Positions 1-64,000 of a stretch of 64,000 bases of DNA are shown piece after piece. Position 1 is the first letter of the stretch; the number at the start of each line of letters is the position of its first letter. The notes beneath the pieces are model-generated. The model was given only the letters and a program-made list of their open reading frames with translations, did not search any database and was not told the origin of the DNA. Source of the stretch: Burkholderiales bacterium (GTDB lineage: Bacteria > Pseudomonadota > Gammaproteobacteria > Burkholderiales > JAEUOS01). The stretch covers positions 193 through 64,192 of the forward strand of contig JANLTH010000008.1 of assembly GCA_031362865.1 (NCBI GenBank). Reading direction: 5' to 3'. The translations under genes were made by a program, and so were the position numbers.

Positions 1-213
1 GTAGCGGCGTTGAAACGAAGCAATCGCCTCAGTCTCAGTCAGTCCGCCGTCATCGATGAAACGGGCGAACTTGTCATAAATCTTCGCGCGAGCCGTGTTG
101 CCGAACAGACGCTTGGCTAACCATCGGTTAAAGCCCGCAACCAGGCCACTCGCTGGCATGGCTGCAAGCTGACTTTTCGCGCGGGATGCGCTTGACCCCA
201 GATTGGTGCCCAT
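1..213 (-). CDS. pilR: N-terminal fragment of a PilR-like (GspF/PilC-type) inner-membrane platform protein; runs off the window edge.
   Basis: ATG at 213 gives MGTNLGSSASRAKSQLAAMPASGLVAGFNRWLAKRLFGNTARAKIYDKFARFIDDGGLTETEAIASFQRRY. It lies directly downstream of the PilQ-like ATPase, as in R64/PAPI-1 pil operons. The assignment is positional plus a weak motif. Confidence 0.4.
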   Translation of the reverse strand, partial: MGTNLGSSASRAKSQLAAMPASGLVAGFNRWLAKRLFGNTARAKIYDKFARFIDDGGLTETEAIASFQRRY

Positions 214-291
214 GCTTTTGGTGACATCACCGATTCGCCGCATTGGTTGTAGTGCCATCACGATTCCTCACTCAAAGAAATGTTCAACCCG

Positions 292-1914
292 TCACACGCC
301 CTGACGGAACTCCAAGGATTTTTCGAAAGGCCCGAATTCCTCCTCGACATCGCGCGGGTCTACTTGACCGGCCGACACCTTCATCAACGCATGCTCAATG
401 GCAGTCATACCATCGCTGCCTTCGCCATCGCGCTCCCCCTGCTGATAGCGCTCACGCCATACCCTTCCCGCACCATCCTCATCACCCGTCCGCAAGCACG
501 CCAGCACATCAGGGCGCGGAATCAAGACCTCAGCCGCAACCGTGCGTCCTTTGATACCCCGTCCCTTGCAAGCTTGGCAACCTCCGCCGTTGGCGAAGAC
601 ATCAGAAAGACTGAAGTGACCTGATACCCGCGACAGGTAATCCTGATCGACCACTTCGGTCAGCGGCTTCTTGCAAGACGTACAGAGAAGCGGCACCAAG
701 CGCTGATACACCGATGCCGCCACGAAGTTTGTCGAAAACAAGGTCTCGGATGTGACCCCGATCTCGTGCAAACGCTTGAACACCTTGATCGCACCGCCGG
801 CATGCACGGTTGTCAGCACCTTGTGACCGGATAGCACCATGTCTTTGGCGAGGCCCACCTCTTCCGCGTTCCGCACTTCCCCGATCATCACCGTATCCGG
901 GTCCATGCGCAACACCGCCTTCATGGTCTCGGCCATATCGCCGGGACGACGACCGACCGGAATCTGCTCGGCCCCATCAATGATGTACTCAGGCGGGTTT
1001 TCCACCGTACAAAACTTGTCTGCGCCGTGGCTGTGCCGGATCATGTCCTGCAAACACACCACCAAGGACGAACTTTTTCCTGATCCGGTCTCACCAGCAA
1101 ACACAATCATGCCATCGGGTTGCCGAAGGGCTTGTTGCAGCATCACGATTTGACCATGTGCGTAGCCCGCGTCGGCGAAACTGCGCTCTTGGGCTTTTGC
1201 CGCGATTGGAATCACCCGACACACCGCGTTGTAGCCACGCGGATAGACCGGCGCGTGCTGGTAACGGATTTTGACGACCCCCTCATTCACGTTGAACTCA
1301 ATCGAGCAGCTTTGCGGCAGCTTCAGGTCTAGCGCACTGGTCTTTGACTCGTTGTCAGCCACCGTGTTGAAAATGGCCCTCAGCATCGACTCCATGCTAC
1401 TTAACGGGTAGTCGTTCGCAAAGACCACCAGCTTGCCGTCCACGCGAAAGCGAATATTGCATGCCTTATCGGATGACAAAAAGTGAATGTCCGATGCCCC
1501 TTCGAGAATCGCCGCTTTCAGAATGTTCTCGAAATCCTTGATTTCATTGCTCGACCGGGATGCACCTCCCAGCTTGCCACTGTCGTCTTTGGCAGTGCGG
1601 GAACTGCGCTCGTAAATTGTCGAAAGCAGCGCGTGCGTGACCAGCCGCGTGCCCGCCAGCTCCAGCTTTTGCTCGCGAATCCGTTGGCATAGTGCCAGAA
1701 ACGACTGCGAACCCGATCTTTCCTGCGCGCTCAGGATCAGAACGGACTTGTTGCCCTGCACAACCACGGCCAGTTCGCGCTGCTGCTCGGGTGGCAGGGC
1801 CAACGCACCGTTGCTCGCGGTGAGCACGGAAGTAAACGGGGGAAGCTTCGCGATCTCACTGACGCGCGTAGCAACCCCCGCTCCCAAGCCAAGCGACCCC
1901 ATTAACCTCATCAA
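292..1914 (-). CDS. pilQ: Type IVb pilus assembly ATPase, GspE/PilB family (R64 PilQ-like).
   Basis: Walker A GETGSGKS, an MIGEVRN-type box, and the C-terminal tetracysteine motif CTSC...CQAC typical of GspE/PilB ATPases. Confidence 0.85.
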   Translation of the reverse strand: MMRLMGSLGLGAGVATRVSEIAKLPPFTSVLTASNGALALPPEQQRELAVVVQGNKSVLILSAQERSGSQSFLALCQRIREQKLELAGTRLVTHALLSTIYERSSRTAKDDSGKLGGASRSSNEIKDFENILKAAILEGASDIHFLSSDKACNIRFRVDGKLVVFANDYPLSSMESMLRAIFNTVADNESKTSALDLKLPQSCSIEFNVNEGVVKIRYQHAPVYPRGYNAVCRVIPIAAKAQERSFADAGYAHGQIVMLQQALRQPDGMIVFAGETGSGKSSSLVVCLQDMIRHSHGADKFCTVENPPEYIIDGAEQIPVGRRPGDMAETMKAVLRMDPDTVMIGEVRNAEEVGLAKDMVLSGHKVLTTVHAGGAIKVFKRLHEIGVTSETLFSTNFVAASVYQRLVPLLCTSCKKPLTEVVDQDYLSRVSGHFSLSDVFANGGGCQACKGRGIKGRTVAAEVLIPRPDVLACLRTGDEDGAGRVWRERYQQGERDGEGSDGMTAIEHALMKVSAGQVDPRDVEEEFGPFEKSLEFRQGV

Positions 1915-2001
1915 CGATCCAATTCAATCCAGCCAGCGTGTCGATCTGTGAGGCTTTTGGTGACAACCCAGGCCAACACGCGACGTGTGTGCATCCGTCC
2001 T

Positions 2002-2829
2002 CTAAGAACGTCCTTGAGGCGGTGCCATCGGAATCGGCGGCGGCATGAACCCACTTCCACCAAAGCCCGTTTGTGTAGCCACCGGGGGTTGCTTGGCGGC
2101 GGCCCCAAACAAGATTTCACGCGGCTTCTTCTTGCTGTGCGACAGAACGATGCGACCGCGCCCGAACGAAGACACGCGCCAGCCATTGCCGATTGAGTCG
2201 CCCTGTTTGACGCTGATGCGTGCGCCCCGAAACTGGATGTCCCCGCGCAAGTCCTCGTCAACGCCATACACCGCGAGGAGAACGGGTTCTTCGTCTGTCG
2301 GCTTGACCGTGCTGACCGAGTTGGGATTCGCCGTTCCAGCGCTCGCCTGCCCACCCTGATGTCCGCCTTGGCCACCCTGAAGTTCCTGCTTGAGCTTTTT
2401 GAGCATCACATCTTCGCCCAAGCGCCCCAGCGCTTCAAGATCGGTCGTCCCGGTCACTTTGGGAAACAGATTTTCCGTTTTGGTTACAGGCGCTTTCTTT
2501 TCTTCCTGGACTTCAACCCGCGATCCAACAGCAGTTCGTGCGCCCGGCGCTTGAATGACAATGGAAGGTGGCGCGATCGCACTGGGCTGGACGCTCATTG
2601 GAGCCACAGATGCACGAGGCGCAGGAGCAGGCGCGACTGGCGCTTGCAATTGAACCACCGGCTGCACTGGAGGCCGTGGGGCTTCGGCGGCCTTGGTTGG
2701 GCCAGCCCCCTTCCCCTGTTCCAGAATGCGTTGCATATCGTTTTGCGCGTGCCCCGGAAACGCAGGCGTTCCCAGCAACGCACCAATGCACAGCGCCAAC
2801 AGTCGTTTGCTGAATTTATTTTGCAACAT
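2002..2829 (-). CDS. pilP: PilP-like type IVb pilus biogenesis protein (secreted, Pro/Ala-rich linker).
   Basis: Internal ATG at 2829 is preceded by GGGAGAAGG. Signal peptide MLQNKFSKRLLALCIGALLGTPAFPGHA. The position between the PilO-like and PilQ-like genes supports the call. Confidence 0.5.
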   Translation of the reverse strand: MLQNKFSKRLLALCIGALLGTPAFPGHAQNDMQRILEQGKGAGPTKAAEAPRPPVQPVVQLQAPVAPAPAPRASVAPMSVQPSAIAPPSIVIQAPGARTAVGSRVEVQEEKKAPVTKTENLFPKVTGTTDLEALGRLGEDVMLKKLKQELQGGQGGHQGGQASAGTANPNSVSTVKPTDEEPVLLAVYGVDEDLRGDIQFRGARISVKQGDSIGNGWRVSSFGRGRIVLSHSKKKPREILFGAAAKQPPVATQTGFGGSGFMPPPIPMAPPQGRS

Positions 2830-4111
2830 AGATACCTTCTCCCTTCCAGGAAATGTCGCCGTCATTACTGACAGCTAGAGTCAGACGATTGAGAACCATG
2901 TTGTTCGGGAGCAATGTCAGCAGTTCCGTAGAACGCAACAAGCGCCCCTCCATCGACCATAAACCTTTGTTGTAGACCGATGCACCGGCAGGTGGCTGAC
3001 CGCCTGCGACCTGAAACGGCTGGGGTTGTCCCGTATTGGCTTGCACTGCCAATGCCTCAGCGCTTTGCAAAAACGTACCAAACTCGTAGAGAAAGCGCCC
3101 GGTAACAGGAAGCTCCTCGATTTTTGGACGGTTCTCACTTCCCGCTGACACGGGGACAACCACGCGGGACGTTTTACGATCCAACGCAAAATCAGCCCGT
3201 GGGTTATTGAAGGTCTCGTTGGTTGCAGTCGGGAGGCGTCGCCAGGTTTGTACACACGCACGGGATTCGCAGACGATGGACTCCAACCGCCAGCCACCCT
3301 GCATCACCGGAACTTTGCGTGCCGCCGCGAGATACGCCTTACCCTCGTCGGCCGCTCCCACATCCCTGATGTCGTTCTTGAACGCCGACTGCATGGCACG
3401 CATGAACACTAGTCCGGGGTCTTCTTTTTTCGAATTGACCGTCGCTGCTTCTGTGAGCTTGCGCTTTGCTTCGGCCCGCAGTTTTTCGGTTCGAAGCGTC
3501 ATCAGTGCTGCAACACCGACTACCAGCAGGATTGCGACCCAGATAAGCACCTTCCTGGTTGGAAACGGGCTTTCCAAAAATACATCCGGCGCACAATCGC
3601 CCAGGAATTCTTCCAGCGTTTGAACAATCGCATCGGGGTACATCGCCTGCTTCCATTGCGCTGGGCAATAGACCTGATAGTGTTTGACACCCAACAATTC
3701 GCCAATTCGCTCGGTAATCTCGTGTTCTTCACCGATCATGTCGCCCAGCGGATTCGGCAGACCTTCGTTCACCGAAGCCAGCCAGAATTTGCCACCAGGC
3801 AAGGGCACTACGATGATGGCATCCTGAATCGACCGTTTTCTCGCAGCACTTGCCAGCCATGCCAAAGCCACAGCACGACGTCCAGCCTTGGTAGCAGCAC
3901 CGCTAGATAATCGCTGGTTGCCACCCTTTTGCTTGGCAGGAAGTTGCGCCACCAGGCCCACCATCGCATCGCTTTGATGGCGCACCACGCAGAATCCTTG
4001 CGCCCTATTTGCTTTGGCGAGTTTGCGTGCCTGCACGGACGCTTGCGCTGCACTGGCGACATGCCAGTCCAATCCAAGCAGTACCGGCACGCCATTGACG
4101 TGAATTTCCAT
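2816..4111 (-). CDS. pilO: PilO-like type IVb pilus biogenesis protein with one central TM segment.
   Basis: 431-aa ORF with the TM segment VLIWVAILLVVGVAALM. It sits between the secretin gene and pilP, in R64/PAPI-1 pil order. The assignment is mostly positional. Confidence 0.5.
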   Translation of the reverse strand: MEIHVNGVPVLLGLDWHVASAAQASVQARKLAKANRAQGFCVVRHQSDAMVGLVAQLPAKQKGGNQRLSSGAATKAGRRAVALAWLASAARKRSIQDAIIVVPLPGGKFWLASVNEGLPNPLGDMIGEEHEITERIGELLGVKHYQVYCPAQWKQAMYPDAIVQTLEEFLGDCAPDVFLESPFPTRKVLIWVAILLVVGVAALMTLRTEKLRAEAKRKLTEAATVNSKKEDPGLVFMRAMQSAFKNDIRDVGAADEGKAYLAAARKVPVMQGGWRLESIVCESRACVQTWRRLPTATNETFNNPRADFALDRKTSRVVVPVSAGSENRPKIEELPVTGRFLYEFGTFLQSAEALAVQANTGQPQPFQVAGGQPPAGASVYNKGLWSMEGRLLRSTELLTLLPNNMVLNRLTLAVSNDGDISWKGEGIYVAK

Positions 4112-4114
4112 GTG

Positions 4115-5902
4115 TTACTCCGCGCCCTCGACCAAGGTAGGCGTGATGAGAATCACAATCGACTCCTTGATGTTTGCAGACCGGACTGAACCACCCAGAG
4201 GCGCAATCGACTCAAGAACCCCTGCACGGTCTGAGCTGGAGCGGTTGCGCTCCAAACCGGTGAGCATCAGGGTTTCCCCGTTGCGCAACGAAGACCGCTG
4301 GGCGAACTGACGCGAGGTCACTTCCGGCGTCTGAATCGACGAGCCGCCACTGGAAACCGTCGTTAAACGCTCCAGTTCGGACATCGACAAGCCGTACTGC
4401 AAAAGAATGCGATCATTGTCCAGGATGTGTGGCAGCAGGTTGAGAGCAAAGCCTGTTGTCACTTGGCCGGGGGTGAGTTGCGTGCTTGTACCAACCTGTG
4501 CCGTCTGATTCGAAGCCACCGATGCCAGATAGCTCGTTTGCGTTGAAAACGAGAACGGCACAGGCTGGTTGTTCAAGGCCGTGGCTGTAATGTTTTGCAG
4601 AGAGGCAACTTGGCCTACCGACGAAAGAGCGTTGACCACCAACTGGGTGTTGTCCCACGGACGGTTTCGGCCTTTGGTGGGTACGACCGTGCCCGAAAGC
4701 GCGCTCGCTGCTGCACCGACCAAGGTCACTGGGCTGCCAAACTTGAGTGCCAGTGCGTTGTTGAGGTTTTGCCAAACCATGTCCCACTTGACCCCGTATT
4801 CACCGCCCAAATTGCTGGTCACGGAAAACACCTGTATCCGCACATGCACCTGACGCGACAGGCGGCGGTTTTCATGTTCGAGGATCTTGGCCACCGCATC
4901 CAGCGCCTCGGGCGTATCCGTGACAGTGATTGAGCCGCTCGCCGGGTTCATTGACAAACGATCCGTCGTCATCGCCGCCCGCAATGCCGTCCGCGTCGAT
5001 TCCCACAAATCCAGGGTATTCGTGTCCAGCGTCGCAGCCGAAAGCCCTTGCGATTGCGTTGCCTGAGTGCCTTGCGTGCCACCGCTGCTGGTCGATTGGT
5101 TTGTCGCGCCGACCTGATTCTTGATGCTGGTCGTACCCGCCAACGCTTTGAGCACGAACGTGCGCGTCTCGTACCGGAACACATGGATCGCATCGGCCTC
5201 GTACTTCCACGAGACCCCCAAGCGCGCTGAGACGTTGTTCATCAACCCGGCAAGTGAACCGGCGTAGTCCAGCACCATGTCACTGCGCGTTGCCACACCT
5301 TGACTGGTCAAGGCCGATTGCACCCCGCCAGTGGGCACGACCGCGACTGGCGGGGGTGGCGGCAGATTCGGTGTACCTGGCGCACCAGGAGCACCTGTTT
5401 GGGTATTGGATTGCACTGGAGCTACCTGACGCGGTGTAGTAGACCCTGTGCCCAGACTGGCGTTAAACACATCCGGGGCCAATTTCACGGGCACACCAGT
5501 CACAAGGGAAATCCGCTCAGCGATCGACGTGATGTCGGCACGATCTGTGAACACCATCGTGACCTGCTTCTGGAAAACGGATGGCAAATTGCGCTGCTTC
5601 TGGATTGGAGTCGGCTTCCAAGCGATGTAGGACGACCCGTCACGCGACACATGCTGCACCGGCTCAATCACCCGAGGCAACGGCTCCGGGTTCTTGTTAC
5701 CCGTGCTGGAGTGGATACGCTCCGTCGTTTGTGTGGTTTTTCCGAAAAAGGCGTTCGCCGCTTCCGTACCATTTGTCGCAGCGCAACCAGTTAGCGCGAT
5801 AGCGAGGGCCATTCCAAGCATGCTGACCGTTGCTCGCTTGACTCGCTTAACTTGATTAAAAATGGGTTTCATCATTTGAATCCTGTGTGAGGGTGAGTTC
5901 AT
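4115..5902 (-). CDS. pilN: PilN-like outer-membrane secretin lipoprotein of a type IVb pilus.
   Basis: Lipobox LTGC after an N-terminal signal, and a C-terminal secretin-like region (NGETLMLTGL...SIVILITPTLV). Confidence 0.8.
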   Translation of the reverse strand: MNSPSHRIQMMKPIFNQVKRVKRATVSMLGMALAIALTGCAATNGTEAANAFFGKTTQTTERIHSSTGNKNPEPLPRVIEPVQHVSRDGSSYIAWKPTPIQKQRNLPSVFQKQVTMVFTDRADITSIAERISLVTGVPVKLAPDVFNASLGTGSTTPRQVAPVQSNTQTGAPGAPGTPNLPPPPPVAVVPTGGVQSALTSQGVATRSDMVLDYAGSLAGLMNNVSARLGVSWKYEADAIHVFRYETRTFVLKALAGTTSIKNQVGATNQSTSSGGTQGTQATQSQGLSAATLDTNTLDLWESTRTALRAAMTTDRLSMNPASGSITVTDTPEALDAVAKILEHENRRLSRQVHVRIQVFSVTSNLGGEYGVKWDMVWQNLNNALALKFGSPVTLVGAAASALSGTVVPTKGRNRPWDNTQLVVNALSSVGQVASLQNITATALNNQPVPFSFSTQTSYLASVASNQTAQVGTSTQLTPGQVTTGFALNLLPHILDNDRILLQYGLSMSELERLTTVSSGGSSIQTPEVTSRQFAQRSSLRNGETLMLTGLERNRSSSDRAGVLESIAPLGGSVRSANIKESIVILITPTLVEGAE

Positions 5903-5927
5903 TCGCTCAAGTGGTGCCGTTTATGAC

Positions 5928-7274
5928 TTACTTGGCCGCGTAAGGGGTGGCAGGGGTCGATCCACTCACCCGCAAAACCTTATTGCCGTCATAAAAGGTG
6001 AAGTGCAGTGGTCGCTCGGCGGTGGCAAGACTCGTGGCAACTTTGTTGATCGCTTCTTCAAAGCTCCCGGAAAACGATGCCCGCAAGTCCAGCGGATAGT
6101 CAATCTGCGCATCCCAAGCCAACTGCCAACCTGCCAGTTCGACCCACCGTGCGAGAGCACGACTGAGAGTTTTATCGGTCTCGGGAACCAGTGCCCATTC
6201 GGGCACTGGGGCTGGTAATGCTGAAGCCAACGTCGAGGTGACAGGGGCCGATACTGCGGCATTTCGCAACTGCGCCAACTGACCCGGCTTCGACGACACC
6301 CTGTGCAAGGTGATTTCACGGTTATCGAAATTCACCACGGCCCGCACATTGGCCGTGGTCATTACGTCCCGCAGCACGTTGATCCACGGACGACCGTTCC
6401 CGTACCAAGACACCTGCTGTTCGACATCTACGCCACCGACTTCAAAGCCCTTAAAATTGGACGGAACGATATGCTCCACGGCTTCCCGTAGGGTCCCGGT
6501 GCCACGTGCCCGAAGACCGGATTGCTTGGGCATCGTGCCAATCGTTTCCACGTCGCCTGCGCGTACCAATGGCATCCGTGAACCCAATGCAACCCGCATG
6601 TCGTTTCGCAAAGTCAAACGCTCTTCGGCAGCATGAGAGGTGGAAGACACAATTGCCAACGGCACTACTGGCACGACAGGAGCGGAAATGGCAGAAGACT
6701 GCTGTGTCGCATGAGGCGGTGCATAGACCGGCGGATGCATTGCCTGTGCCTGGACTACCGGACCCAACACCGAGGCAGCATGTCCGTGCTGCTGCGAAGA
6801 AGTCGGATAGCGATACGAGTTGCCGGACACGCTAGGGTCATTGGCGCGACCTCCAATGTCCAATGGCACAGCCCGTCCGCCATTCATAGCCACTGGTTCC
6901 CGCGCTGGGTATGCCATTGACGCTTGCTCGACAGCGACCGCTCGGTTACTGCTCACATCAATCCGTACCCGGCCTGACACCACGGCGAAACGATCATGCA
7001 CGCCTTGCACGACGACATAAGGGTCTTCCGCGACGGGGTTTGCCAATTGCTCCCCACTTGGCGTGGCAATGAGAATGACTGGTGTCTGGACGCCCCTGGC
7101 AAACTGGAAGTAAGTGCGCTTGCCATCGTGAAACACCTGGGTTGGCGCACCTTCGGCCCGACGATCCGATACCGTATAGACAAAGTGATAGCCTTTCACT
7201 TGAGCAGCGGCGACAGGTGACAATGCTGGGGCCAGCAGACTGGCAAGTACCGCAAGAATTCTGATTTGTTTCAT
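5928..7274 (-). CDS. pilL: PilL-like conjugative-transfer-region protein (TcpQ/PilL-type C-terminal domains), secreted.
   Basis: Signal peptide MKQIRILAVLASLLAPALSPVAAAQ. Two C-terminal segments resemble the PilL/TcpQ type. It heads the pilL-N-O-P-Q-R order. Confidence 0.55.
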   Translation of the reverse strand: MKQIRILAVLASLLAPALSPVAAAQVKGYHFVYTVSDRRAEGAPTQVFHDGKRTYFQFARGVQTPVILIATPSGEQLANPVAEDPYVVVQGVHDRFAVVSGRVRIDVSSNRAVAVEQASMAYPAREPVAMNGGRAVPLDIGGRANDPSVSGNSYRYPTSSQQHGHAASVLGPVVQAQAMHPPVYAPPHATQQSSAISAPVVPVVPLAIVSSTSHAAEERLTLRNDMRVALGSRMPLVRAGDVETIGTMPKQSGLRARGTGTLREAVEHIVPSNFKGFEVGGVDVEQQVSWYGNGRPWINVLRDVMTTANVRAVVNFDNREITLHRVSSKPGQLAQLRNAAVSAPVTSTLASALPAPVPEWALVPETDKTLSRALARWVELAGWQLAWDAQIDYPLDLRASFSGSFEEAINKVATSLATAERPLHFTFYDGNKVLRVSGSTPATPYAAK

Positions 7275-7360
7275 TGATGCCTCATGTCAAGTTGAATGCT
7301 CATTGTCAGAGCCGAAGACCCGCCCGCACGATTCGAAAGCTTGCAGGTAGGAAGGGGTTT

Positions 7361-7963
7361 TCATGTCTTCGGCAGGGAACGGAAGTGCGCGGGATCATTG
7401 ACCACCACGCGATGCAGAATCGCAAAAATCCGGTTGTAGACATGCCGAATGCCAAGCGTGAAGCGCTCGATCTCACGCCAGTCACCGTCGTGGAGATAAG
7501 GGCACGCGAAAAACCAATCCAGTAGCACCCTGTCGGAACTGCGCTCAACTATCGCCGGTGCAGACGTGCCGACTTCGCCCAACCACAATGACTGGTATTC
7601 CGCCGTGGGATCGAGCATCAGTGCTTGGCTCAAACGTCGGGACATCATCACCCCGACGCGAATCGTTTTGCCAAACTGGTAAACGGAAAAGTCGATCCCT
7701 TCGAAGATCGGTTCCATGTCGTCGGCATCCAGATCGCATCGCTGACTTTGCAGTTCAAACGGCGCACGGAATAGCAGTGTGCCGTTTCGTGGATTGGACT
7801 TGAACTGATCCTGGGAAAGCAGTGGTGTGACCTTCTCGTGCTCCACATTTCGATCCACATCATCAGGCAGCAGGCGAACTGCTGTGATGATGGCATCAAA
7901 GAATTGCTTCCGTTTGTCCAGTACGTAGGACTCGGGCAGTATGCTGATACCAGTGCAAGTCAC
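7361..7963 (-). CDS. Hypothetical soluble protein coupled to the upstream transglycosylase gene.
   Basis: GTG at 7963 overlaps the TGA of the upstream gene (GTGA). No TM segment and no motif I recognise. The longer track ORF (to 8086) would overlap the upstream CDS. Confidence 0.4.
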   Translation of the reverse strand: MTCTGISILPESYVLDKRKQFFDAIITAVRLLPDDVDRNVEHEKVTPLLSQDQFKSNPRNGTLLFRAPFELQSQRCDLDADDMEPIFEGIDFSVYQFGKTIRVGVMMSRRLSQALMLDPTAEYQSLWLGEVGTSAPAIVERSSDRVLLDWFFACPYLHDGDWREIERFTLGIRHVYNRIFAILHRVVVNDPAHFRSLPKT

Positions 7964-8862
7964 GATTTGCGCTCTCCGTGCGTAGTTTTTAAAGACCGTT
8001 GAAAATGGTTGTTGAATGAGTTGAGGTAGCGTTGGCTGCGGACTGCATCGGCCGGGGAGTGGTAGTGACGAATCGCCATCGACCAAGTGCCTGTGCTGCG
8101 ATAGTTCTCATTGAGGATGTCAGCAGCGACGCGCGTGTTGATCGCTGGTTGGAAGGCATCCCACAGCGATTCAAAGCGATGCCCGTGATATTTCCAATTC
8201 ACCTGCATCAGTCCAATGTCGAAACTGCGCTGCCCTTTGGCCAGTAACCAGCGCGCAGCAGCAAAGGCATCCTGGCGGGTCTTGAAGTAGAAGCCCTGAC
8301 CGTTCCAGTTGATTGTCCAAGGCCACGGAGCGCCGTTTCTTGCTGACTCATTCATCGCGATCCCGTACAGCACCCGAGAATTCACGCCACTACGCGTAGC
8401 GGCCCGCTCAAACGGAGCGAAAGGTGACGCGCAAGCCCACCGGCCGCGACGCTCCGCCCGCGCTTCGTCTGCATCGGCAAATGCGGTGGCGGCATCGGTC
8501 TCGATCATTCCTGCACGGGCCAGCTCTGACCGGTAATCCACATGCTTGCCTGCGACCTTCACCAGTGGAATGTCGCCGTACATCCAGACACCCTCAGTTA
8601 GCGCAATCGTTGGCAAAGGTAGATCCGGCGACTTGCCACATGCCGAAAGTGCCGTGACACCCGCCAATGGCAATACTCCCTTTGATCCATCTTGACGCTG
8701 GACGATCGGCGCAGTGGGGTCGGACAGGGAAAGCAGCACGTACTGGCTTGCCGGATTGACCTCCTGTGCGGTCACGAGCGCAGAAAACGTCAGTGGCAAC
8801 GTTGCCAAAACGAGTGATGCGGCACGTTCCCGCCATCTCTCCATACGCTTAGCGATCTTCAT
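7960..8862 (-). CDS. Secreted lytic transglycosylase (C-terminal SLT domain) with an extra N-terminal domain.
   Basis: SLT motifs AMNES...GLMQVN...Y and a signal peptide ending LVTAQE. The start is ambiguous between the ATG at 8862 and the ATG at 8844. Confidence 0.8.
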   Translation of the reverse strand: MKIAKRMERWRERAASLVLATLPLTFSALVTAQEVNPASQYVLLSLSDPTAPIVQRQDGSKGVLPLAGVTALSACGKSPDLPLPTIALTEGVWMYGDIPLVKVAGKHVDYRSELARAGMIETDAATAFADADEARAERRGRWACASPFAPFERAATRSGVNSRVLYGIAMNESARNGAPWPWTINWNGQGFYFKTRQDAFAAARWLLAKGQRSFDIGLMQVNWKYHGHRFESLWDAFQPAINTRVAADILNENYRSTGTWSMAIRHYHSPADAVRSQRYLNSFNNHFQRSLKTTHGERKS

Positions 8863-10093
8863 CAAACACCATGTCCCGGTTGACCTGGATGGCGATCAAC
8901 GTGCCTTGCGGAACCGTGATCGTGGGCTGAATCACTTTGTTGCGATCCAGAATCCGCTTGCTCGTTTCAGCCAATACTTGACCTGCCGCCGTGCCTGGCG
9001 TAGTCGATCCCGTGTTGACCACCGTCGTTCCTGTTGCTGCCTTGGGTTCGACGACCATCGAAATTGCCGCAATCAGCAATGAGGTGCCGAACTGCTTCAG
9101 GAAGTGGTTGTTCACGTCACCGCTGATCCCTGACTTTCCATGTGCGTCAGCAGCGGGCGAGCCTTGCAGGCGAACACTGCGGCCATCGGGCATGATGAGC
9201 CGCTGAAACGCCATGAGCACACGCTCCTGACCGGGTTGAATCTCGGCGTTGTAACGTCCTACAAGGCGTGATCCGCGTGGGATGAGAAGCTTGTCACCTT
9301 TGATCGAGTCATAAACGTCATTGCTCACACGTGCAGTGACTTGTCCTGGCAAATCGGTATTCAGGCCGTTTACCAGCACCGCTGTAATGATCGAGCCTTC
9401 ATGGAGAACAGCTTTGCCCACTGCCGGATTCACTCGGAGGGACTGGTTCTCACCGTCCGCGCCAAGCCCATCAGCGCCGCTGCCACGCAACCATGACAGA
9501 TTGGACTGGTTAGCATTTTCCGGCGTACGTCCCTGGGTTTGGGCGGCACGAATCAGGGCAGCAATGTCACCATCACCTGATGACTGGCTCCGGCCCTGCA
9601 TGCCAAGCGGTGATGCGGCTTGCGAAATCCCGCGCAGAAGTGCTTGTGCTGTGTCCGTAGTTTGAGACGGTGCCGTTGACGAAGTATTTCCAGTCAATCC
9701 CATCAGAGGGCTTGCCAAGGCTTGCGCACGTGCAATGGCCGCTTCGTCGCCCTTCCCGCCAATCGACTTGGGCGGATTTCTGTCGGCGTAGTCTTTGAGT
9801 TCGCGCGGAATCGGCGTTTCAACCGGCGCAGGCTTGGACTCCGGCTTTTTTTGCGCATCCAGCAATGCCTTGACATCGGCGGCGCTGGGGGCATTTTGCA
9901 AGTTGACCTGCTTGTCTTTATTCGCGGCCTTGGCCTCGGTCTCCTCGGATTGATATGCCTTGAACATGACCCCGAAAAACACCAGGATGCCCACGACGAC
10001 GATGATGATGACATGCAAGTTCTTTTTGACCTTGCCGCGAGGAACTCTCTCGCTTGCCTCATCAACAATATCTGACCCGGCAGCGCGACTCAC
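8849..10093 (-). CDS. trbI: Conjugal transfer protein TrbI (VirB10 family).
   Basis: N-terminal TM, Pro-rich linker, and a C-terminal block LIPRGSRLVGRY...RVLMAFQRLIMPDGRSV...GISGDVNNHF typical of TrbI/VirB10. The GTG start overlaps the trbG stop. Confidence 0.9.
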   Translation of the reverse strand: MSRAAGSDIVDEASERVPRGKVKKNLHVIIIVVVGILVFFGVMFKAYQSEETEAKAANKDKQVNLQNAPSAADVKALLDAQKKPESKPAPVETPIPRELKDYADRNPPKSIGGKGDEAAIARAQALASPLMGLTGNTSSTAPSQTTDTAQALLRGISQAASPLGMQGRSQSSGDGDIAALIRAAQTQGRTPENANQSNLSWLRGSGADGLGADGENQSLRVNPAVGKAVLHEGSIITAVLVNGLNTDLPGQVTARVSNDVYDSIKGDKLLIPRGSRLVGRYNAEIQPGQERVLMAFQRLIMPDGRSVRLQGSPAADAHGKSGISGDVNNHFLKQFGTSLLIAAISMVVEPKAATGTTVVNTGSTTPGTAAGQVLAETSKRILDRNKVIQPTITVPQGTLIAIQVNRDMVFDEDR

Positions 10094-10950
10094 TGATCTG
10101 CCCCTTTGCCGGTTTTGCCGAACAAATTGCTCCAGAAACCACCACTTTGATTCCGTGCCTTGGGCAACACCTTGACCTCTTTGTCTCCAATCTTGAGCAG
10201 TATGCCGTTGGGTGCGAGGCGTTGCAGAACCAGGTAGTTGCCGCGCACCACATAGTTGCCGAGAAGCGCTTCACCGTCTTTCTCAGGGAGAAGAAACAGC
10301 GCTGGCATTTCGGACACTTCGGCCATGCGTAACATCGTGAAGCGCCCGTCATCAAACACCTGAAGTGGACGGAAATGGGCGTCGCCTTGCACGTCGTAGT
10401 CCCAATTCATTTTTGAGACGGCTTCGACCGGGGACACGACCGCCGCCTCACGAACCTTGATGTCCGCAGAAGTGATTTCTTCGCGCTTGCGTTCCTCGAC
10501 CTCCTGTGCCAGAAGCACATCCGGGTAGTGCCACGACACGCGCTGGAACCACTTATCCGAGTGCTTGACCGCATGTAGTACTAACTGGTAGCTACGCTTG
10601 CTGGTGACAATCGTTGCACTGGTTGTCACGCCTTCGCGCACCGGCTTGATGAACAAATGTTTCGTTCCAGGGATTTGCTCCCGGACCCACGAGATTGTGT
10701 CGCCCATGATGAGTCCCTTGAAGGTTTCATCACTGCCAATCTCAATGTTGGTGGCCATGCCCGGTGCAGCGTAGACCGGGAAGGTGTTGTTCACATCGTA
10801 GGCATACACCACCAGACGCGGGTCTCCCGGCATGCTGATGGCCTGCGCCTGGGCGTGCGCGTGGTTCACCGGTGCTGACATAACGCCACTGAAAGCAAGA
10901 GCTGCTACCACGAACGGGCGGGCGAGTTTCGACGTTAGGATCAATTTCAC
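10090..10950 (-). CDS. trbG: Conjugal transfer protein TrbG (VirB9 family).
   Basis: Signal peptide and VirB9/CagX-like repeats (VYAYDVNNTFPVYAAPGMATNIEI). GTGA overlap with trbF. Confidence 0.85.
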   Translation of the reverse strand: MKLILTSKLARPFVVAALAFSGVMSAPVNHAHAQAQAISMPGDPRLVVYAYDVNNTFPVYAAPGMATNIEIGSDETFKGLIMGDTISWVREQIPGTKHLFIKPVREGVTTSATIVTSKRSYQLVLHAVKHSDKWFQRVSWHYPDVLLAQEVEERKREEITSADIKVREAAVVSPVEAVSKMNWDYDVQGDAHFRPLQVFDDGRFTMLRMAEVSEMPALFLLPEKDGEALLGNYVVRGNYLVLQRLAPNGILLKIGDKEVKVLPKARNQSGGFWSNLFGKTGKGADQ

Positions 10951-11642
10951 TTGTCCAAGTCCTTATCAATTTGAAAATGGGTAATGAACAGGCCGATTGG
11001 GTTGGCCTGGATTTGCTCGATGTCTTTTGGAGGATCGAAAGCGAAGTGCAAGGTGACGACCTTCTTCTCGACCTTTTCTTCCTGCTCGCGATTGCTGCGT
11101 GTTTTGAGGGCCACGCGGATGACGGCAACCGAATCGGAAACGAATGAGACGCTTAAGACGGATGCCTGCTGGTTGAACGTCCCGTCTTCCGACAACTTGC
11201 CCAAGGGCTTGGTTGTCTTGATGAAATCCAGAAACTCGACCTGTGCCTTGCCGCGAGTGACCGAATGGGCTTCTTTGAGGTAAGTGAGAGAAAGGCCCAC
11301 ATCGACCGTCAGCAACTTTTGAACCCAAGTCGTCAGGAAATAGCGCTTCACCTTGTCGTCGGCCTCCCACTTCTGCACCTTGACCGGATCACCACTGACT
11401 TTTCCAGACGATTCGACTTGGATCACATAGGGGATGCTTTCCTTTAATGGCAGCATGACAATGACCGCCACGGTCATCGACACGGCCCACAGCCCGACGA
11501 TGGTGAACCCTACAAACCACCGGTTGCGTTCGATGTGTGCAGAGCCGTAGCTCTCGAAAAAAGCGCGCCGGGCCGCAGCAAACCTTGCCTCCATCGCAAC
11601 GGGCGGCGCAGAATCTGGGATGGTGGACTTGGAATCTGACAT
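10947..11642 (-). CDS. trbF: Conjugal transfer protein TrbF (VirB8 family).
   Basis: Internal ATG at 11642 gives 231 aa with the single N-terminal TM (RNRWFVGFTIVGLWAVSMTVAVIVML) and periplasmic domain layout of VirB8/TrbF. The longer upstream extension looks non-coding. Confidence 0.8.
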   Translation of the reverse strand: MSDSKSTIPDSAPPVAMEARFAAARRAFFESYGSAHIERNRWFVGFTIVGLWAVSMTVAVIVMLPLKESIPYVIQVESSGKVSGDPVKVQKWEADDKVKRYFLTTWVQKLLTVDVGLSLTYLKEAHSVTRGKAQVEFLDFIKTTKPLGKLSEDGTFNQQASVLSVSFVSDSVAVIRVALKTRSNREQEEKVEKKVVTLHFAFDPPKDIEQIQANPIGLFITHFQIDKDLDK

Positions 11643-11734
11643 GAGCGCAAAATGGTGAGCAATGGACTCATTAAAGCAACGGGGGCTTTCGACAAGAAAT
11701 CGAAAGCCCCCATGAGAAAGGCTGCTTTTTGCAG

Positions 11735-12043
11735 CTAGATCAATGTCATCAACGCTCGTGCCGCATGCCAGGCCGAATGGACGAGTACACCGGCAGAAGC
11801 AAGCAGACCGACCAACACAAAAACCGGTCGCTTCTGTAGCAATACACCCAAGTGCCACGGCCATCGCAAACGACGCTCTTGAACAACGGCATCCACACTT
11901 CGGTCAAACTGGTCACGTTCCACCTGGTTGATCGCAAGTCGATTTTCGAGAAGATTGCCAAGCAACTGAGAATCCTCAGACGATCTGCCGGCTAACACCA
12001 GCAACCGGCAGACCAGCGCACCTTTGCCCGCGAGGAAGCTCAC
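11735..12043 (-). CDS. Small ORF (102 aa, C-terminal TM) occupying the slot where trbK/trbL normally lie.
   Basis: The GTG start overlaps the trbJ TGA (GTGA), which suggests translational coupling. No similarity to TrbL that I can see. Confidence 0.3.
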   Translation of the reverse strand: MSFLAGKGALVCRLLVLAGRSSEDSQLLGNLLENRLAINQVERDQFDRSVDAVVQERRLRWPWHLGVLLQKRPVFVLVGLLASAGVLVHSAWHAARALMTLI

Positions 12044-12840
12044 TTCTTCTCCCCAACGGGTTTGAGCGTCGGGAGGGCTTTGTCCAATAACGATCGCTGT
12101 GCCTTGCCAACGGCCTCGGTGTTCCCTGCCGTTTTCTCTTGCTCGGCGAGCCGGACGGTGCGCTCCTGGGCGATGATGATGTTTTGACTTGCGATGGATT
12201 GGGTCAAACTCGCCAGTTGCGATCCCATCATGTTCAGTTGCGTGTTCGTGAGTTGCTGCTGGGCCTGGTTCCCCAACGCAGCAGGAACCTTCTTGGCCAA
12301 TGACTGAAACGCCTGCACATCGCGCATGGTTTGTTCCATGATCGTCGCATCGCGCTCGAAGACAATGGCATTCCCCTCTTGCAAGGTCTTTGCACGGGAA
12401 ATTTGCGACTGCGCCCAGCCTTCAAGCGACATGTTCGCGCTTGCAGCTTCTTGGTAGCGCCCCTGAATCATGCCGCTGACATCTTTGAGCGAACCGAACA
12501 ACTGTTCCGCCGCCTGTTTCGCCGCCAGAACGTCGCGCAGTTCGTGCAGCGCTCCGCCTAGCGCGTCGTCAAGAACCGACTGTGGAAGGTTCTTGAGATT
12601 CTGAAACATGGTTTGCAATTGCTGCACCTGAGTGACGTACTGCTGAATCTGAGTGGCAGTCTGGCGCACAGATTCGGTTGCGGTGATGGCGTTTTTTGCC
12701 AAATGGGCGATTTGCGTCCACTCCTTGGCGCAATCAGGGCAACCGCCTCCACCCCCGCCACCGCCTCCTCCCGCGTACACAGGAAAGTGAATGGAAAGCG
12801 CGAAGATTGCTACGGTAAGGCGAGTTTTGAGTCGATGCAT
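12040..12840 (-). CDS. trbJ: Conjugal transfer protein TrbJ (VirB5-like).
   Basis: ATG at 12840 preceded by GGAGGA, a signal peptide ending VYA, and a Q-rich coiled coil (QIQQYVTQVQQLQTMFQNLKNL). Confidence 0.75.
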   Translation of the reverse strand: MHRLKTRLTVAIFALSIHFPVYAGGGGGGGGGGCPDCAKEWTQIAHLAKNAITATESVRQTATQIQQYVTQVQQLQTMFQNLKNLPQSVLDDALGGALHELRDVLAAKQAAEQLFGSLKDVSGMIQGRYQEAASANMSLEGWAQSQISRAKTLQEGNAIVFERDATIMEQTMRDVQAFQSLAKKVPAALGNQAQQQLTNTQLNMMGSQLASLTQSIASQNIIIAQERTVRLAEQEKTAGNTEAVGKAQRSLLDKALPTLKPVGEKK

Positions 12841-12948
12841 GGCATCCTCCATAAGATGCCAAGATCATGGACTTGTTCGCCGGAAAGTCACTTATGAAAG
12901 CGCCGATTTTGTCGGCTATATTTGCAGTTTGACCTCTGTTCAAAATCA

Positions 12949-13149
12949 ATGAACTTCATTCAATGCTCACGTTGCGGACATTTCAATGTCCCAAAGGTAA
13001 AGAATTGCGAAAGCTGTAACCCGCGAATCCCGAAGAATTATTTGCTGCGACTAGTGGTATTCCTACTCGCGGCATCAGTCGCCGCTTACTTTATTTGGGC
13101 TATCGACAAGGCTGGTGGCCTTCCAAAATATCTTTACCAGTTCCTTTAG
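12949..13149 (+). CDS. Small zinc-ribbon (CxxC...CxxC) membrane-anchored protein, 66 aa.
   Basis: MNFIQCSRCGHFNVPKVKNCESCNP followed by the TM LLRLVVFLLAASVAAYFIWAI. No clear SD. Its 3' end overlaps the convergent 181-aa ORF. Confidence 0.35.
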   Translation: MNFIQCSRCGHFNVPKVKNCESCNPRIPKNYLLRLVVFLLAASVAAYFIWAIDKAGGLPKYLYQFL

Positions 13150-13620
13150 GTCTGATTTCGCCCTTTTTGGTGTTGGTATCCATCGGAACCCAAACGCTGT
13201 TTCACGCGCTTGATAAGGCAGTTCGTGGCAACGCAATCGGAATGATGGTTGTGGAGACCCGTTAAACCAAGTTTCAATCCACCACTCGTAAACCAAGTTC
13301 GGATCCATTTGATCGACGGCATCGTGCCAGATAAATTGCTGCACTTTCTCGGCAAACTCCCAAGGCGCTGTAAAGGTCAGTTGTGGCGAGTCCGTCGCAG
13401 AATCAAACAAGGTTCCGACCCGTAAGATGCGCACATCCGGGATGCTCGAAATAGCATTCGCGAACTCGTGAACGGCTTTGTCCGTGCGTGACATCAAAAA
13501 AATCATCCAAACCGGCTTGAACGCCCACCAGAACGCCCACCACACCGATCCGGCAATTAACCAATAAATGAGCAACTCAAGAAGAAAGAAGAAAAAACTG
13601 GGGTTTGCGGATGGTTCCAA
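13075..13620 (-). CDS. Hypothetical membrane protein (Trp/Phe-rich N-terminal TM region plus a soluble domain) inserted between trbE and trbJ.
   Basis: TTG start 7 nt after GGAGG, immediately after the trbE stop. The sequence is more AT-rich by eye than the flanking trb genes. Confidence 0.5.
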   Translation of the reverse strand: MEPSANPSFFFFLLELLIYWLIAGSVWWAFWWAFKPVWMIFLMSRTDKAVHEFANAISSIPDVRILRVGTLFDSATDSPQLTFTAPWEFAEKVQQFIWHDAVDQMDPNLVYEWWIETWFNGSPQPSFRLRCHELPYQARETAFGFRWIPTPKRAKSDLKELVKIFWKATSLVDSPNKVSGD

Positions 13621-13623
13621 GGT

Positions 13624-16134
13624 TTAACCTCCAGAAGGTGCTTCGACAGCCTGCCCCGAGACCTCTTCAATGTAATCCCGTTGCCAGTTTGGCGCTTGCC
13701 CGGCATAGTGCCGCTCAAAAACCTTGAGCGCACGCTGATCGGAGCGCAAACAGGCCAATGTCACCGGATCAAAGTCCGCCAGCACCATCCGCGATATCCC
13801 CGGCTTGACGATGTAGTAGTGACTTTTTGGTTGTGCCCACCGGATGCGATTGATCTGCGCATCATTCAGGCCGAACATGGAGCGATACATCTCGGCGAAC
13901 GCATGTGCCTTGTCGTTCGGCAAAAAAATGCGCGTAGGGATGTTGTCGGAGATCGAGGCAAAGATTTGCGATTTAGCAAAGTCATCGAGACTCTGCGTGG
14001 TCAGGATTACGATGCCATTCAACTTGCGCATGGTCTTCAGCCAGTCCTCGACTTTCAGTGAGAACCGTTCATCCTTGAGCAGAAACCACGCCTCTTCAAC
14101 ATAGATGATCGTCGGTTGACCGTTCGCCGCTTTCAGTTTTTTCTCAATGCGGTAGAAGGCGTAATCCATGAACGCACGCGACAGTCGCTCATCGTTGTAG
14201 ATCCCACTCATCTCGAAGCAGGCGAATACTCCGAGGTTGAAACTGTCGGTTTCGTTGTCGAAGAATCGGGCGTGCTGACCGTCGTTTACCCATGCCTTGA
14301 GTTCGTCCTGGAGAACATCGGGCAAGTAGTTATAGAGGCTACGCAAGCGCCAATGGACTGGCCCCAGCTCGAAACAATGCTTGATCGCTTGGGTAATCGC
14401 ATCATCATCAGTGCCCTTGAGCTTGTACTCACGCGATGTAATGAGGTTTTCTATCCATTTCTGCACCCAACTGTGTGCTGTCGGATCGCCAAGCAAGCTC
14501 ATCGGATTGAGAGTCACCGGCTCGGTCTCGGATGCAATGTCGATGCAGTCACCTCCTTGCAGCAAGGTGGAAATCCGGCAAGACGAATTTTTGTCGAAGA
14601 TGTAGGTGTTGATCGGGCCATACTTACGGGCCATCGACAGCAGAAAATTCATCAAAACAGACTTGCCCGCGCCGGAGGGTCCGACAACAAACGAGTGCCC
14701 CAAAGCACCAACATGGAAGTTGAAATAGTACGGTGTTGCCATCTCTGTATCAAATACGGCCAGCGCATCACATCGCTTGCCCAGTTGCTCGGTATAGTGC
14801 TCGTTGATCCGCTCACCGGTCGTGATGGTGCGCAAGGGCGCAAGATCGGCGAGATTGGCGGAACTGACCATATGGGTACGAACCAGCTCAGCCCACCCGC
14901 CCGGAAGCGTTGAAGACCATGCCGACAGCAAATGCAGAGTTTCACGAACTGAAATGAACTGTGATTGACGCACCTGCGCCATTACGTTCTTTAGCGTCTC
15001 TTCACTCTCCTTCAGGGTGCTGCCATAGGCGACAACCGTGATGTTGAAGTAGCCAAATTGCCGATTCTGCGCCGTGATTTCACTGAGCGCCTGACCAGCT
15101 GACTCCACTAACATCGCACGTCCAGGATCAACCATCTGCGATGCCTCGCCGGAAAACAACTCCATCAACCGCGCACGAAGTGGCTTGCTCAGGTTCAAGT
15201 GGAATTTTTGCCTTTGGGTTACATGTGCAATCGCTTGCTCGCGCGAGGCTACCTTGAAGGCAATCGACAGAGTGATTTCGCCGGGCACAGCCAACAACGT
15301 ATCCATCAGGCCGGGTGTGGTCAAATCCGGCCAGCTTTTAATCGAGCATGCCGTAGCAAACTTCGATTCCTCACCGTCAAACCGCAAAAAGTTTGGCCCT
15401 ACTGTGATCGTGTTGTCGGCAAGGTACGAATCCAGATACACAGGTATCGATGGGACGGCAACATCTTGAGATGCACTCGCAGGGCTGATCAGATCATGCA
15501 GCATCCCCAGCATTTCTGACTCAGGCAATCGTCGCAATCCGGCATCCGGGAGCGTGCCTTGCACCGCTTCAGAAGTCTCTGCAAATGCAAGCACCTGCTG
15601 ATTCATTTCGCTTTCAGACCACTGGAACGCACGGGCATTGCTAAAGGAAGACATCAATGTCTCCTTAAACGCTGCCAGTGCGGGCATTCCGGCTTCAGCG
15701 GTGAAATAGTGGAACTTGTCGAAAAATCGTTCCGCACCCTTAGACGGAGCCTGGGTCACAGAAAAATAGTGCCGGTTCTCGAAGTTCCACCCGGCTTGAA
15801 ACCGGTTGCGCCGTTGGGTATCGATCAAGCCAGATACAAAGTCTGGCATGTCCGCATGAGGATACGACGTGGTTCGGCGACGGACAACCGTCCACCAAAT
15901 AGTGTGCCTTTGATCGAGATTTCGCAAGGCATGCTCGGCGACATGCGCGAGTCGGTCGATGTGCGATTGTTCAATGCCGTCTGAGTCGGTGCCCTTGAAC
16001 TCATACACGGCCATCAACGACCCATCCTTGTTGAGCAACGCAGACGGGCCAACGACGGCCAACCAGGGCGCTATTTCGGCGATGGTGCGCGCCTTGCTCT
16101 CATATTTTTTGATGAAGCTGCTCAACCTCAGCAC
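13624..16134 (-). CDS. trbE: Conjugal transfer ATPase TrbE (VirB4 family).
   Basis: 836 aa, Walker A GPSGAGKS, Walker B-like IIYVEEAW, and VirB4 architecture. Confidence 0.92.
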   Translation of the reverse strand: MLRLSSFIKKYESKARTIAEIAPWLAVVGPSALLNKDGSLMAVYEFKGTDSDGIEQSHIDRLAHVAEHALRNLDQRHTIWWTVVRRRTTSYPHADMPDFVSGLIDTQRRNRFQAGWNFENRHYFSVTQAPSKGAERFFDKFHYFTAEAGMPALAAFKETLMSSFSNARAFQWSESEMNQQVLAFAETSEAVQGTLPDAGLRRLPESEMLGMLHDLISPASASQDVAVPSIPVYLDSYLADNTITVGPNFLRFDGEESKFATACSIKSWPDLTTPGLMDTLLAVPGEITLSIAFKVASREQAIAHVTQRQKFHLNLSKPLRARLMELFSGEASQMVDPGRAMLVESAGQALSEITAQNRQFGYFNITVVAYGSTLKESEETLKNVMAQVRQSQFISVRETLHLLSAWSSTLPGGWAELVRTHMVSSANLADLAPLRTITTGERINEHYTEQLGKRCDALAVFDTEMATPYYFNFHVGALGHSFVVGPSGAGKSVLMNFLLSMARKYGPINTYIFDKNSSCRISTLLQGGDCIDIASETEPVTLNPMSLLGDPTAHSWVQKWIENLITSREYKLKGTDDDAITQAIKHCFELGPVHWRLRSLYNYLPDVLQDELKAWVNDGQHARFFDNETDSFNLGVFACFEMSGIYNDERLSRAFMDYAFYRIEKKLKAANGQPTIIYVEEAWFLLKDERFSLKVEDWLKTMRKLNGIVILTTQSLDDFAKSQIFASISDNIPTRIFLPNDKAHAFAEMYRSMFGLNDAQINRIRWAQPKSHYYIVKPGISRMVLADFDPVTLACLRSDQRALKVFERHYAGQAPNWQRDYIEEVSGQAVEAPSGG

Positions 16135-16454
16135 AGCAACCCTCTGCCGTAGCCAACGGGGCGATGGTTGTAGCGTTGCACCGCATGTGGCCAGGGATCA
16201 AGAATATCCGCCTGACGTTGATAACGGATGTAGGCCGTTCGTGTGATCGCATCCTTGCGTGAAAGAGTCCTCAGCAACAAGTGCGTGAAAAAAGCCAGGA
16301 AGATCAAATACCACAACCCCATATGAACACAGACGCTCACGAACAGCACCAAATTGAGGATGAACAGTCGCCACTCCACGCCCATGATGAGCAGGGGCTG
16401 AATCAAGGCTTGGTGGACCACATTGATCCGTCGCTCGTAAGTATCAGCAGCCAA
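16128..16454 (-). CDS. trbD: Conjugal transfer protein TrbD (VirB3 family).
   Basis: About 100-aa membrane protein overlapping trbC and trbE, with the motif ALIQPLLIMGVEWRLFILN. Confidence 0.8.
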   Translation of the reverse strand: MAADTYERRINVVHQALIQPLLIMGVEWRLFILNLVLFVSVCVHMGLWYLIFLAFFTHLLLRTLSRKDAITRTAYIRYQRQADILDPWPHAVQRYNHRPVGYGRGLLC

Positions 16455-16836
16455 GCGCAGATACCCCGAAAATGAATTTCACAAGTGCGGGCGCTGACAC
16501 CGCCAGAGTGCCACCCAGGACAAGTCCCGCCGCACGTGACGCCGACGAACCGGCTTCCCCGAGAGCGAAAAGCAAGCCCGCTACAACTGTCGCCGCGACC
16601 AGCAATCCGATGGCAATTGGTCCAGTGAGCAGCTTAATGGTTCGGCACCATGGCCCAGACCATTCAGCGGGCACGTCCTGTGCCAAAACTTCCGGTGCGA
16701 ACAGCATCAGTGCGACCATAATGAAGATTGACAGCACCGCCTTGTAGAGCAAGACCTCAGTTGCATGAACTGTTGCGAGGTTCAAGACACCAGTGGATTG
16801 GCTGGGAAATCGTAGTTGGATCATGTGAAACACCAT
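16444..16836 (-). CDS. trbC: TrbC/VirB2-type pilin precursor.
   Basis: Small protein with a long leader and two hydrophobic helices, located between trbB and trbD. Confidence 0.75.
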   Translation of the reverse strand: MVFHMIQLRFPSQSTGVLNLATVHATEVLLYKAVLSIFIMVALMLFAPEVLAQDVPAEWSGPWCRTIKLLTGPIAIGLLVAATVVAGLLFALGEAGSSASRAAGLVLGGTLAVSAPALVKFIFGVSALGC

Positions 16837-16849
16837 GTGGTTGAAAGAA

Positions 16850-17893
16850 TTAGTAAGCGCCGTCCTTACGAAAGACAGTCGTCATTTCGTAGGAGCCGTC
16901 GTTGGAAAGTCCGGTAAGCAGCGCGATTTGCTCGGGAAAACGCATGCCCTTCCACTCACTCATTTGCACAATGGTGTGAAAGGTCTGCGCGATCTGAGAA
17001 CGAATGGCAGGCAAAGGGAGATCGACCCCGGCCTGCAAGACGAGGTTTTCGAGCTTGGTTAAGGCAAGGAGCGTGTTGTCTGCGTGCAAAGTACAAAAGC
17101 CACCGGCATGTCCGGTGTTAAGCGCCTGGATCAAGTCGTAAGCTGCGCCGTCACGCACTTCCCCAACAATGATCCGATCAGGGTTGTAACGAAGCGCATG
17201 ACGCACCAGCTTGCGAATCGTGATGTCGCTTTGGGCATTTGCCTCAAAACTGACGTGATTCGGTACAAGCACCCTCAGCTCTGCCGTGTCCTCAATGGTC
17301 AGTACGCGCTCGGTCGAATCGATTTGCGCGAGCAACGCTTTCAAAAACGTCGTTTTGCCGGACGATGTGCCACCGCTCACAATGCAGTTGCGCTTGGTTT
17401 TCACCAGCCAACGCAAAAAGCCCGTCAGGTGTGCTCCACCCTGACGCACCAACGCCAGGTCAGGCATGGCCATCGAGTTGCGTTGGCCTTGTAGCGCCGG
17501 ATCGACACGGAATGAGTCAGCCGCCTCATAATCCGCAAGACTGATGTCACGATCCGAGTGGCGGCGTATCGACAGACTGTCGCCATGCACCGAAAATGGT
17601 GCGAGAAGACCGGCAACGCGAAAGCCCTCGATGCGACTATTCAGTAGAGCGGAATCGTTCTTGAGACTGCTGTCAATGTTTGCAATTCGCGAGAGCAGCT
17701 TGATTGCCGCCTGGACGGAAGTCTGCGGAAGTTTCGCGTCCGCTTGGAAAACTTGACCCGCTCGCTCAATCCAAATCTGGTCGAAGCGGTTGACCATCAA
17801 CTCATTGACGGTCGAATCGCGCATGTACTCGCGGAGCACGCCTAAGGTGTCCATGAGTTGTTTTGTCGCCTGCTCTCGTGCTTGCCGATCCAT
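16850..17893 (-). CDS. trbB: Conjugal transfer ATPase TrbB (VirB11 family).
   Basis: Walker A GGTSSGKTT and VirB11/GspE-type boxes (RIIVGEVRDGAA, GHAGGFCTLHA). Confidence 0.9.
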   Translation of the reverse strand: MDRQAREQATKQLMDTLGVLREYMRDSTVNELMVNRFDQIWIERAGQVFQADAKLPQTSVQAAIKLLSRIANIDSSLKNDSALLNSRIEGFRVAGLLAPFSVHGDSLSIRRHSDRDISLADYEAADSFRVDPALQGQRNSMAMPDLALVRQGGAHLTGFLRWLVKTKRNCIVSGGTSSGKTTFLKALLAQIDSTERVLTIEDTAELRVLVPNHVSFEANAQSDITIRKLVRHALRYNPDRIIVGEVRDGAAYDLIQALNTGHAGGFCTLHADNTLLALTKLENLVLQAGVDLPLPAIRSQIAQTFHTIVQMSEWKGMRFPEQIALLTGLSNDGSYEMTTVFRKDGAY

Positions 17894-18008
17894 GCCAACA
17901 TGTTGTTGTCGGCATGGCGAATGATCGTTTTGAAAGCACTACTTGACGAGCTGACATTCGTGGCTAATCAAGTCGCCAGTGCTATCCAGTGAGCGCCTTC
18001 TGCGGACG

Positions 18009-18035
18009 AAAAAAAACCCGCCGAAGCGGGGTTTT
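18009..18035 (-). terminator. Rho-independent terminator separating the traD operon from the trb operon.
   Basis: The minus strand reads CCCGC-UUCG-GCGGG followed by a run of eight U, about 30 nt downstream of the 18066 CDS stop. Confidence 0.6.
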
Positions 18036-18065
18036 GTCATGATCGCCCCCCCGCGCCAGAATGCC

Positions 18066-18680
18066 CTATACCGCTTTCACGATCACACGAACAAGTAGTG
18101 GCATGGTGATTAGAAGCGACACCCACGCCATACCTGTCAGCGCACCCGGGATCAGGAAAAGCAAGATGCTTGATCCGGCGAGGAAGATTACCCCGTGCGA
18201 CGCATTGAACATGCTCGCCCCACTCCTGACCTGAAAGCCTTGTGCGGCCAATCGCTTCGCACACCATCCGTCGATCCCCGCAGCGATCACCAGTGCCAGC
18301 AGAGCAATGAACCAAGTACCGAACGTCACGGCCCGATAGCACACGCGCAACATGCCGAACCACACGTTCGCAACATAGTTGCGCACAAAACCATCCGCCG
18401 TTTGCTCCGATTCGATCCCGTGAATCGGTTCACGGTACAGCGAGGTTGACCATAGAACGAGATCGCCAATCTCGTTTTCTCGGAAGATACTGACAAACAG
18501 CTTCTCGGCACGCACCTCCAACGCTTGATGCTTTGATTCGCCATGGACGCTAACGTTGTAGCTACGCTCGGCAGGCGGCACACCTCGATCATTGCTGTAG
18601 CTGGGCACTGCCGACCAACTGAAGAGGACCACAATCAGGATCGCCAGCCAAATCAAAATATGCGTACCGACACGCCCCAC
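18066..18680 (-). CDS. ICE-associated polytopic membrane protein (resembles the PFL_4697-type family found next to traD in PFGI-1/ICEclc-class elements).
   Basis: 204 aa with about four TM helices, positioned downstream of traD. The family assignment is from memory and position only. Confidence 0.45.
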   Translation of the reverse strand: MGRVGTHILIWLAILIVVLFSWSAVPSYSNDRGVPPAERSYNVSVHGESKHQALEVRAEKLFVSIFRENEIGDLVLWSTSLYREPIHGIESEQTADGFVRNYVANVWFGMLRVCYRAVTFGTWFIALLALVIAAGIDGWCAKRLAAQGFQVRSGASMFNASHGVIFLAGSSILLFLIPGALTGMAWVSLLITMPLLVRVIVKAV

Positions 18681-18695
18681 AATACTGTCCCGGTT

Positions 18696-19349
18696 CTACG
18701 TAGCAACGGCGAGTGTGGCATTGCCACGACGTTCGACAAATTCGCTGGAAGGACTCAAGGGAGCGCCTCTTCCTTTGACGAACAGGACGTTGAAATCCGT
18801 CGTATCCAGGATGCGCTGCGCAAGGCCATACCGCATCGTGTCTGGTTCGATGACGGCTTTGTCAGGGTACGGCTCGTCCAGCGGCTCGATTCTTCCTGCT
18901 TCGTGCTCACGAATGAACTCAGTTGCCGTGATCTTTAACGGAATCCAGCAAGTCGTCTTGTCGCGATGTACGGCACCCAACCGCTTGTCCAGCAAGCGCG
19001 GTGCAAATTCAATCAGCCCGGCGAGGAAGGCGTAATACTGATCGCCACTTCGCTCCTTGACGGCCTTTTCGTGGGCGGCGATACCACTGCGCAAACATTC
19101 ATGCAACAAAGGCTCGTCGGTGCCCGGAAATTGCGGCGAGACGACTTCAACCAGCAGTTCACACACAACCTCCAAAGGGGGATAGTTGTTGAAGATTGCT
19201 CTTCCCTTCGGATGCAGACCGATGGCTTTGAGGGCCACTGCCAACTCTACCTTCGCCTTTTTCTTCAGATTCACTTCAACACTCACTTTCTTCACCAAAC
19301 ACGCAATGTCTTGCCTCACACCAGAGCAGGTTTTTTTTCTCGCACTCAT
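18696..19349 (-). CDS. Hypothetical soluble protein coupled to traD.
   Basis: ATGA overlap with the traD stop. No motif I recognise. Confidence 0.5.
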   Translation of the reverse strand: MSARKKTCSGVRQDIACLVKKVSVEVNLKKKAKVELAVALKAIGLHPKGRAIFNNYPPLEVVCELLVEVVSPQFPGTDEPLLHECLRSGIAAHEKAVKERSGDQYYAFLAGLIEFAPRLLDKRLGAVHRDKTTCWIPLKITATEFIREHEAGRIEPLDEPYPDKAVIEPDTMRYGLAQRILDTTDFNVLFVKGRGAPLSPSSEFVERRGNATLAVAT

Positions 19350-21235
19350 CCATCGAGCATCAACGGCAAGCGACCTTTGATGATTCGGCCGCCCGTGAGC
19401 ATCGCGAAATACTGCAAGTTCGGTAGTCTCAGCATCAATTCAGGCCGTACCAATCTGGACTCTTTGTAGCCCAAGGACGAACCCGCATTGGTGCCGAACT
19501 CCATCGCGCTTTTTTCGGATGACTGTGACGAACCCGCCGAGTAGGAGACCGAGCGAACCTGTACGTCGCCAATACATTCCGAGAGCCACTCTGCCGTTTT
19601 CGGGTCACGAACACGCAGACAGATCATGTTGTTCTGGTTACCGAACACCTGACGTGCTTTTGCCTGGCTTTCCAGTGCCGCTTCGAAGTCAGAATCCACC
19701 TGGGTTGCGAAGAAAATCTTGAATCCTGCACCGCGCCCCTTATTGAGAAGCTGGATGAACTGATCGTTCACCACTTCGGACGCCTCATCGACGAACAGAT
19801 ACACGTCCGCCTTGGTGCCCATGTTGTAGATCGCGCCCGCGACGGCAGCAAGATCGGCCAGAGCCATCGAACCGACCGCACCGGCAATCGTTTTGTTGGA
19901 AAGGGCATCAAGCCCCATGTAGAGCACGCGCTTTCCCGTGATGACCCGCCAAAGATCGGTGATACCGCGCTGATCGTTCAAGTCAGTTTCGTTGGGTGAC
20001 AGCATTTCACCGACTTCGCCGGACGTGAGCGTCAACAGCAAGGGCGTCAATGCCAGGATCATCTTGGAAAAATGTTCTTTGTTATGCGTGTGGACGCTAA
20101 TCAAATCGGCAATCGTTTGACTTCCTGCCTGCTTTTTCTGCTTGCACCAGTCTTGGTAGAACATCGAGGCTTGAGCCGCTCGATCAGCAGGGCCTTTACC
20201 GCCTGGCGCTTGCTGATAGGCACCCAAGTCCTTGTCCCAATCGGGGCCGACGTGCTCACGTAAAAAAATATCCAAGCAACGCTCCAGCAGTGGCCCGACA
20301 CCATTACGTACCCAACCATAAATGCGACGCAAGTCCGGCTTGTCACCGACCATGAGCATGCCATTGACAATCTGACTCATCGTCATCTCGCCAAATGCTC
20401 CAAAACTGTCGTTTGCACCCAGCACGTTCGCGATCCGGGCGCCGATGTCCAAGGGATTTGCCCAGTTCGCGATTGGGTTGATGCGAACTGACTTCGAGGG
20501 ATAGGCTGGCGAGAAATACAGAAATGGCACGCCATTGCGCTCACACTCCTTCTTGACGCGCGCACGCCAGGCATCATCGTTTTTTGGATCGATGATGATG
20601 ACCGACCCCAAATCAGCAGTCGATTGCACCATTGCCTGAATGGCCTGCATGGTGAGCCATTCGTAGAGGCGGGTTTTGCCGGAACCGGTTGTCCCGGCAA
20701 TAAATGTGTGCCCCTCCATTGCGCCCATCGGGAAAACGAGGTCCTTCTCTTCCTCAAGCCCATGAATCCACGACACTCCGGTACGTCTGTCCGCGAGCAG
20801 TGGAATCGTGCTTTCTGGCTGACAGAAACGGAGCATCCGGTCATTGGCACTACCCATCCAAGCTGGAAAGATGGTCAAGTCCTTTTCAGGGACATTGAGC
20901 AGTTCAAACGCGCGCTGGGCGTGCTCGGGAGTCCAGTCGAATCCTTGTCCGATGTAGAAGCCCATCTTCTCCAACGCGGCTTTACCAATGATGTCCGCCC
21001 TTTCGCCAGTACATGTTTCGAGGAATTGGTTTGACAGGCGAACCTTGATCGAGATTTGGGTAGCTGCCTGATAGCCGCGCCATCCAGCGATACCCAAACA
21101 ACCGAGTCCGACTCCAACGGCCAACGAAGCATGCGGAATGGTCAACGCCGCCAACGCTGCCACAGCCCATCCACCTGCTGCGACATGTTCGAGAACAGGC
21201 CGGAAAAATGGGGCATATCGGTCTGGGGTTTGCAT
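19346..21235 (-). CDS. traD: Type IV coupling protein (TraD/VirD4 family, ICE-type TraD).
   Basis: Two N-terminal TM helices, Walker A GTTGSGKT, and Walker B-like YLFVDEASE. Confidence 0.85.
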   Translation of the reverse strand: MQTPDRYAPFFRPVLEHVAAGGWAVAALAALTIPHASLAVGVGLGCLGIAGWRGYQAATQISIKVRLSNQFLETCTGERADIIGKAALEKMGFYIGQGFDWTPEHAQRAFELLNVPEKDLTIFPAWMGSANDRMLRFCQPESTIPLLADRRTGVSWIHGLEEEKDLVFPMGAMEGHTFIAGTTGSGKTRLYEWLTMQAIQAMVQSTADLGSVIIIDPKNDDAWRARVKKECERNGVPFLYFSPAYPSKSVRINPIANWANPLDIGARIANVLGANDSFGAFGEMTMSQIVNGMLMVGDKPDLRRIYGWVRNGVGPLLERCLDIFLREHVGPDWDKDLGAYQQAPGGKGPADRAAQASMFYQDWCKQKKQAGSQTIADLISVHTHNKEHFSKMILALTPLLLTLTSGEVGEMLSPNETDLNDQRGITDLWRVITGKRVLYMGLDALSNKTIAGAVGSMALADLAAVAGAIYNMGTKADVYLFVDEASEVVNDQFIQLLNKGRGAGFKIFFATQVDSDFEAALESQAKARQVFGNQNNMICLRVRDPKTAEWLSECIGDVQVRSVSYSAGSSQSSEKSAMEFGTNAGSSLGYKESRLVRPELMLRLPNLQYFAMLTGGRIIKGRLPLMLDG

Positions 21236-21244
21236 CGCGAACTG

Positions 21245-22402
21245 CTAGTCCATCGGAAACAAGATCAGGCCGAATGCCTTGTTCAGGACAAGCAAGTCGC
21301 TGGATGACGGACGGGTATGTTCTCGCCGACGCAACTCTGCCACGATGGCCCCTGGCGTGGGAATCGCGTATTTTGACGCGAAAAGTGTCTTCTGGATTTC
21401 CAGCACGCCGCTGTTCCACTTGACCTTCTCCAGTACCTTGGCATCCCCTTTTGCGATGTCTTTACGCAACTCCTCACAAAACTGGCGTGTTGCAGGCGTT
21501 AAGCCAGCAAGAAGATCGTCAGAAGCCAGTGCGGACGAGCTGTCACTCACTTTGGTCGCCGTGACTGCCTGTTCACTTCTAGCGGCGGCCATGACATCCG
21601 CGACATCCACGACGGGCGAGACAACTGGCATAGCTCGTCCAGTCAGCCGGCCTTGCGCCCCCGCTACCATATCGTCTTCGGAGAGGGACGACTGCACCTG
21701 CGCGTTCATGGCACGCTTGATCGCATCGGTCTCCAGCTCGATGGCCCGACGCACCGCCGCGCGAACCACTTTTTCCAGCGGCGTTGAGACGCCCTGTTTC
21801 TGTGGGTCAGGTGCAATGGCACCGAAAAGCTGTGCTCTTACATCGGACTCCAAACCACTAAGTACTGCACCTGTCAGGATCGTTCGCGCGTGAAGAATCG
21901 TGATCGCCCTGTCCGGTGCAACCGGCGAATGCTTTGCAGTCACCTCATAGCTTTCTGAATCTAGCCACGCATTCAGCGTCTCGGTCTCGATCAGGGATCC
22001 TTGCCAGACCTCACCGGTTGATGGTTTGACTACGGAGATCCGTTCGTCACGCAACGCGAGATAGCTACACAGACCTGCCAGGTATGCAGCACGCCGGTAT
22101 TGTTGTTCGATGCCACGCCGTCGCTCAATCGAGAGCAGCGCACCAAACACCGTGCCTTCGGCCAAGCGCATCGCGTAATAGCCCGTTTCCAGCGATGCAC
22201 GAGACGCACCACCGGGCTCGCGCCACACGTCTATTGCGAGGGGGACATCGGCGAACCAGTCGGCGATGGCACGTAGTGGACTGACAAACCCCAAATCGAA
22301 TTGGGCCGCGCTGATTGACGCGGCATCATCCACGAACTTGAGACGGGAGGCCAGAGCCTCCATGCGTACTGCCAATGATCTGTAGGGCAACAACATGGGC
22401 AC
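21245..22402 (-). CDS. MobH/TraI_2-like protein, possibly a catalytically inactive or truncated relaxase homologue.
   Basis: It lies directly upstream of traD, as ICE relaxases do. The block pattern resembles the TraI_2 family, but the positions I remember as His-rich read VPLAIDVWREPGGASRASLE and LAGLCSYLA. It is only 385 aa. Confidence 0.4.
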   Translation of the reverse strand: MPMLLPYRSLAVRMEALASRLKFVDDAASISAAQFDLGFVSPLRAIADWFADVPLAIDVWREPGGASRASLETGYYAMRLAEGTVFGALLSIERRRGIEQQYRRAAYLAGLCSYLALRDERISVVKPSTGEVWQGSLIETETLNAWLDSESYEVTAKHSPVAPDRAITILHARTILTGAVLSGLESDVRAQLFGAIAPDPQKQGVSTPLEKVVRAAVRRAIELETDAIKRAMNAQVQSSLSEDDMVAGAQGRLTGRAMPVVSPVVDVADVMAAARSEQAVTATKVSDSSSALASDDLLAGLTPATRQFCEELRKDIAKGDAKVLEKVKWNSGVLEIQKTLFASKYAIPTPGAIVAELRRREHTRPSSSDLLVLNKAFGLILFPMD

Positions 22403-22657
22403 ATGATGCCCCGCACTTCGGTTGACATTGCCGCGAATGGTGATCGTGGACTGGTTGCTTTTGATCTTCGGACAGACACGCCAACGCCAGAAATTGAAGG
22501 TGATTTTTTCGTCAACTTGACAAAGAGGTCACCTGTGCAAGGCTAGTAATTCGAAAGCTAACAGTTATGGCGATGTTTTCAGTTGCATCAAAAGCCATGT
22601 CTACGGCGAAGCTTTCGATTTAGCAAATCAGACTAAAACCTCAAGGAGATCGAGCGC

Positions 22658-23842
22658 ATGGCATCCACAAAACCTACCACCGCAGTCAGCACAGCCAAAC
22701 CCACGCAAGCCGCCAACCCTGATGCTTCATCATCAGACTCATCGTCATCAGGGCAAGTCGTGGTCTACGACTACAGCGCTTGCACTCCCGAAGACCGCGC
22801 TGCACTGACATGCCACGTTCAATCGATTCGTTCGGCAGAGACGCGGGTCAACAACGACATCCTGCTGATTGGTGAGTGTTTGACGGATGCGCAGGAGCGA
22901 CTGTCGCGTGAAAGTGGCGGAAAGCAAATTGCAGGCGGCGGCTTCATCGCTTGGGTCAAAGCCGAGTTTGGATGGGGTATTGATTCAGCGTATCGCTACA
23001 TCTCCATCTTCAAAGAATTCGGCACGAGTTACGCCACGTGGCGTAACTCGCAGGGCCTAACAACCCTTCCGAATATGCCTTTCCGCGCGCTTGCAGTTCT
23101 CGCGCAACTGGCCGACGAAGAAACCAAGGCCAAGTTTGTCGCCAAAGCCGATGCTGGCGAAAAAGTCACCGTCAAGGAAGTCCAGGACGCACTGGATCAG
23201 GTGAGACGCGCCGACGAAAAAACGCAAGCAGCCATAGACCGCGCCAAAGCAGCTGAAGAAGCCGCCCTCTCCGCCGACGATGCCCGCAAAGATGCCGAGC
23301 GCGAGGCAAACGCGCTCAAAGAAGACAATCACAAGATGCTCAAACTCAAGGAGCAGTGGCAGCAAGGCGTCGAGGAGTCCAGAAAGCATCAGCGCACGAT
23401 AAACGATATGGTTCAGCGCGGCACTGAACTCGACAAAGAGGTCTATGACCTCAAAAAGAAGATTGCGCACATGAACGCAAACCCGTCATTCAAAGACAAG
23501 CCAACCCTGCCGGCTGAATACAAGTCGATGCAGGACTTGAAAAAAGACCTGACCGCTCTGGAGACGAAACGCTCCGGCGAGGAGCAGGCACTGCAAAAAT
23601 TGAAAGCCGATAGGGAGTCATTGGAGAAGAGGCTGGGCGAACTGGAGATCAACTTCAAGGTCGAGCAGAGCAAAGCTGCTCGTGCCGCCGACTTGACCAA
23701 GGCATGGGAACGGTTCTGCGGGCAGCTTCTGGAAGTTGCCGCTTCCGCTGCGAACGCCGATAAGAAACAGAAGGCGCATCTTCTCGAACTGGCATCCGCC
23801 ATGATCGAGAAGGGTACATTGCTCAAATCAGTCGCAGCATAG
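22658..23842 (+). CDS. DUF3102-like DNA-binding N-domain plus a long KfrA-like coiled coil.
   Basis: AAGGAG 7 nt upstream of the ATG. Segment ILLIGECLTDAQERL...GGFIAWVKAEFGWGIDSAYRYISIFKEF is DUF3102-like. The C-terminal roughly 200 aa are K/E/A/L-rich heptad-like sequence. Confidence 0.55.
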   Translation: MASTKPTTAVSTAKPTQAANPDASSSDSSSSGQVVVYDYSACTPEDRAALTCHVQSIRSAETRVNNDILLIGECLTDAQERLSRESGGKQIAGGGFIAWVKAEFGWGIDSAYRYISIFKEFGTSYATWRNSQGLTTLPNMPFRALAVLAQLADEETKAKFVAKADAGEKVTVKEVQDALDQVRRADEKTQAAIDRAKAAEEAALSADDARKDAEREANALKEDNHKMLKLKEQWQQGVEESRKHQRTINDMVQRGTELDKEVYDLKKKIAHMNANPSFKDKPTLPAEYKSMQDLKKDLTALETKRSGEEQALQKLKADRESLEKRLGELEINFKVEQSKAARAADLTKAWERFCGQLLEVAASAANADKKQKAHLLELASAMIEKGTLLKSVAA

Positions 23843-23850
23843 GAGTACCT

Positions 23851-25059
23851 ATGGTGCAGCCCGTCTATGCGCCCTTGGCTCCGTTGCAGGTCAGCCTGCT
23901 CATCCAAATTCGGAGCATGAATCGCGACTTCCTTGATTCGTTGCTGATGGATATTCGCTTGCCGGTGAATGTGGGGGTAGCGCTAAGCGAACTTCCGAAT
24001 TCGGCTCGGGAGTACGTCGTAGGTGCACTGAACCAGGCAGACATTCGCTCAATCCTGTCCAGTAGCGTGGCACTAGCGATGATGCCAGTCGTTTTACCAG
24101 GCCGGAGCCTCATCAATCCGCAGGGGGAACTGATGCTCGATGCCCTTGATGGCAGTTCGTCGTATGAATACCTGCTGCATTCACAAGTACGCTGGGCGAA
24201 GTTGGCTGTGCTTTTGTGCAGAGAGTATCGACTGGCATCGGCAGTGCTGGGGCTATCAGTGGAGGTCTGCGATGCCATCGCGAGCAACGCTACCCCGTTT
24301 TTGATGCACTTTACAGAAACAAAGAAGCTGCACTTGGGGTTGCGCGTGACGAGTGAGCGATTCTGGAAGCGAGCGGCCTCGGACGATACCTACGGGCTGC
24401 ACCACCACTTTGCGGCAGCGATGCTGCCGTCACTGGGGGCACATCCACCGCATTCTGGAAAGCTGCAATCTGGCTTTCCATCGACGGCGATTTCAGACAA
24501 ACGAAAAGTCGCGTTGGCGGAATGGGCCTTCGAGTACGACATGCGGGCGGCGGTCGTTGCGCCTGCACTGTCGTTGCCTGCACGTCAGGCTCGCAGCATT
24601 TACATGGAGGCACATCACGGCAAGCCGTCGCCCAGCGGTCTGCAGCCATCTTCGTTGCACTACTTCACCCATTCGATCCCGCGCATTCATGTTGGTGTGT
24701 TGCGCGCAGGAAGCGTTGAGGTGGACAGTGGCGAAACCAGCATGGAGGCGTTTTTGCATGCCTTTCAGTTCTACGCAGAGTTTTTTGGAGGGGATGACCA
24801 TGCGGCGAGACGAGCAATCAAAGCGGATCGTGCCTGGCATGCGTGGCGCTTCTTGTCGCGGGAATTTTTATCGATGCCTTGCCGCAGTTGTGGCACGCCG
24901 TATCTGACGCTCAAAGAGGAATCGGTGCGCCGCTTCACCTGCCCCGCCTGCGACGGGGATCTGGACAAGAGCCTGCACTTGCGTGAGATGGCGGCGAGGC
25001 GACTTGATGCAAAACGATCAACGCCAGCGAACTCAACACACGAGCATACTCATGCGTGA
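23851..25059 (+). CDS. FlhC-like transcriptional activator with an N-terminal extension containing FlhD-like segments.
   Basis: The C-terminal half aligns by eye to E. coli FlhC, including the Cys4 site CRSC-x16-CPAC. See findings. Confidence 0.55.
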   Translation: MVQPVYAPLAPLQVSLLIQIRSMNRDFLDSLLMDIRLPVNVGVALSELPNSAREYVVGALNQADIRSILSSSVALAMMPVVLPGRSLINPQGELMLDALDGSSSYEYLLHSQVRWAKLAVLLCREYRLASAVLGLSVEVCDAIASNATPFLMHFTETKKLHLGLRVTSERFWKRAASDDTYGLHHHFAAAMLPSLGAHPPHSGKLQSGFPSTAISDKRKVALAEWAFEYDMRAAVVAPALSLPARQARSIYMEAHHGKPSPSGLQPSSLHYFTHSIPRIHVGVLRAGSVEVDSGETSMEAFLHAFQFYAEFFGGDDHAARRAIKADRAWHAWRFLSREFLSMPCRSCGTPYLTLKEESVRRFTCPACDGDLDKSLHLREMAARRLDAKRSTPANSTHEHTHA

Positions 25060-25137
25060 ACCCAACGAAAAAATAGAAATTGACCATCCTGTATTCGGCT
25101 GGTTTGCGCAAGCCGTTCGTGCCGGAGCAAAAGCACT

Positions 25138-25365
25138 ATGAGTGACGCTTCGGCAAAAATAGGCAGAAAAACAGGGCTCCCCGCCGCCGTCCCCGCACAG
25201 GGTTTTTTTTCCCCAGCCAGCGCAATGGCCTACTTGGATGTCGGAAAAACCCAGTTCTACCGATGGCTCAATGATGGTATCGTGCCTCGACCACAAATTG
25301 ACGATGGTCGAAAGCTTCGTCGCTGGACTAAAGCGCAATTGGATGCCGTCGCAAAGAGACGCTAG
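25138..25365 (+). CDS. alpA: AlpA-family (phage/ICE excisionase-like) HTH regulator.
   Basis: 75 aa with YLDVGKTQFYRWLNDGIVPRP...RRWTKAQLD, typical of the AlpA/MerR-type winged HTH. Confidence 0.8.
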   Translation: MSDASAKIGRKTGLPAAVPAQGFFSPASAMAYLDVGKTQFYRWLNDGIVPRPQIDDGRKLRRWTKAQLDAVAKRR

Positions 25366-25693
25366 ACAATTCAATCGAAAGTTTTTCACAAACTCTCGAA
25401 GTTCTTATTTGTGATCTTTTGTTCTTTTCTTGGAATCTTTTGAATTCAATGGTTGCGAGGATGTAACACTTATTTCCCTATGAAACCTCGATTTATCATT
25501 GCGTCTCTGCCAATTGAAGTCAACATTTTCAACGCATTTGTTTTTAGCATAGCGCAGTTTTTGATGGCACTTTTGTTGGTATTTTTTCTATAACTTTTTG
25601 TTTTGTATAGCAATTCGAACTCCTAAGCTTCCGCCAATATGGCGAATGGTTTCCCTGGAGACTTGGCGCTTGATATCAGCACCAGTTTTTCCC

Positions 25694-26146
25694 TTAAATT
25701 TGCCCCAAGAACCTTGCCACGCGCGGCTCTTCAGCCATCATCCTGAGCTCTTCCGAAGTCGGTAATTGCGGACGGTCCCGCACCGCGTTTACCATGCACA
25801 AAAACCCCAGCGGCGCATCGGCTGCGGCGCGGAACTGATGCCAGGTCAAAGTTGGCACCGTCACCAGATCATGCTCGGCAATCGCCGACACCTGATTGCC
25901 CAACAGTATTTCACCGCGGCCCCGCAAAATCAGCACGGCGTGCATATGTTCGTGCCGCTCCAGAGTCGAATACCCGCCTGCGGCCACTTCAAAATAGCGC
26001 CACTGGCAACCCAATGCCGCATCGTCAAACAGCACCTGGCGTGAGATGTTTTTGAACGGCGCGATCCCTTCGGCCTTGTAGGAAACCAGCTCGACCTGTT
26101 CCCAGCGACCAACTCCAGTCGCTTTGCGAATGTGCCGGTTGCTCAT
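25694..26146 (-). CDS. Cupin-domain protein.
   Basis: 150 aa with a cupin-like motif (STLERHEHMHAVLILRGRGE...VTVPTLTWHQF). Confidence 0.7.
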   Translation of the reverse strand: MSNRHIRKATGVGRWEQVELVSYKAEGIAPFKNISRQVLFDDAALGCQWRYFEVAAGGYSTLERHEHMHAVLILRGRGEILLGNQVSAIAEHDLVTVPTLTWHQFRAAADAPLGFLCMVNAVRDRPQLPTSEELRMMAEEPRVARFLGQI

Positions 26147-27168
26147 GTCGATTTCTGTGGGTTACGGCGACGCTCTTCGGCCCAAGCCGCCAATTCAGGG
26201 CGCTGCTTCTCAAAGGTCTTTTTGAGGTCTTCCGAGAAGCCGTAGGCGGCCCAGGGCGCGGTACGCGAGAGGCCGTCGAGCAAACTGTCGATGGCCGGTT
26301 CTTTGCCGGTCACGGCGATGGAATCTTTCACAAAATTGATCGACGCGCCAAAGGTTTTACCGGTCGGGATAATGCCGTAAATTTTGTTTTGTGTCACTTG
26401 CTTGTAGGCCCAGATCAGCTTGTCGAGCTCATGCACGTCAAACTGCAGCATCGCCCGTCGCACCACAAAGCGCGGTGTGAAAGTGTGATCGCCAAACTTC
26501 AATTTGGCAGCACTATTGATCTCAGTCTGAAGATTAGTGGCAAGCACATCCAGATTGCCGGAGGCACCCAGTTTTTTAAGCACCGGATGCTTGTGCGGGT
26601 CGAGCACCCGTGTGAGCGCCAGGCCGCCATACCAAAGTGCGCCAAGAATCACCAGCGCGGCAACCCCCAGGGCGATCATGCCACCACCAGAGAAATCACC
26701 GGTATCGAGCATCATCGGATAAAAGCGCGGCTGCGCGGCTTTCGCTCGCGCGCTAGAAAAGACCCCTTTGTTCACGTCACTAGGAATGTCACGCAGCTCA
26801 CCCTGCAGTTGGTTGCCGGGCGCATCTTTGGACTTCACGATCAACAAGCGGTCCCCCATTTTGGCGACATAGTAGTGCGCTGAAACGCTGCGACTGCGCT
26901 CGACACCGCGCTTTTTGCGCACCGTGACCTGCTCCATCCCGAGGTCGATTACTTCGTCGGCGGTGAGCGTGACGTAGTAGCGCGGCAAAGCCTCAGCGTT
27001 CGGGGCTTTGGCCAATTCGGCAGCCGGGATCGCATAGGGCCCGGCGAACAGGTTGGAGAAGTAGCGCCACTGTGTGCCCAGCGCCATTAGGGTGATGGCA
27101 ATGACAATGCTTGCCACCACCACGCGGCGAGTTGATTGGGCCTTTGCTTCCTGTTCGAGCCAGTTCAT
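26143..27168 (-). CDS. Hypothetical two-TM membrane protein.
   Basis: 341 aa with TM segments near residues 15-35 and 165-185. ATGA overlap with the cupin gene. Confidence 0.55.
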   Translation of the reverse strand: MNWLEQEAKAQSTRRVVVASIVIAITLMALGTQWRYFSNLFAGPYAIPAAELAKAPNAEALPRYYVTLTADEVIDLGMEQVTVRKKRGVERSRSVSAHYYVAKMGDRLLIVKSKDAPGNQLQGELRDIPSDVNKGVFSSARAKAAQPRFYPMMLDTGDFSGGGMIALGVAALVILGALWYGGLALTRVLDPHKHPVLKKLGASGNLDVLATNLQTEINSAAKLKFGDHTFTPRFVVRRAMLQFDVHELDKLIWAYKQVTQNKIYGIIPTGKTFGASINFVKDSIAVTGKEPAIDSLLDGLSRTAPWAAYGFSEDLKKTFEKQRPELAAWAEERRRNPQKST

Positions 27169-27202
27169 GTTTTCCTCCCCAGGAAACGATCAAGGCTCCA
27201 AT

Positions 27203-27913
27203 TTAGCCTTTGTTGGCAGCTCCCGCACGCCACTTCTTAAAGCCTTTGTGACGCAGTTCACAGGCCGGGCATGCGCCGCAACCGTAGCCCCATGCCTGCC
27301 GCTCGCCGCGCTCGCCCAGGTAGCAGGTGTGCGTGTGCTCGATGATGAGTTCGACCAGCGCTGTGCCGCCCAGATCGTGACTGAGCTGCCAGGTCGCCGC
27401 CTTGTCGATCCACATGAGCGGCGTTTCAAACGTGAAACGCTGCCCCATGCCGAGCGACACGGCTTCTTGCATCGCGTTGATGGTGTTGTTGCGGCAGTCC
27501 GGGTAGCCGGAAAAATCGGTCTCGCACATGCCGCCGACGATCACGTCGATACCTCGGCGGTACGCCACGGCGGCGGCAAATTGGAGAAAAAGCAAATTGC
27601 GTCCGGGCACAAAGGTATTCGGCAGGCCATTGGTGTTGTACTTGATCGCAGCCTCGCTGGTGAGGGCGGTGTCGCTGATTTCGCCCAATACCTTCAAGTC
27701 GATCACGTGATCGTCACTCAACTTGCCCGCCCAAGCCGGGAACTGCAAGCGCAGCTCGCTCAAAACGACCAGCCGCGCGTCAAGCTCAATGACGTGGCGC
27801 TGCCCGTAGTTAAAGCCGATGGTCTCGACCGCCAGATAGCGCTCCAAGGCCCACGCCAGACAAGCCGTGGAATCCTGCCCACCAGAAAAGAGAACGAGTG
27901 CGTTGCGTGCCAT
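27203..27913 (-). CDS. queC: 7-cyano-7-deazaguanine synthase QueC.
   Basis: PP-loop [11 protein letters not shown] and a C-terminal Cys cluster CYLGER...CGACPAC. Confidence 0.92.
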
Positions 27914-27940
27914 CTGGAGAAAATTAAAGGGTGATTCTCG

Positions 27941-29230
27941 CTAGTTAATTTGCGAGGCATCCAGTGCTTGGCCGAGGTCCCAGAGAATGTCATCGATATT
28001 CTCGATGCCCACCGAGAGGCGGATCATGTCGGGCTGCACGCCAGCGGCGATTTGCTCCGCTTCCGACAGTTGCCGATGCGTCGTAGATGCCGGGTGGATG
28101 ATAAGGGTTTTGGCATCGCCGATATTGGCCAGATGACTCATGAATTGCGCGGCTTCAATGAATCGTTCACCAGCCTTAGCACCACCTTTTACGCCGAAGG
28201 CGATCACCGCGCTGGTGCCTTTGGGTAGGTATTTTCTTCCCAGATCGTAGTATTTGGAACCCTTGATCCCGGGGTAGCTGACCCACGAGACATGCGGGTG
28301 GGCCGCCAGAAATTCGGCCACGACTTGCGCGTTTTGCACATGGCGATCCATCCGCACATGCAGCGTTTCAAGCCCTTGCAGCAGCATCCACGCGTTGAAA
28401 GGCGAGAGTGTGGGGCCGAAGGTGCGCGCCACTTCCATGCGGCACTTCATAGTGAAACTGAAGTCACCAAAGGTCTCGTAAAAGCGCACGCCGTGGTAGC
28501 CGCGCGAAGGCTCGGTCATGCGCGGGAATTTGCCGTTGTCCCACGGGAATTTGCCGGACTCAACGATCACGCCGCCCATGGTGGTGCCGTGCCCACCGAT
28601 ATATTTGGTGGCCGAATGCACCACAATGTCGGCCCCGTGCTCGAAAGGGCGGCATAGGTAGGGTGAGGCCATGGTGTTGTCGATCAGCAGAGGCAGCCCG
28701 GCTTCGTGCGCGATTTTGGCCACGGCTGCAATATCGAGCACATTGATGAGTGGGTTGCCGAGTGTCTCGGCGTAGATCACCTTGGTTTGCGGGGTGATGG
28801 CACGGCGAAAATTCTCTGGGTCGTCGGGGTGCACGAAGGTGGTCTTGATCCCCAAATCACGGAAACTGACTTCAAACTGAGAATAGGTACCACCGTAGAG
28901 TGTGGAGGATGCCAGCAACTCGTCACCGCTTTTGAGCAGAGTGAGCAACGCTGTCATTTGGGCTGCCATCCCGCTGGAAGTGGCAAGCGCGGCGCGCCCG
29001 CCTTCGAGTGCCGCTACCCGCTCTTCGAACACCGCCGTGGTCGGGTTGGAAAGGCGCGTGTACACGTTGCCGAACGTCTGCAAATTGAATAGCGATGCCG
29101 CATGCTCGGCTGAATCAAACACATAGGAAGTGGTTTGGTACAGCGGCACGGCACGTGCGCCGGTAGCGGCATCGGGCACCTGGCCTGCGTGCAGGGCGAG
29201 CGTTTCAAATTGGTAGTCGTGATCTGGCAT
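27941..29230 (-). CDS. metY: O-acetylhomoserine sulfhydrylase (PLP-dependent, MetY type).
   Basis: Start at ATG 29230 (MPDHDYQFETLALHAGQ). Cys/Met-metabolism PLP-enzyme motifs including HSATKYIGGHG. Confidence 0.9.
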   Translation of the reverse strand: MPDHDYQFETLALHAGQVPDAATGARAVPLYQTTSYVFDSAEHAASLFNLQTFGNVYTRLSNPTTAVFEERVAALEGGRAALATSSGMAAQMTALLTLLKSGDELLASSTLYGGTYSQFEVSFRDLGIKTTFVHPDDPENFRRAITPQTKVIYAETLGNPLINVLDIAAVAKIAHEAGLPLLIDNTMASPYLCRPFEHGADIVVHSATKYIGGHGTTMGGVIVESGKFPWDNGKFPRMTEPSRGYHGVRFYETFGDFSFTMKCRMEVARTFGPTLSPFNAWMLLQGLETLHVRMDRHVQNAQVVAEFLAAHPHVSWVSYPGIKGSKYYDLGRKYLPKGTSAVIAFGVKGGAKAGERFIEAAQFMSHLANIGDAKTLIIHPASTTHRQLSEAEQIAAGVQPDMIRLSVGIENIDDILWDLGQALDASQIN

Positions 29231-29238
29231 GGCGAGCA

Positions 29239-29396
29239 GAGCCTGTGAATTAATCCGGCGCGTCCGAGCGGGTACTCCAAAAGGTGCTGATTGAGGCGCA
29301 AAGCGCACCCCTAGCCCGGCTATGGGGAGCATTTGCAACGAAAAGTAGCGCCTTTGGGCGCGCCCGAGCGGGCGTGAGGGATTGATTCACAGGCTC
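29239..29396. repeat. Composite repeat in the metY leader: 18-bp inverted arms plus a 16-bp direct repeat spaced exactly 100 bp apart.
   Basis: GAGCCTGTGAATTAATCC (29239-29256) versus GGATTGATTCACAGGCTC (29379-29396), with 1 mismatch as a reverse complement. GGCGCGTCCGAGCGGG (29257-29272) versus GGCGCGCCCGAGCGGG (29357-29372). Confidence 0.8.
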
Positions 29397-29405
29397 TCAG
29401 TGTTT

Positions 29406-29945
29406 CTACTTTTTACGGCGCGTTTTGGCGATGGCGGGCACGGCCTCGGGCTGCACTACATAGGCGGGCGCGGCGGGTTCATGCAGTGCGTAACCATGCC
29501 GGAATGGCGAGGCAATGGTCAGCACCCCATCGACGACTTGGCCGGCTTGCATATCTTCGGAGTAGAGCACGTCAACGCCACAATCGAGTGCGGCAGCGAT
29601 GATCTGGCTGTCGTAGTACGACCAGCCGTAGCGCGCATTCAAGCGCAGCGCCTCGCGCACGATGTCGGGGGTGACCGGCTCAACAATGCAGCGGTCTGTC
29701 AGGTTGTCTACCAAAATGCGCGCGTCGGAAGCGGAAATTTTTAGTTTGCGCAACAGGTAGTTGCAAAACTCCGAGAGCACTTGGGTTGAGATGACTGGCT
29801 CAATGTCGTTCAAGGCAGCACGCGCCAGCTCGCGCTTGACCGGCTCTGATTCGGAATAGGCGTAAACGATCACGTTGGTATCGACAAACACGCGCGTGCC
29901 GGGGCGCAACGGTGGCGTAGAGAAATTGGAAGCGATCTGCGGCAT
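29406..29945 (-). CDS. vapC: PIN-domain toxin (VapC-like).
   Basis: VFVDTNVIVYAY at the start of the PIN fold, and conserved acidic residues later (YDSQIIAAAL...LYSEDM). Confidence 0.8.
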   Translation of the reverse strand: MPQIASNFSTPPLRPGTRVFVDTNVIVYAYSESEPVKRELARAALNDIEPVISTQVLSEFCNYLLRKLKISASDARILVDNLTDRCIVEPVTPDIVREALRLNARYGWSYYDSQIIAAALDCGVDVLYSEDMQAGQVVDGVLTIASPFRHGYALHEPAAPAYVVQPEAVPAIAKTRRKK

Positions 29946-29954
29946 TGAAACCCT

Positions 29955-30055
29955 ATTCCGTTTCTAAATTATGACGAGATTAGGCGCACCGACGACGACC
30001 GCGCGAGTAGCACGGCCAGGAAGGGGCAACGAAATATCGCCATGATTCAGGAACG
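29955..30055. repeat. Degenerate copy of the 105-bp palindromic (MITE-like) element.
   Basis: About four-fifths identical by eye to the copies at 31932 and 62644. The left arm ATTCCGTTTCTAAATTATGACGAGATTAGGCGCACCGACGACGAC is preserved and the right arm is eroded. Confidence 0.7.
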
Positions 30056-30058
30056 ACG

Positions 30059-30292
30059 TTAGCGCTCGTTGGCCGCGTCCCGCCGAAATGGCAGCGCAAG
30101 CGTATTGAGCACGGGCGCACCCCAGTCACCCTTTTTCAAGGGGCGCTTCAGGCTGTCGTATTCACGTTTAGAAATCAGGACCGCCACCGTTTCGCCGCGC
30201 CGCGTGATTTCGATCTTCTTGCCCCATTCAACCTCTTGCACAGCAGCAGAAAGGTTGTCACGGGCGTCGGCAACTGAGATTTGTTTGTTCAT
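30059..30292 (-). CDS. Phd/YefM-type antitoxin.
   Basis: 77 aa: MNKQISVADARDNLSAAVQEV...ITRRGETVAVLISKREYDSL. SD GGAGGA upstream of the ATG. Confidence 0.75.
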   Translation of the reverse strand: MNKQISVADARDNLSAAVQEVEWGKKIEITRRGETVAVLISKREYDSLKRPLKKGDWGAPVLNTLALPFRRDAANER

Positions 30293-30359
30293 GATGTCCT
30301 CCGACGAGTTGAACGCAAAGCGGAATTCGTGCCGTGAAGTTTACGACTATTTTTTATAA

Positions 30360-30379
30360 ATAGCCATTTAAATAGCCAT
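30360..30379 (-). promoter_or_regulatory. Two direct ATAGCCAT repeats upstream of the antitoxin gene; candidate operator.
   Basis: ATAGCCAT at 30360-30367 and 30372-30379. The same 8-mer occurs twice upstream of the second TA locus. Confidence 0.4.
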
Positions 30380-30387
30380 CAATATCA

Positions 30388-30861
30388 TCAGTTGGCGGCC
30401 AGACGCACTCTTTTTGCCGAAATCACCTTGGTATTGACCCCCACCCAATTCAAGCCACCGAAGAGGCGTGCGTGCTCAATTTTTACGCAGCGGTCCATCA
30501 CATTTTCCAGCCCGGCGGCTTCAGCCTTGACCGCCGCTTCGTGGTTGAGTACCCCCAGTTGCTGCCACAGCACCCGCGCGCCGATGCGAATCGCTTCACC
30601 TGCAATTGGCCCGATGTCGGCAGTTTTTCTGAAGCAATCAACCATGTCCACCGGAAATGGAATCTCGCCCAATGAGGGGTAACTCTTCTCACCCAAAATT
30701 TCCAGGTACTTCGGATTGACCGGGACGATGCGGTAGCCGTGCTCCTGCATATATTTCGCGGCGAAAAAGCTGGGGCGAAACCAGTCAGCAGAAAGGCCGA
30801 CCACGGCAATCGTTTTGCAGTTGGCCAGCACGCGGCGCAGCCCGGCAATGTCATCAATCAT
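30388..30861 (-). CDS. CoA-binding domain protein (YccU/YneT-like).
   Basis: KTIAVVGLS...GYRIVPVNP Rossmann-like CoA-binding pattern. Confidence 0.8.
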   Translation of the reverse strand: MIDDIAGLRRVLANCKTIAVVGLSADWFRPSFFAAKYMQEHGYRIVPVNPKYLEILGEKSYPSLGEIPFPVDMVDCFRKTADIGPIAGEAIRIGARVLWQQLGVLNHEAAVKAEAAGLENVMDRCVKIEHARLFGGLNWVGVNTKVISAKRVRLAAN

Positions 30862-30909
30862 GGCGGTACACTCAAAGCTCGTTGAAAAATCACACCCAGT
30901 CTATCAGCC

Positions 30910-31932
30910 ATGAAAAACGCGCTCACCCTCCTCTTCTCACTAGCGCTGTCCGCAAGCGCGCAGGCGCAGGGCAATCTCAATCTCTACTGCTCGTCGGCCT
31001 CCAACGAATGGTGTCAGGCGATGTCCACCAACTTCACCAAGGCCACCGGCATCAAGGTCGCCGTGCTGCACAAGGCCACCGGCGAGATGATGGCGCAAGT
31101 CAAGGCCGAGGCGGCTAATCCACGCGGTGATGTGTGGTGGGCAGGACCGGGCGATGCCTATTTGCAGGCGGGAGAAGAAGGCTTGCTTGAAACCTATAAA
31201 TCGCCCAATCTCAATCAACTCCATGACTGGGCCGCGAAGGAAGCCGAGCGTGCCGTTTACAAGTCGGTCGGCATTTACGGCGGCATCTTGGCGTTGGCCT
31301 ACAACACCGATTGGCAGGCCAAGCGCAAAGTCACACCACCGGCTTGTTGGAAGGATTTGACTCGCGCCGAGTACAAAGGCGAAATCCAGTTTGCCAACCC
31401 CACCACCTCCGGCACCTCGTACATGATGGTGGCTACGCTGGTGCAAGCGCTCGGCGAAGAAGAAGCGTTCAAGCTGATGAAAGCGATTCACCCCAATGTG
31501 AACCAATACACGCGCTCTGGCGTGGGGCCGATGCGTGCGGTGGCGCGTGGCGAAACCGGCATTGCGCTCACTGTCATGCATGGCGTGGCGAGTGAATTGG
31601 TGGCAGGCTTTCCGGTCAAAGCAGTGATTCCCTGCGAAGGCGTGGGCTACGAAGTGGCCGGGATGGGCATCATCAAAGGCACTCGCAATCTGGAGAATGC
31701 GAAGAAGTTTTACGACTGGGCGCTGACCGCTGAAGCGCAAAAGCTGGGCTTCGATGTCAGACAATATCCCCTACCCTCCAACAAATCAGTGGTACTGCCA
31801 CCGCAGGTGACCAAGCTCTCTGACATCAAGCTACTCGACTACGATTTCGCGCGCTTTGGCAAAGCAGCGGAGCGCAAGCGCTTGCTGGATCGCTGGCAGA
31901 AAGAAATTGGCGAAGGCGTGGTCTCGAAGTAA
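30910..31932 (+). CDS. Periplasmic ABC-transporter substrate-binding protein (iron(III)/thiamine-type SBP family), orphan.
   Basis: Signal peptide ending SASAQAQ and SBP family-1-like motifs. No permease or ATPase gene is adjacent. Confidence 0.75.
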   Translation: MKNALTLLFSLALSASAQAQGNLNLYCSSASNEWCQAMSTNFTKATGIKVAVLHKATGEMMAQVKAEAANPRGDVWWAGPGDAYLQAGEEGLLETYKSPNLNQLHDWAAKEAERAVYKSVGIYGGILALAYNTDWQAKRKVTPPACWKDLTRAEYKGEIQFANPTTSGTSYMMVATLVQALGEEEAFKLMKAIHPNVNQYTRSGVGPMRAVARGETGIALTVMHGVASELVAGFPVKAVIPCEGVGYEVAGMGIIKGTRNLENAKKFYDWALTAEAQKLGFDVRQYPLPSNKSVVLPPQVTKLSDIKLLDYDFARFGKAAERKRLLDRWQKEIGEGVVSK

Positions 31933-32036
31933 TTCCATTTCTAAATCATTACGAGATTAGGCGCACCGACGACGACAGTGCTGCTAGCACGGCTAGGAAG
32001 GTGCAACAACATATCGTAATGATTTAGAAATGGAAT
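31932..32036. repeat. 105-bp MITE-like element with perfect 23-bp terminal inverted repeats.
   Basis: ATTCCATTTCTAAATCATTACGA...TCGTAATGATTTAGAAATGGAAT. Internal complementary segments GCACC/GGTGC and GTGCT/AGCAC. It lies between convergent genes. Confidence 0.85.
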
Positions 32037-32048
32037 AAGGTATCAGCC

Positions 32049-32513
32049 TCAGCGCCCCAGTGGCAACGCCGTCTTGTAGCGCACCTGCTTTAACGAAAAG
32101 CTGGTGCGAATTTTCTCGATCCCCGGAATTGGGGTGAGCTGGTCGAGAATAAAGCGCTCCAGCGCCTGAATGTCGGGCAGCGCCACGCGAATCAAGTAGT
32201 CCGATTCGCCCGTCATCAAATAGCACTCCATCACCTGATCGTGCAGCGCGATTTGCCGCTCGAAGGCTTCAATCGCCGTCTTGGTTTGCGCCTTCAAGCT
32301 GATGTTGATGAACACGTTCAGGTTCAGGCCCACCGCCTGCGGCTTGACCAATGCCACGTAGCGATCAATCACCCCGGCTTGGCGCAGCGCCTTCACGCGA
32401 GCCAGGCAGGGCGAAGGCGAAAGCCCGACCGCATGGGCCAGCTCCACGTTGCTGAGAGCGCCGTTTTTTTGGAGCAGATCGAGAATCTGGAGGTCTAGCG
32501 GATCTAGCTGCAT
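32049..32513 (-). CDS. Lrp/AsnC-family transcriptional regulator.
   Basis: Start at ATG 32513 (MQLDPLDLQILDLLQKNGALSNVELAHAVGLSPSPCLARVKAL). Confidence 0.9.
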   Translation of the reverse strand: MQLDPLDLQILDLLQKNGALSNVELAHAVGLSPSPCLARVKALRQAGVIDRYVALVKPQAVGLNLNVFINISLKAQTKTAIEAFERQIALHDQVMECYLMTGESDYLIRVALPDIQALERFILDQLTPIPGIEKIRTSFSLKQVRYKTALPLGR

Positions 32514-32646
32514 AGATGCTGAAAAATATGAAATTACCCGCATTTTATGCCGTAGAGATCACACCAAACAGGCTTTCGCAGCACCACAACAACAGGCAAA
32601 CCTCGGACAATCATGGTTCGCGATCTCACAATTTCAACCAACTGCC

Positions 32647-35253
32647 ATGTCCCTTTTCGACCCCGACATTTCCGCCGCCCCCGATGCAGACCCTGCCGAA
32701 ACCGCCGAGTGGCTGGCTTCGCTCCAGGCGGTCTTCGCCACGCAAGGCGCGGATCGCACTCGCTACCTGCTCGACCAGCTCAACGCGTGGTCGCAGCAAA
32801 CTCAGCTCGGCTGGCGGCCCAACACGGTCACGCCCTACCTGAACACGATCCCTGCGACCGCTCAAGCGCCCTACCCGGGCGATCTGGAAATCGAAGAAAC
32901 GCTGGGCAGCTACATGCGCTGGAATGCGCTGGCGATGGTGGTACGCGCCAATCAAGCGCACGGCGAATTGGGCGGCCATATCGCCAGCTATGCAAGCGCT
33001 GCCGATTTGTTTGAAGTAGGCTTCAACCACTTCTTTCAAGCCCGCAACGCCACGCACGGCGGCGATTTGGTGTTCTTCCAGCCGCACAGCGCGCCCGGGG
33101 TGTACGCGCGAGCGTTTCTGGAAGGCCGCTTGAGCGCTGAGCAACTGGCGCACTACCGGCAAGAGCTCACCGCCAAAGCGCAGGGTTTGCAAGGCTTGCC
33201 AAGCTACCCCCATCCTTATCTGATGCCGGACTTTTGGCAGTTCCCTACCGGCAGCATGGGCTTGGGGCCGATCAGCGCGATTTATCAGGCGCGTTTTCTG
33301 CGCTATCTCGATCATCGCGGGCTCTCAGTCGCAAAGCCACAGCGGCGTGTCTGGGGCGTGTTTGGCGACGGCGAAATGGATGAACCGGAGTCGATGAGTG
33401 CACTCACCTTGGCGGCGCGCGAGCGGCTCGACAACCTCACCTTCGTCATCAATTGCAATTTGCAACGGCTCGACGGCCCGGTGCGCGGCAATGGCCGCTT
33501 TGTCGACGAGCTCGAAGCCTTGTTCGCCGGGGCCGGGTGGAACGTAATCAAACTGCTCTGGGGCAGCGACTGGGACGGCCTGTTTGCGCGCGATGCGGCG
33601 GCCTTGGTAGAAGCTTTCGCCCGCACGGTAGACGGGCAAATGCAAACTTTTGCCGCCAAAGACGGGCGCTACAACCGCGAGCACTTCTTCGGCCAAAACG
33701 CGCGCTTGCAGCAACTCGCGCAGGGCATGACCGACGAGCAAATCGACCGCTTAAAACGTGGCGGTCACGATTTGGTCAAAATTCACGCCGCCTATCGCGC
33801 CGCTGCCGCGCACCAGGGTCAGCCAACGGTGATTTTGGCGCACACCAAAAAAGGCTTTGGCATGGGCGAGGCCGGTCAAGGCAAGATGACCACGCACCAG
33901 CAGAAAAAGTTGGACGACACGCAGTTGCGCGCCTTTCGCGACCGCTTCAAGTTGCCACTGACTGATGCGCAGGTCGAAGGCCTCGAATTTGTCAAACCCA
34001 CTGCCGGTTCGCGTGAAGATACTTATCTGCATGCGCGCCGCGCCGGGCTCGGCGGCTTTGTGCCCGCGCGCGTGACCACCTGCGCTACCTACCCCGTTCC
34101 AGCGCTGGAGTCGTGGGGCAACTTTGCGCTCAATTCGCTGGGCAAAGAAATGTCCACCACCATGGCTTTTGTGCGCGCACTCGGTGCGCTGCTGAAAGAC
34201 GAAGCCATCGGCAAACGCATCGTCCCCATCGTGGCCGACGAAGCACGCACCTTTGGTATGGCCAACTTGTTCAAGCAAGTCGGGATTTACTCCTCGGTTG
34301 GGCAGCAATATGAGCCTGAAGACATCGGCTCGGTGCTCTCGTATCGTGAAGCGAAAGACGGGCAAATTCTCGAAGAAGGCATTGCCGAGGCGGGCGCAAT
34401 CAGCTCATGGGTGGCGGCTGCCACCAGCTATAGCGTACACGGCCAGCCGATGCTGCCCTTCTACATTTATTACTCGATGTTCGGCTTTCAGCGGGTTGGC
34501 GATTTGATTTGGGCGGCGGCTGACCAACGCCCGCGCGGCTTTTTGATTGGGGCCACCAGCGGGCGCACCACGCTGGGCGGTGAAGGCTTGCAGCACCAAG
34601 ACGGCACCAGCCACTTGATCTCGGCGACGATTCCCAATTGCAAGAGCTACGACCCCGCCTTCGCTGGCGAACTGGCCGTGATCCTGCAACGTGGCATGCG
34701 CGAAATGCTCGAAGAGCAGCGCGACGTTTTCTACTACGTCACGGTGATGAACGAAAACTACGCCCAGCCCTCGTTACCCGTTGACATGCACGATGCCGTG
34801 ATCAAGGGCGCGTATCAACACTCTTCAAGCACTCTGCCTGAAGAAACGCGCCAGATAAGCCTCTTGGGGTCAGGTGCGATTATGACCGAGGTGCTCAAGG
34901 CCGCCGAGATTCTGTGCGGTGAACGCATTGCCGTTACCGTGTTTTCCGTCACCAGCTGGAGCGAACTGGCGCGCGACGGCATCGCGCAAGAATCGGCGCT
35001 GCTGCGTGGCGAGGCGGCACAAAGCCCGTGGCTCACGCGATTGCTGGAGGCCACCCAAGGCCCGGTGATCGCCGCGTGCGACTACGTGCGCGCCGTGCCC
35101 GAGCAAGTGCGCGGTCAAATTCCCGCAGGGCGGCGCTTTATCGCTCTTGGCACCGACGGTTTCGGGCGCAGTGATACCCGCGCCGCGCTGCGCGAACATT
35201 TCGGAGTGGATGCGGCAGCGATTGTGCAGGCAGCGCGGGCGGCGTTGCGCTGA
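32647..35253 (+). CDS. aceE: Pyruvate dehydrogenase E1 component, homodimeric AceE type.
   Basis: 868 aa from ATG 32647 (MSLFDPD...ETAEWLASL). AceE-type ThDP motif region GDGEMDEPES...NCNLQRLDGPVRGN. Confidence 0.88.
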   Translation: MSLFDPDISAAPDADPAETAEWLASLQAVFATQGADRTRYLLDQLNAWSQQTQLGWRPNTVTPYLNTIPATAQAPYPGDLEIEETLGSYMRWNALAMVVRANQAHGELGGHIASYASAADLFEVGFNHFFQARNATHGGDLVFFQPHSAPGVYARAFLEGRLSAEQLAHYRQELTAKAQGLQGLPSYPHPYLMPDFWQFPTGSMGLGPISAIYQARFLRYLDHRGLSVAKPQRRVWGVFGDGEMDEPESMSALTLAARERLDNLTFVINCNLQRLDGPVRGNGRFVDELEALFAGAGWNVIKLLWGSDWDGLFARDAAALVEAFARTVDGQMQTFAAKDGRYNREHFFGQNARLQQLAQGMTDEQIDRLKRGGHDLVKIHAAYRAAAAHQGQPTVILAHTKKGFGMGEAGQGKMTTHQQKKLDDTQLRAFRDRFKLPLTDAQVEGLEFVKPTAGSREDTYLHARRAGLGGFVPARVTTCATYPVPALESWGNFALNSLGKEMSTTMAFVRALGALLKDEAIGKRIVPIVADEARTFGMANLFKQVGIYSSVGQQYEPEDIGSVLSYREAKDGQILEEGIAEAGAISSWVAAATSYSVHGQPMLPFYIYYSMFGFQRVGDLIWAAADQRPRGFLIGATSGRTTLGGEGLQHQDGTSHLISATIPNCKSYDPAFAGELAVILQRGMREMLEEQRDVFYYVTVMNENYAQPSLPVDMHDAVIKGAYQHSSSTLPEETRQISLLGSGAIMTEVLKAAEILCGERIAVTVFSVTSWSELARDGIAQESALLRGEAAQSPWLTRLLEATQGPVIAACDYVRAVPEQVRGQIPAGRRFIALGTDGFGRSDTRAALREHFGVDAAAIVQAARAALR

Positions 35254-35381
35254 ACAGAACTCTCGCGAACGGGTCTGAGGTTGGCTAAAGCGAGACCCGC
35301 CCAGAAAGACTCTTCAGGCTTCGGTCTCAGGCGTTGGATTCGCGCGAAAATAGGGCCAATCGCCACAATTCGCCCCCCCCA

Positions 35382-36284
35382 ATGACCATCCCATCTGCCA
35401 CGCCCGCTATCCCGACTTTGCAACTGTGCTTGATCGGGCACGGCGAGGTTGGGCAGATTTTTGCCACCGGGCTCGCCGCTCAGGTCGCACTGCCGATTCA
35501 GGTCTGGGACATCCGCTTTGCCGCGAGCACCGATGCGCCCGCGCCCTTGCCGGCCGGTAACGCCGCCAGCTCACTAGCGCAAGCATTGCATGGTGCCAAC
35601 GTGGTGCTCTGCTCGGTTACTGCCGACCAAACGCTCGCGGTCGCGCGCGAAGCCGCCGCCCACATCGAAGCCGGGGCGATCTATCTCGATCTAAATTCGG
35701 CTTCTCCTGCCACCAAGCAGCAATGCGCTGCGGTGCTCGAAGAAAAAGGGGCGCGCTATGTCGAAGCGGCAGTGATGGCTTCCGTGCCGCCCTTCGGCCT
35801 TAACGTGCCGATGCTGTTGGGTGGCCGCCACGCGCAAGCCGTGCTGCCGCAGTTTGAAGCGTGGGGCATGGATGTCAAGGTCGCCTCCATCGAGCTGGGC
35901 ATCGCTTCAGCGATCAAGATGTGCCGCAGCGTGGTCATCAAAGGCATGGAGGCGCTGTTGGTCGAAAGCTACACCGCCGCGCGCAGCTATGGGGTTGAAA
36001 ACGAGGTGATCGCCTCGCTTCGGGCAAGCTACCCCGGCTTGGATTGGGAGCGCCAAGGCGACTATTTTTTTCAGCGCGTGGTAGCCCACGGCAAGCGGCG
36101 CTCTGAAGAAATGCGCGAAGCCGCCGCCACCATGGCGGAGGTAGGCATCGACAACTTTATGGCGGCGGCCAGCGCCAAGCGCCAGGCCTGGCTTAGCCAA
36201 CTGGCGGCCGCCGGTGTAATGAAGTCCGGCAAACAGGTATGGCGCGAGCAGGCCGATGCCATTCTGGCTTCGCTGCCGGATTGA
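35382..36284 (+). CDS. NAD(P)-binding oxidoreductase (6-PGDH-like N-domain with a DUF1932-like C-domain).
   Basis: CLIGHGEVGQIFA dinucleotide-binding start and the C-terminal pattern KMCRSVVIKGMEALLVES. Confidence 0.6.
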   Translation: MTIPSATPAIPTLQLCLIGHGEVGQIFATGLAAQVALPIQVWDIRFAASTDAPAPLPAGNAASSLAQALHGANVVLCSVTADQTLAVAREAAAHIEAGAIYLDLNSASPATKQQCAAVLEEKGARYVEAAVMASVPPFGLNVPMLLGGRHAQAVLPQFEAWGMDVKVASIELGIASAIKMCRSVVIKGMEALLVESYTAARSYGVENEVIASLRASYPGLDWERQGDYFFQRVVAHGKRRSEEMREAAATMAEVGIDNFMAAASAKRQAWLSQLAAAGVMKSGKQVWREQADAILASLPD

Positions 36285-36346
36285 TGCGATCCAGCCAAAC
36301 TGCCTCACTGCGCCCGACTCACGTTTAGATTTGGGAGTCACTCAGC

Positions 36347-37111
36347 TTGAATCCAAGCACCTCAGCCTCAGCCTCAGCCTCAGTCCCCGGCCTTGCCGGT
36401 TTGGTCGTCAGCGCCCATGCGGCCGATTTTGTCTGGCGTGCCGCCGGGGCAATCGCCCTGCACGTACAGCGCGGCTACCGCATGAAAGTGGTGTGCCTGT
36501 CGTATGGTGAGCGCGGCGAATCGGCCAAGCTGTGGCGTAACGGCGCGATGACGATTGACGCGGTCAAAGCGGCGCGGCGGGTCGAGGCCGAAAAAGCTGC
36601 ACAAATTCTCGGCGCTGAGATTGAGTTCTTCGATCTCTCAGACTATCCGCTGCGGGTGAACGACGAGGCGCTGTTTCGCTTAGTCGATATTTACCGCGCG
36701 CTTCAACCGGCTTTTGTGCTCTCGCACTCGGCCAAAGACCCGTACAACTTCGACCACCCACTGGCGATGCACGTGACCCAAGAGGCGCGCGTGATCGCCC
36801 AAGCCGAAGGCCACCAGCCCGGCGGGAAAATCATCGGCGCGCCACCGGTCTACGCCTTCGAGCCCCATCAAACCGAGCAGTGCGAGTGGGTCCCCGATAC
36901 CTTTCTCGACATCACCGGCGTGTGGGACAAAAAACGTGCCGCGATTGAAGCCATGGCCGGCCAAGAGCATTTGTGGGAGTACTACACCCGGGTAGCCCAG
37001 CAGCGCGGCATGCAGGCGAAGCGCAATCTGGGCATTACGTCGGCGCGCAAGATCGACTACGCCGAAGGCTACATGCGATTGACCCCGCAAGTAGTTAATA
37101 CGCTCGGTTAA
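36347..37111 (+). CDS. galB: PIG-L/LmbE-fold protein resembling 4-oxalomesaconate hydratase GalB.
   Basis: VVSAHAADFVWRAAGAIALH...VVCLSYGERGES. TTG start 9 nt after GGGAG. Adjacent to the galD-like and ligBA-like genes. Confidence 0.65.
   Translation: MNPSTSASASASVPGLAGLVVSAHAADFVWRAAGAIALHVQRGYRMKVVCLSYGERGESAKLWRNGAMTIDAVKAARRVEAEKAAQILGAEIEFFDLSDYPLRVNDEALFRLVDIYRALQPAFVLSHSAKDPYNFDHPLAMHVTQEARVIAQAEGHQPGGKIIGAPPVYAFEPHQTEQCEWVPDTFLDITGVWDKKRAAIEAMAGQEHLWEYYTRVAQQRGMQAKRNLGITSARKIDYAEGYMRLTPQVVNTLG
36359..36384 (+). repeat. Hexanucleotide tandem repeat (CTCAGC x3 plus CTCAGT) in the 5' end of the galB-like ORF.
   Basis: Read directly from the sequence; encodes SASASAS. Confidence 0.85.
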
Positions 37112-37116
37112 ATTCG

Positions 37117-38208
37117 ATGCGTCAAACCCGTATCCCGTGCGTGATGCTGCGCGGCGGCACCTCCAAGGGAGCCTACTTCCATGCGCACGATTTGCCGCCC
37201 GAAGGCGCATTGCGCGATGCCGTGCTGTTGGCCGCCATGGGTTCGCCCGACCCGCGTCAAATCGACGGCATTGGCGGGGCCGATTCGCTCACCAGCAAGA
37301 TCGCCATCCTTTCCCCACCAAGCCGTGAAGACGCGCACCTGAATTACCTCTTCGGGCAGGTGATGGTCAACGAAGCGCGGGTCGATTACGGCCAAAACTG
37401 CGGCAATATCTTGGCCGGAGTCGGCCCGTTTGCGATCGAGCGCGGGCTGGTTGCGGTGAGCGGCGCGGTCACCGAAGTTGCGATTCACATGGTCAATACA
37501 GGCCAAGTGGCGATTGCCTCTGTGCCCACGCCAGATGGCGCAGTCAACTACGTGGGCGCAGCGCGCATCGATGGTGTGCCCGGCAGCGCCGCAGCGATAT
37601 CGATTGAATTTCGCGATACGGCGGGTTCAACCTGCGGGGCGCTGCTGCCAACCGGAAATGCCTGCGACGTGATCGCCGGTATTGCGGTCACGTGCATCGA
37701 CCACGGTATGCCGATTGTGCTGCTGCGCGCGACTGATTTGGGCCTCGCAGGCCATGAATCACCAGCGGCGATTGAAGCGAATTTGAGCGTAAAGGCGCGT
37801 ATCGAAGCGATTCGCTTGCAAGCTGGGCCGCTGATGAATTTGGGCGACGTGACCAAGCGCACCGTGCCAAAAATGGTGCTGATCGCGGCCCCGCAAGCGG
37901 GCGGCGCGCTATCAACCCGTAGCCTGATTCCGCACAAAGTGCATAGCTCGATTGGTGTGTTGGGCGCCGTGAGCGTGGCCACCGCTGCGGTGCTGCCAGG
38001 TACGGTGTGCGATGGGCTTGCGCGAGTGGCCGATAGCCTCACGCAGACCTTGGCAATTGAGCACCCGACCGGCGAATTCACCGTGACTCTAAGCCGCCCG
38101 CACGTGCATGCTCGGCCTGAAGAAATTCGCGCGGCACTGCAGCGCACGGCGCGCTGGCTATTCGACGGTTTTGTCCATATTCCGCACAGCGTCTGGAAGG
38201 GAAAATAG
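37117..38208 (+). CDS. galD: PrpF-family isomerase resembling 4-oxalomesaconate tautomerase GalD.
   Basis: MRQTRIPCVMLRGGTSKGAYF start and overall PrpF-like length. Confidence 0.75.
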   Translation: MRQTRIPCVMLRGGTSKGAYFHAHDLPPEGALRDAVLLAAMGSPDPRQIDGIGGADSLTSKIAILSPPSREDAHLNYLFGQVMVNEARVDYGQNCGNILAGVGPFAIERGLVAVSGAVTEVAIHMVNTGQVAIASVPTPDGAVNYVGAARIDGVPGSAAAISIEFRDTAGSTCGALLPTGNACDVIAGIAVTCIDHGMPIVLLRATDLGLAGHESPAAIEANLSVKARIEAIRLQAGPLMNLGDVTKRTVPKMVLIAAPQAGGALSTRSLIPHKVHSSIGVLGAVSVATAAVLPGTVCDGLARVADSLTQTLAIEHPTGEFTVTLSRPHVHARPEEIRAALQRTARWLFDGFVHIPHSVWKGK

Positions 38209-39053
38209 TGGCACAGATTATCGGCGGCATCGGCACTTCGCACGTGCCTACCATCGGCGTAATTTACGACCAGAAGCGTGGCCAAGAACCTTCCTGGAAG
38301 CCACTCTTCGACGGTTATCTGCCGGTCGCGAAATGGCTCGCACAACAAAAGCCGGACGTGCTGATTGTCTTTTACAACGATCACGCGAACAGTTTTTTCT
38401 TCGATTTCTACCCCACGTTCGCATTGGGCATCAGCCCCACTTTTGAGCTGGCCGACGAAGGTGCGGGCAAGCGCCCTCTGCCGGCATTTCGCGGCCATCC
38501 GGCGCTGGCCATCCATCTAGCCGAGCAATTGGTCAATGATGAATTCGATCTGACGATTTTTCAGGAACAGCCGCTCGATCACGGCTTTCACTCACCCTTG
38601 CCGCTGATGCTGCCGCATGAACTGCAGTGGCCGCTGGCGGTGGTGCCGATTCAAATCAATGTGTTGCAATACCCGCTGCCGACCGCGCTGCGCTGCTACA
38701 AGCTGGGGCAAGCGGTGGCCCGCGCGGTGGCTTGTTTCCCCGAAAACCTGCGGGTTGCCGTGCTGGGCACTGGCGGCCTCTCGCATCAAATTCACGGCGA
38801 GCGCACCGGTTTTAACAACGAGCCGTGGGATCACGAATTTTTGGAGTTGTTGCAGCATGACCCAGCCGCGCTTACCGCGCTCAAACACGCCGACTATATC
38901 GAACGCGGCGGGGCCGAAGGTGTCGAGGTCATCATGTGGCTGGCGATGCGCGGCGCATTGCCAGACAAAATCGAACGCCTCCACAAAAACTACTATCTCG
39001 CCACCACCACCGCGATGACGGTGGCGCTGTACGAGCCGACAGCGCAAGCATGA
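38208..39053 (+). CDS. ligB: Class III extradiol dioxygenase beta subunit (LigB / gallate-dioxygenase catalytic domain).
   Basis: IIGGIGTSHVP...VFYNDHANSFF...PLDHGF, LigB-type metal-ligand motifs. The GTG start overlaps the galD-like stop. Confidence 0.85.
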   Translation: MAQIIGGIGTSHVPTIGVIYDQKRGQEPSWKPLFDGYLPVAKWLAQQKPDVLIVFYNDHANSFFFDFYPTFALGISPTFELADEGAGKRPLPAFRGHPALAIHLAEQLVNDEFDLTIFQEQPLDHGFHSPLPLMLPHELQWPLAVVPIQINVLQYPLPTALRCYKLGQAVARAVACFPENLRVAVLGTGGLSHQIHGERTGFNNEPWDHEFLELLQHDPAALTALKHADYIERGGAEGVEVIMWLAMRGALPDKIERLHKNYYLATTTAMTVALYEPTAQA

Positions 39054-39415
39054 ACACCAATCCGCAATTGGCCGGGGTGGAGAAAATTCCCGGCACTTAC
39101 CCGTTTGATTTGCGTGCCAGCCTGAAAACGCTGCGGCTAAACCGGTTTTTTTGGAACCTGCGCTTGAGCGAAAAACGCGAGTTGTTTTTGCGCGACGAAG
39201 CCGCCGCCACAAGCCAAGCCGGGCTCACCACCGAGGAAGCGGCACTGGTTCGCGCTCGCGACTGGCTGGGCTTGATCCAATACGGCGTCAACTTTTTCGT
39301 GCTCGAAAAATTTGCCCGCGTGGTCAAACTGAGCAACCTGGCGGTATACGCCCAAATGCGCGGGGAAAGTTTGGCCGATTTCCTCAAGACCCGGCGCGTG
39401 CCAGAAGCGCGCTGA
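39050..39415 (+). CDS. ligA: LigA-type small (alpha) subunit of protocatechuate-4,5/gallate dioxygenase.
   Basis: ATGA overlap with ligB. 121 aa with LRLNRFFWNL...EAALVRARDWLGLIQYGVNFF. Confidence 0.75.
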   Translation: MNTNPQLAGVEKIPGTYPFDLRASLKTLRLNRFFWNLRLSEKRELFLRDEAAATSQAGLTTEEAALVRARDWLGLIQYGVNFFVLEKFARVVKLSNLAVYAQMRGESLADFLKTRRVPEAR

Positions 39416-39460
39416 CCACGTGGCTGCCACGTGACTAAGGTAGCGGCTATACTTGTTTGT

Positions 39461-40267
39461 ATGAAGCCCGAAACGTCTGCGCATTTGATCTACCGCAATC
39501 CCTACCAATTGCGCTTGGCCACACGCGCCAACGAGTTCAACACGCAAACGGCGGGGCAGTGCCCAGGTTACACGCAGGGCAACTTGGCCATCCTGCCACA
39601 AGCCTACGCCAGCGACTTCCTTCGGTTTTGCCAACTCAACCCCAAGCCCTGCCCGATCATCGGGATGAGTGAGCCGGGCGATCCGGCAATTCCTGCGCTA
39701 GGGCGCGAGATCGACATTCGTACCGATATCGCGCAGTACTGCGTGTTTGAAAACGGCGTGCAAACCGGCGAAACGGCAGATCTAAAGGCGCTGTGGCGTG
39801 ACGACTTTGTCGCCTTTGTGATCGGCTGCTCGTTTTCGTTTGAAGAAGCGTTGATCGAAGCTGGCATCCCCTTGCGCCACGTGAGCGAGGGCCGCAATGT
39901 CGCCATGTGGACCACCAATATCGCCTTGGGAAAAGCCGGGCCTTTCGGCGGCAAGATGGTGGTTTCGATGCGCCCGATGACCCCCACCAACGCGATTCGC
40001 GCGATTCAAATCACCTCGCGCTTTCCGAATGTCCATGGTGCACCAGTACATTTCGGCGACCCGGCAACCATCGGCATTGCGAACATCAACAAGCCTGATT
40101 TCGGTGATGGCATCAGCATTGCACCCGGCGAAGTGCCCGTATTTTGGGCCTGCGGGGTTACGCCGCAATCGGCGATTCGCGCTGCCAGGCCACCGATTTC
40201 CATTACGCACAAACCCGGCCACATGCTGGTCACTGATATTCGCAATTCCACGCTTGCTGCTTTTTGA
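39461..40267 (+). CDS. DUF1445/UPF0317 putative hydro-lyase (D-glutamate-cyclase-like fold).
   Basis: [36 protein letters not shown] pattern. An alternative GTG start exists at 39431. Confidence 0.65.
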
Positions 40268-40292
40268 CTTTTGACCTCACTTGGAGCTTTTC

Positions 40293-41333
40293 ATGAAAAA
40301 ACTGGCCCTGACCCTGGCACTCGCGACCCTCGCCTTCCAAAGTGTCGCCCAAGACCTGCCCAAGACCAACTTGAAGGTTGTAGGCTCCATCTCCAGCCTG
40401 CCGCCGTACAAAGATTACGAACTGCCCTTCTGGACCAAAACGCTGGGCGAAAAATCCAAAGGTGCGATCACCGCCGACGTCAAGGGCTTCAACGAAATGG
40501 GACTCAAAGGCCCAGAAGTATTGCGCTTGATGAGTCAGGGTGTCATCGAAATGGGCGCTACCGTTCTGGCCTATTTGGCGGCGGACGACCCCACCAATGA
40601 GGCTGTTGACATTGCCGGTTTGGTGACCGATGTGGAGATTGCTCGTAAAGTAACCGAGGCTTCCAAGCCGATGTACGAGAAGCTGTTCCGCGAAAAATTC
40701 GGGGTCAAGCTCTTAGGCATTTCAACCTACCCTGCCCAGGTCGCCTATTGCAATGCCGAAATCAAAAGCTTGGCGGACTTGAAAGGCAAAAAAGTGCGCG
40801 TGGGCGGGCGTTCGCAAGCCGAATTGATCGAAGCTTTGGGCGGCACGCCGGTCACGATGGCCTTCGGTGAAGTGGTGCCTGCGCTGCAAAACAAGGTGGT
40901 GGATTGCGGCATTACCGGCACCTTGTCGGGCAACTTGGCGAAATGGCACGAGGTCACCACGCACCTCTTGGCATTGCCCTTAAGTTGGGGCCAAATCGCC
41001 TATGCAGCGCAGCAAAAATCTTGGGACAAGCTGGACCCAAGAGTGCGCTCGCTGATTGAGACTGAAGTCAAGGGGCTCGAAAAGTCGATTTGGGACGCAG
41101 CCGCGCTGCACACCGCGCAAGGCTATTCCTGCAATAGCGGTGCGGATGATTGCAAGCTGGGCCAAAAAGGCAAGATGAAGCTGGTCGTTGCGTCCGATGC
41201 CGACAAAGCGCTGCTCAAGAAAATTGTCAATGACACGATGATTCCGAAATGGTCGGCCCGAGCACCGGCTGAAAGCATTGCCGCCTTCAATGAGGGCATC
41301 GGCAAAGTGGTCGGTGTCAGCGCGAAAAAATAA
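40293..41333 (+). CDS. dctP: TRAP transporter substrate-binding subunit (DctP family).
   Basis: GGAG 6 nt upstream of the ATG, a signal peptide ending SVAQD, and adjacent dctQ/dctM genes. Confidence 0.85.
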   Translation: MKKLALTLALATLAFQSVAQDLPKTNLKVVGSISSLPPYKDYELPFWTKTLGEKSKGAITADVKGFNEMGLKGPEVLRLMSQGVIEMGATVLAYLAADDPTNEAVDIAGLVTDVEIARKVTEASKPMYEKLFREKFGVKLLGISTYPAQVAYCNAEIKSLADLKGKKVRVGGRSQAELIEALGGTPVTMAFGEVVPALQNKVVDCGITGTLSGNLAKWHEVTTHLLALPLSWGQIAYAAQQKSWDKLDPRVRSLIETEVKGLEKSIWDAAALHTAQGYSCNSGADDCKLGQKGKMKLVVASDADKALLKKIVNDTMIPKWSARAPAESIAAFNEGIGKVVGVSAKK

Positions 41334-41377
41334 GACCATTGCCTGAAGACCCTTTTCAGATAATCATCTTCCAGACA

Positions 41378-42001
41378 ATGCCTCCAAAACCCGCACTGGT
41401 GGCGGCTCTTGAGACGGGCCTTAAAGCCGCTGACTGGCTTTCGTTGCGCGCTGTGTGGGGTGGGGGCACGATGATTTTCATCGCCGCCATCATCGTCTCC
41501 GTCGATGTGATCGCGCGCAAGATTCTCGGCATTTCATTGGGCGGCGCGGACGAACTGTCTGGCTATGCCTTCGCCATCGGCACGACCTGGGCGCTGGCTT
41601 TCACGCTGCTACGCCGCGCCAATGTGCGGGTCGATGCGCTCTACCAGCATTTGCCCAATCAAGTGTGTGCGCTGCTTGATCTGTTGGCGCTGGTGGCGCT
41701 GGGCACTTTTGCCACGCTCTTGGCGCGCTACGGCTTCGAGGTGGCCGCCGAGTCATTCACGCGCAACTCGATGTCGAACACGCAGCTCAAAACGCCTTTG
41801 TGGGTGCCGCAAGGCATGTGGTTTTTGGGTCTAGCGCTGTTTGTGGTTACGCTGGGCTTGATGCTGTTGCGCGGGGTTGCAGCACTGGTACTGGGCGATT
41901 GGGCGAGCATTCGCGCGCTCTTTTCAGCCCGCACGATCGAAGAAGATGCGCAGGAAGAAGCCGCCTACGCGCTGGCCAACAAGGAAATACCAAAAGTATG
42001 A
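41378..42001 (+). CDS. dctQ: TRAP transporter small permease (DctQ).
   Basis: Four-TM protein of about 200 aa. Its stop overlaps the dctM start (ATGA). Confidence 0.75.
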   Translation: MPPKPALVAALETGLKAADWLSLRAVWGGGTMIFIAAIIVSVDVIARKILGISLGGADELSGYAFAIGTTWALAFTLLRRANVRVDALYQHLPNQVCALLDLLALVALGTFATLLARYGFEVAAESFTRNSMSNTQLKTPLWVPQGMWFLGLALFVVTLGLMLLRGVAALVLGDWASIRALFSARTIEEDAQEEAAYALANKEIPKV

Positions 42002-43281
42002 TCGCCACCACCTTGATTTTGCTGTTGGTATTGATGGCACTGGCGATTCCGGTAGCAGCGTCGATGGGTGTGTTGGGGCTGTTGCTGGAGAAAATCTACT
42101 CGCAGTTGCCGCTGCAACGGGCGATGGGCGAAGTCGCTTGGTCGGCCTCGAACGAGTTCTTGTTAGTCTCGGTACCACTCTTTATCTTGTTGGGCGAAAT
42201 CTTGCTGCGGGCCGGCTTTGCCGAGCGCATGTACGGTGCGTTAATCAAATGGGTTTCGTGGTTGCCAGGCGGGTTGATGCACTCGAATATCGCGGCCTGC
42301 GCCTTGTTTGCAGCAACCTCCGGTTCGAGCGTCGCCACTGCTGCCACCGTGGGCACAGTAGCGCTGCCGCAAGCCAAGCGCTTTGGCTACAACGAGCGCA
42401 TCTTTCTGGGCACGCTGGCCGCTGGCGGTACGCTGGGCATTTTGATTCCGCCCTCGATCAACATGATTATTTACGCCGTGCTGACCAACACCTCAGTACC
42501 CAAGCTCTACTTGGCGGGCATCATTCCCGGCATTGTGCTGACCCTGATGTTCATGCTGACGATTTTGCTGCTGTGCGCTTGGCGGCCGGCGTGGGGCGGA
42601 AAGCGAGTGCTGGCAACATGGTCGGAGCGCACTGCCAGTTTGGCCCATCTGATTCCGCCGTTGGGCATTTTTCTAGTGGTGGTGGGCTCGATTTATGCTG
42701 GCATTGCCACGCCCACTGAGGCGGCTTCTCTCGGCGTGGTGGCCTCGCTCGGCCTGGCGCAATGGGCTGGGCGGCTCAATTTTGCGATGCTGCGCGAAGC
42801 GATTGAAGGCACGATGCGATCCACCGCGATGGTGATGTTGATCGTGCTGGCGGCCTATTTCTTGAACTTTGTGATCTCGTCAATCGGCCTTACCACTGCG
42901 CTCACTGGCTTTATCGAAGGCTTGGGCTGGTCGCCTGCCGCGATGCTGCTGGCAGTGGTGATTTTCTACGTGATCTTGGGCTGCTTCATGGAAACCTTGT
43001 CGATGATGATTACCACCATCCCGATCATTGCGCCGGTGATGTTCAAACTGGGCTTCGATCCGATCTGGTTTGGCATCATGATTATCTTGTTGGTCGAAAC
43101 CGCGCTAGTCACCCCGCCAGTGGGCCTGAACCTGTTTGTGGTGCAAAACCTGCGCAAAAGCGGCTCGCTAAACGACGTCATCATCGGGTCGATTCCGTTT
43201 GTGATTGCCCTGTTTGTCATGCTGCTGGTACTCTCGCTGTTTCCGCAACTGGCGCTGTGGCTACCAAGCCTGGCTTCCTGA
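41998..43281 (+). CDS. dctM: TRAP transporter large permease (DctM).
   Basis: 427 aa, polytopic, starting MIATTLILLLVLMALAIPVAASMGVLGL. Confidence 0.9.
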   Translation: MIATTLILLLVLMALAIPVAASMGVLGLLLEKIYSQLPLQRAMGEVAWSASNEFLLVSVPLFILLGEILLRAGFAERMYGALIKWVSWLPGGLMHSNIAACALFAATSGSSVATAATVGTVALPQAKRFGYNERIFLGTLAAGGTLGILIPPSINMIIYAVLTNTSVPKLYLAGIIPGIVLTLMFMLTILLLCAWRPAWGGKRVLATWSERTASLAHLIPPLGIFLVVVGSIYAGIATPTEAASLGVVASLGLAQWAGRLNFAMLREAIEGTMRSTAMVMLIVLAAYFLNFVISSIGLTTALTGFIEGLGWSPAAMLLAVVIFYVILGCFMETLSMMITTIPIIAPVMFKLGFDPIWFGIMIILLVETALVTPPVGLNLFVVQNLRKSGSLNDVIIGSIPFVIALFVMLLVLSLFPQLALWLPSLAS

Positions 43282-43307
43282 GTCTGCTCTCCTCTCCCTT
43301 TTTCAGC

Positions 43308-44000
43308 ATGACTGCCCGCACGCTCGAATTCCACCGCTTTTCGCAAGCCGCGCCCAACGCGGTCGAGTTCACGCCGCGCGATTTGGTGATCGCGGGCTGG
43401 ACTGGGCGCGATCAAGCCGCAGTAGAGCACCACATCGAAGAGCTGGCGCTGCTCGGCGTAAAACGCCCTTCTTCCACGCCGGTGTATTACCGTGTTTCTG
43501 CCGGGCTGCTGACTCAGAGTGCCGCCGTACAAACGCTCAATCAAGACTCTTCTGGCGAAGCCGAGCCGGTACTGTTCTCGATGCGCGAAGGCCTTTTTTT
43601 AGGCGTTGGTTCCGACCACACCGACCGCAAAGTGGAAGCCTATTCGGTGGCTGTTTCCAAGCAGATGTGCGCCAAGCCGGTCTCGCGCGTGCTGTGGGAC
43701 TGCCGCGAAATTTACGGCCACTGGGATCAGCTCATCATTCGTTCTTACATCGAAGAAGGGAAGAAGCGCGTGCTCTACCAAGAGGGCCGGTTGGCGCAGA
43801 TTCGCCCGCCGCAAAATCTGCTTGACGGCTACGCCAAGTCAGGCAAATTGGCGGTCGGCATTGTCATGTTTCTGGGTACTTTCGCGGCCAGAGGCGGCGT
43901 GCGCTTTGCCAAGCGCTTTGAGATGGAGCTGGAAGACCCGGTGCTCAGGCGCACGATCCGCCACGGTTACAACATCGACGTGATTCCGGAAGTGGCTTAA
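43308..44000 (+). CDS. DUF2848-like protein.
   Basis: 230 aa starting at ATG 43308. The pattern VIAGWTGRD...EHHIEELALLGVKRP is recalled from DUF2848. Family assignment from memory. Confidence 0.5.
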   Translation: MTARTLEFHRFSQAAPNAVEFTPRDLVIAGWTGRDQAAVEHHIEELALLGVKRPSSTPVYYRVSAGLLTQSAAVQTLNQDSSGEAEPVLFSMREGLFLGVGSDHTDRKVEAYSVAVSKQMCAKPVSRVLWDCREIYGHWDQLIIRSYIEEGKKRVLYQEGRLAQIRPPQNLLDGYAKSGKLAVGIVMFLGTFAARGGVRFAKRFEMELEDPVLRRTIRHGYNIDVIPEVA

Positions 44001-44009
44001 CCCCCAAGC

Positions 44010-45104
44010 ATGGAGCAAGTCGATTGCGTGGTGATTGGCGCAGGCTTGGTGGGCTTGGCGGTCGCCCGCGAAATGGCGCTGGCCGGGCGCGAAGTGATCG
44101 TGCTCGAAGCTGAAAAATGGATCGGCACGCACACCAGTTCACGCAATAGCGAAGTCATCCACGCCGGCATCTACTACCCGCAAAGCTCGTTGAAGGCGCG
44201 GGCTTGTGTCGAAGGCAAGACGCTGCTTTACCGTTATTGCGACGAACATGGTGTGAGCTACCAACGCTGCGGCAAATTGATTGTTGCCACCTCGGCTGAC
44301 GAAGTACCCAAGCTGGCCGAAGTGCAAGCCAGGGCGCGCGCCAATGGTGTCGAGCTCACCCTGCTGACCCACGACGAAGTGCGCGCCCGTGAACCTGCCT
44401 TGCAATGCTTGGCTGCACTGGAATCGCCCACCACCGGCATCATTGACAGCCATGCCCTGATGCTGGCCTATCAAGGCGATGCCGAGCAGCACGGCGCGAT
44501 GCTGGCGTTCGAGTCACCAGTTGCAGGCGGGCGCTTCACGGCGCACGAAAAAGTGCTTCACGTGGCCAGCGCCGAGCCGATGGCGATCAAGGCCAATCTG
44601 GTGGTGAATGCCGCAGGCTTGTGGGCCCCCGAAATCGCGCGCAAGATTACCGGCATCGCTGCCGTGCCGTCCGCCCATTTCTGCAAAGGCAACTACTACT
44701 CGCTCAGCGGCAAAGCTCCTTTTTCGCGACTCATCTACCCAATGCACAACCACGCCGGCTTGGGCGTGCATCTCACGCTTGATTTGGGCGGCCAGGCGCG
44801 CTTTGGCCCAGATACCGAATGGGTTGAGCAGATCGACTACACGGTTGACCCGCATCGGGCCGATGGCTTTTACGCCGAAATCCGCAAATACTGGCCCGCG
44901 CTGCCTGATGGCGCGCTCAGCCCTTCATACGCCGGGATTCGCCCAAAAATTTCTGGCCCCAACGAAGCCGCGCGCGACTTTGTGCTCCAAGGCGAAAGCG
45001 AGCATGGCATTCCCGGCCTCGTTAACATGTATGCGATTGAATCACCGGGGCTGACCGCCTCACTGGCGCTGGCACAAGCCGTGCGCGAACAACTGTTGCG
45101 ATAG
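44010..45104 (+). CDS. FAD-dependent oxidoreductase (L-2-hydroxyglutarate oxidase LhgO-like).
   Basis: [15 protein letters not shown] dinucleotide motif and [13 protein letters not shown]. Confidence 0.78.
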
Positions 45105-45123
45105 AACCATCAGGAGAACTGCC

Positions 45124-45741
45124 ATGATCGACGTGTACGTAGGCCCCACCAACAACGCCATGCGCGCGACCATTGCGCTCGCCGAAAGCGGCTTGCCACA
45201 TCGCATCCACAAGCTCGATTTGCGCAAAGGCGAGCAGCATGGCGCGGCCTTCAAGAAAATCCACGACAGCGAGCGCGTACCGGTGATTGTTGATCGCAAC
45301 GGGCCAGGGGCCAAGCCGATCACACTCTCGCAATCGGGCGCAATTCTGATTTACGTGGCCAACAAAGTGGGCAAGTTTTGGCCCAAAACCGATGCTGGCA
45401 AAGTGACGGCACTCGAATGGGTGATGCACGCCTGCACCGATGCCGCGCCGCTCTCGGGCATGATTTTTCAAAGCCAGCATTTCGCGCCCGTCAAAACGCC
45501 GGAAAACGTGGCGTTCTTTGAGAACCGACTGGTCAGTGTGCTGGCCGAGGCGGATCGCCGCCTGGCAGCACGCCCTTACCTTGCGGACGAACTCTCGGTC
45601 GCCGATTTCGCACTTTTTCCCGTGGTCAAGTTTTGGCATGAATTGGTGGAGGTGCGCAAGCTCAATCATCTGACCGCCTGGGCCGCAGAACTCGGCAAAC
45701 GCCCCGGTGTGCAGGCCGGGGTTGCGGCTTGCAGCGTGTGA
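45124..45741 (+). CDS. Glutathione S-transferase family protein.
   Basis: Thioredoxin-like N-domain with the ERVPVIVD...LSQSGAILIYV pattern. Confidence 0.8.
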   Translation: MIDVYVGPTNNAMRATIALAESGLPHRIHKLDLRKGEQHGAAFKKIHDSERVPVIVDRNGPGAKPITLSQSGAILIYVANKVGKFWPKTDAGKVTALEWVMHACTDAAPLSGMIFQSQHFAPVKTPENVAFFENRLVSVLAEADRRLAARPYLADELSVADFALFPVVKFWHELVEVRKLNHLTAWAAELGKRPGVQAGVAACSV

Positions 45742-45746
45742 GCCTG

Positions 45747-46586
45747 ATGACCCCGCAAGAGCACATCGAAAGGCTTGACCGGCCTGAGCTGCGCCACGCG
45801 GTCCAGATCGCGGGCCTGCAACTGATATGGCGCTGTTTTGGCAATCGGGACCGCACCGCCACACCACTGGTGCTGCTACACGGCGGGCATGGCTCGTGGC
45901 TGCACTGGCTGCGTAATGTGGAAGCCCTTGCCACCGAACGCACCGTTTGGGTAGCCGACCTGCCAGGCTTCGGCGACTCGGACGACGTGGCCAACATGGG
46001 CGATTTCAGCGAATTGGCAGCGCTAACGCGCGCCTCACTCGATGCCCTGATTGGCGCGATCACGCCGGTGCATGTGGCAGGCTTCTCCTTCGGCGCACTC
46101 GCCGCTGCCCAACTGGCAGCGGCCCGTGGTCACGTGCAGTCGCTCGCTTTGCTCGGCCCCGCTGGACATGGCACCGAACGGCGCATGCCAGAAGAATTGG
46201 TGAATTGGCGGCGCGCCCGCAGCCAAAAAGAGTTGGAGGAAATGCAACGCCACAATTTGGCGCTGCTGATGCTCTACAAGCCGGAAAGTATCGACGACCT
46301 GGCGCTCGAAATCCACCTGCGCGCCTGTGAGGCAGCGCGGTTTTACAGCAAAGCCTTTTCTCGCTCAGCCAATCTGCAAGACGCGCTGGACCACTGCCAC
46401 ATGCCCACGCTGCTCTTGTGGGGCGAGCACGACCTGACCGCAGTTCCAGAGGCGCTCGCGGCGAGTCTGTGTGCAGGCCAGGCACATCGCCGCAGTCACA
46501 TCATCGCCAATGCCGGGCACTGGGTGCAGTTTGAGGCGGCGGATGAAACGAATGCGCAGCTCCGAGCCTTTGTGGCGCAAAAATAG
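45747..46586 (+). CDS. Alpha/beta-fold hydrolase.
   Basis: LVLLHGGHGS and the nucleophile elbow GFSFG. The C-terminal GHWVQFE carries the His. Confidence 0.8.
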   Translation: MTPQEHIERLDRPELRHAVQIAGLQLIWRCFGNRDRTATPLVLLHGGHGSWLHWLRNVEALATERTVWVADLPGFGDSDDVANMGDFSELAALTRASLDALIGAITPVHVAGFSFGALAAAQLAAARGHVQSLALLGPAGHGTERRMPEELVNWRRARSQKELEEMQRHNLALLMLYKPESIDDLALEIHLRACEAARFYSKAFSRSANLQDALDHCHMPTLLLWGEHDLTAVPEALAASLCAGQAHRRSHIIANAGHWVQFEAADETNAQLRAFVAQK

Positions 46587-46610
46587 GTGGGTCAGACCCA
46601 CCTATTTTTG
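46581..46610. terminator. Bidirectional Rho-independent terminator between convergent genes.
   Basis: AAAA-AATAGGTGGGT-CAG-ACCCACCTATT-TTTT: an 11-bp perfect stem flanked by A and T runs. Confidence 0.8.
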
Positions 46611-46617
46611 TGCTGAC

Positions 46618-47601
46618 CTACTGTGCCTGCAAATTGATTGACTTGGCAGTCGCTTGGTATTTCGCCACTTCGCGCAGGTAGAACTCGTGGGCTTGCTTGG
46701 GGTTCATCAGGTCAAACCGGATCGAGCCTGAGGCGACAATTTGCGCTTTTACCTCGGCTGTCTCCATCGCGGCCAGTGCCGATTTGTTCAAAATCTGCAC
46801 GATCTCGTCAGACACTTTGCCACTGACATGAATGCCGGCCCAGGCGGTGAATACGAAGTCTTGGAAGCCGCGGATTTGACTGAGCGCTGGCGCGTCAGGG
46901 AATTTGGGATTTCGCTGCGCGCCGGCGATCGCCAACAATTTCAAGCTGCCTTTTTCGACAAAGCCGGGAAACGGCCCCGCCATCGGCAAGAACGCATAAT
47001 CGACGACTTCCCCAATCAGGTTGGTCACGCACTGCGGAAACCCGTTGTAAGGAAGGTGCAGCGCCTTGGTGCCCGCTGAGGCGTTGAATTTTTCAATCAT
47101 CAAGTGATATTGGGAGCCCACGCCGGTCGAACAATAGGACAGCGGCTTGTCCGTGCGCTTTTTTGCCAGTTCCAGAAATTCGGCGATGTTGTTGACACCC
47201 AACTCTTTTCGCACCACCAGCATGAGATCGGCCTGCCCGATCATCGCCACCGTTTTGAAATCCTCAGACTTGTATTTGGCATTGACGTTGGCAAGCGGCG
47301 TGAGAACCATCTCGGTCACGCCACTGAGCAGTACGGAATAGCCATCGGGCGGGGCATTGAGCATTTTCATCGTGCCCAAGGCGCCACCGACCCCGGCGAC
47401 ATTGTCAACCAGCATGAGCTGATTGAGCGTGGTCGACATCTCCTTGCTCATAAACCTTGCCACAAAATCAGCCGCCCCACCAGCAGGATAAGGCACCACC
47501 ACGTTGATCGCTTTGGCAGGGTAGCTTTGGGACCAAGCCGCCGTAGCGGTCAGCAAAACCGCGCCCAGTGTGACTGCTGTGAGAAGGCGATTGAATGACA
47601 T
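46618..47601 (-). CDS. Bug/TctC-family tripartite tricarboxylate transporter substrate-binding protein.
   Basis: ATG 47601 preceded by AAGGAG. Signal peptide, then QSYPAKAINVVVPYPAGGAAD. Confidence 0.85.
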   Translation of the reverse strand: MSFNRLLTAVTLGAVLLTATAAWSQSYPAKAINVVVPYPAGGAADFVARFMSKEMSTTLNQLMLVDNVAGVGGALGTMKMLNAPPDGYSVLLSGVTEMVLTPLANVNAKYKSEDFKTVAMIGQADLMLVVRKELGVNNIAEFLELAKKRTDKPLSYCSTGVGSQYHLMIEKFNASAGTKALHLPYNGFPQCVTNLIGEVVDYAFLPMAGPFPGFVEKGSLKLLAIAGAQRNPKFPDAPALSQIRGFQDFVFTAWAGIHVSGKVSDEIVQILNKSALAAMETAEVKAQIVASGSIRFDLMNPKQAHEFYLREVAKYQATAKSINLQAQ

Positions 47602-47757
47602 GAGGTTCTCCTTTGGTTGATTCACTAACGACGCCAGCACCAGCGCCGCACCTTTCCCCAATCATAATCGACGCGGCATCGGCGTGGGTAGAAACGATGG
47701 CGGACATGACTGAAGCGTCTACGGAGTAACGCGAATAAGACCATTTGCCCCGCAGCC

Positions 47758-49137
47758 TCAATAGCCAGTTTTCAACAAGTCATCACCAGAAGGCGCGTCG
47801 GCATTGCCTTCCCGGGTGGTTGCCTTGGAGACGCTTGCTGCGCTTGCCTTTTCAGGCAGACCGGCTGGAGATGCTTTCTGGGCGGGCATCTCCGCGACCG
47901 GCTTTAAGTCGCCCTTGATGCGCTTGGGTTGCGGATGCCAGCCAGTGAGCGCCAGCAAAATCATAAAGCCAACTACATACGCCAGCGCCACATGCCAGCC
48001 GTGGCGCAGCCACAACCCCACCGAGCGCGCCTGCGGAAATTGGTTCGACAAGGCCACGCCTGCCGATGAACCAAACCAGATCATCGAGCCGCCGAAGCCC
48101 ACTGCATAGGCCAGCATACCCCAGTCATAGCCACCTTGCTTGAGCGCTAACGCGGTCAGCGGAATGTTGTCGAACACTGCCGAAACGAAGCCTAGCCCGA
48201 GGGTCGTCGCCCAGCTTGCGGCGGGCAGTTTTTCCACCGGCATCATCGAGGCGCAGAGCACCAGCGAGAGCAGAAAAACGCTGCCCTTGAACGCCTCGGG
48301 CAGCAAACTCCAGTCCGGCTTGCGGTAGGCGGCAGTGGCAAAAATTGCCACCCACACCGCGGCACCGATCACCGGAAAGACATCGAGTACCGCCGGAAAG
48401 CGCAAATTCGCCACCACGTTGGCAAGGATCGCGGCTACGAGGATGATGCCTACCACCAGCAGGCGACCGCCATCGACGCGAATCCCTTCGGGCGCGTCTT
48501 TGCTGATCGGCTGATAGGCGTGTTGCTGGCGCGCTGCAATCACACCAAAGATGCACAAGGCAGGCACGGCGGCGACGTAAGCATCTAGCACCTGTAGCGG
48601 GTTTACGCCGTCAATCCACATCATCGAGGTGGTGGTATCACCCACCACCGAGCCTGAGCCACCGGCGTTGGAAGCTGCGACGATGCCCGCCAGGTAGCCG
48701 ATATGCACGCGCCCCTTGAACACCACGCTTGCCATCGTGCCGCCAATCAGCGCGGCGGCGATGTTGTCCAAAAAGCTCGAGAGCACGAACACGAGGACGA
48801 GCAGCATAAAACCGCCCTTCCAGTCGTCTGGCAAAAAGCGTGGCAGGATTTCAGGGATTTTGCTCTCTTCAAAATGTTTGGAAAGCAGCGCAAAGCCCAG
48901 CAGCAAGCCGAGCAGGTTGGCGATGATGATCCACTCGTGAAACAGGTGCGCGCCCAAGCCCGAAACCCCGGCGATCAATACGCCGCTGACTTTGAAACCG
49001 GTGAACCAGAGTTTGTAGAGCGTGATGCTCGCCAAGCCGGTGAGCGCCACGGTCAAGGTCGCCCCGTGGAACAGCGCCACCCCCAAAAGCGTGAGGCCAA
49101 AGAGGATGAATTCGACAGGGATGGAGGTTAGGGTCAT
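47758..49137 (-). CDS. NhaD/ArsB-superfamily ion transporter (Na+/H+ antiporter NhaD-like).
   Basis: 459-aa polytopic protein from ATG 49137. The family call comes from its overall pattern. Confidence 0.65.
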   Translation of the reverse strand: MTLTSIPVEFILFGLTLLGVALFHGATLTVALTGLASITLYKLWFTGFKVSGVLIAGVSGLGAHLFHEWIIIANLLGLLLGFALLSKHFEESKIPEILPRFLPDDWKGGFMLLVLVFVLSSFLDNIAAALIGGTMASVVFKGRVHIGYLAGIVAASNAGGSGSVVGDTTTSMMWIDGVNPLQVLDAYVAAVPALCIFGVIAARQQHAYQPISKDAPEGIRVDGGRLLVVGIILVAAILANVVANLRFPAVLDVFPVIGAAVWVAIFATAAYRKPDWSLLPEAFKGSVFLLSLVLCASMMPVEKLPAASWATTLGLGFVSAVFDNIPLTALALKQGGYDWGMLAYAVGFGGSMIWFGSSAGVALSNQFPQARSVGLWLRHGWHVALAYVVGFMILLALTGWHPQPKRIKGDLKPVAEMPAQKASPAGLPEKASAASVSKATTREGNADAPSGDDLLKTGY

Positions 49138-49237
49138 GGGGAGAAACGCCGCGTTATTATGGTTGGATGTCGCCGCTACACCCGCAGGGCGACAGGCCAA
49201 AACGATAGCTCTGCGGGGTTACAGCAGGCTTACTGGC

Positions 49238-50449
49238 CTACCGGGTGTTCTGCTTCACAAACGCCGCCAGCCGCGCGACCCCGGCCTGGATGTTCTCCAC
49301 CGAAGCGGCATACGAAAAACGGATATGCTGCCCCTCACCTTCGACCCGCGCGCCGAAATGGATGTCGGCGAGTACTGCGACGCCTGCCTCATGCAGCAAG
49401 CGCTTGCGAAATTCTTCAGAGTCAGCGCAGCCGCTCATGCGACACGCTTCAGTCACGTTGGGCCAGGCGTAGAACGCACCGCCCGGCAATTTGCAACTCA
49501 CGCCGGGCACTTGATTGAGCAGGCCGACGATCAGATCGCGCCGGTCTTGAAAGCTCTGGCGCATCATCTCGGCAGTCTCTTGCGGGCCGTTGATCGCCTC
49601 GACCGCAGCCCACTGCGAAATATGCGAGGCGCACGAGTCGGTATTGGTGACCCAGCGCGTGAATACCGGGGCCAAGATTTTGTTGGCGGTAAAGCCAATC
49701 CGCCAGCCTGTCATCGCCCAGGTTTTGGAGCAGCCATCAGAAATAATGGTGCGCGCAATCATGTCTTCATGCGCCGTGATCGAGGCAAACGCACCGTCGT
49801 AAATCAGCCGGGAATAAATTTCATCGGCGTAAATCCACACATTCGGGTGACGGCGCAAGATGCTGGCGATGTCGCTCAAATCCTGCTTGCTCAAAATTCC
49901 GCCGGTAGGGTTGTGCGGCGTATTGAGGATCAACAGCTTGGTCTTGGGCGTGATCTTGGCCTCAAGCTCGTTCGGGTCAAAAGCGAAATCGCGCGCCTCT
50001 TTCAAGCCCAGCGGCACCGGTTTCGCGCCATTGGCGACGATCTGTGATTCGTAGATCGGAAAGCCCGGATTCGGGTAAATCACCTCGTCGCCCATGCCGT
50101 AATCGGTGGTGGAAAGAATCGCGTAGGCGATGAAGGGCTTGGCTCCACCGCCAATCACCACATCGTCGGGTGTAATCGCTGACGGCCCGGCGAGGCCGCG
50201 CATGCGGTTGATTTCACGCGCCGCCGCTTCGCGCAGCTCGGGGATGCCCGCCGAGGGCGTGTAGCCGTGCTTGCCCTCGCGGATAGCCTTAATACCGGCC
50301 TCTTGGATGTTGGACGGGGCCGGAAAATCTGGCTGGCCGATGCAAAAGGAAATGATGTCTTGGCCCGCGCGTTGCAAGGCGGTGACTTCGGCTAAGACGA
50401 CAAAGGCGTTTTCAGTGCCGAGGGATTGGGCGCGTTGGCTTAGGAGCAT
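49238..50449 (-). CDS. Class I/II PLP-dependent aminotransferase (aspartate-aminotransferase-like).
   Basis: NPHNPTGG and SKTWAMTGWRIG (PLP lysine) motifs. Confidence 0.88.
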   Translation of the reverse strand: MLLSQRAQSLGTENAFVVLAEVTALQRAGQDIISFCIGQPDFPAPSNIQEAGIKAIREGKHGYTPSAGIPELREAAAREINRMRGLAGPSAITPDDVVIGGGAKPFIAYAILSTTDYGMGDEVIYPNPGFPIYESQIVANGAKPVPLGLKEARDFAFDPNELEAKITPKTKLLILNTPHNPTGGILSKQDLSDIASILRRHPNVWIYADEIYSRLIYDGAFASITAHEDMIARTIISDGCSKTWAMTGWRIGFTANKILAPVFTRWVTNTDSCASHISQWAAVEAINGPQETAEMMRQSFQDRRDLIVGLLNQVPGVSCKLPGGAFYAWPNVTEACRMSGCADSEEFRKRLLHEAGVAVLADIHFGARVEGEGQHIRFSYAASVENIQAGVARLAAFVKQNTR

Positions 50450-50461
50450 AGTGAAAAAGGC

Positions 50462-50887
50462 TTAAAAAAGTGTGGGAAGCTGAAGGGTTTTTGCCGCGTC
50501 ACTCAAGCGCCGGTCAAAACTGGCAAAAACCAGCGGCTCGGCTGTTAAGCCGGCCAGTTCTTCTGCGGCGGCAAGATGCACAGCATCAAATCCGCGCAAG
50601 TTGAAGGCATGCACGAAGGCGGCGGCACGCACGGCCAGTTGCGGAGTCACCATGATTTGCGCGTACTCTGACCATTCCTCGGTGAAACGCTCGCGGACCC
50701 GCACGTATTCATCCTCCGCCAATCGTCCAACCAAGTGTGAGCGGCGAATCGCGGCGTGGGTCTCAGCGTAGCCGATCACATTCACCGCGATGACAGCGCA
50801 CTCGTTCCAGAGCGCTTGCACCTGCGCGGATTCGGCTTCCTGAATGTAAAGCTTGGCAATCGCCGAGGAATCAAAATAGGCGACCAA
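50462..50887 (-). CDS. vapC: PIN-domain toxin (VapC-like).
   Basis: MVAYFDSSAIAKLY start, a later RGFDAVHLAAA motif, and direct abutment to the antitoxin gene. Confidence 0.8.
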   Translation of the reverse strand: MVAYFDSSAIAKLYIQEAESAQVQALWNECAVIAVNVIGYAETHAAIRRSHLVGRLAEDEYVRVRERFTEEWSEYAQIMVTPQLAVRAAAFVHAFNLRGFDAVHLAAAEELAGLTAEPLVFASFDRRLSDAAKTLQLPTLF

Positions 50888-51211
50888 TCAATTCGCCTCG
50901 CGCTCTTCGCGGATCAACTCGGTAGTCGTCGGGAAACGCTTGCCAGAAGCATCAGCACGCGGCACGATGGGCGCACGGCGCGGGGGCTTGCCGCCATTCC
51001 ACTTCACCAGGCCCATGTCGATGGCCCGCTGCAAGCCCTTGTCTTCAATGCGCAGCACCGGCGTGATACGCGCAATCACGCGCTTGTGCGAGGTGACTGC
51101 GACGGTATCGCCCGCCTGCACCCGGCGCAAGAATTCAGACAGATTGTCTTTCAACTCGCTCACCGAGGCGTTGACCACTGCGCTGCTGGCAAGATTGAAA
51201 GTCGCTTCCAT
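50888..51211 (-). CDS. Phd/YefM-type antitoxin.
   Basis: VSELKDNLSEFLRRVQAGDTVAVTSHKRVIARI. SD GGAGG upstream of the ATG. Confidence 0.7.
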   Translation of the reverse strand: MEATFNLASSAVVNASVSELKDNLSEFLRRVQAGDTVAVTSHKRVIARITPVLRIEDKGLQRAIDMGLVKWNGGKPPRRAPIVPRADASGKRFPTTTELIREEREAN

Positions 51212-51225
51212 GATGCCTCCTAAAA

Positions 51226-51264
51226 ATAGCCATAAATCAACGGTATTGCACTAATTATAGCCAT
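51226..51264 (-). promoter_or_regulatory. Two ATAGCCAT repeats upstream of the second antitoxin gene; candidate operator.
   Basis: ATAGCCAT at 51226-51233 and 51257-51264. Confidence 0.35.
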
Positions 51265-51265
51265 T

Positions 51266-52441
51266 TTAGCCAGATTGTGGAATCTCAAACACTTGCCGCA
51301 GATAGGCCAAATACTTCTCGTCGTCGCACATGTTTTTCGACGGCGTATCTGACAATTTGGCCACCGGTTGGCCATTACAGCGGACCATTTTCATCACGAT
51401 ATTGAGCGGCTCATAGCCCAAATCGTTGGTCAGGTTGGTACCAATGCCAAAGGCGGTGGTGCAGCGCCCCTTGAAGCGCTCAAACAGGCGAATCGCCAAG
51501 GGCACATTCAGGCCGTCAGAAAAGACCAGAATTTTGGTGCGCGGGTCAACCCGGTTCTTCTGATAATGCTCAATCAGGCGTTCGCCCCAGTCAAACGGGT
51601 CGCCTGAATCATGGCGCGCGCCGTCAAAAAGCTTGCAGAAAAACATGTCGAAATCACGCAAAAAAGCGTTGATGCCGTACACGTCGGAGAGCGCGATCCC
51701 CAAGTCGCCGCGATATTCCGCCGCCCACTGCTCAAAGCCAAAGGTTTGCGAATCGCGCAGGCGCGGGCCCAGTGCCTGGCAGGCTTGCAGGTATTCGTGC
51801 GCCATCGTGCCCAAGGGAATCAGGCCCAATTTCATTGCGTAATACACGTTCGAGGTGCCAGCAAAATTGGCCCCCAGCTTATTTTTAAGCGCCAGCAAAA
51901 CCTCTTCTTGCCAGGGCTTGGAAAAGCGTCGCCGGGTGCCGTAGTCAGCAATCCGCATTTCGGCCAGATTGGCCTTTTCGGTGACGAGCGCAATTTTTTC
52001 CGATAGACGCATGCGCCCTTCCGCGTAATCGGGAAACTTTTGCAGGTTGCGAAAGTAGACCTCGTTGACAATGGCCAGCACCGGAATCTCGAACAGAATC
52101 GTGTGCAGCCACGGGCCTTTGACGCGAATCTCCAGCGTGCCATCGGCTTGTGGATCAACCGTGATGTACTTCGCGTTCATCTGAAACAGGCCGAGAAAAT
52201 CGACAAAGTCGCTCTTGATAAAGCGCATGCTGCGCAAGTATTCCAGCTCCTTTTCGCCAAAGCGCAGCGTACACAGTGCGTTGATCTCTTCGCGAACTTC
52301 GTCTGCGTGGGCGGCCAGGTTGATGCCGGAATTGCGGCACTTGAAGCGGTACTCCACCTGCGCACCCGGAAAGTGGTGCAGCACCACCTGCATCATGGTG
52401 AATTTGTAGAGGTCGGTGTCGAGCAGCGATGTGATAATCAT
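51266..52441 (-). CDS. pncB: Nicotinate phosphoribosyltransferase.
   Basis: [14 protein letters not shown] start and [22 protein letters not shown]. Confidence 0.92.
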
Positions 52442-52469
52442 TGCAGGATTTTATAGGGAGGACAAGTAC

Positions 52470-53357
52470 GTGTTTCGGATTGGCATTGACTTGGGCGGCA
52501 CCAAGATTGAGGGCGTAGCGCTCGATGCACAAGGCGTCGTGCTGCACCGGCTGCGCATCGCCACTGAAGCCGCGCAGGGGCCAAAGCACATCGTGGCACG
52601 GATCGCGCAGGTGTATGAAGCCTTGGTCGAGGCAATCGACCATGCGCCGCACACCTTTGGGTTGGGCACACCGGGTGCGCTTTCAACACAAACGGGTTTA
52701 CTGAAAAACTCCAACACGGAGTGCCTGAACGGTCAGCCATTGAAAGAATGGGTCGAGGCCGCCACGCAGCACGCCGTGCGGGTGGAAAACGACGCGAATT
52801 GTTTTGCCTTAGCCGAAGCCACACTGGGCGCAGCGCGCGGTCACCGCGTGGTGTTTGGGGTCATCATGGGCACCGGCTGCGGCGGCGGTATCGTGATCGA
52901 CGGCGCAGTTCATGTTGGCAAGCAGGCAATCGGCGGCGAATGGGGCCACCACGTGATCGACCCGGTCGGGCCAAGATGCTACTGCGGGCAACGCGGTTGC
53001 GCAGAGACATTTATTTCAGGCGGTGGCTTGGAGAAGCAATACCAGAGCCGGTTTTCACGACATGTTCCCGCGGATTCCCTGTTTATGCGCTTCTCCGAGG
53101 GGGAGCCAAATGCAAGCGTGATCGTCAACGAGTTTTTCGGCCATTTCGGGCACGCGATGGCCAACCTGATCGCGATTCTCGACCCAGACATCATCGTGTT
53201 AGGTGGCGGGCTCTCGAATGTTGATGCGCTTTACACACGCGGCATCGATGAAGTCGCCAAACGCCTCTTCAATGACTCGCTCGAAACGCCCATCGTGCGC
53301 CACACGCTGGGCGATTCAGCAGGCGTATTTGGAGCCGCGATGGTGGGGATCACTTGA
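52470..53357 (+). CDS. mak: ROK-family sugar kinase (E. coli Mak/fructokinase-like).
   Basis: GTG 52470 follows GGGAGG. FRIGIDLGGTKIE, NDANCFALAEA, GTGCGGG, and the Zn motif CYCGQRGCAE. Confidence 0.85.
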   Translation: MFRIGIDLGGTKIEGVALDAQGVVLHRLRIATEAAQGPKHIVARIAQVYEALVEAIDHAPHTFGLGTPGALSTQTGLLKNSNTECLNGQPLKEWVEAATQHAVRVENDANCFALAEATLGAARGHRVVFGVIMGTGCGGGIVIDGAVHVGKQAIGGEWGHHVIDPVGPRCYCGQRGCAETFISGGGLEKQYQSRFSRHVPADSLFMRFSEGEPNASVIVNEFFGHFGHAMANLIAILDPDIIVLGGGLSNVDALYTRGIDEVAKRLFNDSLETPIVRHTLGDSAGVFGAAMVGIT

Positions 53358-53361
53358 GCGA

Positions 53362-53667
53362 CTAACCCAGGCCCAAGCTGCGCCAGCCAAACACCGCCAG
53401 CACACTCGCCACCAAGCCGATTGTGCCGATTTGGTAGAGCATTTTTCCCGAAGGGTGATGGCGAAACGCCACGCCAGTCAGCAGCACCGTCATCAAGACA
53501 CCAAGCAAGGTCAAGAAACCGGCTTGTGCCGCAAAGCCCTCGCCAAACCGCTTCCAGGCCAACAGGCCTGCGCCGCCCAAAGCCAGCAGCGAGAGCTTGA
53601 GCCAGACAAAGCGCATCGGCAAGCTCCAGGGCTTGCGCACCAGAGCGCAATGGGGGCAGGCAAACAT
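53362..53667 (-). CDS. Possible small three-TM membrane protein.
   Basis: Only the C-terminal 101 aa of the 249-aa track ORF are considered. The rest is antisense to the SDR gene. Confidence 0.3.
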   Translation of the reverse strand: MFACPHCALVRKPWSLPMRFVWLKLSLLALGGAGLLAWKRFGEGFAAQAGFLTLLGVLMTVLLTGVAFRHHPSGKMLYQIGTIGLVASVLAVFGWRSLGLG

Positions 53668-53723
53668 GCCGCGCCCAGGTTGGAAACAACCAACGCAAAT
53701 CTCGTAAGCCACGCTTTTTTCCC

Positions 53724-54446
53724 CTACATCACCGCGTAGCCGCCATCGACCGGCAAGATCACACCGGTGATGAAAGCCGCCGCGCTCGAACACAGAAACA
53801 GCGCCGGGCCCGCCATATCGACCGGGTCGGCCCAGCGCTTGAGCGGCGTGCGATCGAGCACATCCGAATTCGACGGCTCGTTCGACCATAGGGCTTGGGT
53901 CAGCGCGGTTTTTACCCAGCCGGGAGCCAGCGCGTTGACGCGGATTCCCTCGGCGGCATAAGCAATCGCGAGCGATTTGGTGAGCTGCATCACACCGCCC
54001 TTGGATGCCGCATAAGCGGGCGTGACCGCGGCGCCGAAAAAGGAGCGCATCGAGGCGGTATTGACGATGCTGCCCTTGGATGCCGCCAGCAGCGGACGCG
54101 CCAGCTGGCACAGGCGCTGCGTGCCGTTCAAATTGACATCGATGACCGCGGCAAAGTTTTCTGGTTCGTGCTCTGCGCCTGCGCGACGAATCATGCCCGC
54201 GCAGTTAACCAGCACATCAAGCTGGGTGAAGCCTGCCATCAACGCTTTGCACGCCGCCAAATCGCCGACATCGAGCGTCACAGCAGTCAAACCGGCGGCA
54301 CGCGCCGGGCCCAGCTCGGCATCGGTCAAGCCAGTCACGGTGACACTGGCCCCGGCGGCTTGAAAGCCGCGCCCGATGGCAAAGCCGATACCGCTGGAAC
54401 CACCGGAGATCAACACGGTCTTACCGCGAAATTCGTCTGCAAACAT
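53724..54446 (-). CDS. Short-chain dehydrogenase/reductase (SDR).
   Basis: ISGGSSGIGFA, NCAG, and the YAASKGG catalytic motif. Confidence 0.88.
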   Translation of the reverse strand: MFADEFRGKTVLISGGSSGIGFAIGRGFQAAGASVTVTGLTDAELGPARAAGLTAVTLDVGDLAACKALMAGFTQLDVLVNCAGMIRRAGAEHEPENFAAVIDVNLNGTQRLCQLARPLLAASKGSIVNTASMRSFFGAAVTPAYAASKGGVMQLTKSLAIAYAAEGIRVNALAPGWVKTALTQALWSNEPSNSDVLDRTPLKRWADPVDMAGPALFLCSSAAAFITGVILPVDGGYAVM

Positions 54447-54604
54447 GTTTTGTGATTAAAGTGTGAGAAAGAGCACACGATTATTGCAGCTTCGCTCATC
54501 CAGGCTGCGCCTGAAGGCCGTAGGAGCCAAGTACGCGCCGGTCAATCTAACAGCCTGTGACTCCATCGGCTGCCAAGCGTCCCACCATCATCAAGGAGAT
54601 TTCC

Positions 54605-55051
54605 ATGCTCAAGTATCTCGCCAGCGCTCTCATACTCACCGCCTGCGGCACAGCGTTTGCCGCCGACACAACCCCGAAAGACGCGGCTACTTTGCCCGAA
54701 ATGAAAGTGGCACAGGAAGCCATCAAAGCCAAAGAATGGGCCAAAGCAATCGACAATCTCGAATCGGTGCTGCGCGCCGATCGGTTCTCAGCCGATGCGA
54801 ATAGCCTGATGGGCTTCGCGTTGCGCAACTCGGGCAAGTGGGACCAATCATTTCGCTACTACAACGAAGCGCTGCGGCTCGATGCCAAGCACATCGGCGC
54901 ACATGAGTACATTGGCCAAGCCTATTTGCAGCGCGGCAACGTGATCAAGGCTGAAGAGCATCTGACCAAACTGACGGCGATCTGCGGCACTTGCGATGAA
55001 GCCAAATCGCTCGCTACCGCACTGGCCGATGCGAAGAAGAACCCAAAGTAG
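54605..55051 (+). CDS. Secreted TPR-repeat protein.
   Basis: ATG 54605 follows AAGGAG. Signal peptide MLKYLASALILTACGTAFA and TPR-like repeats. Confidence 0.7.
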   Translation: MLKYLASALILTACGTAFAADTTPKDAATLPEMKVAQEAIKAKEWAKAIDNLESVLRADRFSADANSLMGFALRNSGKWDQSFRYYNEALRLDAKHIGAHEYIGQAYLQRGNVIKAEEHLTKLTAICGTCDEAKSLATALADAKKNPK

Positions 55052-55072
55052 CGCGCAAGCCCGCGCGTTTGG

Positions 55073-55144
55073 CCAACACCTGAGCCAACACCTGAGTCAA
55101 CACCTGAGCCCACACCCGGGCCAACACCTGGGCCCACACTGGAC
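55073..55144. repeat. Six tandem 12-bp units (consensus CCAACACCTGAG), increasingly degenerate, in an intergenic region.
   Basis: Units start at 55073, 55085, 55097, 55109, 55121 and 55133. Confidence 0.85.
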
Positions 55145-55205
55145 CCATCCGAACCATGTCCGTTTTTGGCTAGCTAAGCATCAGCTGAGCGGCTAAAGTG
55201 TCGCC

Positions 55206-56672
55206 ATGGACACCGCCGCTTCGCATCTTTCAGCCGACACCTGCTACGCCGCCATCAAAGCCCGAGACGGACGATTCGACGGCAGCTTTTTCACAGCGGT
55301 GCGCACCACCGGCATCTTCTGTCGCCCGATTTGTCCGGCCCCCGCACCCAAACGCGAAAACGTCAGCTTCCACAAGAGTGCAGCTGCCGCGTTTGAAGCA
55401 GGCTATCGGCCTTGCCTGCGCTGCCGCCCGGAGCTTGCCCCGCATGCCCACGCCTTGCTCTCCGGGGCCCGCCTGACTGCGCAGGTGACCGAAGAAATCA
55501 AGCGCCGCCTAGATCAAGCGCCTGCGGTGGCGGAATTGGCGAACTATGCCGGGGTGAGCGAGCGGCATTTGCGACGCTTGTTTGAAGAGCATTTGGGCAC
55601 CACGCCGCAAGCAGTCATCAATACCGAGCGCCTGCTCTTTGCCAAGCACCTGATCAGCGCCACCGCCCTGCCCTTTACCCAAATTGCTACCGCCGCTGGC
55701 TATGGCAGCATCCGCCGCTTTAACGATGCCTTCAAGGCAGCCTACGGTAGCCCACCGACTGCACTGCGGCGCAGTATGGGCCCCCGCACCGGAACTGGCG
55801 CAGGCAACCTCGAAGCAACGCAGTTCCACCTGCACTTGGTGGTCAAGCCGCCGTTTGACTGGGCGCACTTACTGCGCTGGCATGGCCCGCGCGTGATTCC
55901 GGGCGTCGAGTCGGTGGATGCTACTCGCTACTGCCGCACCCTGCGCGCGGGCGCTGCTGGTGCCTGGCTCGAAGTCGCACCGGTTAAAGATGGGCTGGAT
56001 TTCACGCTCCACGCGCCTTTGAGCCAGGGTTTGGCTGGGTACTTGGCGCGCCTGCGGCAGATGTTTGATCTCTCCGCTAACATCGTTCAAATTCATGCTC
56101 AATTGGCTGAAGACCCTTTACTAGAAAGGGTCTTGAAGAATCAACCGATAGCGCGCATGCCCGGCGCGTGGGACCCTTTCGAGTTAACCGTGCGCGCCGT
56201 GCTGGGCCAGCAGGTGAGTGTCAAAGGGGCATCGACCCTGATGCGCCGCGTCGTCGAGCGCCACGGTTCGCCCTCGGGCGTGGCGCATTTGCCGCTGTGC
56301 TTCCCCAGCCCTGAGGTGTTGGCCAAGGCAGATTTAGATGGACTGGGGATCACCGGTGCGCGCGTCCGCACGCTGCAAGCGCTGGGCCGTGCGGTGGCGA
56401 GCCAAGCCGATTTTTTCGATGGGCTCAAGTCGGTGGATGAAGCCGAAGCCAGGCTCACCAGCCTGCCCGGCATCGGGCCGTGGACGGCGAACTACGTGGC
56501 GATGCGCGGGCTGGGCCTGCCCGATGCGTGGCCCACCAAAGATGTGGGCCTGCTGCGAGCGGCGCGGGCGCATGGCTTCGAGGGCGATTTCAAAGCGCTC
56601 GATGCCGCCGCCGAAGGTTGGCGACCCTGGCGCGCCTACGCCGCATTTGCACTGTGGATGAGCGAAACATGA
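55206..56672 (+). CDS. AdaA-AlkA fusion: Ada Zn methyl-acceptor domain, AraC HTH, and DNA-3-methyladenine glycosylase II.
   Basis: FCRPICPAP...ENVSFH...YRPCLRCRP matches the Ada Cys4 site. AraC-type HTH region. C-terminal HhH-GPD with LPGIGPWTANYVAMRGL. Confidence 0.88.
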   Translation: MDTAASHLSADTCYAAIKARDGRFDGSFFTAVRTTGIFCRPICPAPAPKRENVSFHKSAAAAFEAGYRPCLRCRPELAPHAHALLSGARLTAQVTEEIKRRLDQAPAVAELANYAGVSERHLRRLFEEHLGTTPQAVINTERLLFAKHLISATALPFTQIATAAGYGSIRRFNDAFKAAYGSPPTALRRSMGPRTGTGAGNLEATQFHLHLVVKPPFDWAHLLRWHGPRVIPGVESVDATRYCRTLRAGAAGAWLEVAPVKDGLDFTLHAPLSQGLAGYLARLRQMFDLSANIVQIHAQLAEDPLLERVLKNQPIARMPGAWDPFELTVRAVLGQQVSVKGASTLMRRVVERHGSPSGVAHLPLCFPSPEVLAKADLDGLGITGARVRTLQALGRAVASQADFFDGLKSVDEAEARLTSLPGIGPWTANYVAMRGLGLPDAWPTKDVGLLRAARAHGFEGDFKALDAAAEGWRPWRAYAAFALWMSET

Positions 56673-56779
56673 CGATGGCCCCAAGTGGTGCAAGCCTCCG
56701 TGCTCGCACAGCTCAAGGTCGCCATGGGTCCCCTCGCGAGCCCGGCGGCACGCACTACTCAATCTTTTGGAGCGACTCG

Positions 56780-57334
56780 ATGCAACTACTCTTTGATGAA
56801 ATTGATTCCCCCATCGGCATGGTGCTAATTGCGGTGGATGACAGCAAGCTGTGCGCACTCGATTTCGCTGGCGACGAAACCCGCATGGAAGCACTGCTTG
56901 AAAAGCGTTACGGGGCGGGCATCTTCAGGCAGGGCATGGTGAAGAAGCCCAACCCGTGCGGGTTTTCAGACAAGGTACGGGACTACTTTGCTGGCGAGTT
57001 GAGCGCGCTCGAGACGATTCCGGTCGCCACCGGCGGCACCGCATTTCAGCAAGCCTGTTGGCAAGCGCTGCGACACATTCCGCCGGGCAGCACGGCCAGC
57101 TATGGTGAGCAGGCCGCGCGTTTGCGCAACCCAAAAGCGGCGCGTGCGGTGGGCCGCACCAATGGCCTGAACCCGGTGGCGCTGGTGCTGCCTTGCCATC
57201 GCGTGGTCGGTGCAAACGGCACGCTGACCGGCTATGCGGGCGGCTTGTGGCGCAAAGAGTGGCTGCTCAAGCACGAAGGCGTTGTGACCCCGCCTTCGCG
57301 CCAGGTCGCCGAGCAGCAGGTGATTTCCTTCTGA
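56780..57334 (+). CDS. ogt: Methylated-DNA--protein-cysteine methyltransferase.
   Basis: Active site PCHRVV at ATG-56780-based residue numbering, plus RAVGRTNGLNP. Confidence 0.9.
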   Translation: MQLLFDEIDSPIGMVLIAVDDSKLCALDFAGDETRMEALLEKRYGAGIFRQGMVKKPNPCGFSDKVRDYFAGELSALETIPVATGGTAFQQACWQALRHIPPGSTASYGEQAARLRNPKAARAVGRTNGLNPVALVLPCHRVVGANGTLTGYAGGLWRKEWLLKHEGVVTPPSRQVAEQQVISF

Positions 57335-57350
57335 GCTACGAGGGCCCGGC

Positions 57351-58220
57351 ATGTCACGCAAACACTTGATTCAACTCGTTCTGCTAGCGGCGATCTGGGG
57401 TGGCGCTTTCATGCTGTTGCGCGTGGCCGCACCCGCGATGGGAGCCGCATGGATCGCGGCATTTCGCGCCGTTTTCGCCGCGCTGGCAATGTTGGCGCTG
57501 TTGCTGGTTACGCGCCAAGCGTTGCGGCTGGATTTGCATACCCGCCACTACGTGGTGCTCGGGCTAATTAATCTTGCGTTGCCCTATTTGTGTTTTTCAT
57601 TCGCAGCAACCCGGCTGCCGACCGCCTACCTGGCGCTCATCAACGCCACGAGCGCGCTCTTCACCGTGCTCTGGGCCTACGCCTGGGACCGGACGCCAGT
57701 AACGTGGCGCAAATTCATTGGCATGCTGTTAGGCATCGTGGGGGTCGCGCTGCTGGTGGGCTTGGGGCCGGTGCCACTGACTGCGGACACGCAGGTGGCG
57801 ATTGCGGTGGTGCTGATCGCACCTTTTTGCTACGGCTTTTGCGGCTTGTATATGCGCAAATTCACCAGCCAAGTAGGCTCGCATCGCTTGGTGGCGGGCA
57901 CACAATTTGTGGCAGTGCTGGTGCTCGTGCCACTGGCCTTGACGCAAACCATGCCCGGCGCGCCCAGTGTGACCACGTGGGCAGCAGCGATTGGCTTGGG
58001 CGTGATCGGCACTGCCTACGGCTTTATCCTCTTCTACAAATTGGTGGCCGAAGCCGGGCCCGAGAAGGCCATGACCGTTACCTACCTCATGCCAGTCTTC
58101 AGCATGTTTTGGGGTTGGCTGGTGTTGGGTGAATCGGTTACCTGGGTAATGCTGGGCGGCTGCGCCGTGATTCTTGGCGGAACCGCCCTGATCTTGCTGC
58201 CTGCGGGTTCGCTGAACTAG
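57351..58220 (+). CDS. DMT-superfamily (EamA) transporter.
   Basis: 289 aa, ten-TM pattern, two EamA-like halves. Confidence 0.85.
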   Translation: MSRKHLIQLVLLAAIWGGAFMLLRVAAPAMGAAWIAAFRAVFAALAMLALLLVTRQALRLDLHTRHYVVLGLINLALPYLCFSFAATRLPTAYLALINATSALFTVLWAYAWDRTPVTWRKFIGMLLGIVGVALLVGLGPVPLTADTQVAIAVVLIAPFCYGFCGLYMRKFTSQVGSHRLVAGTQFVAVLVLVPLALTQTMPGAPSVTTWAAAIGLGVIGTAYGFILFYKLVAEAGPEKAMTVTYLMPVFSMFWGWLVLGESVTWVMLGGCAVILGGTALILLPAGSLN

Positions 58221-58687
58221 GGTCGGCGCGTGACCTGAATGAAGGCCGAATTGGTACCGGGGCGATAGCCAATGTCGTAGTGCCAGCGCTGCGCCAAGTC
58301 GGCGCATTTGTTGGTCGTGCTCTGCGCGCGCTCGATGGTGTAGGTGGTCCAGGCGGTTGCAGAAGACATGTCCACGTCGAGTTGAAACTCCAGCGGCGGC
58401 GAGGTGCGCGAGCCTTGCGCGTATGTCCAGCACAGCGACTGCTGGTACTTGGAGCTGAGCGTCTTGTCCTGCCAGTTGCCAGTTCCCCAGCGGTAACGAT
58501 AGGAAATTTGCGCCGGCGTTTGGTTGTGCAAACATGCGCAGCCATAAGGTTTGTCATTAGGCGCACCAGAGTTGGGTGCGGCAGTGCCGGGCTGCACATT
58601 ACCCGATTGGGCGTTGGCTTGAGAGACCAGCAATGCACTGCTCAAACCGCCAAGTACCATGGCAACAACAGAGCTTCTCAGTTTCAT
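58217..58687 (-). CDS. Secreted hypothetical protein.
   Basis: ATG 58687 lies 6 nt after GAGGAG. Signal peptide ending SQANAQ. Confidence 0.5.
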   Translation of the reverse strand: MKLRSSVVAMVLGGLSSALLVSQANAQSGNVQPGTAAPNSGAPNDKPYGCACLHNQTPAQISYRYRWGTGNWQDKTLSSKYQQSLCWTYAQGSRTSPPLEFQLDVDMSSATAWTTYTIERAQSTTNKCADLAQRWHYDIGYRPGTNSAFIQVTRRP

Positions 58688-58919
58688 GAACATCTCCTCA
58701 ATGTGAATGTGAATTGCAAGGGTAGCGCGGATGCCACATGAGCCGCAACAGGGGTGAGGGGGCAACGCGAGCCTGATTTATTGTAGTACCCAGATCAAGC
58801 CTGTAACCTGACGCGGGTAACACTGAAGGTGATTTTTGGTCCCCAGCAGTTGGTCGCAAACAACACCTGACGCGCCCGTTTTTCGTTCAGCGAATCAAAG
58901 ATTAATACTTCCTGGTCAC

Positions 58920-60587
58920 TCAATAGCGATCTTCTGCCAGCGGGTCGCGAACCTGCAGTTTGTGCTGCGCCAACGCGCGCGCCAAGTCCACCCGACGTTG
59001 AGCCAGCGCGTTACTGGCCGCACCGCCCAGTTGCCCCGCCTCCCAGTACATAACCCTCGCAGCGGTAGCGTAATAGAGGCCCGAGGCGGCTTGGCGATTG
59101 TGTTCTGCCGAGCCGGAGGTCGCCGTGCGCTCCACAAACTGTGCAGCACGCTCGAAACACGAAGCCAGCCACTCGGGCGCAGCAGCGAGGGTGTCGAGCT
59201 GAGCGCGCAAGGCCGCCAGCGCACCTTCGCGTAGCGTCGCGCGCATCACGTCACCAGCAACAATGTTTGAGGTGCCCTCCCAAATCGACCCCAGATGCGC
59301 GTCGCGCAACAGGCGGGCATCAGCAAACTCTTCGATATAACCCACGCCACCGCGCATTTCCATCGCATCACCGGTAGCGCGGCGCGCGTCGCGACACGCG
59401 CGGAATTTGAGCAAGGGGGTAACGATACGCAAGGCGCGGCGGCTTGGCTCGTCGCCCCGATCTGCCGCTTCGAGCAGCTTCGCGGCAAAAAACATCATCG
59501 AGCGCGCAGCTTCAGCCAGCAGCTCAATCTTCGCTAGTTGCCGCTGCACCAGGGGCATCTCGATAATCCGCTTGCCAAAGGCTTGGCGGTGCTGCGCGAC
59601 GTGCTGCGCTTCAAAAAAGGCTCGCCGCATCAACCCCGCCGCGCGCATGCCGTTGGACAAGCGCGAGGTGTTAATCATGTCGGCCATCTGCTTGAACCCG
59701 GCTTCAGGGTCGCCCACCAAATAAGCGTGCGCGCCATCAAGTCGGATTTCGCCCGAAGCCATTGAGCGCGTGCCCAGTTTGTCTTTCAGGCGCACGATGC
59801 GGTAGTGGTTGGGCGTGCCATCAGCCAAGGTGCGCGGCAGCAAGAAGAGGCTCAAACCTTTGGTGCCCGCATCAGCGGCATCCCCGCTACTGGGGCGGTG
59901 TGCGGTGCGGCGCGCCAGCACCAGTGCCAACTCGGCATCGGGGTTGGAGCAAAACCATTTGTCGCCGGTCAAGCGCCAGGTGTCGCCCTCGGGCACGGCC
60001 GTGGTCGCGGTTGCGCCAACGTCTGAACCCGCGCCCTGCTCGGTCATGAACATCGCGCCTTGGGCATGCACGTCCAGGTCGGTGGCGGTCAAGCCGGGCA
60101 AGTAGCGCGCCACCAATTCAGGCGAACCGAATTTAGCCAGTGTGCGCGCCAAGGCATCGGTCATCGAGACCGGGCAGCAGAGTCCAAACTCGGCCTGCAC
60201 AAAAAGGTAGGAGAGCGCATATTTCGCCGCGGGCGGCAGCTTGGCGGGCCACCCCAACAGCCCTGCACGGTGCGACATGGCAGCCAACCCGTATTCACCA
60301 AAGGCCAAGCGTTCCATCTCGACGTAAGCGGGGTGTTTGTCGATGCGCTGCACATCTTCACCACGCCGGTTACGGTGGTGCAGAACCGGCGGGTGGCGAT
60401 CCGCCTGCGTGGCCAGCGCATCCAATTCACCACCGGCAAGCGCGCCCAATCGATTCAGGTGCGGCTCCAAGTGTGCAAAGAGCGTTTCACCCAGGTAGAG
60501 CTTGGCAAGCGCTGCGTGCGTCGGGTCTGCCGCGTAAAAATTTGTGCCCGCGCTATCGGCAATCGGGCTGGCAAGCGCTACTGACAT
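58920..60587 (-). CDS. aidB: AidB-like acyl-CoA dehydrogenase family protein.
   Basis: 555 aa with the long-form ACAD pattern (MTEQGAGSD, IWEGTSN). Confidence 0.75.
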   Translation of the reverse strand: MSVALASPIADSAGTNFYAADPTHAALAKLYLGETLFAHLEPHLNRLGALAGGELDALATQADRHPPVLHHRNRRGEDVQRIDKHPAYVEMERLAFGEYGLAAMSHRAGLLGWPAKLPPAAKYALSYLFVQAEFGLCCPVSMTDALARTLAKFGSPELVARYLPGLTATDLDVHAQGAMFMTEQGAGSDVGATATTAVPEGDTWRLTGDKWFCSNPDAELALVLARRTAHRPSSGDAADAGTKGLSLFLLPRTLADGTPNHYRIVRLKDKLGTRSMASGEIRLDGAHAYLVGDPEAGFKQMADMINTSRLSNGMRAAGLMRRAFFEAQHVAQHRQAFGKRIIEMPLVQRQLAKIELLAEAARSMMFFAAKLLEAADRGDEPSRRALRIVTPLLKFRACRDARRATGDAMEMRGGVGYIEEFADARLLRDAHLGSIWEGTSNIVAGDVMRATLREGALAALRAQLDTLAAAPEWLASCFERAAQFVERTATSGSAEHNRQAASGLYYATAARVMYWEAGQLGGAASNALAQRRVDLARALAQHKLQVRDPLAEDRY

Positions 60588-61570
60588 CAGTCAATCCTCG
60601 CCCCGCTTTGCGCCACGATCTTGCCCCACTTTTTGCCGTCGGCTTCGATAATTTTGCGGAATTCGTCTGGTGTACTGGTCCACGGGTCAAAAAACTGCCC
60701 GCGAATCCGTTCGCGCATTGCAGTGGAGCGCATCACTTTGATGAGCTCGGCATTGAGCTTCTCCACAATCGGCTTAGGGATGCCCGCCGGGCCCATGATG
60801 CCAAACCACAAATCGCTGCCCGCTGCGGTATAGCCAGCTACGCCGCCCTCTTCCATCGTCGGCACGTCGGGCACAAACGGGCTGCGCTTGGCGCTGGTCA
60901 CCCCCAGCGCACGCAGGCGGCCAGCGCGCACGTGTTGCAGGCAGGCATTGGGGATGTCGTACATGAAGGTTAACGTGCCCGCCATCACGTCGGTCAATGC
61001 GGGGGCGCTGCCTTTGTAGGGAATATGCTGCATCGGCGCGCCAGTGAGGGTTTTGAGTAATTCGCCCGACAAATGGTTGGACGAGCCATTGCCGGCCGAG
61101 CCAAACGTCACTTTGCCGGGGTTGGCCTTGGCGAAGTCAACCAGCTCTTTCAAATTCTTGGCCGGGTGATTGGCATTGATAACCAACAGGTTGACATAGG
61201 ATACCGCGAGGGTCAGCGGCGTGAAGTCTTTGAGCGCGTTGTAAGGAATTTTGGCCCCGTAAAGCGCCGGGTTGATCGCGTGCGTGCCAGTGGTCGATAA
61301 GCCGATCGTATAACCATCGGGCACCGATTTGGCGAGCGCGTCCATCCCAACACCACCGCCTGCGCCGCCGCGATTTTCAATCACTACCGGCTGCCCCAGG
61401 GCATCGCTCAATTGTTGCGCCACCGCGCGCGAAAAAGTGTCGGTCGGGCCGCCAGGCGGAAACGGCACAATCCATTTGATCGGGCGTACCGGGTAGCTTT
61501 GCGCGTTGATCGGTAGAGCAACACCGGCAGAAAATGCGGCACTGGCTTGAGTGAATTGGCGACGGTTCAT
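60587..61570 (-). CDS. Bug/TctC-family substrate-binding protein.
   Basis: ATG 61570 (MNRRQFTQASAAF...QSYPVRPIKWIVPFPPGGPTD). Confidence 0.85.
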   Translation of the reverse strand: MNRRQFTQASAAFSAGVALPINAQSYPVRPIKWIVPFPPGGPTDTFSRAVAQQLSDALGQPVVIENRGGAGGGVGMDALAKSVPDGYTIGLSTTGTHAINPALYGAKIPYNALKDFTPLTLAVSYVNLLVINANHPAKNLKELVDFAKANPGKVTFGSAGNGSSNHLSGELLKTLTGAPMQHIPYKGSAPALTDVMAGTLTFMYDIPNACLQHVRAGRLRALGVTSAKRSPFVPDVPTMEEGGVAGYTAAGSDLWFGIMGPAGIPKPIVEKLNAELIKVMRSTAMRERIRGQFFDPWTSTPDEFRKIIEADGKKWGKIVAQSGARID

Positions 61571-61604
61571 GAGGGCTCTGAATGGTGGGTGGCAAAGGGA
61601 CACT

Positions 61605-62453
61605 TTAGCATCCGGCAAGGCCAACCTTTGCCAGATGCGCCGCCGCCCGTGCCAGCGTGAGAGCAATCTCGTCGGCATCCAGCGACAGGGCAATCGCGCC
61701 ATTTTGCTTGGAGAGCTTTGCACCATCGGGGGCTTCGACCACCGGCACGTGCAAATAGCGCGGTGGGGGCAGGCCCAAAAGCCGCTGGAGGTGAATCTGC
61801 CGCGCCGTCGAATCAAGCAGATCCGCGCCGCGCACCACGTCAGTAACCCCCTGCGCTGCGTCATCGACCACCACCGCGAGCTGATAAGCCCACTGCCCGT
61901 CGGCCCGCTTGATTACAAAATCGCCCACCTCACGCGCGAGGTTTTGCTCAACCCGCCCAGCCAAGCGGTCATCGAAAACAATGCTCGCATCGGGCACGCG
62001 CACCCGCCAAGCGCGCGGCGTTCGGCCCGGCGGCAGACCCTGCGCGCAGGTGCCCGGGTAGATCAATTCGCCATAGCGCGGTAGACGCTGGTTCACCACA
62101 GAATCGGCGATTTCGCGGCGCGTGCAAGCGCAGCCGTAGACGTGCCCGCCCGCCAGCAGGCGCTCGAACGCTGCCGGATAGAGCGCCTGCCGCTCGCTTT
62201 GCCACACCGGTGGCTCATCGGCTTGCAGGCCATAGGCAGGCAGCGCTTGGAGGATTTGATTGGCCGCTCCTACAACCGTGCGCTGCGCATCCAAATCCTC
62301 CATCCGCACCAGCCACGCGCCCCCATGCGCACGCGCATCAGCGTGGCTGGCGAGTGCTGCCACCAGCGAGCCTAAATGCAATGGCCCGGTAGGTGAGGGG
62401 GCAAAACGGCCTCGGTAGGGGCGTGCTGAAGGGGGTGATGCTTGGCGGGGCAT
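61605..62453 (-). CDS. gluQ: tRNA glutamyl-Q(34) synthetase (GluQRS).
   Basis: [16 protein letters not shown] (HIGH-type), a truncated GluRS catalytic core, and KLSKQ. Confidence 0.88.
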
Positions 62454-62643
62454 TGCGTGACTTTAGCAGCCGGGGAACTCACCAAACCGCTCAGCGACTT
62501 GGACTGGGGATGACGGCAATCTGGGTGGCGGGGAACTTGACGTGATGGTCATCAACGACAAAGAAGCGGTGGTGCTCAAAGAAGCGCTTGGAATGGGCTT
62601 CTTTGGGAAGGTGTCATTGGAAGTTGTTGGTCGCCCACCTCTA

Positions 62644-62748
62644 ATTCCATTTCTAAATCATTACGAGATTAGGCGCACCGACGACGACAGTGCTGATAGC
62701 ACGGCTAGGAAGGTGCAACAACATATCGTAATGATTTAGAAATGGAAT
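62644..62748. repeat. Third copy of the 105-bp MITE-like element.
   Basis: Identical to the 31932-32036 copy except for one base (GCTGATAGC versus GCTGCTAGC). Confidence 0.85.
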
Positions 62749-62931
62749 AATTTCGCAGCGGTCACCGGCCCGGTATCGCCGCCAGCATACCCTGCCCATT
62801 TCGCTGTGCTCACGCTACGGCTTGCTCTCGATCTCGACCTGCCGCACTCGCTACCCTGAAGCCGCGGCTTCCAGCCAGGCTCTTAGGCCATCTCCCACCG
62901 TGGGCAGTGCCGGCCTTTGCTGCGCCTTTCG

Positions 62932-63291
62932 CTATCGCCCCTCGCGCTCCGGATTTTCGCTACCGCTGGATGGCGCGTCGCGGTCAAGTTTCTTCATGTT
63001 GTCGAGCAACTTGAGCAGGTAGTGCAGTGAGTGCGTGATGTCGCCGACAGAAAAGCCGTCCAGAGCCTGCTCATAGTAAAGCTGGATCTTCGGCAGCGCT
63101 TTGTCGACCCAGACTTCAAGGCCGGTTTCGGTCATGGTGACCAGGCGCCGGCGCCGGTCTTGCCCGCTGGGTGCGCTACGAACATGCCCGTCGCGCTCCA
63201 TCCTGCTTAACAAGCCGGCCAGATTTTGGCGGCTCACCATCAGGTAGCGCGCCAGATCACCCACGCTCCTGCCGCCTTGCACATGCACCAC
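62932..63291 (-). pseudogene. 5'-truncated MarR-family regulator.
   Basis: The winged-HTH core GGRSVGDLARYLMVSRQNLAGLLSRMERDGHV...DRRRRLVTMTETG is present. The N-terminal roughly 35-45 aa expected for MarR are absent, and the upstream frame runs antisense into the SDR fragment. Confidence 0.55.
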
Positions 63292-63690
63292 GCTGTGCTG
63301 CCGGGTATGGCGGCGCGCAAGGCGGGGCGGATCGTGAACATCGCTTCCGACGCAGCCCGGGTCGGCTCTTCAGGTCAAGCGGTGTATGCCGCCTGCAAGG
63401 GCGGGCTGGTAGCGTTCTCAAAGACGATTGCGCGCGAGCATGCGCGCCACGGCATTACGGTCAACGTGGTTTGCCCTGGCCCTACCGACACGGCTTTGTT
63501 CGCGGATTACAAAGCGGGTGCGGGCAACCCTGAAAAGCTGATGGAAGCCTTCACCCGCTCGATTCCACTGGGTCGCATCGGCCAGCCTGGCGACTTGCCG
63601 GGCGCGATTCTGTTCTTCGCCAGCAGCGATGCGGCCTATATCACCGGCCAGGTCTTGAGCGTCTCTGGCGGCCTGACGATGAATGGCTAG
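63226..63690 (+). pseudogene. C-terminal half of an SDR (FabG-like) lacking the Rossmann N-terminus.
   Basis: IVNIASDAARVGSSGQAVYAACKGGL...VNVVCPGPTDT is present. There is no TGxxxGIG region, and homology starts at about 63270-63290. Confidence 0.6.
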
Positions 63691-64000
63691 GCCAAAAATT
63701 CTTCCCCAAATCCCGATTGGAAACCAACCCGAGCTCTGTGGACTTTCTTTGCGAAGTGCGCAACGGCGTGGCCGGGACCACCATCCTCCGGCCCCCTTGG
63801 AAACGGTGGCTTTGCGCAAATTGCTGGCTGCCGAGGGCAAAATGCTGTCAACGCTGATCAAGGATCGCAAGCTCGCGGTTGATTGAGTGCTCACGGTCGA
63901 CTGACGCTCTCCCCAGCATTTTTTTGGTCGAGTCAACCAGCGCGCCTAGAATCGCCGGTTTGCATCGCCTTAACGCTGGAGAAGAGCATGGGATTGTTTA

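Follow-up and report, generated by a model that had tools for sequence, protein, structure and literature searches.

Gene organization of the locus

The window, by which we mean the whole stretch of 64,000 nucleotides that was analysed, comes from a Burkholderiales assembly of 4.64 Mb, a draft metagenome bin of 184 contigs that is 97.6% complete. A trb operon on the reverse strand encodes TrbB/VirB11 (16850-17893; PF00437), the TrbC/VirB2 pilin (16444-16836; PF04956), TrbD/VirB3 (16128-16454; PF05101), the TrbE/VirB4 ATPase of 836 aa (13624-16134; PF03135, CagE_TrbE_VirB, plus a TraG P-loop domain), the orf181 product (13075-13620), a TrbJ/VirB5-like protein (12040-12852), the small tail-anchored orf102 product (11735-12043; GTG start), TrbF/VirB8 (10947-11642; PF04335, E 6.9e-34, and NF010446; the true start is the ATG at 11642), TrbG/VirB9 (10090-10950; PF03524, E 1e-51) and TrbI/VirB10 (8849-10093; PF03743, E 3.5e-60). 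The matches to the VirB2, VirB3, VirB8, VirB9, VirB10 and VirB11 profiles all lie above the Pfam gathering scores. TrbJ matches TIGR02780 (TrbJ_Ti) with an E-value of 3e-13, which is under the curated cut-off, and is 28.6% identical to TrbJ of the related locus G022 (E 4e-18). TrbE is the sole VirB4 in the genome, and no paralog was seen with tblastn.

The gene order and coordinates of the operon had been read in the same way in the original prediction, and the gene calls hold. That reading also described stop/start overlaps throughout. Such an overlap is present between trbJ and orf102, where the stop codon of the former and the GTG start of the latter share the GTGA at 12040-12043, but gaps of 222 bp and 92 bp precede trbJ and trbF, respectively. 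The interval between trbJ and trbF is indeed only about 400 bp long. The N-terminus of mature TrbJ (residues ~27-50) contains ten consecutive glycines and then CPDCAKEW, and the same is found in the sibling lineage described below; TrbJ proteins of the other relatives carry a conserved (V/I)FDPxN(F/Y)xQ motif at the position of CPDCAKEW.

A type IVb pilus module on the same strand (1-8865) encodes, as judged from Pfam matches, an SLT transglycosylase, o241, a CagX/TcpQ fusion, a PilN-type secretin, PilO, o287, the PilQ ATPase and the 5' part of pilR. The fusion (5928-7274, reverse strand) is a single protein with a VirB9/CagX C-terminal-like domain in its N-terminal part and a TcpQ domain in its C-terminal part. 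It links the type IV secretion system (T4SS) and pilus modules, and the same fusion or a corresponding gene pair occurs in relatives. On the other side of the operon, a transfer block (18066-22402, reverse strand; Pfam and NCBIfam) consists of genes for a DUF4400 membrane protein, the 217-aa o217, an intact TraD-type coupling protein and a short, divergent MobH-like protein; this block is also present in relatives. The MobH-like protein (21245-22402, reverse strand) has 385 aa, compared with ~530-720 aa for its counterparts in relatives, and its score of 52 bits is below the cut-off of 200. It is devoid of the whole C-terminal half and of most residues that are invariant in relatives (e.g. EP.WR, G..WP and YG..G..EP..AMR), which themselves show no classic HD motif in the alignment. 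These features hint that self-transfer may be impaired.

The window includes the right-hand arm of an integrative conjugative element (ICE) inserted in tRNA-Ser. The last genes on the right side of the element encode a DUF3102 protein and an FlhC-like regulator, and ordinary chromosomal genes lie beyond them. The right end is attR (25614-25636, forward strand), a 23-nt copy of the tRNA-Ser(TGA) 3' end with 2 mismatches. The repeat is in the correct orientation, falls exactly at the element/chromosome junction and is the single match in the window, and no match was obtained in 100 shuffles. The other arm is found on contig C67 (positions 11978-39169 of that contig), where tRNA-Ser(TGA) is followed by a tyrosine integrase gene (12226-13359) and ~27 kb of lower-GC DNA with genes for a primase, helicases, a DNA methylase-like protein, a T2SSE/PilT-type ATPase and a Ti TraB-like protein. 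Its assignment as an ICE thus rests on two features, the position of the tyrosine integrase gene next to tRNA-Ser and the recurrence of the tRNA 3' end as a direct repeat at the opposite junction; the GC content is lower on the element side of the junction on both contigs. The chromosomal part of the window also encodes a 480-aa protein with ~10 predicted TM helices and no Pfam family (47758-49200, reverse strand).

The ICE is split over these two contigs, with at least 53 kb visible over both arms and an unassembled gap between them; its size is estimated at roughly 60-100 kb. The window contig (C84) begins inside pilR, whose N-terminus lies at the contig end, and no continuation of pilR or further pil genes were found in any contig of the assembly. 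A T2SSE ATPase gene at the end of contig C60, examined in this connection, is a chromosomal PilT/U-like gene. Following the sibling contigs beyond pilR by exact-protein look-up gave no extension.

Absence of TrbL from the operon and the assembly

The central claim of the original prediction was that TrbL/VirB6 is absent from its syntenic position, and this was borne out. No frame in 11643-12043 resembles TrbL, and PF04610 and a family-specific HMM, which recover TrbL at the corresponding position in all relatives whose sequence is long enough, do not find it there in the window. Chance statistics are not applicable to the absence of a gene, and the recovery of TrbL in the relatives serves as the control. 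The search was run over the window and the entire 4.64-Mb assembly with PF04610, TIGR02783, PF07916 (TraG_N) and the family HMM, built from 14 sequences and searched with filters off. Nothing credible was found, while the same profiles detect TrbL in the relatives. This negative result includes the visible ICE, i.e. at least 53 kb of both arms, the middle being unassembled.

Several candidates were rejected. Weak TrbL matches on contigs C61 and C151 were spurious. A 442-aa protein with 6 TM helices encoded on C67, which might have been a hidden VirB6, belongs to the Ti TraB-like CN-hydrolase family (NF010401, E 4.5e-30) and gives an hhalign probability of 0.1% against TrbL. A second T4SS that could lend its VirB6 was not present, as no other VirB4, TrbL or TraG_N was detected in the assembly.

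Relatives of the operon

Scanning with a TrbE alignment provided 21 loci in genomes of species representatives and 28 in JGI metagenomes, which were compared together with one annotated plasmid. All matches in these scans were at most 46% identical, and single-protein scans for close relatives with TrbJ (genome contigs) and PilQ (metagenome contigs) yielded nothing. A polytopic TrbL follows TrbJ in all 27 relatives with enough downstream sequence (TrbE 33-46% identical to that of the window). These TrbL proteins have 5-8 predicted TM helices and are recognized by PF04610 or the family HMM, and distant outgroups (21-23% identity) have a polytopic protein at the same place. In the TrbE tree, the window nests within a well-supported clade of TrbL-bearing loci. 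Since every one of the 27 relatives carries TrbL and the window is nested among them, the absence of trbL is derived.

In L027, the most distant of the relatives, TrbJ is followed by the small gene, a VirB6-like gene (278 aa, 6 TM helices), a 161-aa gene and TrbF, in this order. Its VirB6-like gene matches the TrbL profile with an hhalign probability of 78% (E 1.7e-5), and the stop codon of TrbJ overlaps the start of the small gene as in the window. L027 groups with the window only weakly in the TrbE tree (81/82, long branches).

The order of modules in the family is not fixed, since the trbF-G-I block lies upstream of trbB-E-J-L in L012 and L015 (MAG MFD01299.bin.1.58); trbJ and trbL are adjacent there nonetheless. 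In many relatives, a membrane-anchored double AAA+ ATPase of ~650 aa, which is unusual for a Trb operon, is encoded between the small gene and trbF (e.g. L010:15331-17307, L011:15495-17477, L020:15966-17912 and L070:17337-19271). It is missing from the window and from G022/L009.

The small genes orf102 and orf181

Neither orf102 nor orf181 encodes a member of the TrbL/VirB6 family. Both proteins are without a Pfam or NCBIfam match, have fewer than four hydrophobic helices and give an hhalign probability of 0.1% each against TrbL. As had been predicted for orf102, its product is not TrbL-like and has a single hydrophobic helix at the C-terminus, which is preceded directly by an LLQKRP motif. 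The supposition that orf102 is unrelated to the locus did not survive the comparison with relatives. These contain a small gene flanking trbL, downstream of it as a rule and upstream of the VirB6-like gene in L027, whose product of 82-106 aa has a [QK][DK]RP- or [QN][DN]RP-type motif followed by a C-terminal TM helix. An HMM built from the small proteins of 12 relatives, with orf102 excluded, was run against six-frame ORFs of the genome. It found orf102 as the sole significant ORF (E 1.2e-5, the next best being 0.37), and orf102 aligns with the small proteins of the relatives in a common ending of LLQKRP and helix. Judging by this profile match and the shared ending, orf102 is a homolog of a conserved small tail-anchored protein that neighbours TrbL, a family which is undescribed and has no database entry as a family.

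The possibility that orf102 is an N- or C-terminal fusion remnant of trbL was rejected, as its product has no similarity to the TrbL profile and belongs to a different conserved family, whose own profile gives a probability of 0.1% when compared with that of TrbL. It is not likely to substitute for VirB6 either, because relatives carry both the small protein and TrbL. The sibling copy of orf102 is 45-50% identical with a dN/dS of ~0.3, which indicates unusually fast evolution.

The second small gene, orf181, has no bearing on the question of TrbL; it is a later, lineage-specific and near-orphan insertion. On the sibling contig L029, orf181 is lacking and just ~100 bp separate trbE from trbJ, and only one real homolog (59%) was found among 1.84 billion representative proteins. 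Its AF2 model, of low confidence (pLDDT 62.8), consists of an N-terminal membrane helix region and a small alpha/beta domain. A role of orf181 as the VirB6 substitute was discarded, since it is missing from the sibling that likewise has no TrbL, is nearly an orphan and is not polytopic.

Sibling lineage, age of the loss and selection

A sibling lineage was found on short contigs of ENA metagenomes. L029 contains the C-terminus of TrbE, a spacer of ~100 bp without orf181, TrbJ (88% identical), the GTGA and the N-terminus of orf102, while L007 and L006 contain the C-terminus of orf102, the same hairpin as the window (see below), TrbF (94% identical) and TrbG. As L029 and L007 overlap within orf102, the sibling has no room for trbL, the overlap being of only ~50 nt between short contigs that come from several samples.

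The dS values between the window and the sibling (0.9-1.9) are near or beyond saturation, so that the dN/dS ratios are rough: 0.028 for TrbE and 0.051 for TrbJ (window vs L029), 0.02 for TrbF (window vs L006/L007) and 0.107 for the N-terminal part of TrbG (window vs sibling). The operon has genuinely lost trbL, and this derived, old loss is common to the sibling lineage. Since the loss, the remaining T4SS genes have been under strong purifying selection, which suggests that the machine is still used.

One of the explanations offered with the original prediction, a system crippled by a clean internal deletion, is therefore disfavoured. The sibling has the same junction, dN/dS is 0.02-0.11 at saturated dS, and a machine that had died would not have kept its genes intact over such a distance.

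The spacer between orf102 and trbF

The 92 bp that separate orf102 from trbF contain a hairpin (11681-11711, reverse strand) with perfect 12-bp arms, GGGGGCTTTCGA-N7-TCGAAAGCCCCC, and a predicted RNA folding energy of -42.8 kcal/mol (z -5.8). The arms are identical in the sibling contigs L006 and L007 despite synonymous saturation of the neighbouring coding DNA. A second conserved complementary pair, AAAGCA / TGCTTT, flanks the hairpin. The same hairpin was not found upstream of trbF in the relatives, several of which have unrelated terminator-like hairpins just before trbF. The spacer with its hairpin is likely the site of the deletion. The hairpin may separate the trbB-orf102 unit from the trbF-pil unit as a terminator or insulator, or else it may stabilize RNA or be bound by a protein.

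Discussion

In our best explanation, to which we assign a probability of about 0.6 as a whole, trbL was lost by an old and clean deletion, the machine was maintained, and the role of VirB6 is probably met from the gap in the element. The ancestor would have had the order trbJ-small gene-trbL-(accessory)-trbF, as seen in L027. By the simplest route, trbL would have been lost in one deletion downstream of the small gene and upstream of trbF, which left trbJ coupled to orf102, followed by the 92-bp spacer with the conserved hairpin; orf181 would have been inserted later. Two separate precise deletions might also have occurred, the sister relation of L027 being weak.

The most likely source of the VirB6 function would be the unassembled middle, which would carry a relocated trbL or encode a protein too divergent to be recognized. 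This component of the explanation is a tentative one, which we would put a little short of even odds. The visible part of the element, at least 53 kb, has shown no replacement gene, and trbL adjoins trbJ in every relative, so that its relocation would be unprecedented in the family.

A machine without any VirB6 is less likely than one with a VirB6 encoded in the gap. Its inner-membrane or stalk part would have been re-engineered, e.g. by TrbJ docking on other subunits, with the type IVb pilus aiding mating contacts. The age of the loss, the strong purifying selection on the other parts and the failure of the profile searches in both the genome and the element are in keeping with this explanation. 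So are the fast evolution of orf102 and the replacement of the VFDPxN motif of the relatives' TrbJ by CPDCAKEW in the window lineage. However, VirB6 homologs are conserved in all T4SSs according to a recent review, and the R388 structure shows VirB6 as the base of the stalk under VirB5, on the route proposed for the DNA and as a proposed recruiter of pilins (PMC12857230). Moreover, the gap in the element leaves room for the missing gene. We regard a working T4SS without VirB6 as rather unlikely, at roughly one chance in four.

It is still less probable that the element is defective for self-transfer and that its T4SS is kept as a surface structure, for adhesion, or for use with TrbL supplied in trans by a helper. 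Besides the missing TrbL and the insertion of orf181 into the operon, the truncated MobH-like protein with most of its invariant residues absent fits such a defect. On the other hand, the genome contains no second T4SS or VirB4 that could act as the helper, the coupling protein, the pilin, the ATPases and the pil genes are intact, and the dN/dS of 0.02-0.05 over VirB4, VirB5 and VirB8 at saturated dS points to a working complex. Finally, a trbL collapsed or skipped in the assembly of the metagenome bin is highly improbable even for a draft of 184 contigs, since independent ENA assemblies of other samples have the same junctions with many substitutions and the junction preserves the reading frames and the GTGA coupling.

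VirB6 is generally regarded as a universal and essential T4SS subunit. The locus can be considered a natural experiment in which the VirB6 gene was deleted from its usual place and the rest of the machine was kept under strong selection. Either a relocated or unrecognisable VirB6 sits in the gap, or the requirement for VirB6 is not absolute. The latter would mean that a T4SS lineage has long been running with VirB2, VirB3, VirB4, VirB5, VirB8, VirB9, VirB10 and VirB11 and no VirB6 homolog, a conclusion that we consider unlikely; if it were true, the VirB5/VirB6 stalk base, which is held to be universal, would be dispensable or could be rebuilt from other parts.

The Trb systems of IncP and Ti plasmids (P-type, MPF_T) and of Tn4371-type ICEs have the order trbB-C-D-E-J-(K)-L-F-G-(H)-I, with which the window agrees for trbB, C, D, E, J, F, G and I. 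It differs from them in having no trbL, in its MOBH-like relaxase-like protein and TraD-like coupling protein and in the attached type IVb pilus. The place of the small membrane protein beside trbJ/trbL is occupied by TrbK or Eex in IncP and IncN/W. The small protein of the window is tail-anchored and not a lipoprotein, unlike its IncP/Ti/Tn4371-type counterpart.

The split rvh T4SS of Rickettsiales resembles the window in that its main operon is conserved and yet has no VirB6. Rickettsiales are known to encode copies of VirB6 at a second locus, whereas none was found for the window, and the norm of the family is an in-operon trbL. The L027 cluster (QLUN01000003.1, from a MAG labelled Chloroflexota) shares with the window the exact overlap of the small tail-anchored gene with TrbJ, but its small gene and trbF are still separated by a short VirB6-like gene and the 161-aa gene.

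The closest known systems are the MobH-TraD-DUF4400-VirB/Trb-PilN clusters on plasmids and ICEs of Rhodocyclales and Burkholderiales. Plasmid unnamed1 of Azonexus hydrophilus NCP973 (NZ_CP151407.1), whose TrbE is 42.5% identical to that of the window, has the same order: FlhC-like regulator, MobH, TraD, hypothetical protein, DUF4400, VirB11, VirB2, VirB3, VirB4, TrbJ, VirB8, VirB9, VirB10, TcpQ, PilN and PilO. Between TrbJ and VirB8, relatives of the Azonexus type encode a 440-aa TrbL/VirB6, a 99-aa small protein, a 115-aa ORF and the double AAA+ ATPase, whereas the window has the small protein alone at this place and the extra orf181 before trbJ. These elements, in which a MOBH-type Trb system is combined with a type IVb pilus, form a widespread and uncharacterised family in Betaproteobacteria, for which a conserved small tail-anchored protein flanking TrbL has now been defined.

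Follow-up and report, generated by a model that had tools for sequence, protein, structure and literature searches.

The window, that is, the whole stretch of DNA analysed here, is 64,000 nucleotides long and comes from an uncultured Burkholderiales. The gene under study is an open reading frame at 23851..25059 on the + strand. It starts with ATG and encodes 402 amino acids, just as the earlier note had described it from the ORF listing. The protein carries a well-supported FlhD-like segment and a second, probable one, followed by an FlhC domain. No further FlhD- or FlhC-like ORF was found in any frame of the window.

A partner gene lies upstream (22658..23842, + strand). It encodes 394 amino acids with a DUF3102 region (Pfam DUF3102, E 6e-7) and then a long coiled coil. 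When the partner was compared with PDB sequences, only generic coiled coils were matched and no ParB domain match was obtained. Its matches in PHROG were families with unknown function only, and the literature on DUF3102 that we found consisted of passing mentions. A homologue of the partner precedes the fused gene in another locus, L003 (E 8e-5), and on plasmids. Another homologue precedes split flhD and flhC genes in a sister element, L099 (E 4e-9). An AGGAG Shine-Dalgarno sequence, read from the sequence at 23841..23845 on the + strand, overlaps the TAG stop of the partner (23840-23842) and ends 5 nt before the ATG of the fused gene. No terminator-like site was seen on the + strand at the junction of the two genes. 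The overlap of the Shine-Dalgarno sequence with the stop codon and the uninterrupted junction define the operon layout. By this layout, the fused gene is probably co-transcribed with the DUF3102/coiled-coil gene and probably also translationally coupled to it. A promoter scan upstream of the partner gene found no sigma-70 consensus.

Downstream of the fused gene is a 75-aa HTH_17 gene resembling AlpA and excisionases (25138..25365, + strand; Pfam HTH_17 E 4.7e-5, PHROG excisionase/regulator families). In a sibling element a tyrosine integrase comes after the same small HTH gene. On the other side, in divergent orientation, lies a gene for a MobH-type relaxase of 385 aa (21245..22402, - strand; NCBIfam MobH E 4.6e-14, Pfam TraI_2). 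The gene for an SXT-type TraD coupling protein (19346..21235, - strand) matched TIGR03743 with 615.7 bits (cut-off 366). Together with the MOBH relaxase and SXT-type TraD, the element carries a Trb/VirB type IV secretion system (T4SS) and a type IVB pilus. We read it as a MOBH-family integrative/conjugative element. The relaxase operon encodes the coupling protein both in the window and in L099. A de novo search for an operator motif in eight intergenic regions gave a marginal, T-rich result, with 4 regions matched versus 3 in shuffles. One candidate operator site was simply the T-tract belonging to a hairpin that precedes virB11, and the motif was rejected as evidence.

The earlier note had proposed that the product is a single chain. 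Our homologue search returned an identical protein (P0001), and the same 402-aa protein is present in an independent Logan assembly. A sibling of 406 aa (P0002) shares 78% identity with the window protein and is colinear with it from end to end. The architecture of about 395 aa in a single frame is kept in members down to about 20-25% identity, and it also occurs on Burkholderiaceae plasmids in RefSeq. The single chain is thus borne out, and the ORF is real and conserved as one reading frame. RefSeq labels the plasmid proteins only as 'FlhC family transcriptional regulator'. A word-indexed homologue search, run first with the protein and then with the alignment of the family, found nothing beyond the identical protein, the 78% sibling and one representative. 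A scan of the GTDB species representatives with the protein alone found no relative. The exhaustive search also returned a 4652-aa SprB-repeat protein (P0007), which was discarded as a spurious repetitive match. The few homologues from the word-indexed search gave no deep alignment for AlphaFold. The structure models were built on an 11-sequence alignment and have moderate confidence.

The C-terminal half passed each test applied to it as an FlhC domain. Pfam FlhC (PF05280) matched the window protein with E 5.1e-11 and 43.1 bits (gathering cut-off 27), with residues 214-368 (24490..24954, + strand) covering profile positions 7-161 of 173. All 14 family members matched the same profile. BLASTP against E. 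coli K-12 FlhC gave E 5e-9 with the four cysteines aligned, in the register that the earlier note had drawn by eye. Compared with PDB FlhC sequences, the family profile reached E 5.5e-16 for 8j56_C and 3.4e-12 for 2avu_E. The AF2 model (pLDDT 66.8) was compared by Foldseek with the same two chains. It gave E 1.1e-4 and TM(target) 0.75 for 8j56_C, and E 5.3e-4 and TM 0.77 for 2avu_E, with rmsd 3.0-3.3 A. The FlhC-like half seen in the earlier note is therefore a true FlhC domain.

A Cys4 motif, C344-x2-C347-x16-C364-x2-C367, is located at 24880..24951 (+ strand). The four cysteines and the spacing C-x2-C-x16-C-x2-C, which had been noticed before, are invariant in the 14 aligned family members. 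They align with the FlhC cysteines in both BLASTP and the family profile, and we regard the motif as a putative zinc site. The equivalog model for flagellar FlhC, NCBIfam NF009365, scored only 44.3 bits, far under its cut-off of 216. By these profile scores the window protein is a member of the FlhC family and not a flagellar FlhC orthologue. A BisC-type identity was also considered and rejected, as no DUF2857 match was found. Among the three Pfam families FlhC, FlhD and DUF2857, then, the window protein matched FlhC and had no direct match to FlhD or DUF2857.

The FlhC domain is preceded by a unit homologous to FlhD, segment 2, at residues ~101-192 (24151..24426, + strand; profile comparisons). 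Its predicted elements are helices 106-125, 129-133, 137-145 and 147-156, a strand at 162-164, and helices 169-176 and 180-190. When the family profile was compared with PDB sequences, three matches were obtained at E<=10 and all three were FlhD: 8j56_A (1.8e-6), 1g8e_A (0.015) and 5hxg_B (0.023). In hhalign, segment 2 aligned with flagellar FlhD at a probability of 95.4% and E 1.9e-8. The observed score was 47.5 and the shuffle nulls stayed at or below 17.2. The match to the FlhD of mobile elements (element-type FlhD) was stronger still, at 97.7% and E 1.5e-12. The window's own segment 2, used without the family, gave 90.5% and E 1.4e-6. The pairing of AVLGLSVEVCDAIAS..FTETKKLHLGLRV with AMFRLGINEEMATTLAA..LAETNQLVCHFRF in the earlier note turned out to be the register that hhalign itself chose in the 95.4% alignment.

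Single-sequence tests of this half were negative. Pfam found no family at E<=10 on residues 1-209 alone, and BLASTP against E. coli FlhD gave no match within the N-terminal half. Pfam FlhD (PF05247) was weakly matched by two of the 14 family members, with a best E of 0.016. The negative Pfam and BLASTP tests mean that the FlhD-like signal rises above chance at the profile level only. Foldseek with the model of the N-terminal half (pLDDT 71.5, pTM 0.71) returned no match with a significant E-value. E. coli FlhD (2avu_B) ranked 10 by E-value (E 4.2, probability 0.30). It was the sole geometrically sensible superposition, with TM(target) 0.60 and rmsd 3.6 A over 94 columns. The earlier note had suggested a superposition on E. 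coli FlhD4C2. In chain-by-chain comparison the FlhC part fits its counterpart, and the N-terminal half superposes on FlhD at a non-significant E-value. On the profile comparisons, the assignment of segment 2 as an FlhD homologue is firmly supported.

Segment 1 spans residues ~12-96 (23884..24138, + strand) and is placed by its hhalign links. Its predicted elements are helices 14-36, 43-46, 50-60 and 63-70 and a strand at 77-79. The predicted order of a long helix, three short helices and a strand is repeated in both segments. Aligned with segment 2, segment 1 gave a probability of 73.9% and E 2.9e-5 over 73 columns in register. The score of 30.1 was higher than that of any of the 200 column shuffles or 150 block shuffles. 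Aligned with element-type FlhD, it gave 59.3% and E 9.1e-5 over 79 columns, and none of 150 shuffles reached the score of 28.8. In these alignments, a conserved Asn of helix 1 and a Trp after the strand share the same columns. On the other hand, hhalign of segment 1 versus flagellar FlhD was not significant (0.3%), and no match to PDB FlhD sequences was obtained. The window's segment 1 alone, without the family, gave no signal in hhalign. The earlier note had also paired LLIQIRSMNRDFL with LLKHIYDINLSYL. hhalign picked this same register, but the match by itself falls short of significance (E 0.19). These alignments suggest that segment 1 is likely to be a second FlhD-like unit that has diverged. 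Of the "one or two" FlhD-like segments first proposed, one is now firm and the other is probable and weaker.

Two smaller features complete the chain. A low-confidence linker at residues ~193-213 (24427..24489, + strand) connects the FlhD-like half to the FlhC domain, and its residues 193-211 have pLDDT <50 in both models. Past the putative zinc site, a predicted basic helix at residues 373-389 (24967..25017, + strand) forms part of a C-terminal tail which is Arg/Lys-rich across the family.

The earlier note had asked whether the two halves occur as separate genes elsewhere, and they do. Two sister elements, L099 and L100, encode a relaxase, a coiled-coil partner of ~355 aa, an FlhD of 104-105 aa and an FlhC of 180-182 aa as separate genes. 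In L099 the coupling protein gene comes before the relaxase, an integrase is nearby, and the relaxase is homologous to that of the window (E 1e-28). Both loci have the arrangement of the window, with the MobH relaxase on the - strand and the coiled-coil partner on the + strand, followed by the D and C functions. Three components show homology between the split and fused loci, namely relaxase, partner and FlhC domain. The D subunit of the split loci aligns with segment 2 in the 97.7% hhalign comparison, and the two share an R(I/L)...FW motif. Unlike the window, L099 and L100 have D and C as separate genes with a single D unit, whereas the window has one chain with an extra unit of ~100 aa. The ends of the split flhD and flhC genes overlap or abut. 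Split D and C total ~285 aa compared with 402 aa in the window, a surplus of ~100-115 aa. Subtracting the split total from the fused chain thus leaves ~100 aa, which is the size of segment 1.

Other covalent arrangements were present among the homologues. P0028 is a 1:1 FlhD-FlhC fusion with canonical FlhD (Pfam 61 bits) and FlhC (185 bits), in a context that does not look mobile. P0003, P0013 and others are tandem FlhC-FlhC proteins with two predicted zinc-binding FlhC domains. One tandem locus was examined (L097, that of P0003), and it has a separate FlhD gene of 94 aa. As in the window, P0028 and the tandem proteins join FlhD/FlhC modules covalently in one chain.

We consider it likely, with fair confidence, that the product of the gene is an FlhDC-type factor, fused covalently in the order D-D-C, and that this factor is a putative transfer activator of the MOBH element. 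In FlhD4C2, each FlhC binds one FlhD2 dimer. The sister elements may have kept the ancestral state, in which the partner gene is followed by separate flhD-like (~105 aa) and flhC-like (~180 aa) genes. In the lineage of the window, a tandem duplication would have doubled the D unit, and a flexible linker of ~20 residues would join the resulting D-D module to C. The two FlhD-like units may pack as an intramolecular pseudo-dimer that replaces the FlhC-bound FlhD2 dimer. In this scheme a single chain would correspond to a D2C protomer, and the hexamer would be a pair of chains. We infer this FlhD2C-like folding, the pseudo-dimer geometry and the oligomeric state. The covalent linkage would fix the stoichiometry and leave the first D unit free to diverge.

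By analogy with related elements, the fused protein may act as the transfer activator. The FlhC domain and the basic tail would bind operators upstream of weak transfer-gene promoters. Candidate targets are the trb/virB-type T4SS, the type IVB pilus, traD/mobH and excision functions. Like SetCD and AcaCD, the FlhC domain would recruit RNA polymerase. The DUF3102/coiled-coil partner probably modulates or assists the fused protein.

Three alternatives were weighed against this reading. The chain might be an artefact of sequencing or assembly, with ordinary setD/setC-like genes joined through a frameshift or the loss of a stop codon. The overlapping or abutting ends of the split genes in the sister elements mean that a single-base error could fuse them. 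However, the same 402-aa protein appears in the independent Logan assembly, and the 78%-identical sibling of 406 aa is colinear. The single frame of ~395 aa is also preserved in representatives and RefSeq plasmid genes that are only 20-25% identical. Moreover, the chain exceeds the sum of D and C by ~115 aa, which simple read-through would not yield. The Logan copy, the sibling and the distant members effectively rule out this artefact, and we regard it as scarcely credible. A more serious alternative is that only one FlhD-like unit is present, fused to FlhC and preceded by an N-terminal extension of unrelated helices. On this reading residues 1-100 could be a dimerisation or partner-binding module, as in BisC, for which an extra N-terminal dimerisation domain is described (PMC12409273). 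Segment 1 has no direct similarity to flagellar or PDB FlhD and is signal-free when used alone, its hhalign probabilities are only 59-74%, and a simple 1:1 fusion is known in P0028. Against this stand the alignments in register with segment 2 and element-type FlhD (73-79 columns), the scores of 30.1 and 28.8 above every column or block shuffle (150-200), the predicted element order common to both segments, and the helix-1 Asn and post-strand Trp in shared columns. We judge the one-unit alternative unlikely, though it deserves the most weight of the three.

The fused FlhDC-type protein could also be real without being a transfer activator. It might instead repress transfer, control only the type IVB pilus or maintenance genes, or interfere with the flagellar FlhDC regulon of the host. 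The motif search of the element's intergenic regions gave no convincing operator, and on the plasmids the gene pair has an SSB/primase block on one side and pilus genes on the other, and is not beside a relaxase. Burkholderiales includes genera with flagellar flhDC, and according to work cited within PMC4344509, FlhDC-family factors can have non-flagellar targets. On the other side, the characterised FlhDC-type pairs on MOBH elements all activate transfer (PMC4344509, PMC4207636, PMC10838148). In the window, L099 and L100 the locus and the relaxase operon are divergently oriented, and excision/integration genes adjoin the locus. A role other than activation therefore seems to us quite improbable, less so than the artefact but more so than the single FlhD-like unit.

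Flagella, and the transfer of major elements that carry resistance, are under the master control of FlhDC-type heteromers such as FlhD4C2, SetCD and AcaCD. A D-D-C activator would flag a candidate regulator for the unstudied MOBH/Trb-type plasmids and ICEs of Burkholderia, Paraburkholderia and Cupriavidus. As a natural, conserved chain that includes an additional, diverged D unit, the protein would offer structural and biochemical studies a construct of fixed stoichiometry, and it would lend independent evolutionary support to D2C as the functional protomer. Syntenic elements that carry either the split or the fused version allow a direct test of the benefits of fusion and duplication. A bolder form of the proposal, which we find possible but rather doubtful, is that the protein is a natural covalent FlhD2C protomer with an asymmetrically diverged FlhD pseudo-dimer that works only with the DUF3102/coiled-coil partner. 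If so, partner plus D'-D-C would be a three-component class of activators that Burkholderiales carry on MOBH/Trb-type plasmids and ICEs. The forms D + C, D-C, C-C + D and D'-D-C would then represent a family-wide exploration of stoichiometry through gene fusion. If known D subunits such as AcaD and SetD turn out to hold two units, the duplication would be older and less special.

We compared the window protein with known FlhDC-type systems. SetCD of SXT/R391, AcaCD of IncA/IncC plasmids and Orf246/247 of Rts1 are FlhDC-type master activators on MOBH elements (PMC4344509, PMC4207636, PMC10838148), and they act on transfer, excision and related promoters. The window likewise has an FlhDC-type regulator on a MOBH element, and its TraD is of the SXT type. 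The known regulators are two co-purifying polypeptides, whereas the window has a single 402-aa chain. Their elements have F-type mating-pair formation, whereas the window has Trb/VirB-type genes and a type IVB pilus. As far as the papers describe, no DUF3102/coiled-coil partner is encoded upstream of them. With tblastn, including searches with E. coli FlhC, no similarity to the SetCD, AcaCD and Rts1 regulators was detected. Known D subunits are ~175-200 aa in size (AcaD 22.8 kDa, Rts1 SetD 174 aa), set beside the window protein here by description.

The BisDC activator locus of ICEclc has two genes, for an FlhC-like protein and a larger partner encoded upstream (PMC7423338, PMC12409273). BisC is a DUF2857 protein without a zinc site, and BisD is a ParB-like CTP clamp (PMC7423338, PMC12409273). 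Both systems have an FlhC-like protein of an ICE with a partner encoded upstream, and BisC has an extra N-terminal domain. In contrast to BisC, the window protein keeps the Cys4 motif and has no DUF2857 match. The window partner differs from BisD in having DUF3102 and a coiled coil with no ParB domain match. Flagellar FlhD4C2 of E. coli (2AVU) and Cupriavidus necator (8J56) has the same FlhC fold, Cys4 site and FlhD-homologous unit, and its ratio of two D to one C would also be matched if segment 1 is a D unit. Flagellar FlhD lacks a direct Pfam link to the window protein. The flagellar complex is a hexamer of separate subunits that controls a flagellar regulon, whereas the window has one chain on a mobile element. 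The earlier note knew of no such fusion. This holds for the studied FlhDC systems, which are all separate proteins, but the fusion is a plasmid family and not unique to the window.

The ORF at 23851..25059 on the plus strand starts with ATG and encodes 402 aa, exactly as the earlier note had placed it. A protein identical to its product is present in a public protein collection, and an independent Logan assembly yields the same 402-aa protein call. The sibling, a 406-aa protein found in an unrelated metagenome, shares 78% identity and is colinear without gaps over residues 3 to 401. The single reading frame is therefore genuine and not a sequencing accident, and the proposed single chain is supported by the colinear sibling, the second assembly and a conserved family of long proteins. 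An AGGAG located 5 nt ahead of the ATG overlaps the stop codon of the partner gene directly upstream, and no terminator-like site was found on the plus strand between the two. When all frames of the window were checked, no further FlhD- or FlhC-like ORF was found.

As proposed, an FlhC domain makes up the C-terminal half. Pfam PF05280 matches residues 214-368 with 43.1 bits (cut-off 27), and E. coli K-12 FlhC is matched by BLASTP at E 5e-9 with the cysteines in the alignment. C344, C347, C364 and C367 are invariant across the family, which bears out the spacing C-x2-C-x16-C-x2-C read by eye. When an AlphaFold2 model (11-sequence alignment, pLDDT 66.8, pTM 0.69) was compared with the FlhDC crystal structures from C. 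necator and E. coli, it superposed on their FlhC at TM 0.75-0.77 (FlhC-normalised; rmsd 3.0-3.3 Å); a structure search with this model found nothing significant besides FlhC. At 44 bits against an NCBIfam equivalog cut-off of 216, the protein is not the ortholog of flagellar FlhC.

FlhD was not found in the N-terminal half by single-sequence methods and emerged at the profile level, for segment 2 (residues ~101-192). Searched against PDB, a 14-member family profile matched FlhC chains and C. necator FlhD 8j56_A (E 1.9e-5), with profile positions 111-197 aligned to FlhD residues 8-95. A profile of segment 2 only (residues ~101-184) gave three matches among PDB sequences at E<=10, all of them FlhD (E 1.8e-6, 0.015 and 0.023). 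With hhalign, 67 columns of segment 2 aligned to a set of 14 FlhD sequences (from E. coli, further enterics, Burkholderiaceae replicons, an IncX5 plasmid and Rahnella) with probability 95.4% and E 1.9e-8, in the register that the earlier note had drawn by eye. The score was 47.5, and 200 column shuffles reached 17.2 at most. As a single sequence, the window's segment 2 matched element-type FlhD (the FlhD-like subunits that sister elements encode separately) with 90.5% and E 1.4e-6. Foldseek gave no significant E-value for the model of residues 1-212 (pLDDT 71.5, pTM 0.71). Among the 50 matches listed, E. coli FlhD 2avu_B had the highest probability and was the only geometrically sensible one (TM 0.60, FlhD-normalised; rmsd 3.6 Å; 94 columns; E not significant); the others had rmsd 10-37 Å. 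The profile and hhalign matches support one FlhD-like unit.

The earlier note had counted "one or two" such segments. Segment 1 (residues ~12-96) probably arose as a copy of the D unit that has since diverged, as judged from family profiles. Its profile matched no PDB sequence, and against flagellar FlhD hhalign gave a probability of 0.3% with helix 1 alone aligned. Segments 1 and 2 aligned in register over 73 columns (73.9%, E 2.9e-5). Their score of 30.1 was above anything reached in 200 column shuffles (maximum 18.8) or in 150 block shuffles (maximum 28.4), the latter keeping the local helical pattern; reversed segment 2 and the FlhC part scored low as controls (9.6 and 10.9). Element-type FlhD subunits, which are clear FlhD homologues (97.9%, E 6.3e-13), aligned with segment 1 over 79 columns, a stretch that runs from helix 1 through to the Trp following the strand (59.3%, E 9.1e-5), with a score of 28.8 vs a block-shuffle maximum of 22.1. 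In the model, both segments repeat the order of one long helix, three short helices and a strand (H14-36, H43-46, H50-60, H63-70, E77-79; H106-125, H129-133, H137-145, H147-156, E162-164). The window's own segment 1 gave no signal as a single sequence, so the claim rests on its family membership, indicated by colinear alignment with a plasmid relative and by the invariant N24.

Using tblastn against PLSDB, we found relatives on 52 Burkholderiaceae plasmids (Burkholderia, Cupriavidus, Paraburkholderia, Ralstonia, Caballeronia). In 22 of the 30 rows listed, the alignment already begins at query residues 19-128, well ahead of the FlhC domain. At the three plasmid loci inspected, a 411-423-aa hypothetical protein precedes each 395-399-aa gene labelled "FlhC family transcriptional regulator", a RefSeq label that covers the FlhC domain alone. 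One plasmid protein can be aligned with residues 19-371 of the window protein (E 4e-17), the plasmid upstream partner is homologous to the window partner (E 8e-5), and one host plasmid is typed MOBH/MPF_T, like the window's element. Exhaustive phmmer of 1.84 billion cluster representatives gave 41 matches in total, with four architectures: the long family (~394 aa), tandem FlhC-FlhC proteins (~370-400 aa), one 317-aa FlhD + FlhC protein (Pfam: canonical FlhD 61 bits, FlhC 185 bits) and classical FlhC-like proteins (160-230 aa). The window copy does not stand alone; at ~24% identity it is a diverged representative of an unstudied family.

The tandem group (P0003, P0009, P0013, P0015, P0017, P0018, P0020, P0026) carries two complete zinc-binding-type FlhC domains. 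At the one tandem locus examined (L097:1368-2761), FlhD is encoded separately, by a 94-aa gene that overlaps the tandem gene start, a stoichiometric arrangement that is the reverse of the window protein's. The 317-aa protein (P0028) occurs in two assemblies (L095:5001-5954, L096:3745-4698) beside ordinary-looking chromosomal genes (OsmC, histidine phosphatase, MvaT/H-NS-like), a context neither flagellar nor mobile. A stand-alone 88-aa "FlhD" gene of IncX5 plasmid pEhoE1-4 (L093:1489-1755) is 37% identical to C. necator FlhD, with no FlhC gene annotated beside it in this one locus; similar genes occur on many Enterobacteriaceae plasmids. P0007, a 4652-aa SprB-repeat protein matching query residues 52-118 in 10 stretches (E 4.4e-11), was rejected as a repetitive/compositional false positive.

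The two halves do occur as separate genes elsewhere. Among short proteins, P0004 and P0005 come closest to the FlhC domain (32-33% identity); both are encoded in sister elements whose local layout matches the window's: a MobH relaxase (-), preceded in L099 by the T4CP, a ~355-aa coiled-coil protein (+), a 104-105-aa gene with a Pfam FlhD match, and a 180-182-aa FlhC gene. An integrase is nearby in one of the two. The sister relaxase and partner are homologous to the window's (E 1e-28 and 4e-9, the partners having PAEY in common). The ORF therefore sits where the sister elements have a split flhD-flhC pair. The analysis shows directly which domains the chain contains, that they are covalently linked and conserved, and that this synteny exists. 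Split D and C total ~285 aa vs 402 aa fused, a surplus equal in size to segment 1 plus linker. Since the partner is kept in split and fused versions alike, it is a third component and not a D subunit. Partners (~355-420 aa, DUF3102 and a long coiled coil) always lie directly upstream of the FlhD/FlhC functions (22658-23842 in the window; L002:4608-5879, L003:4296-5531, L004:4583-5833, L099:2114-3178) and share a conserved P(A/E)(E/S)Y motif close to the coiled-coil end.

Left of the relaxase lie type IVB pilus genes (PilN secretin, PilP, assembly ATPase; -) and a Trb/VirB-type T4SS (VirB4/TrbE, VirB11, VirB9, VirB10, TrbF, TrbJ; -), and an SXT-type TraD coupling protein (-) scores 616 bits vs a cut-off of 366. 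The MobH-type relaxase (21245-22402, -) is divergent from the 394-aa partner (22658-23842, +), from the ORF and from a 75-aa HTH_17/AlpA-like protein (25138-25365, +). Chromosomal-looking genes start at ~25.7 kb (cupin, DUF6709, queC, metY); the best match of MetY, in an uncultured Burkholderiales MAG, is 84% identical. The sibling locus has a small HTH gene and then a tyrosine integrase. These features place the ORF at an end of an integrative conjugative element whose host is a betaproteobacterium. Unlike the sibling element, this one has no integrase at its AlpA-like-gene end, and no tRNA was found anywhere in the window. The stretch 25366-25693, from the AlpA-like gene to the first chromosomal-looking gene, is AT-rich (37% GC vs ~55% around) and probably marks the boundary of the element or its attachment region. 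The relaxase has only 385 aa (TraI_2 N-domain and tail) and may represent a compact subtype; those of the sister elements have 358-384 aa. A 448-aa ORF (5928-7274, -) between the T4SS block and the PilN secretin matches the VirB9/TrbG C-terminal part in its first ~100 residues, and the full VirB9 gene is separate (10090-10950). No convincing operator motif for the ORF product was found in the element's intergenic regions. One "shared motif" match of that search is explained by a GC-rich hairpin (CCCGCCGAAGCGGG, 17990-18040) upstream of virB11, which is flanked by an A-run and a T-run and resembles an intrinsic terminator acting in both directions.

Every FlhC subunit of FlhD4C2 is bound to a dimer of FlhD (as cited in PMC10838148), and SetCD and AcaCD turn on transfer genes from boxes that they bind at the -35 region of weak promoters (PMC4344509, PMC4207636). 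From these systems we infer the function and geometry of the single chain: its two D-like units would form an intramolecular pseudo-dimer on the FlhC domain, two chains would equal the hexamer, and the protein would activate the T4SS, pilus, relaxase and excision promoters of the element.

Overall, the earlier observation is confirmed, and its interpretation is supported for the FlhC half, one FlhD-like unit and the single chain. The earlier note was not aware of a description of such a fusion, and our full-text literature search likewise found no account of a regulator in which FlhD and FlhC are fused. In ICEclc, BisC belongs to DUF2857 and lacks the zinc site, whereas the window protein keeps the Cys4 and has no DUF2857; BisC works with the ParB-like BisD, whereas the window partner has no ParB domain match. 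SetCD, AcaCD and Rts1 Orf246/247, which activate MOBH elements, each consist of two polypeptides, whereas the window has one chain. Set beside these known systems, the fused protein is a variant within the FlhDC-type regulators and not a new kind.
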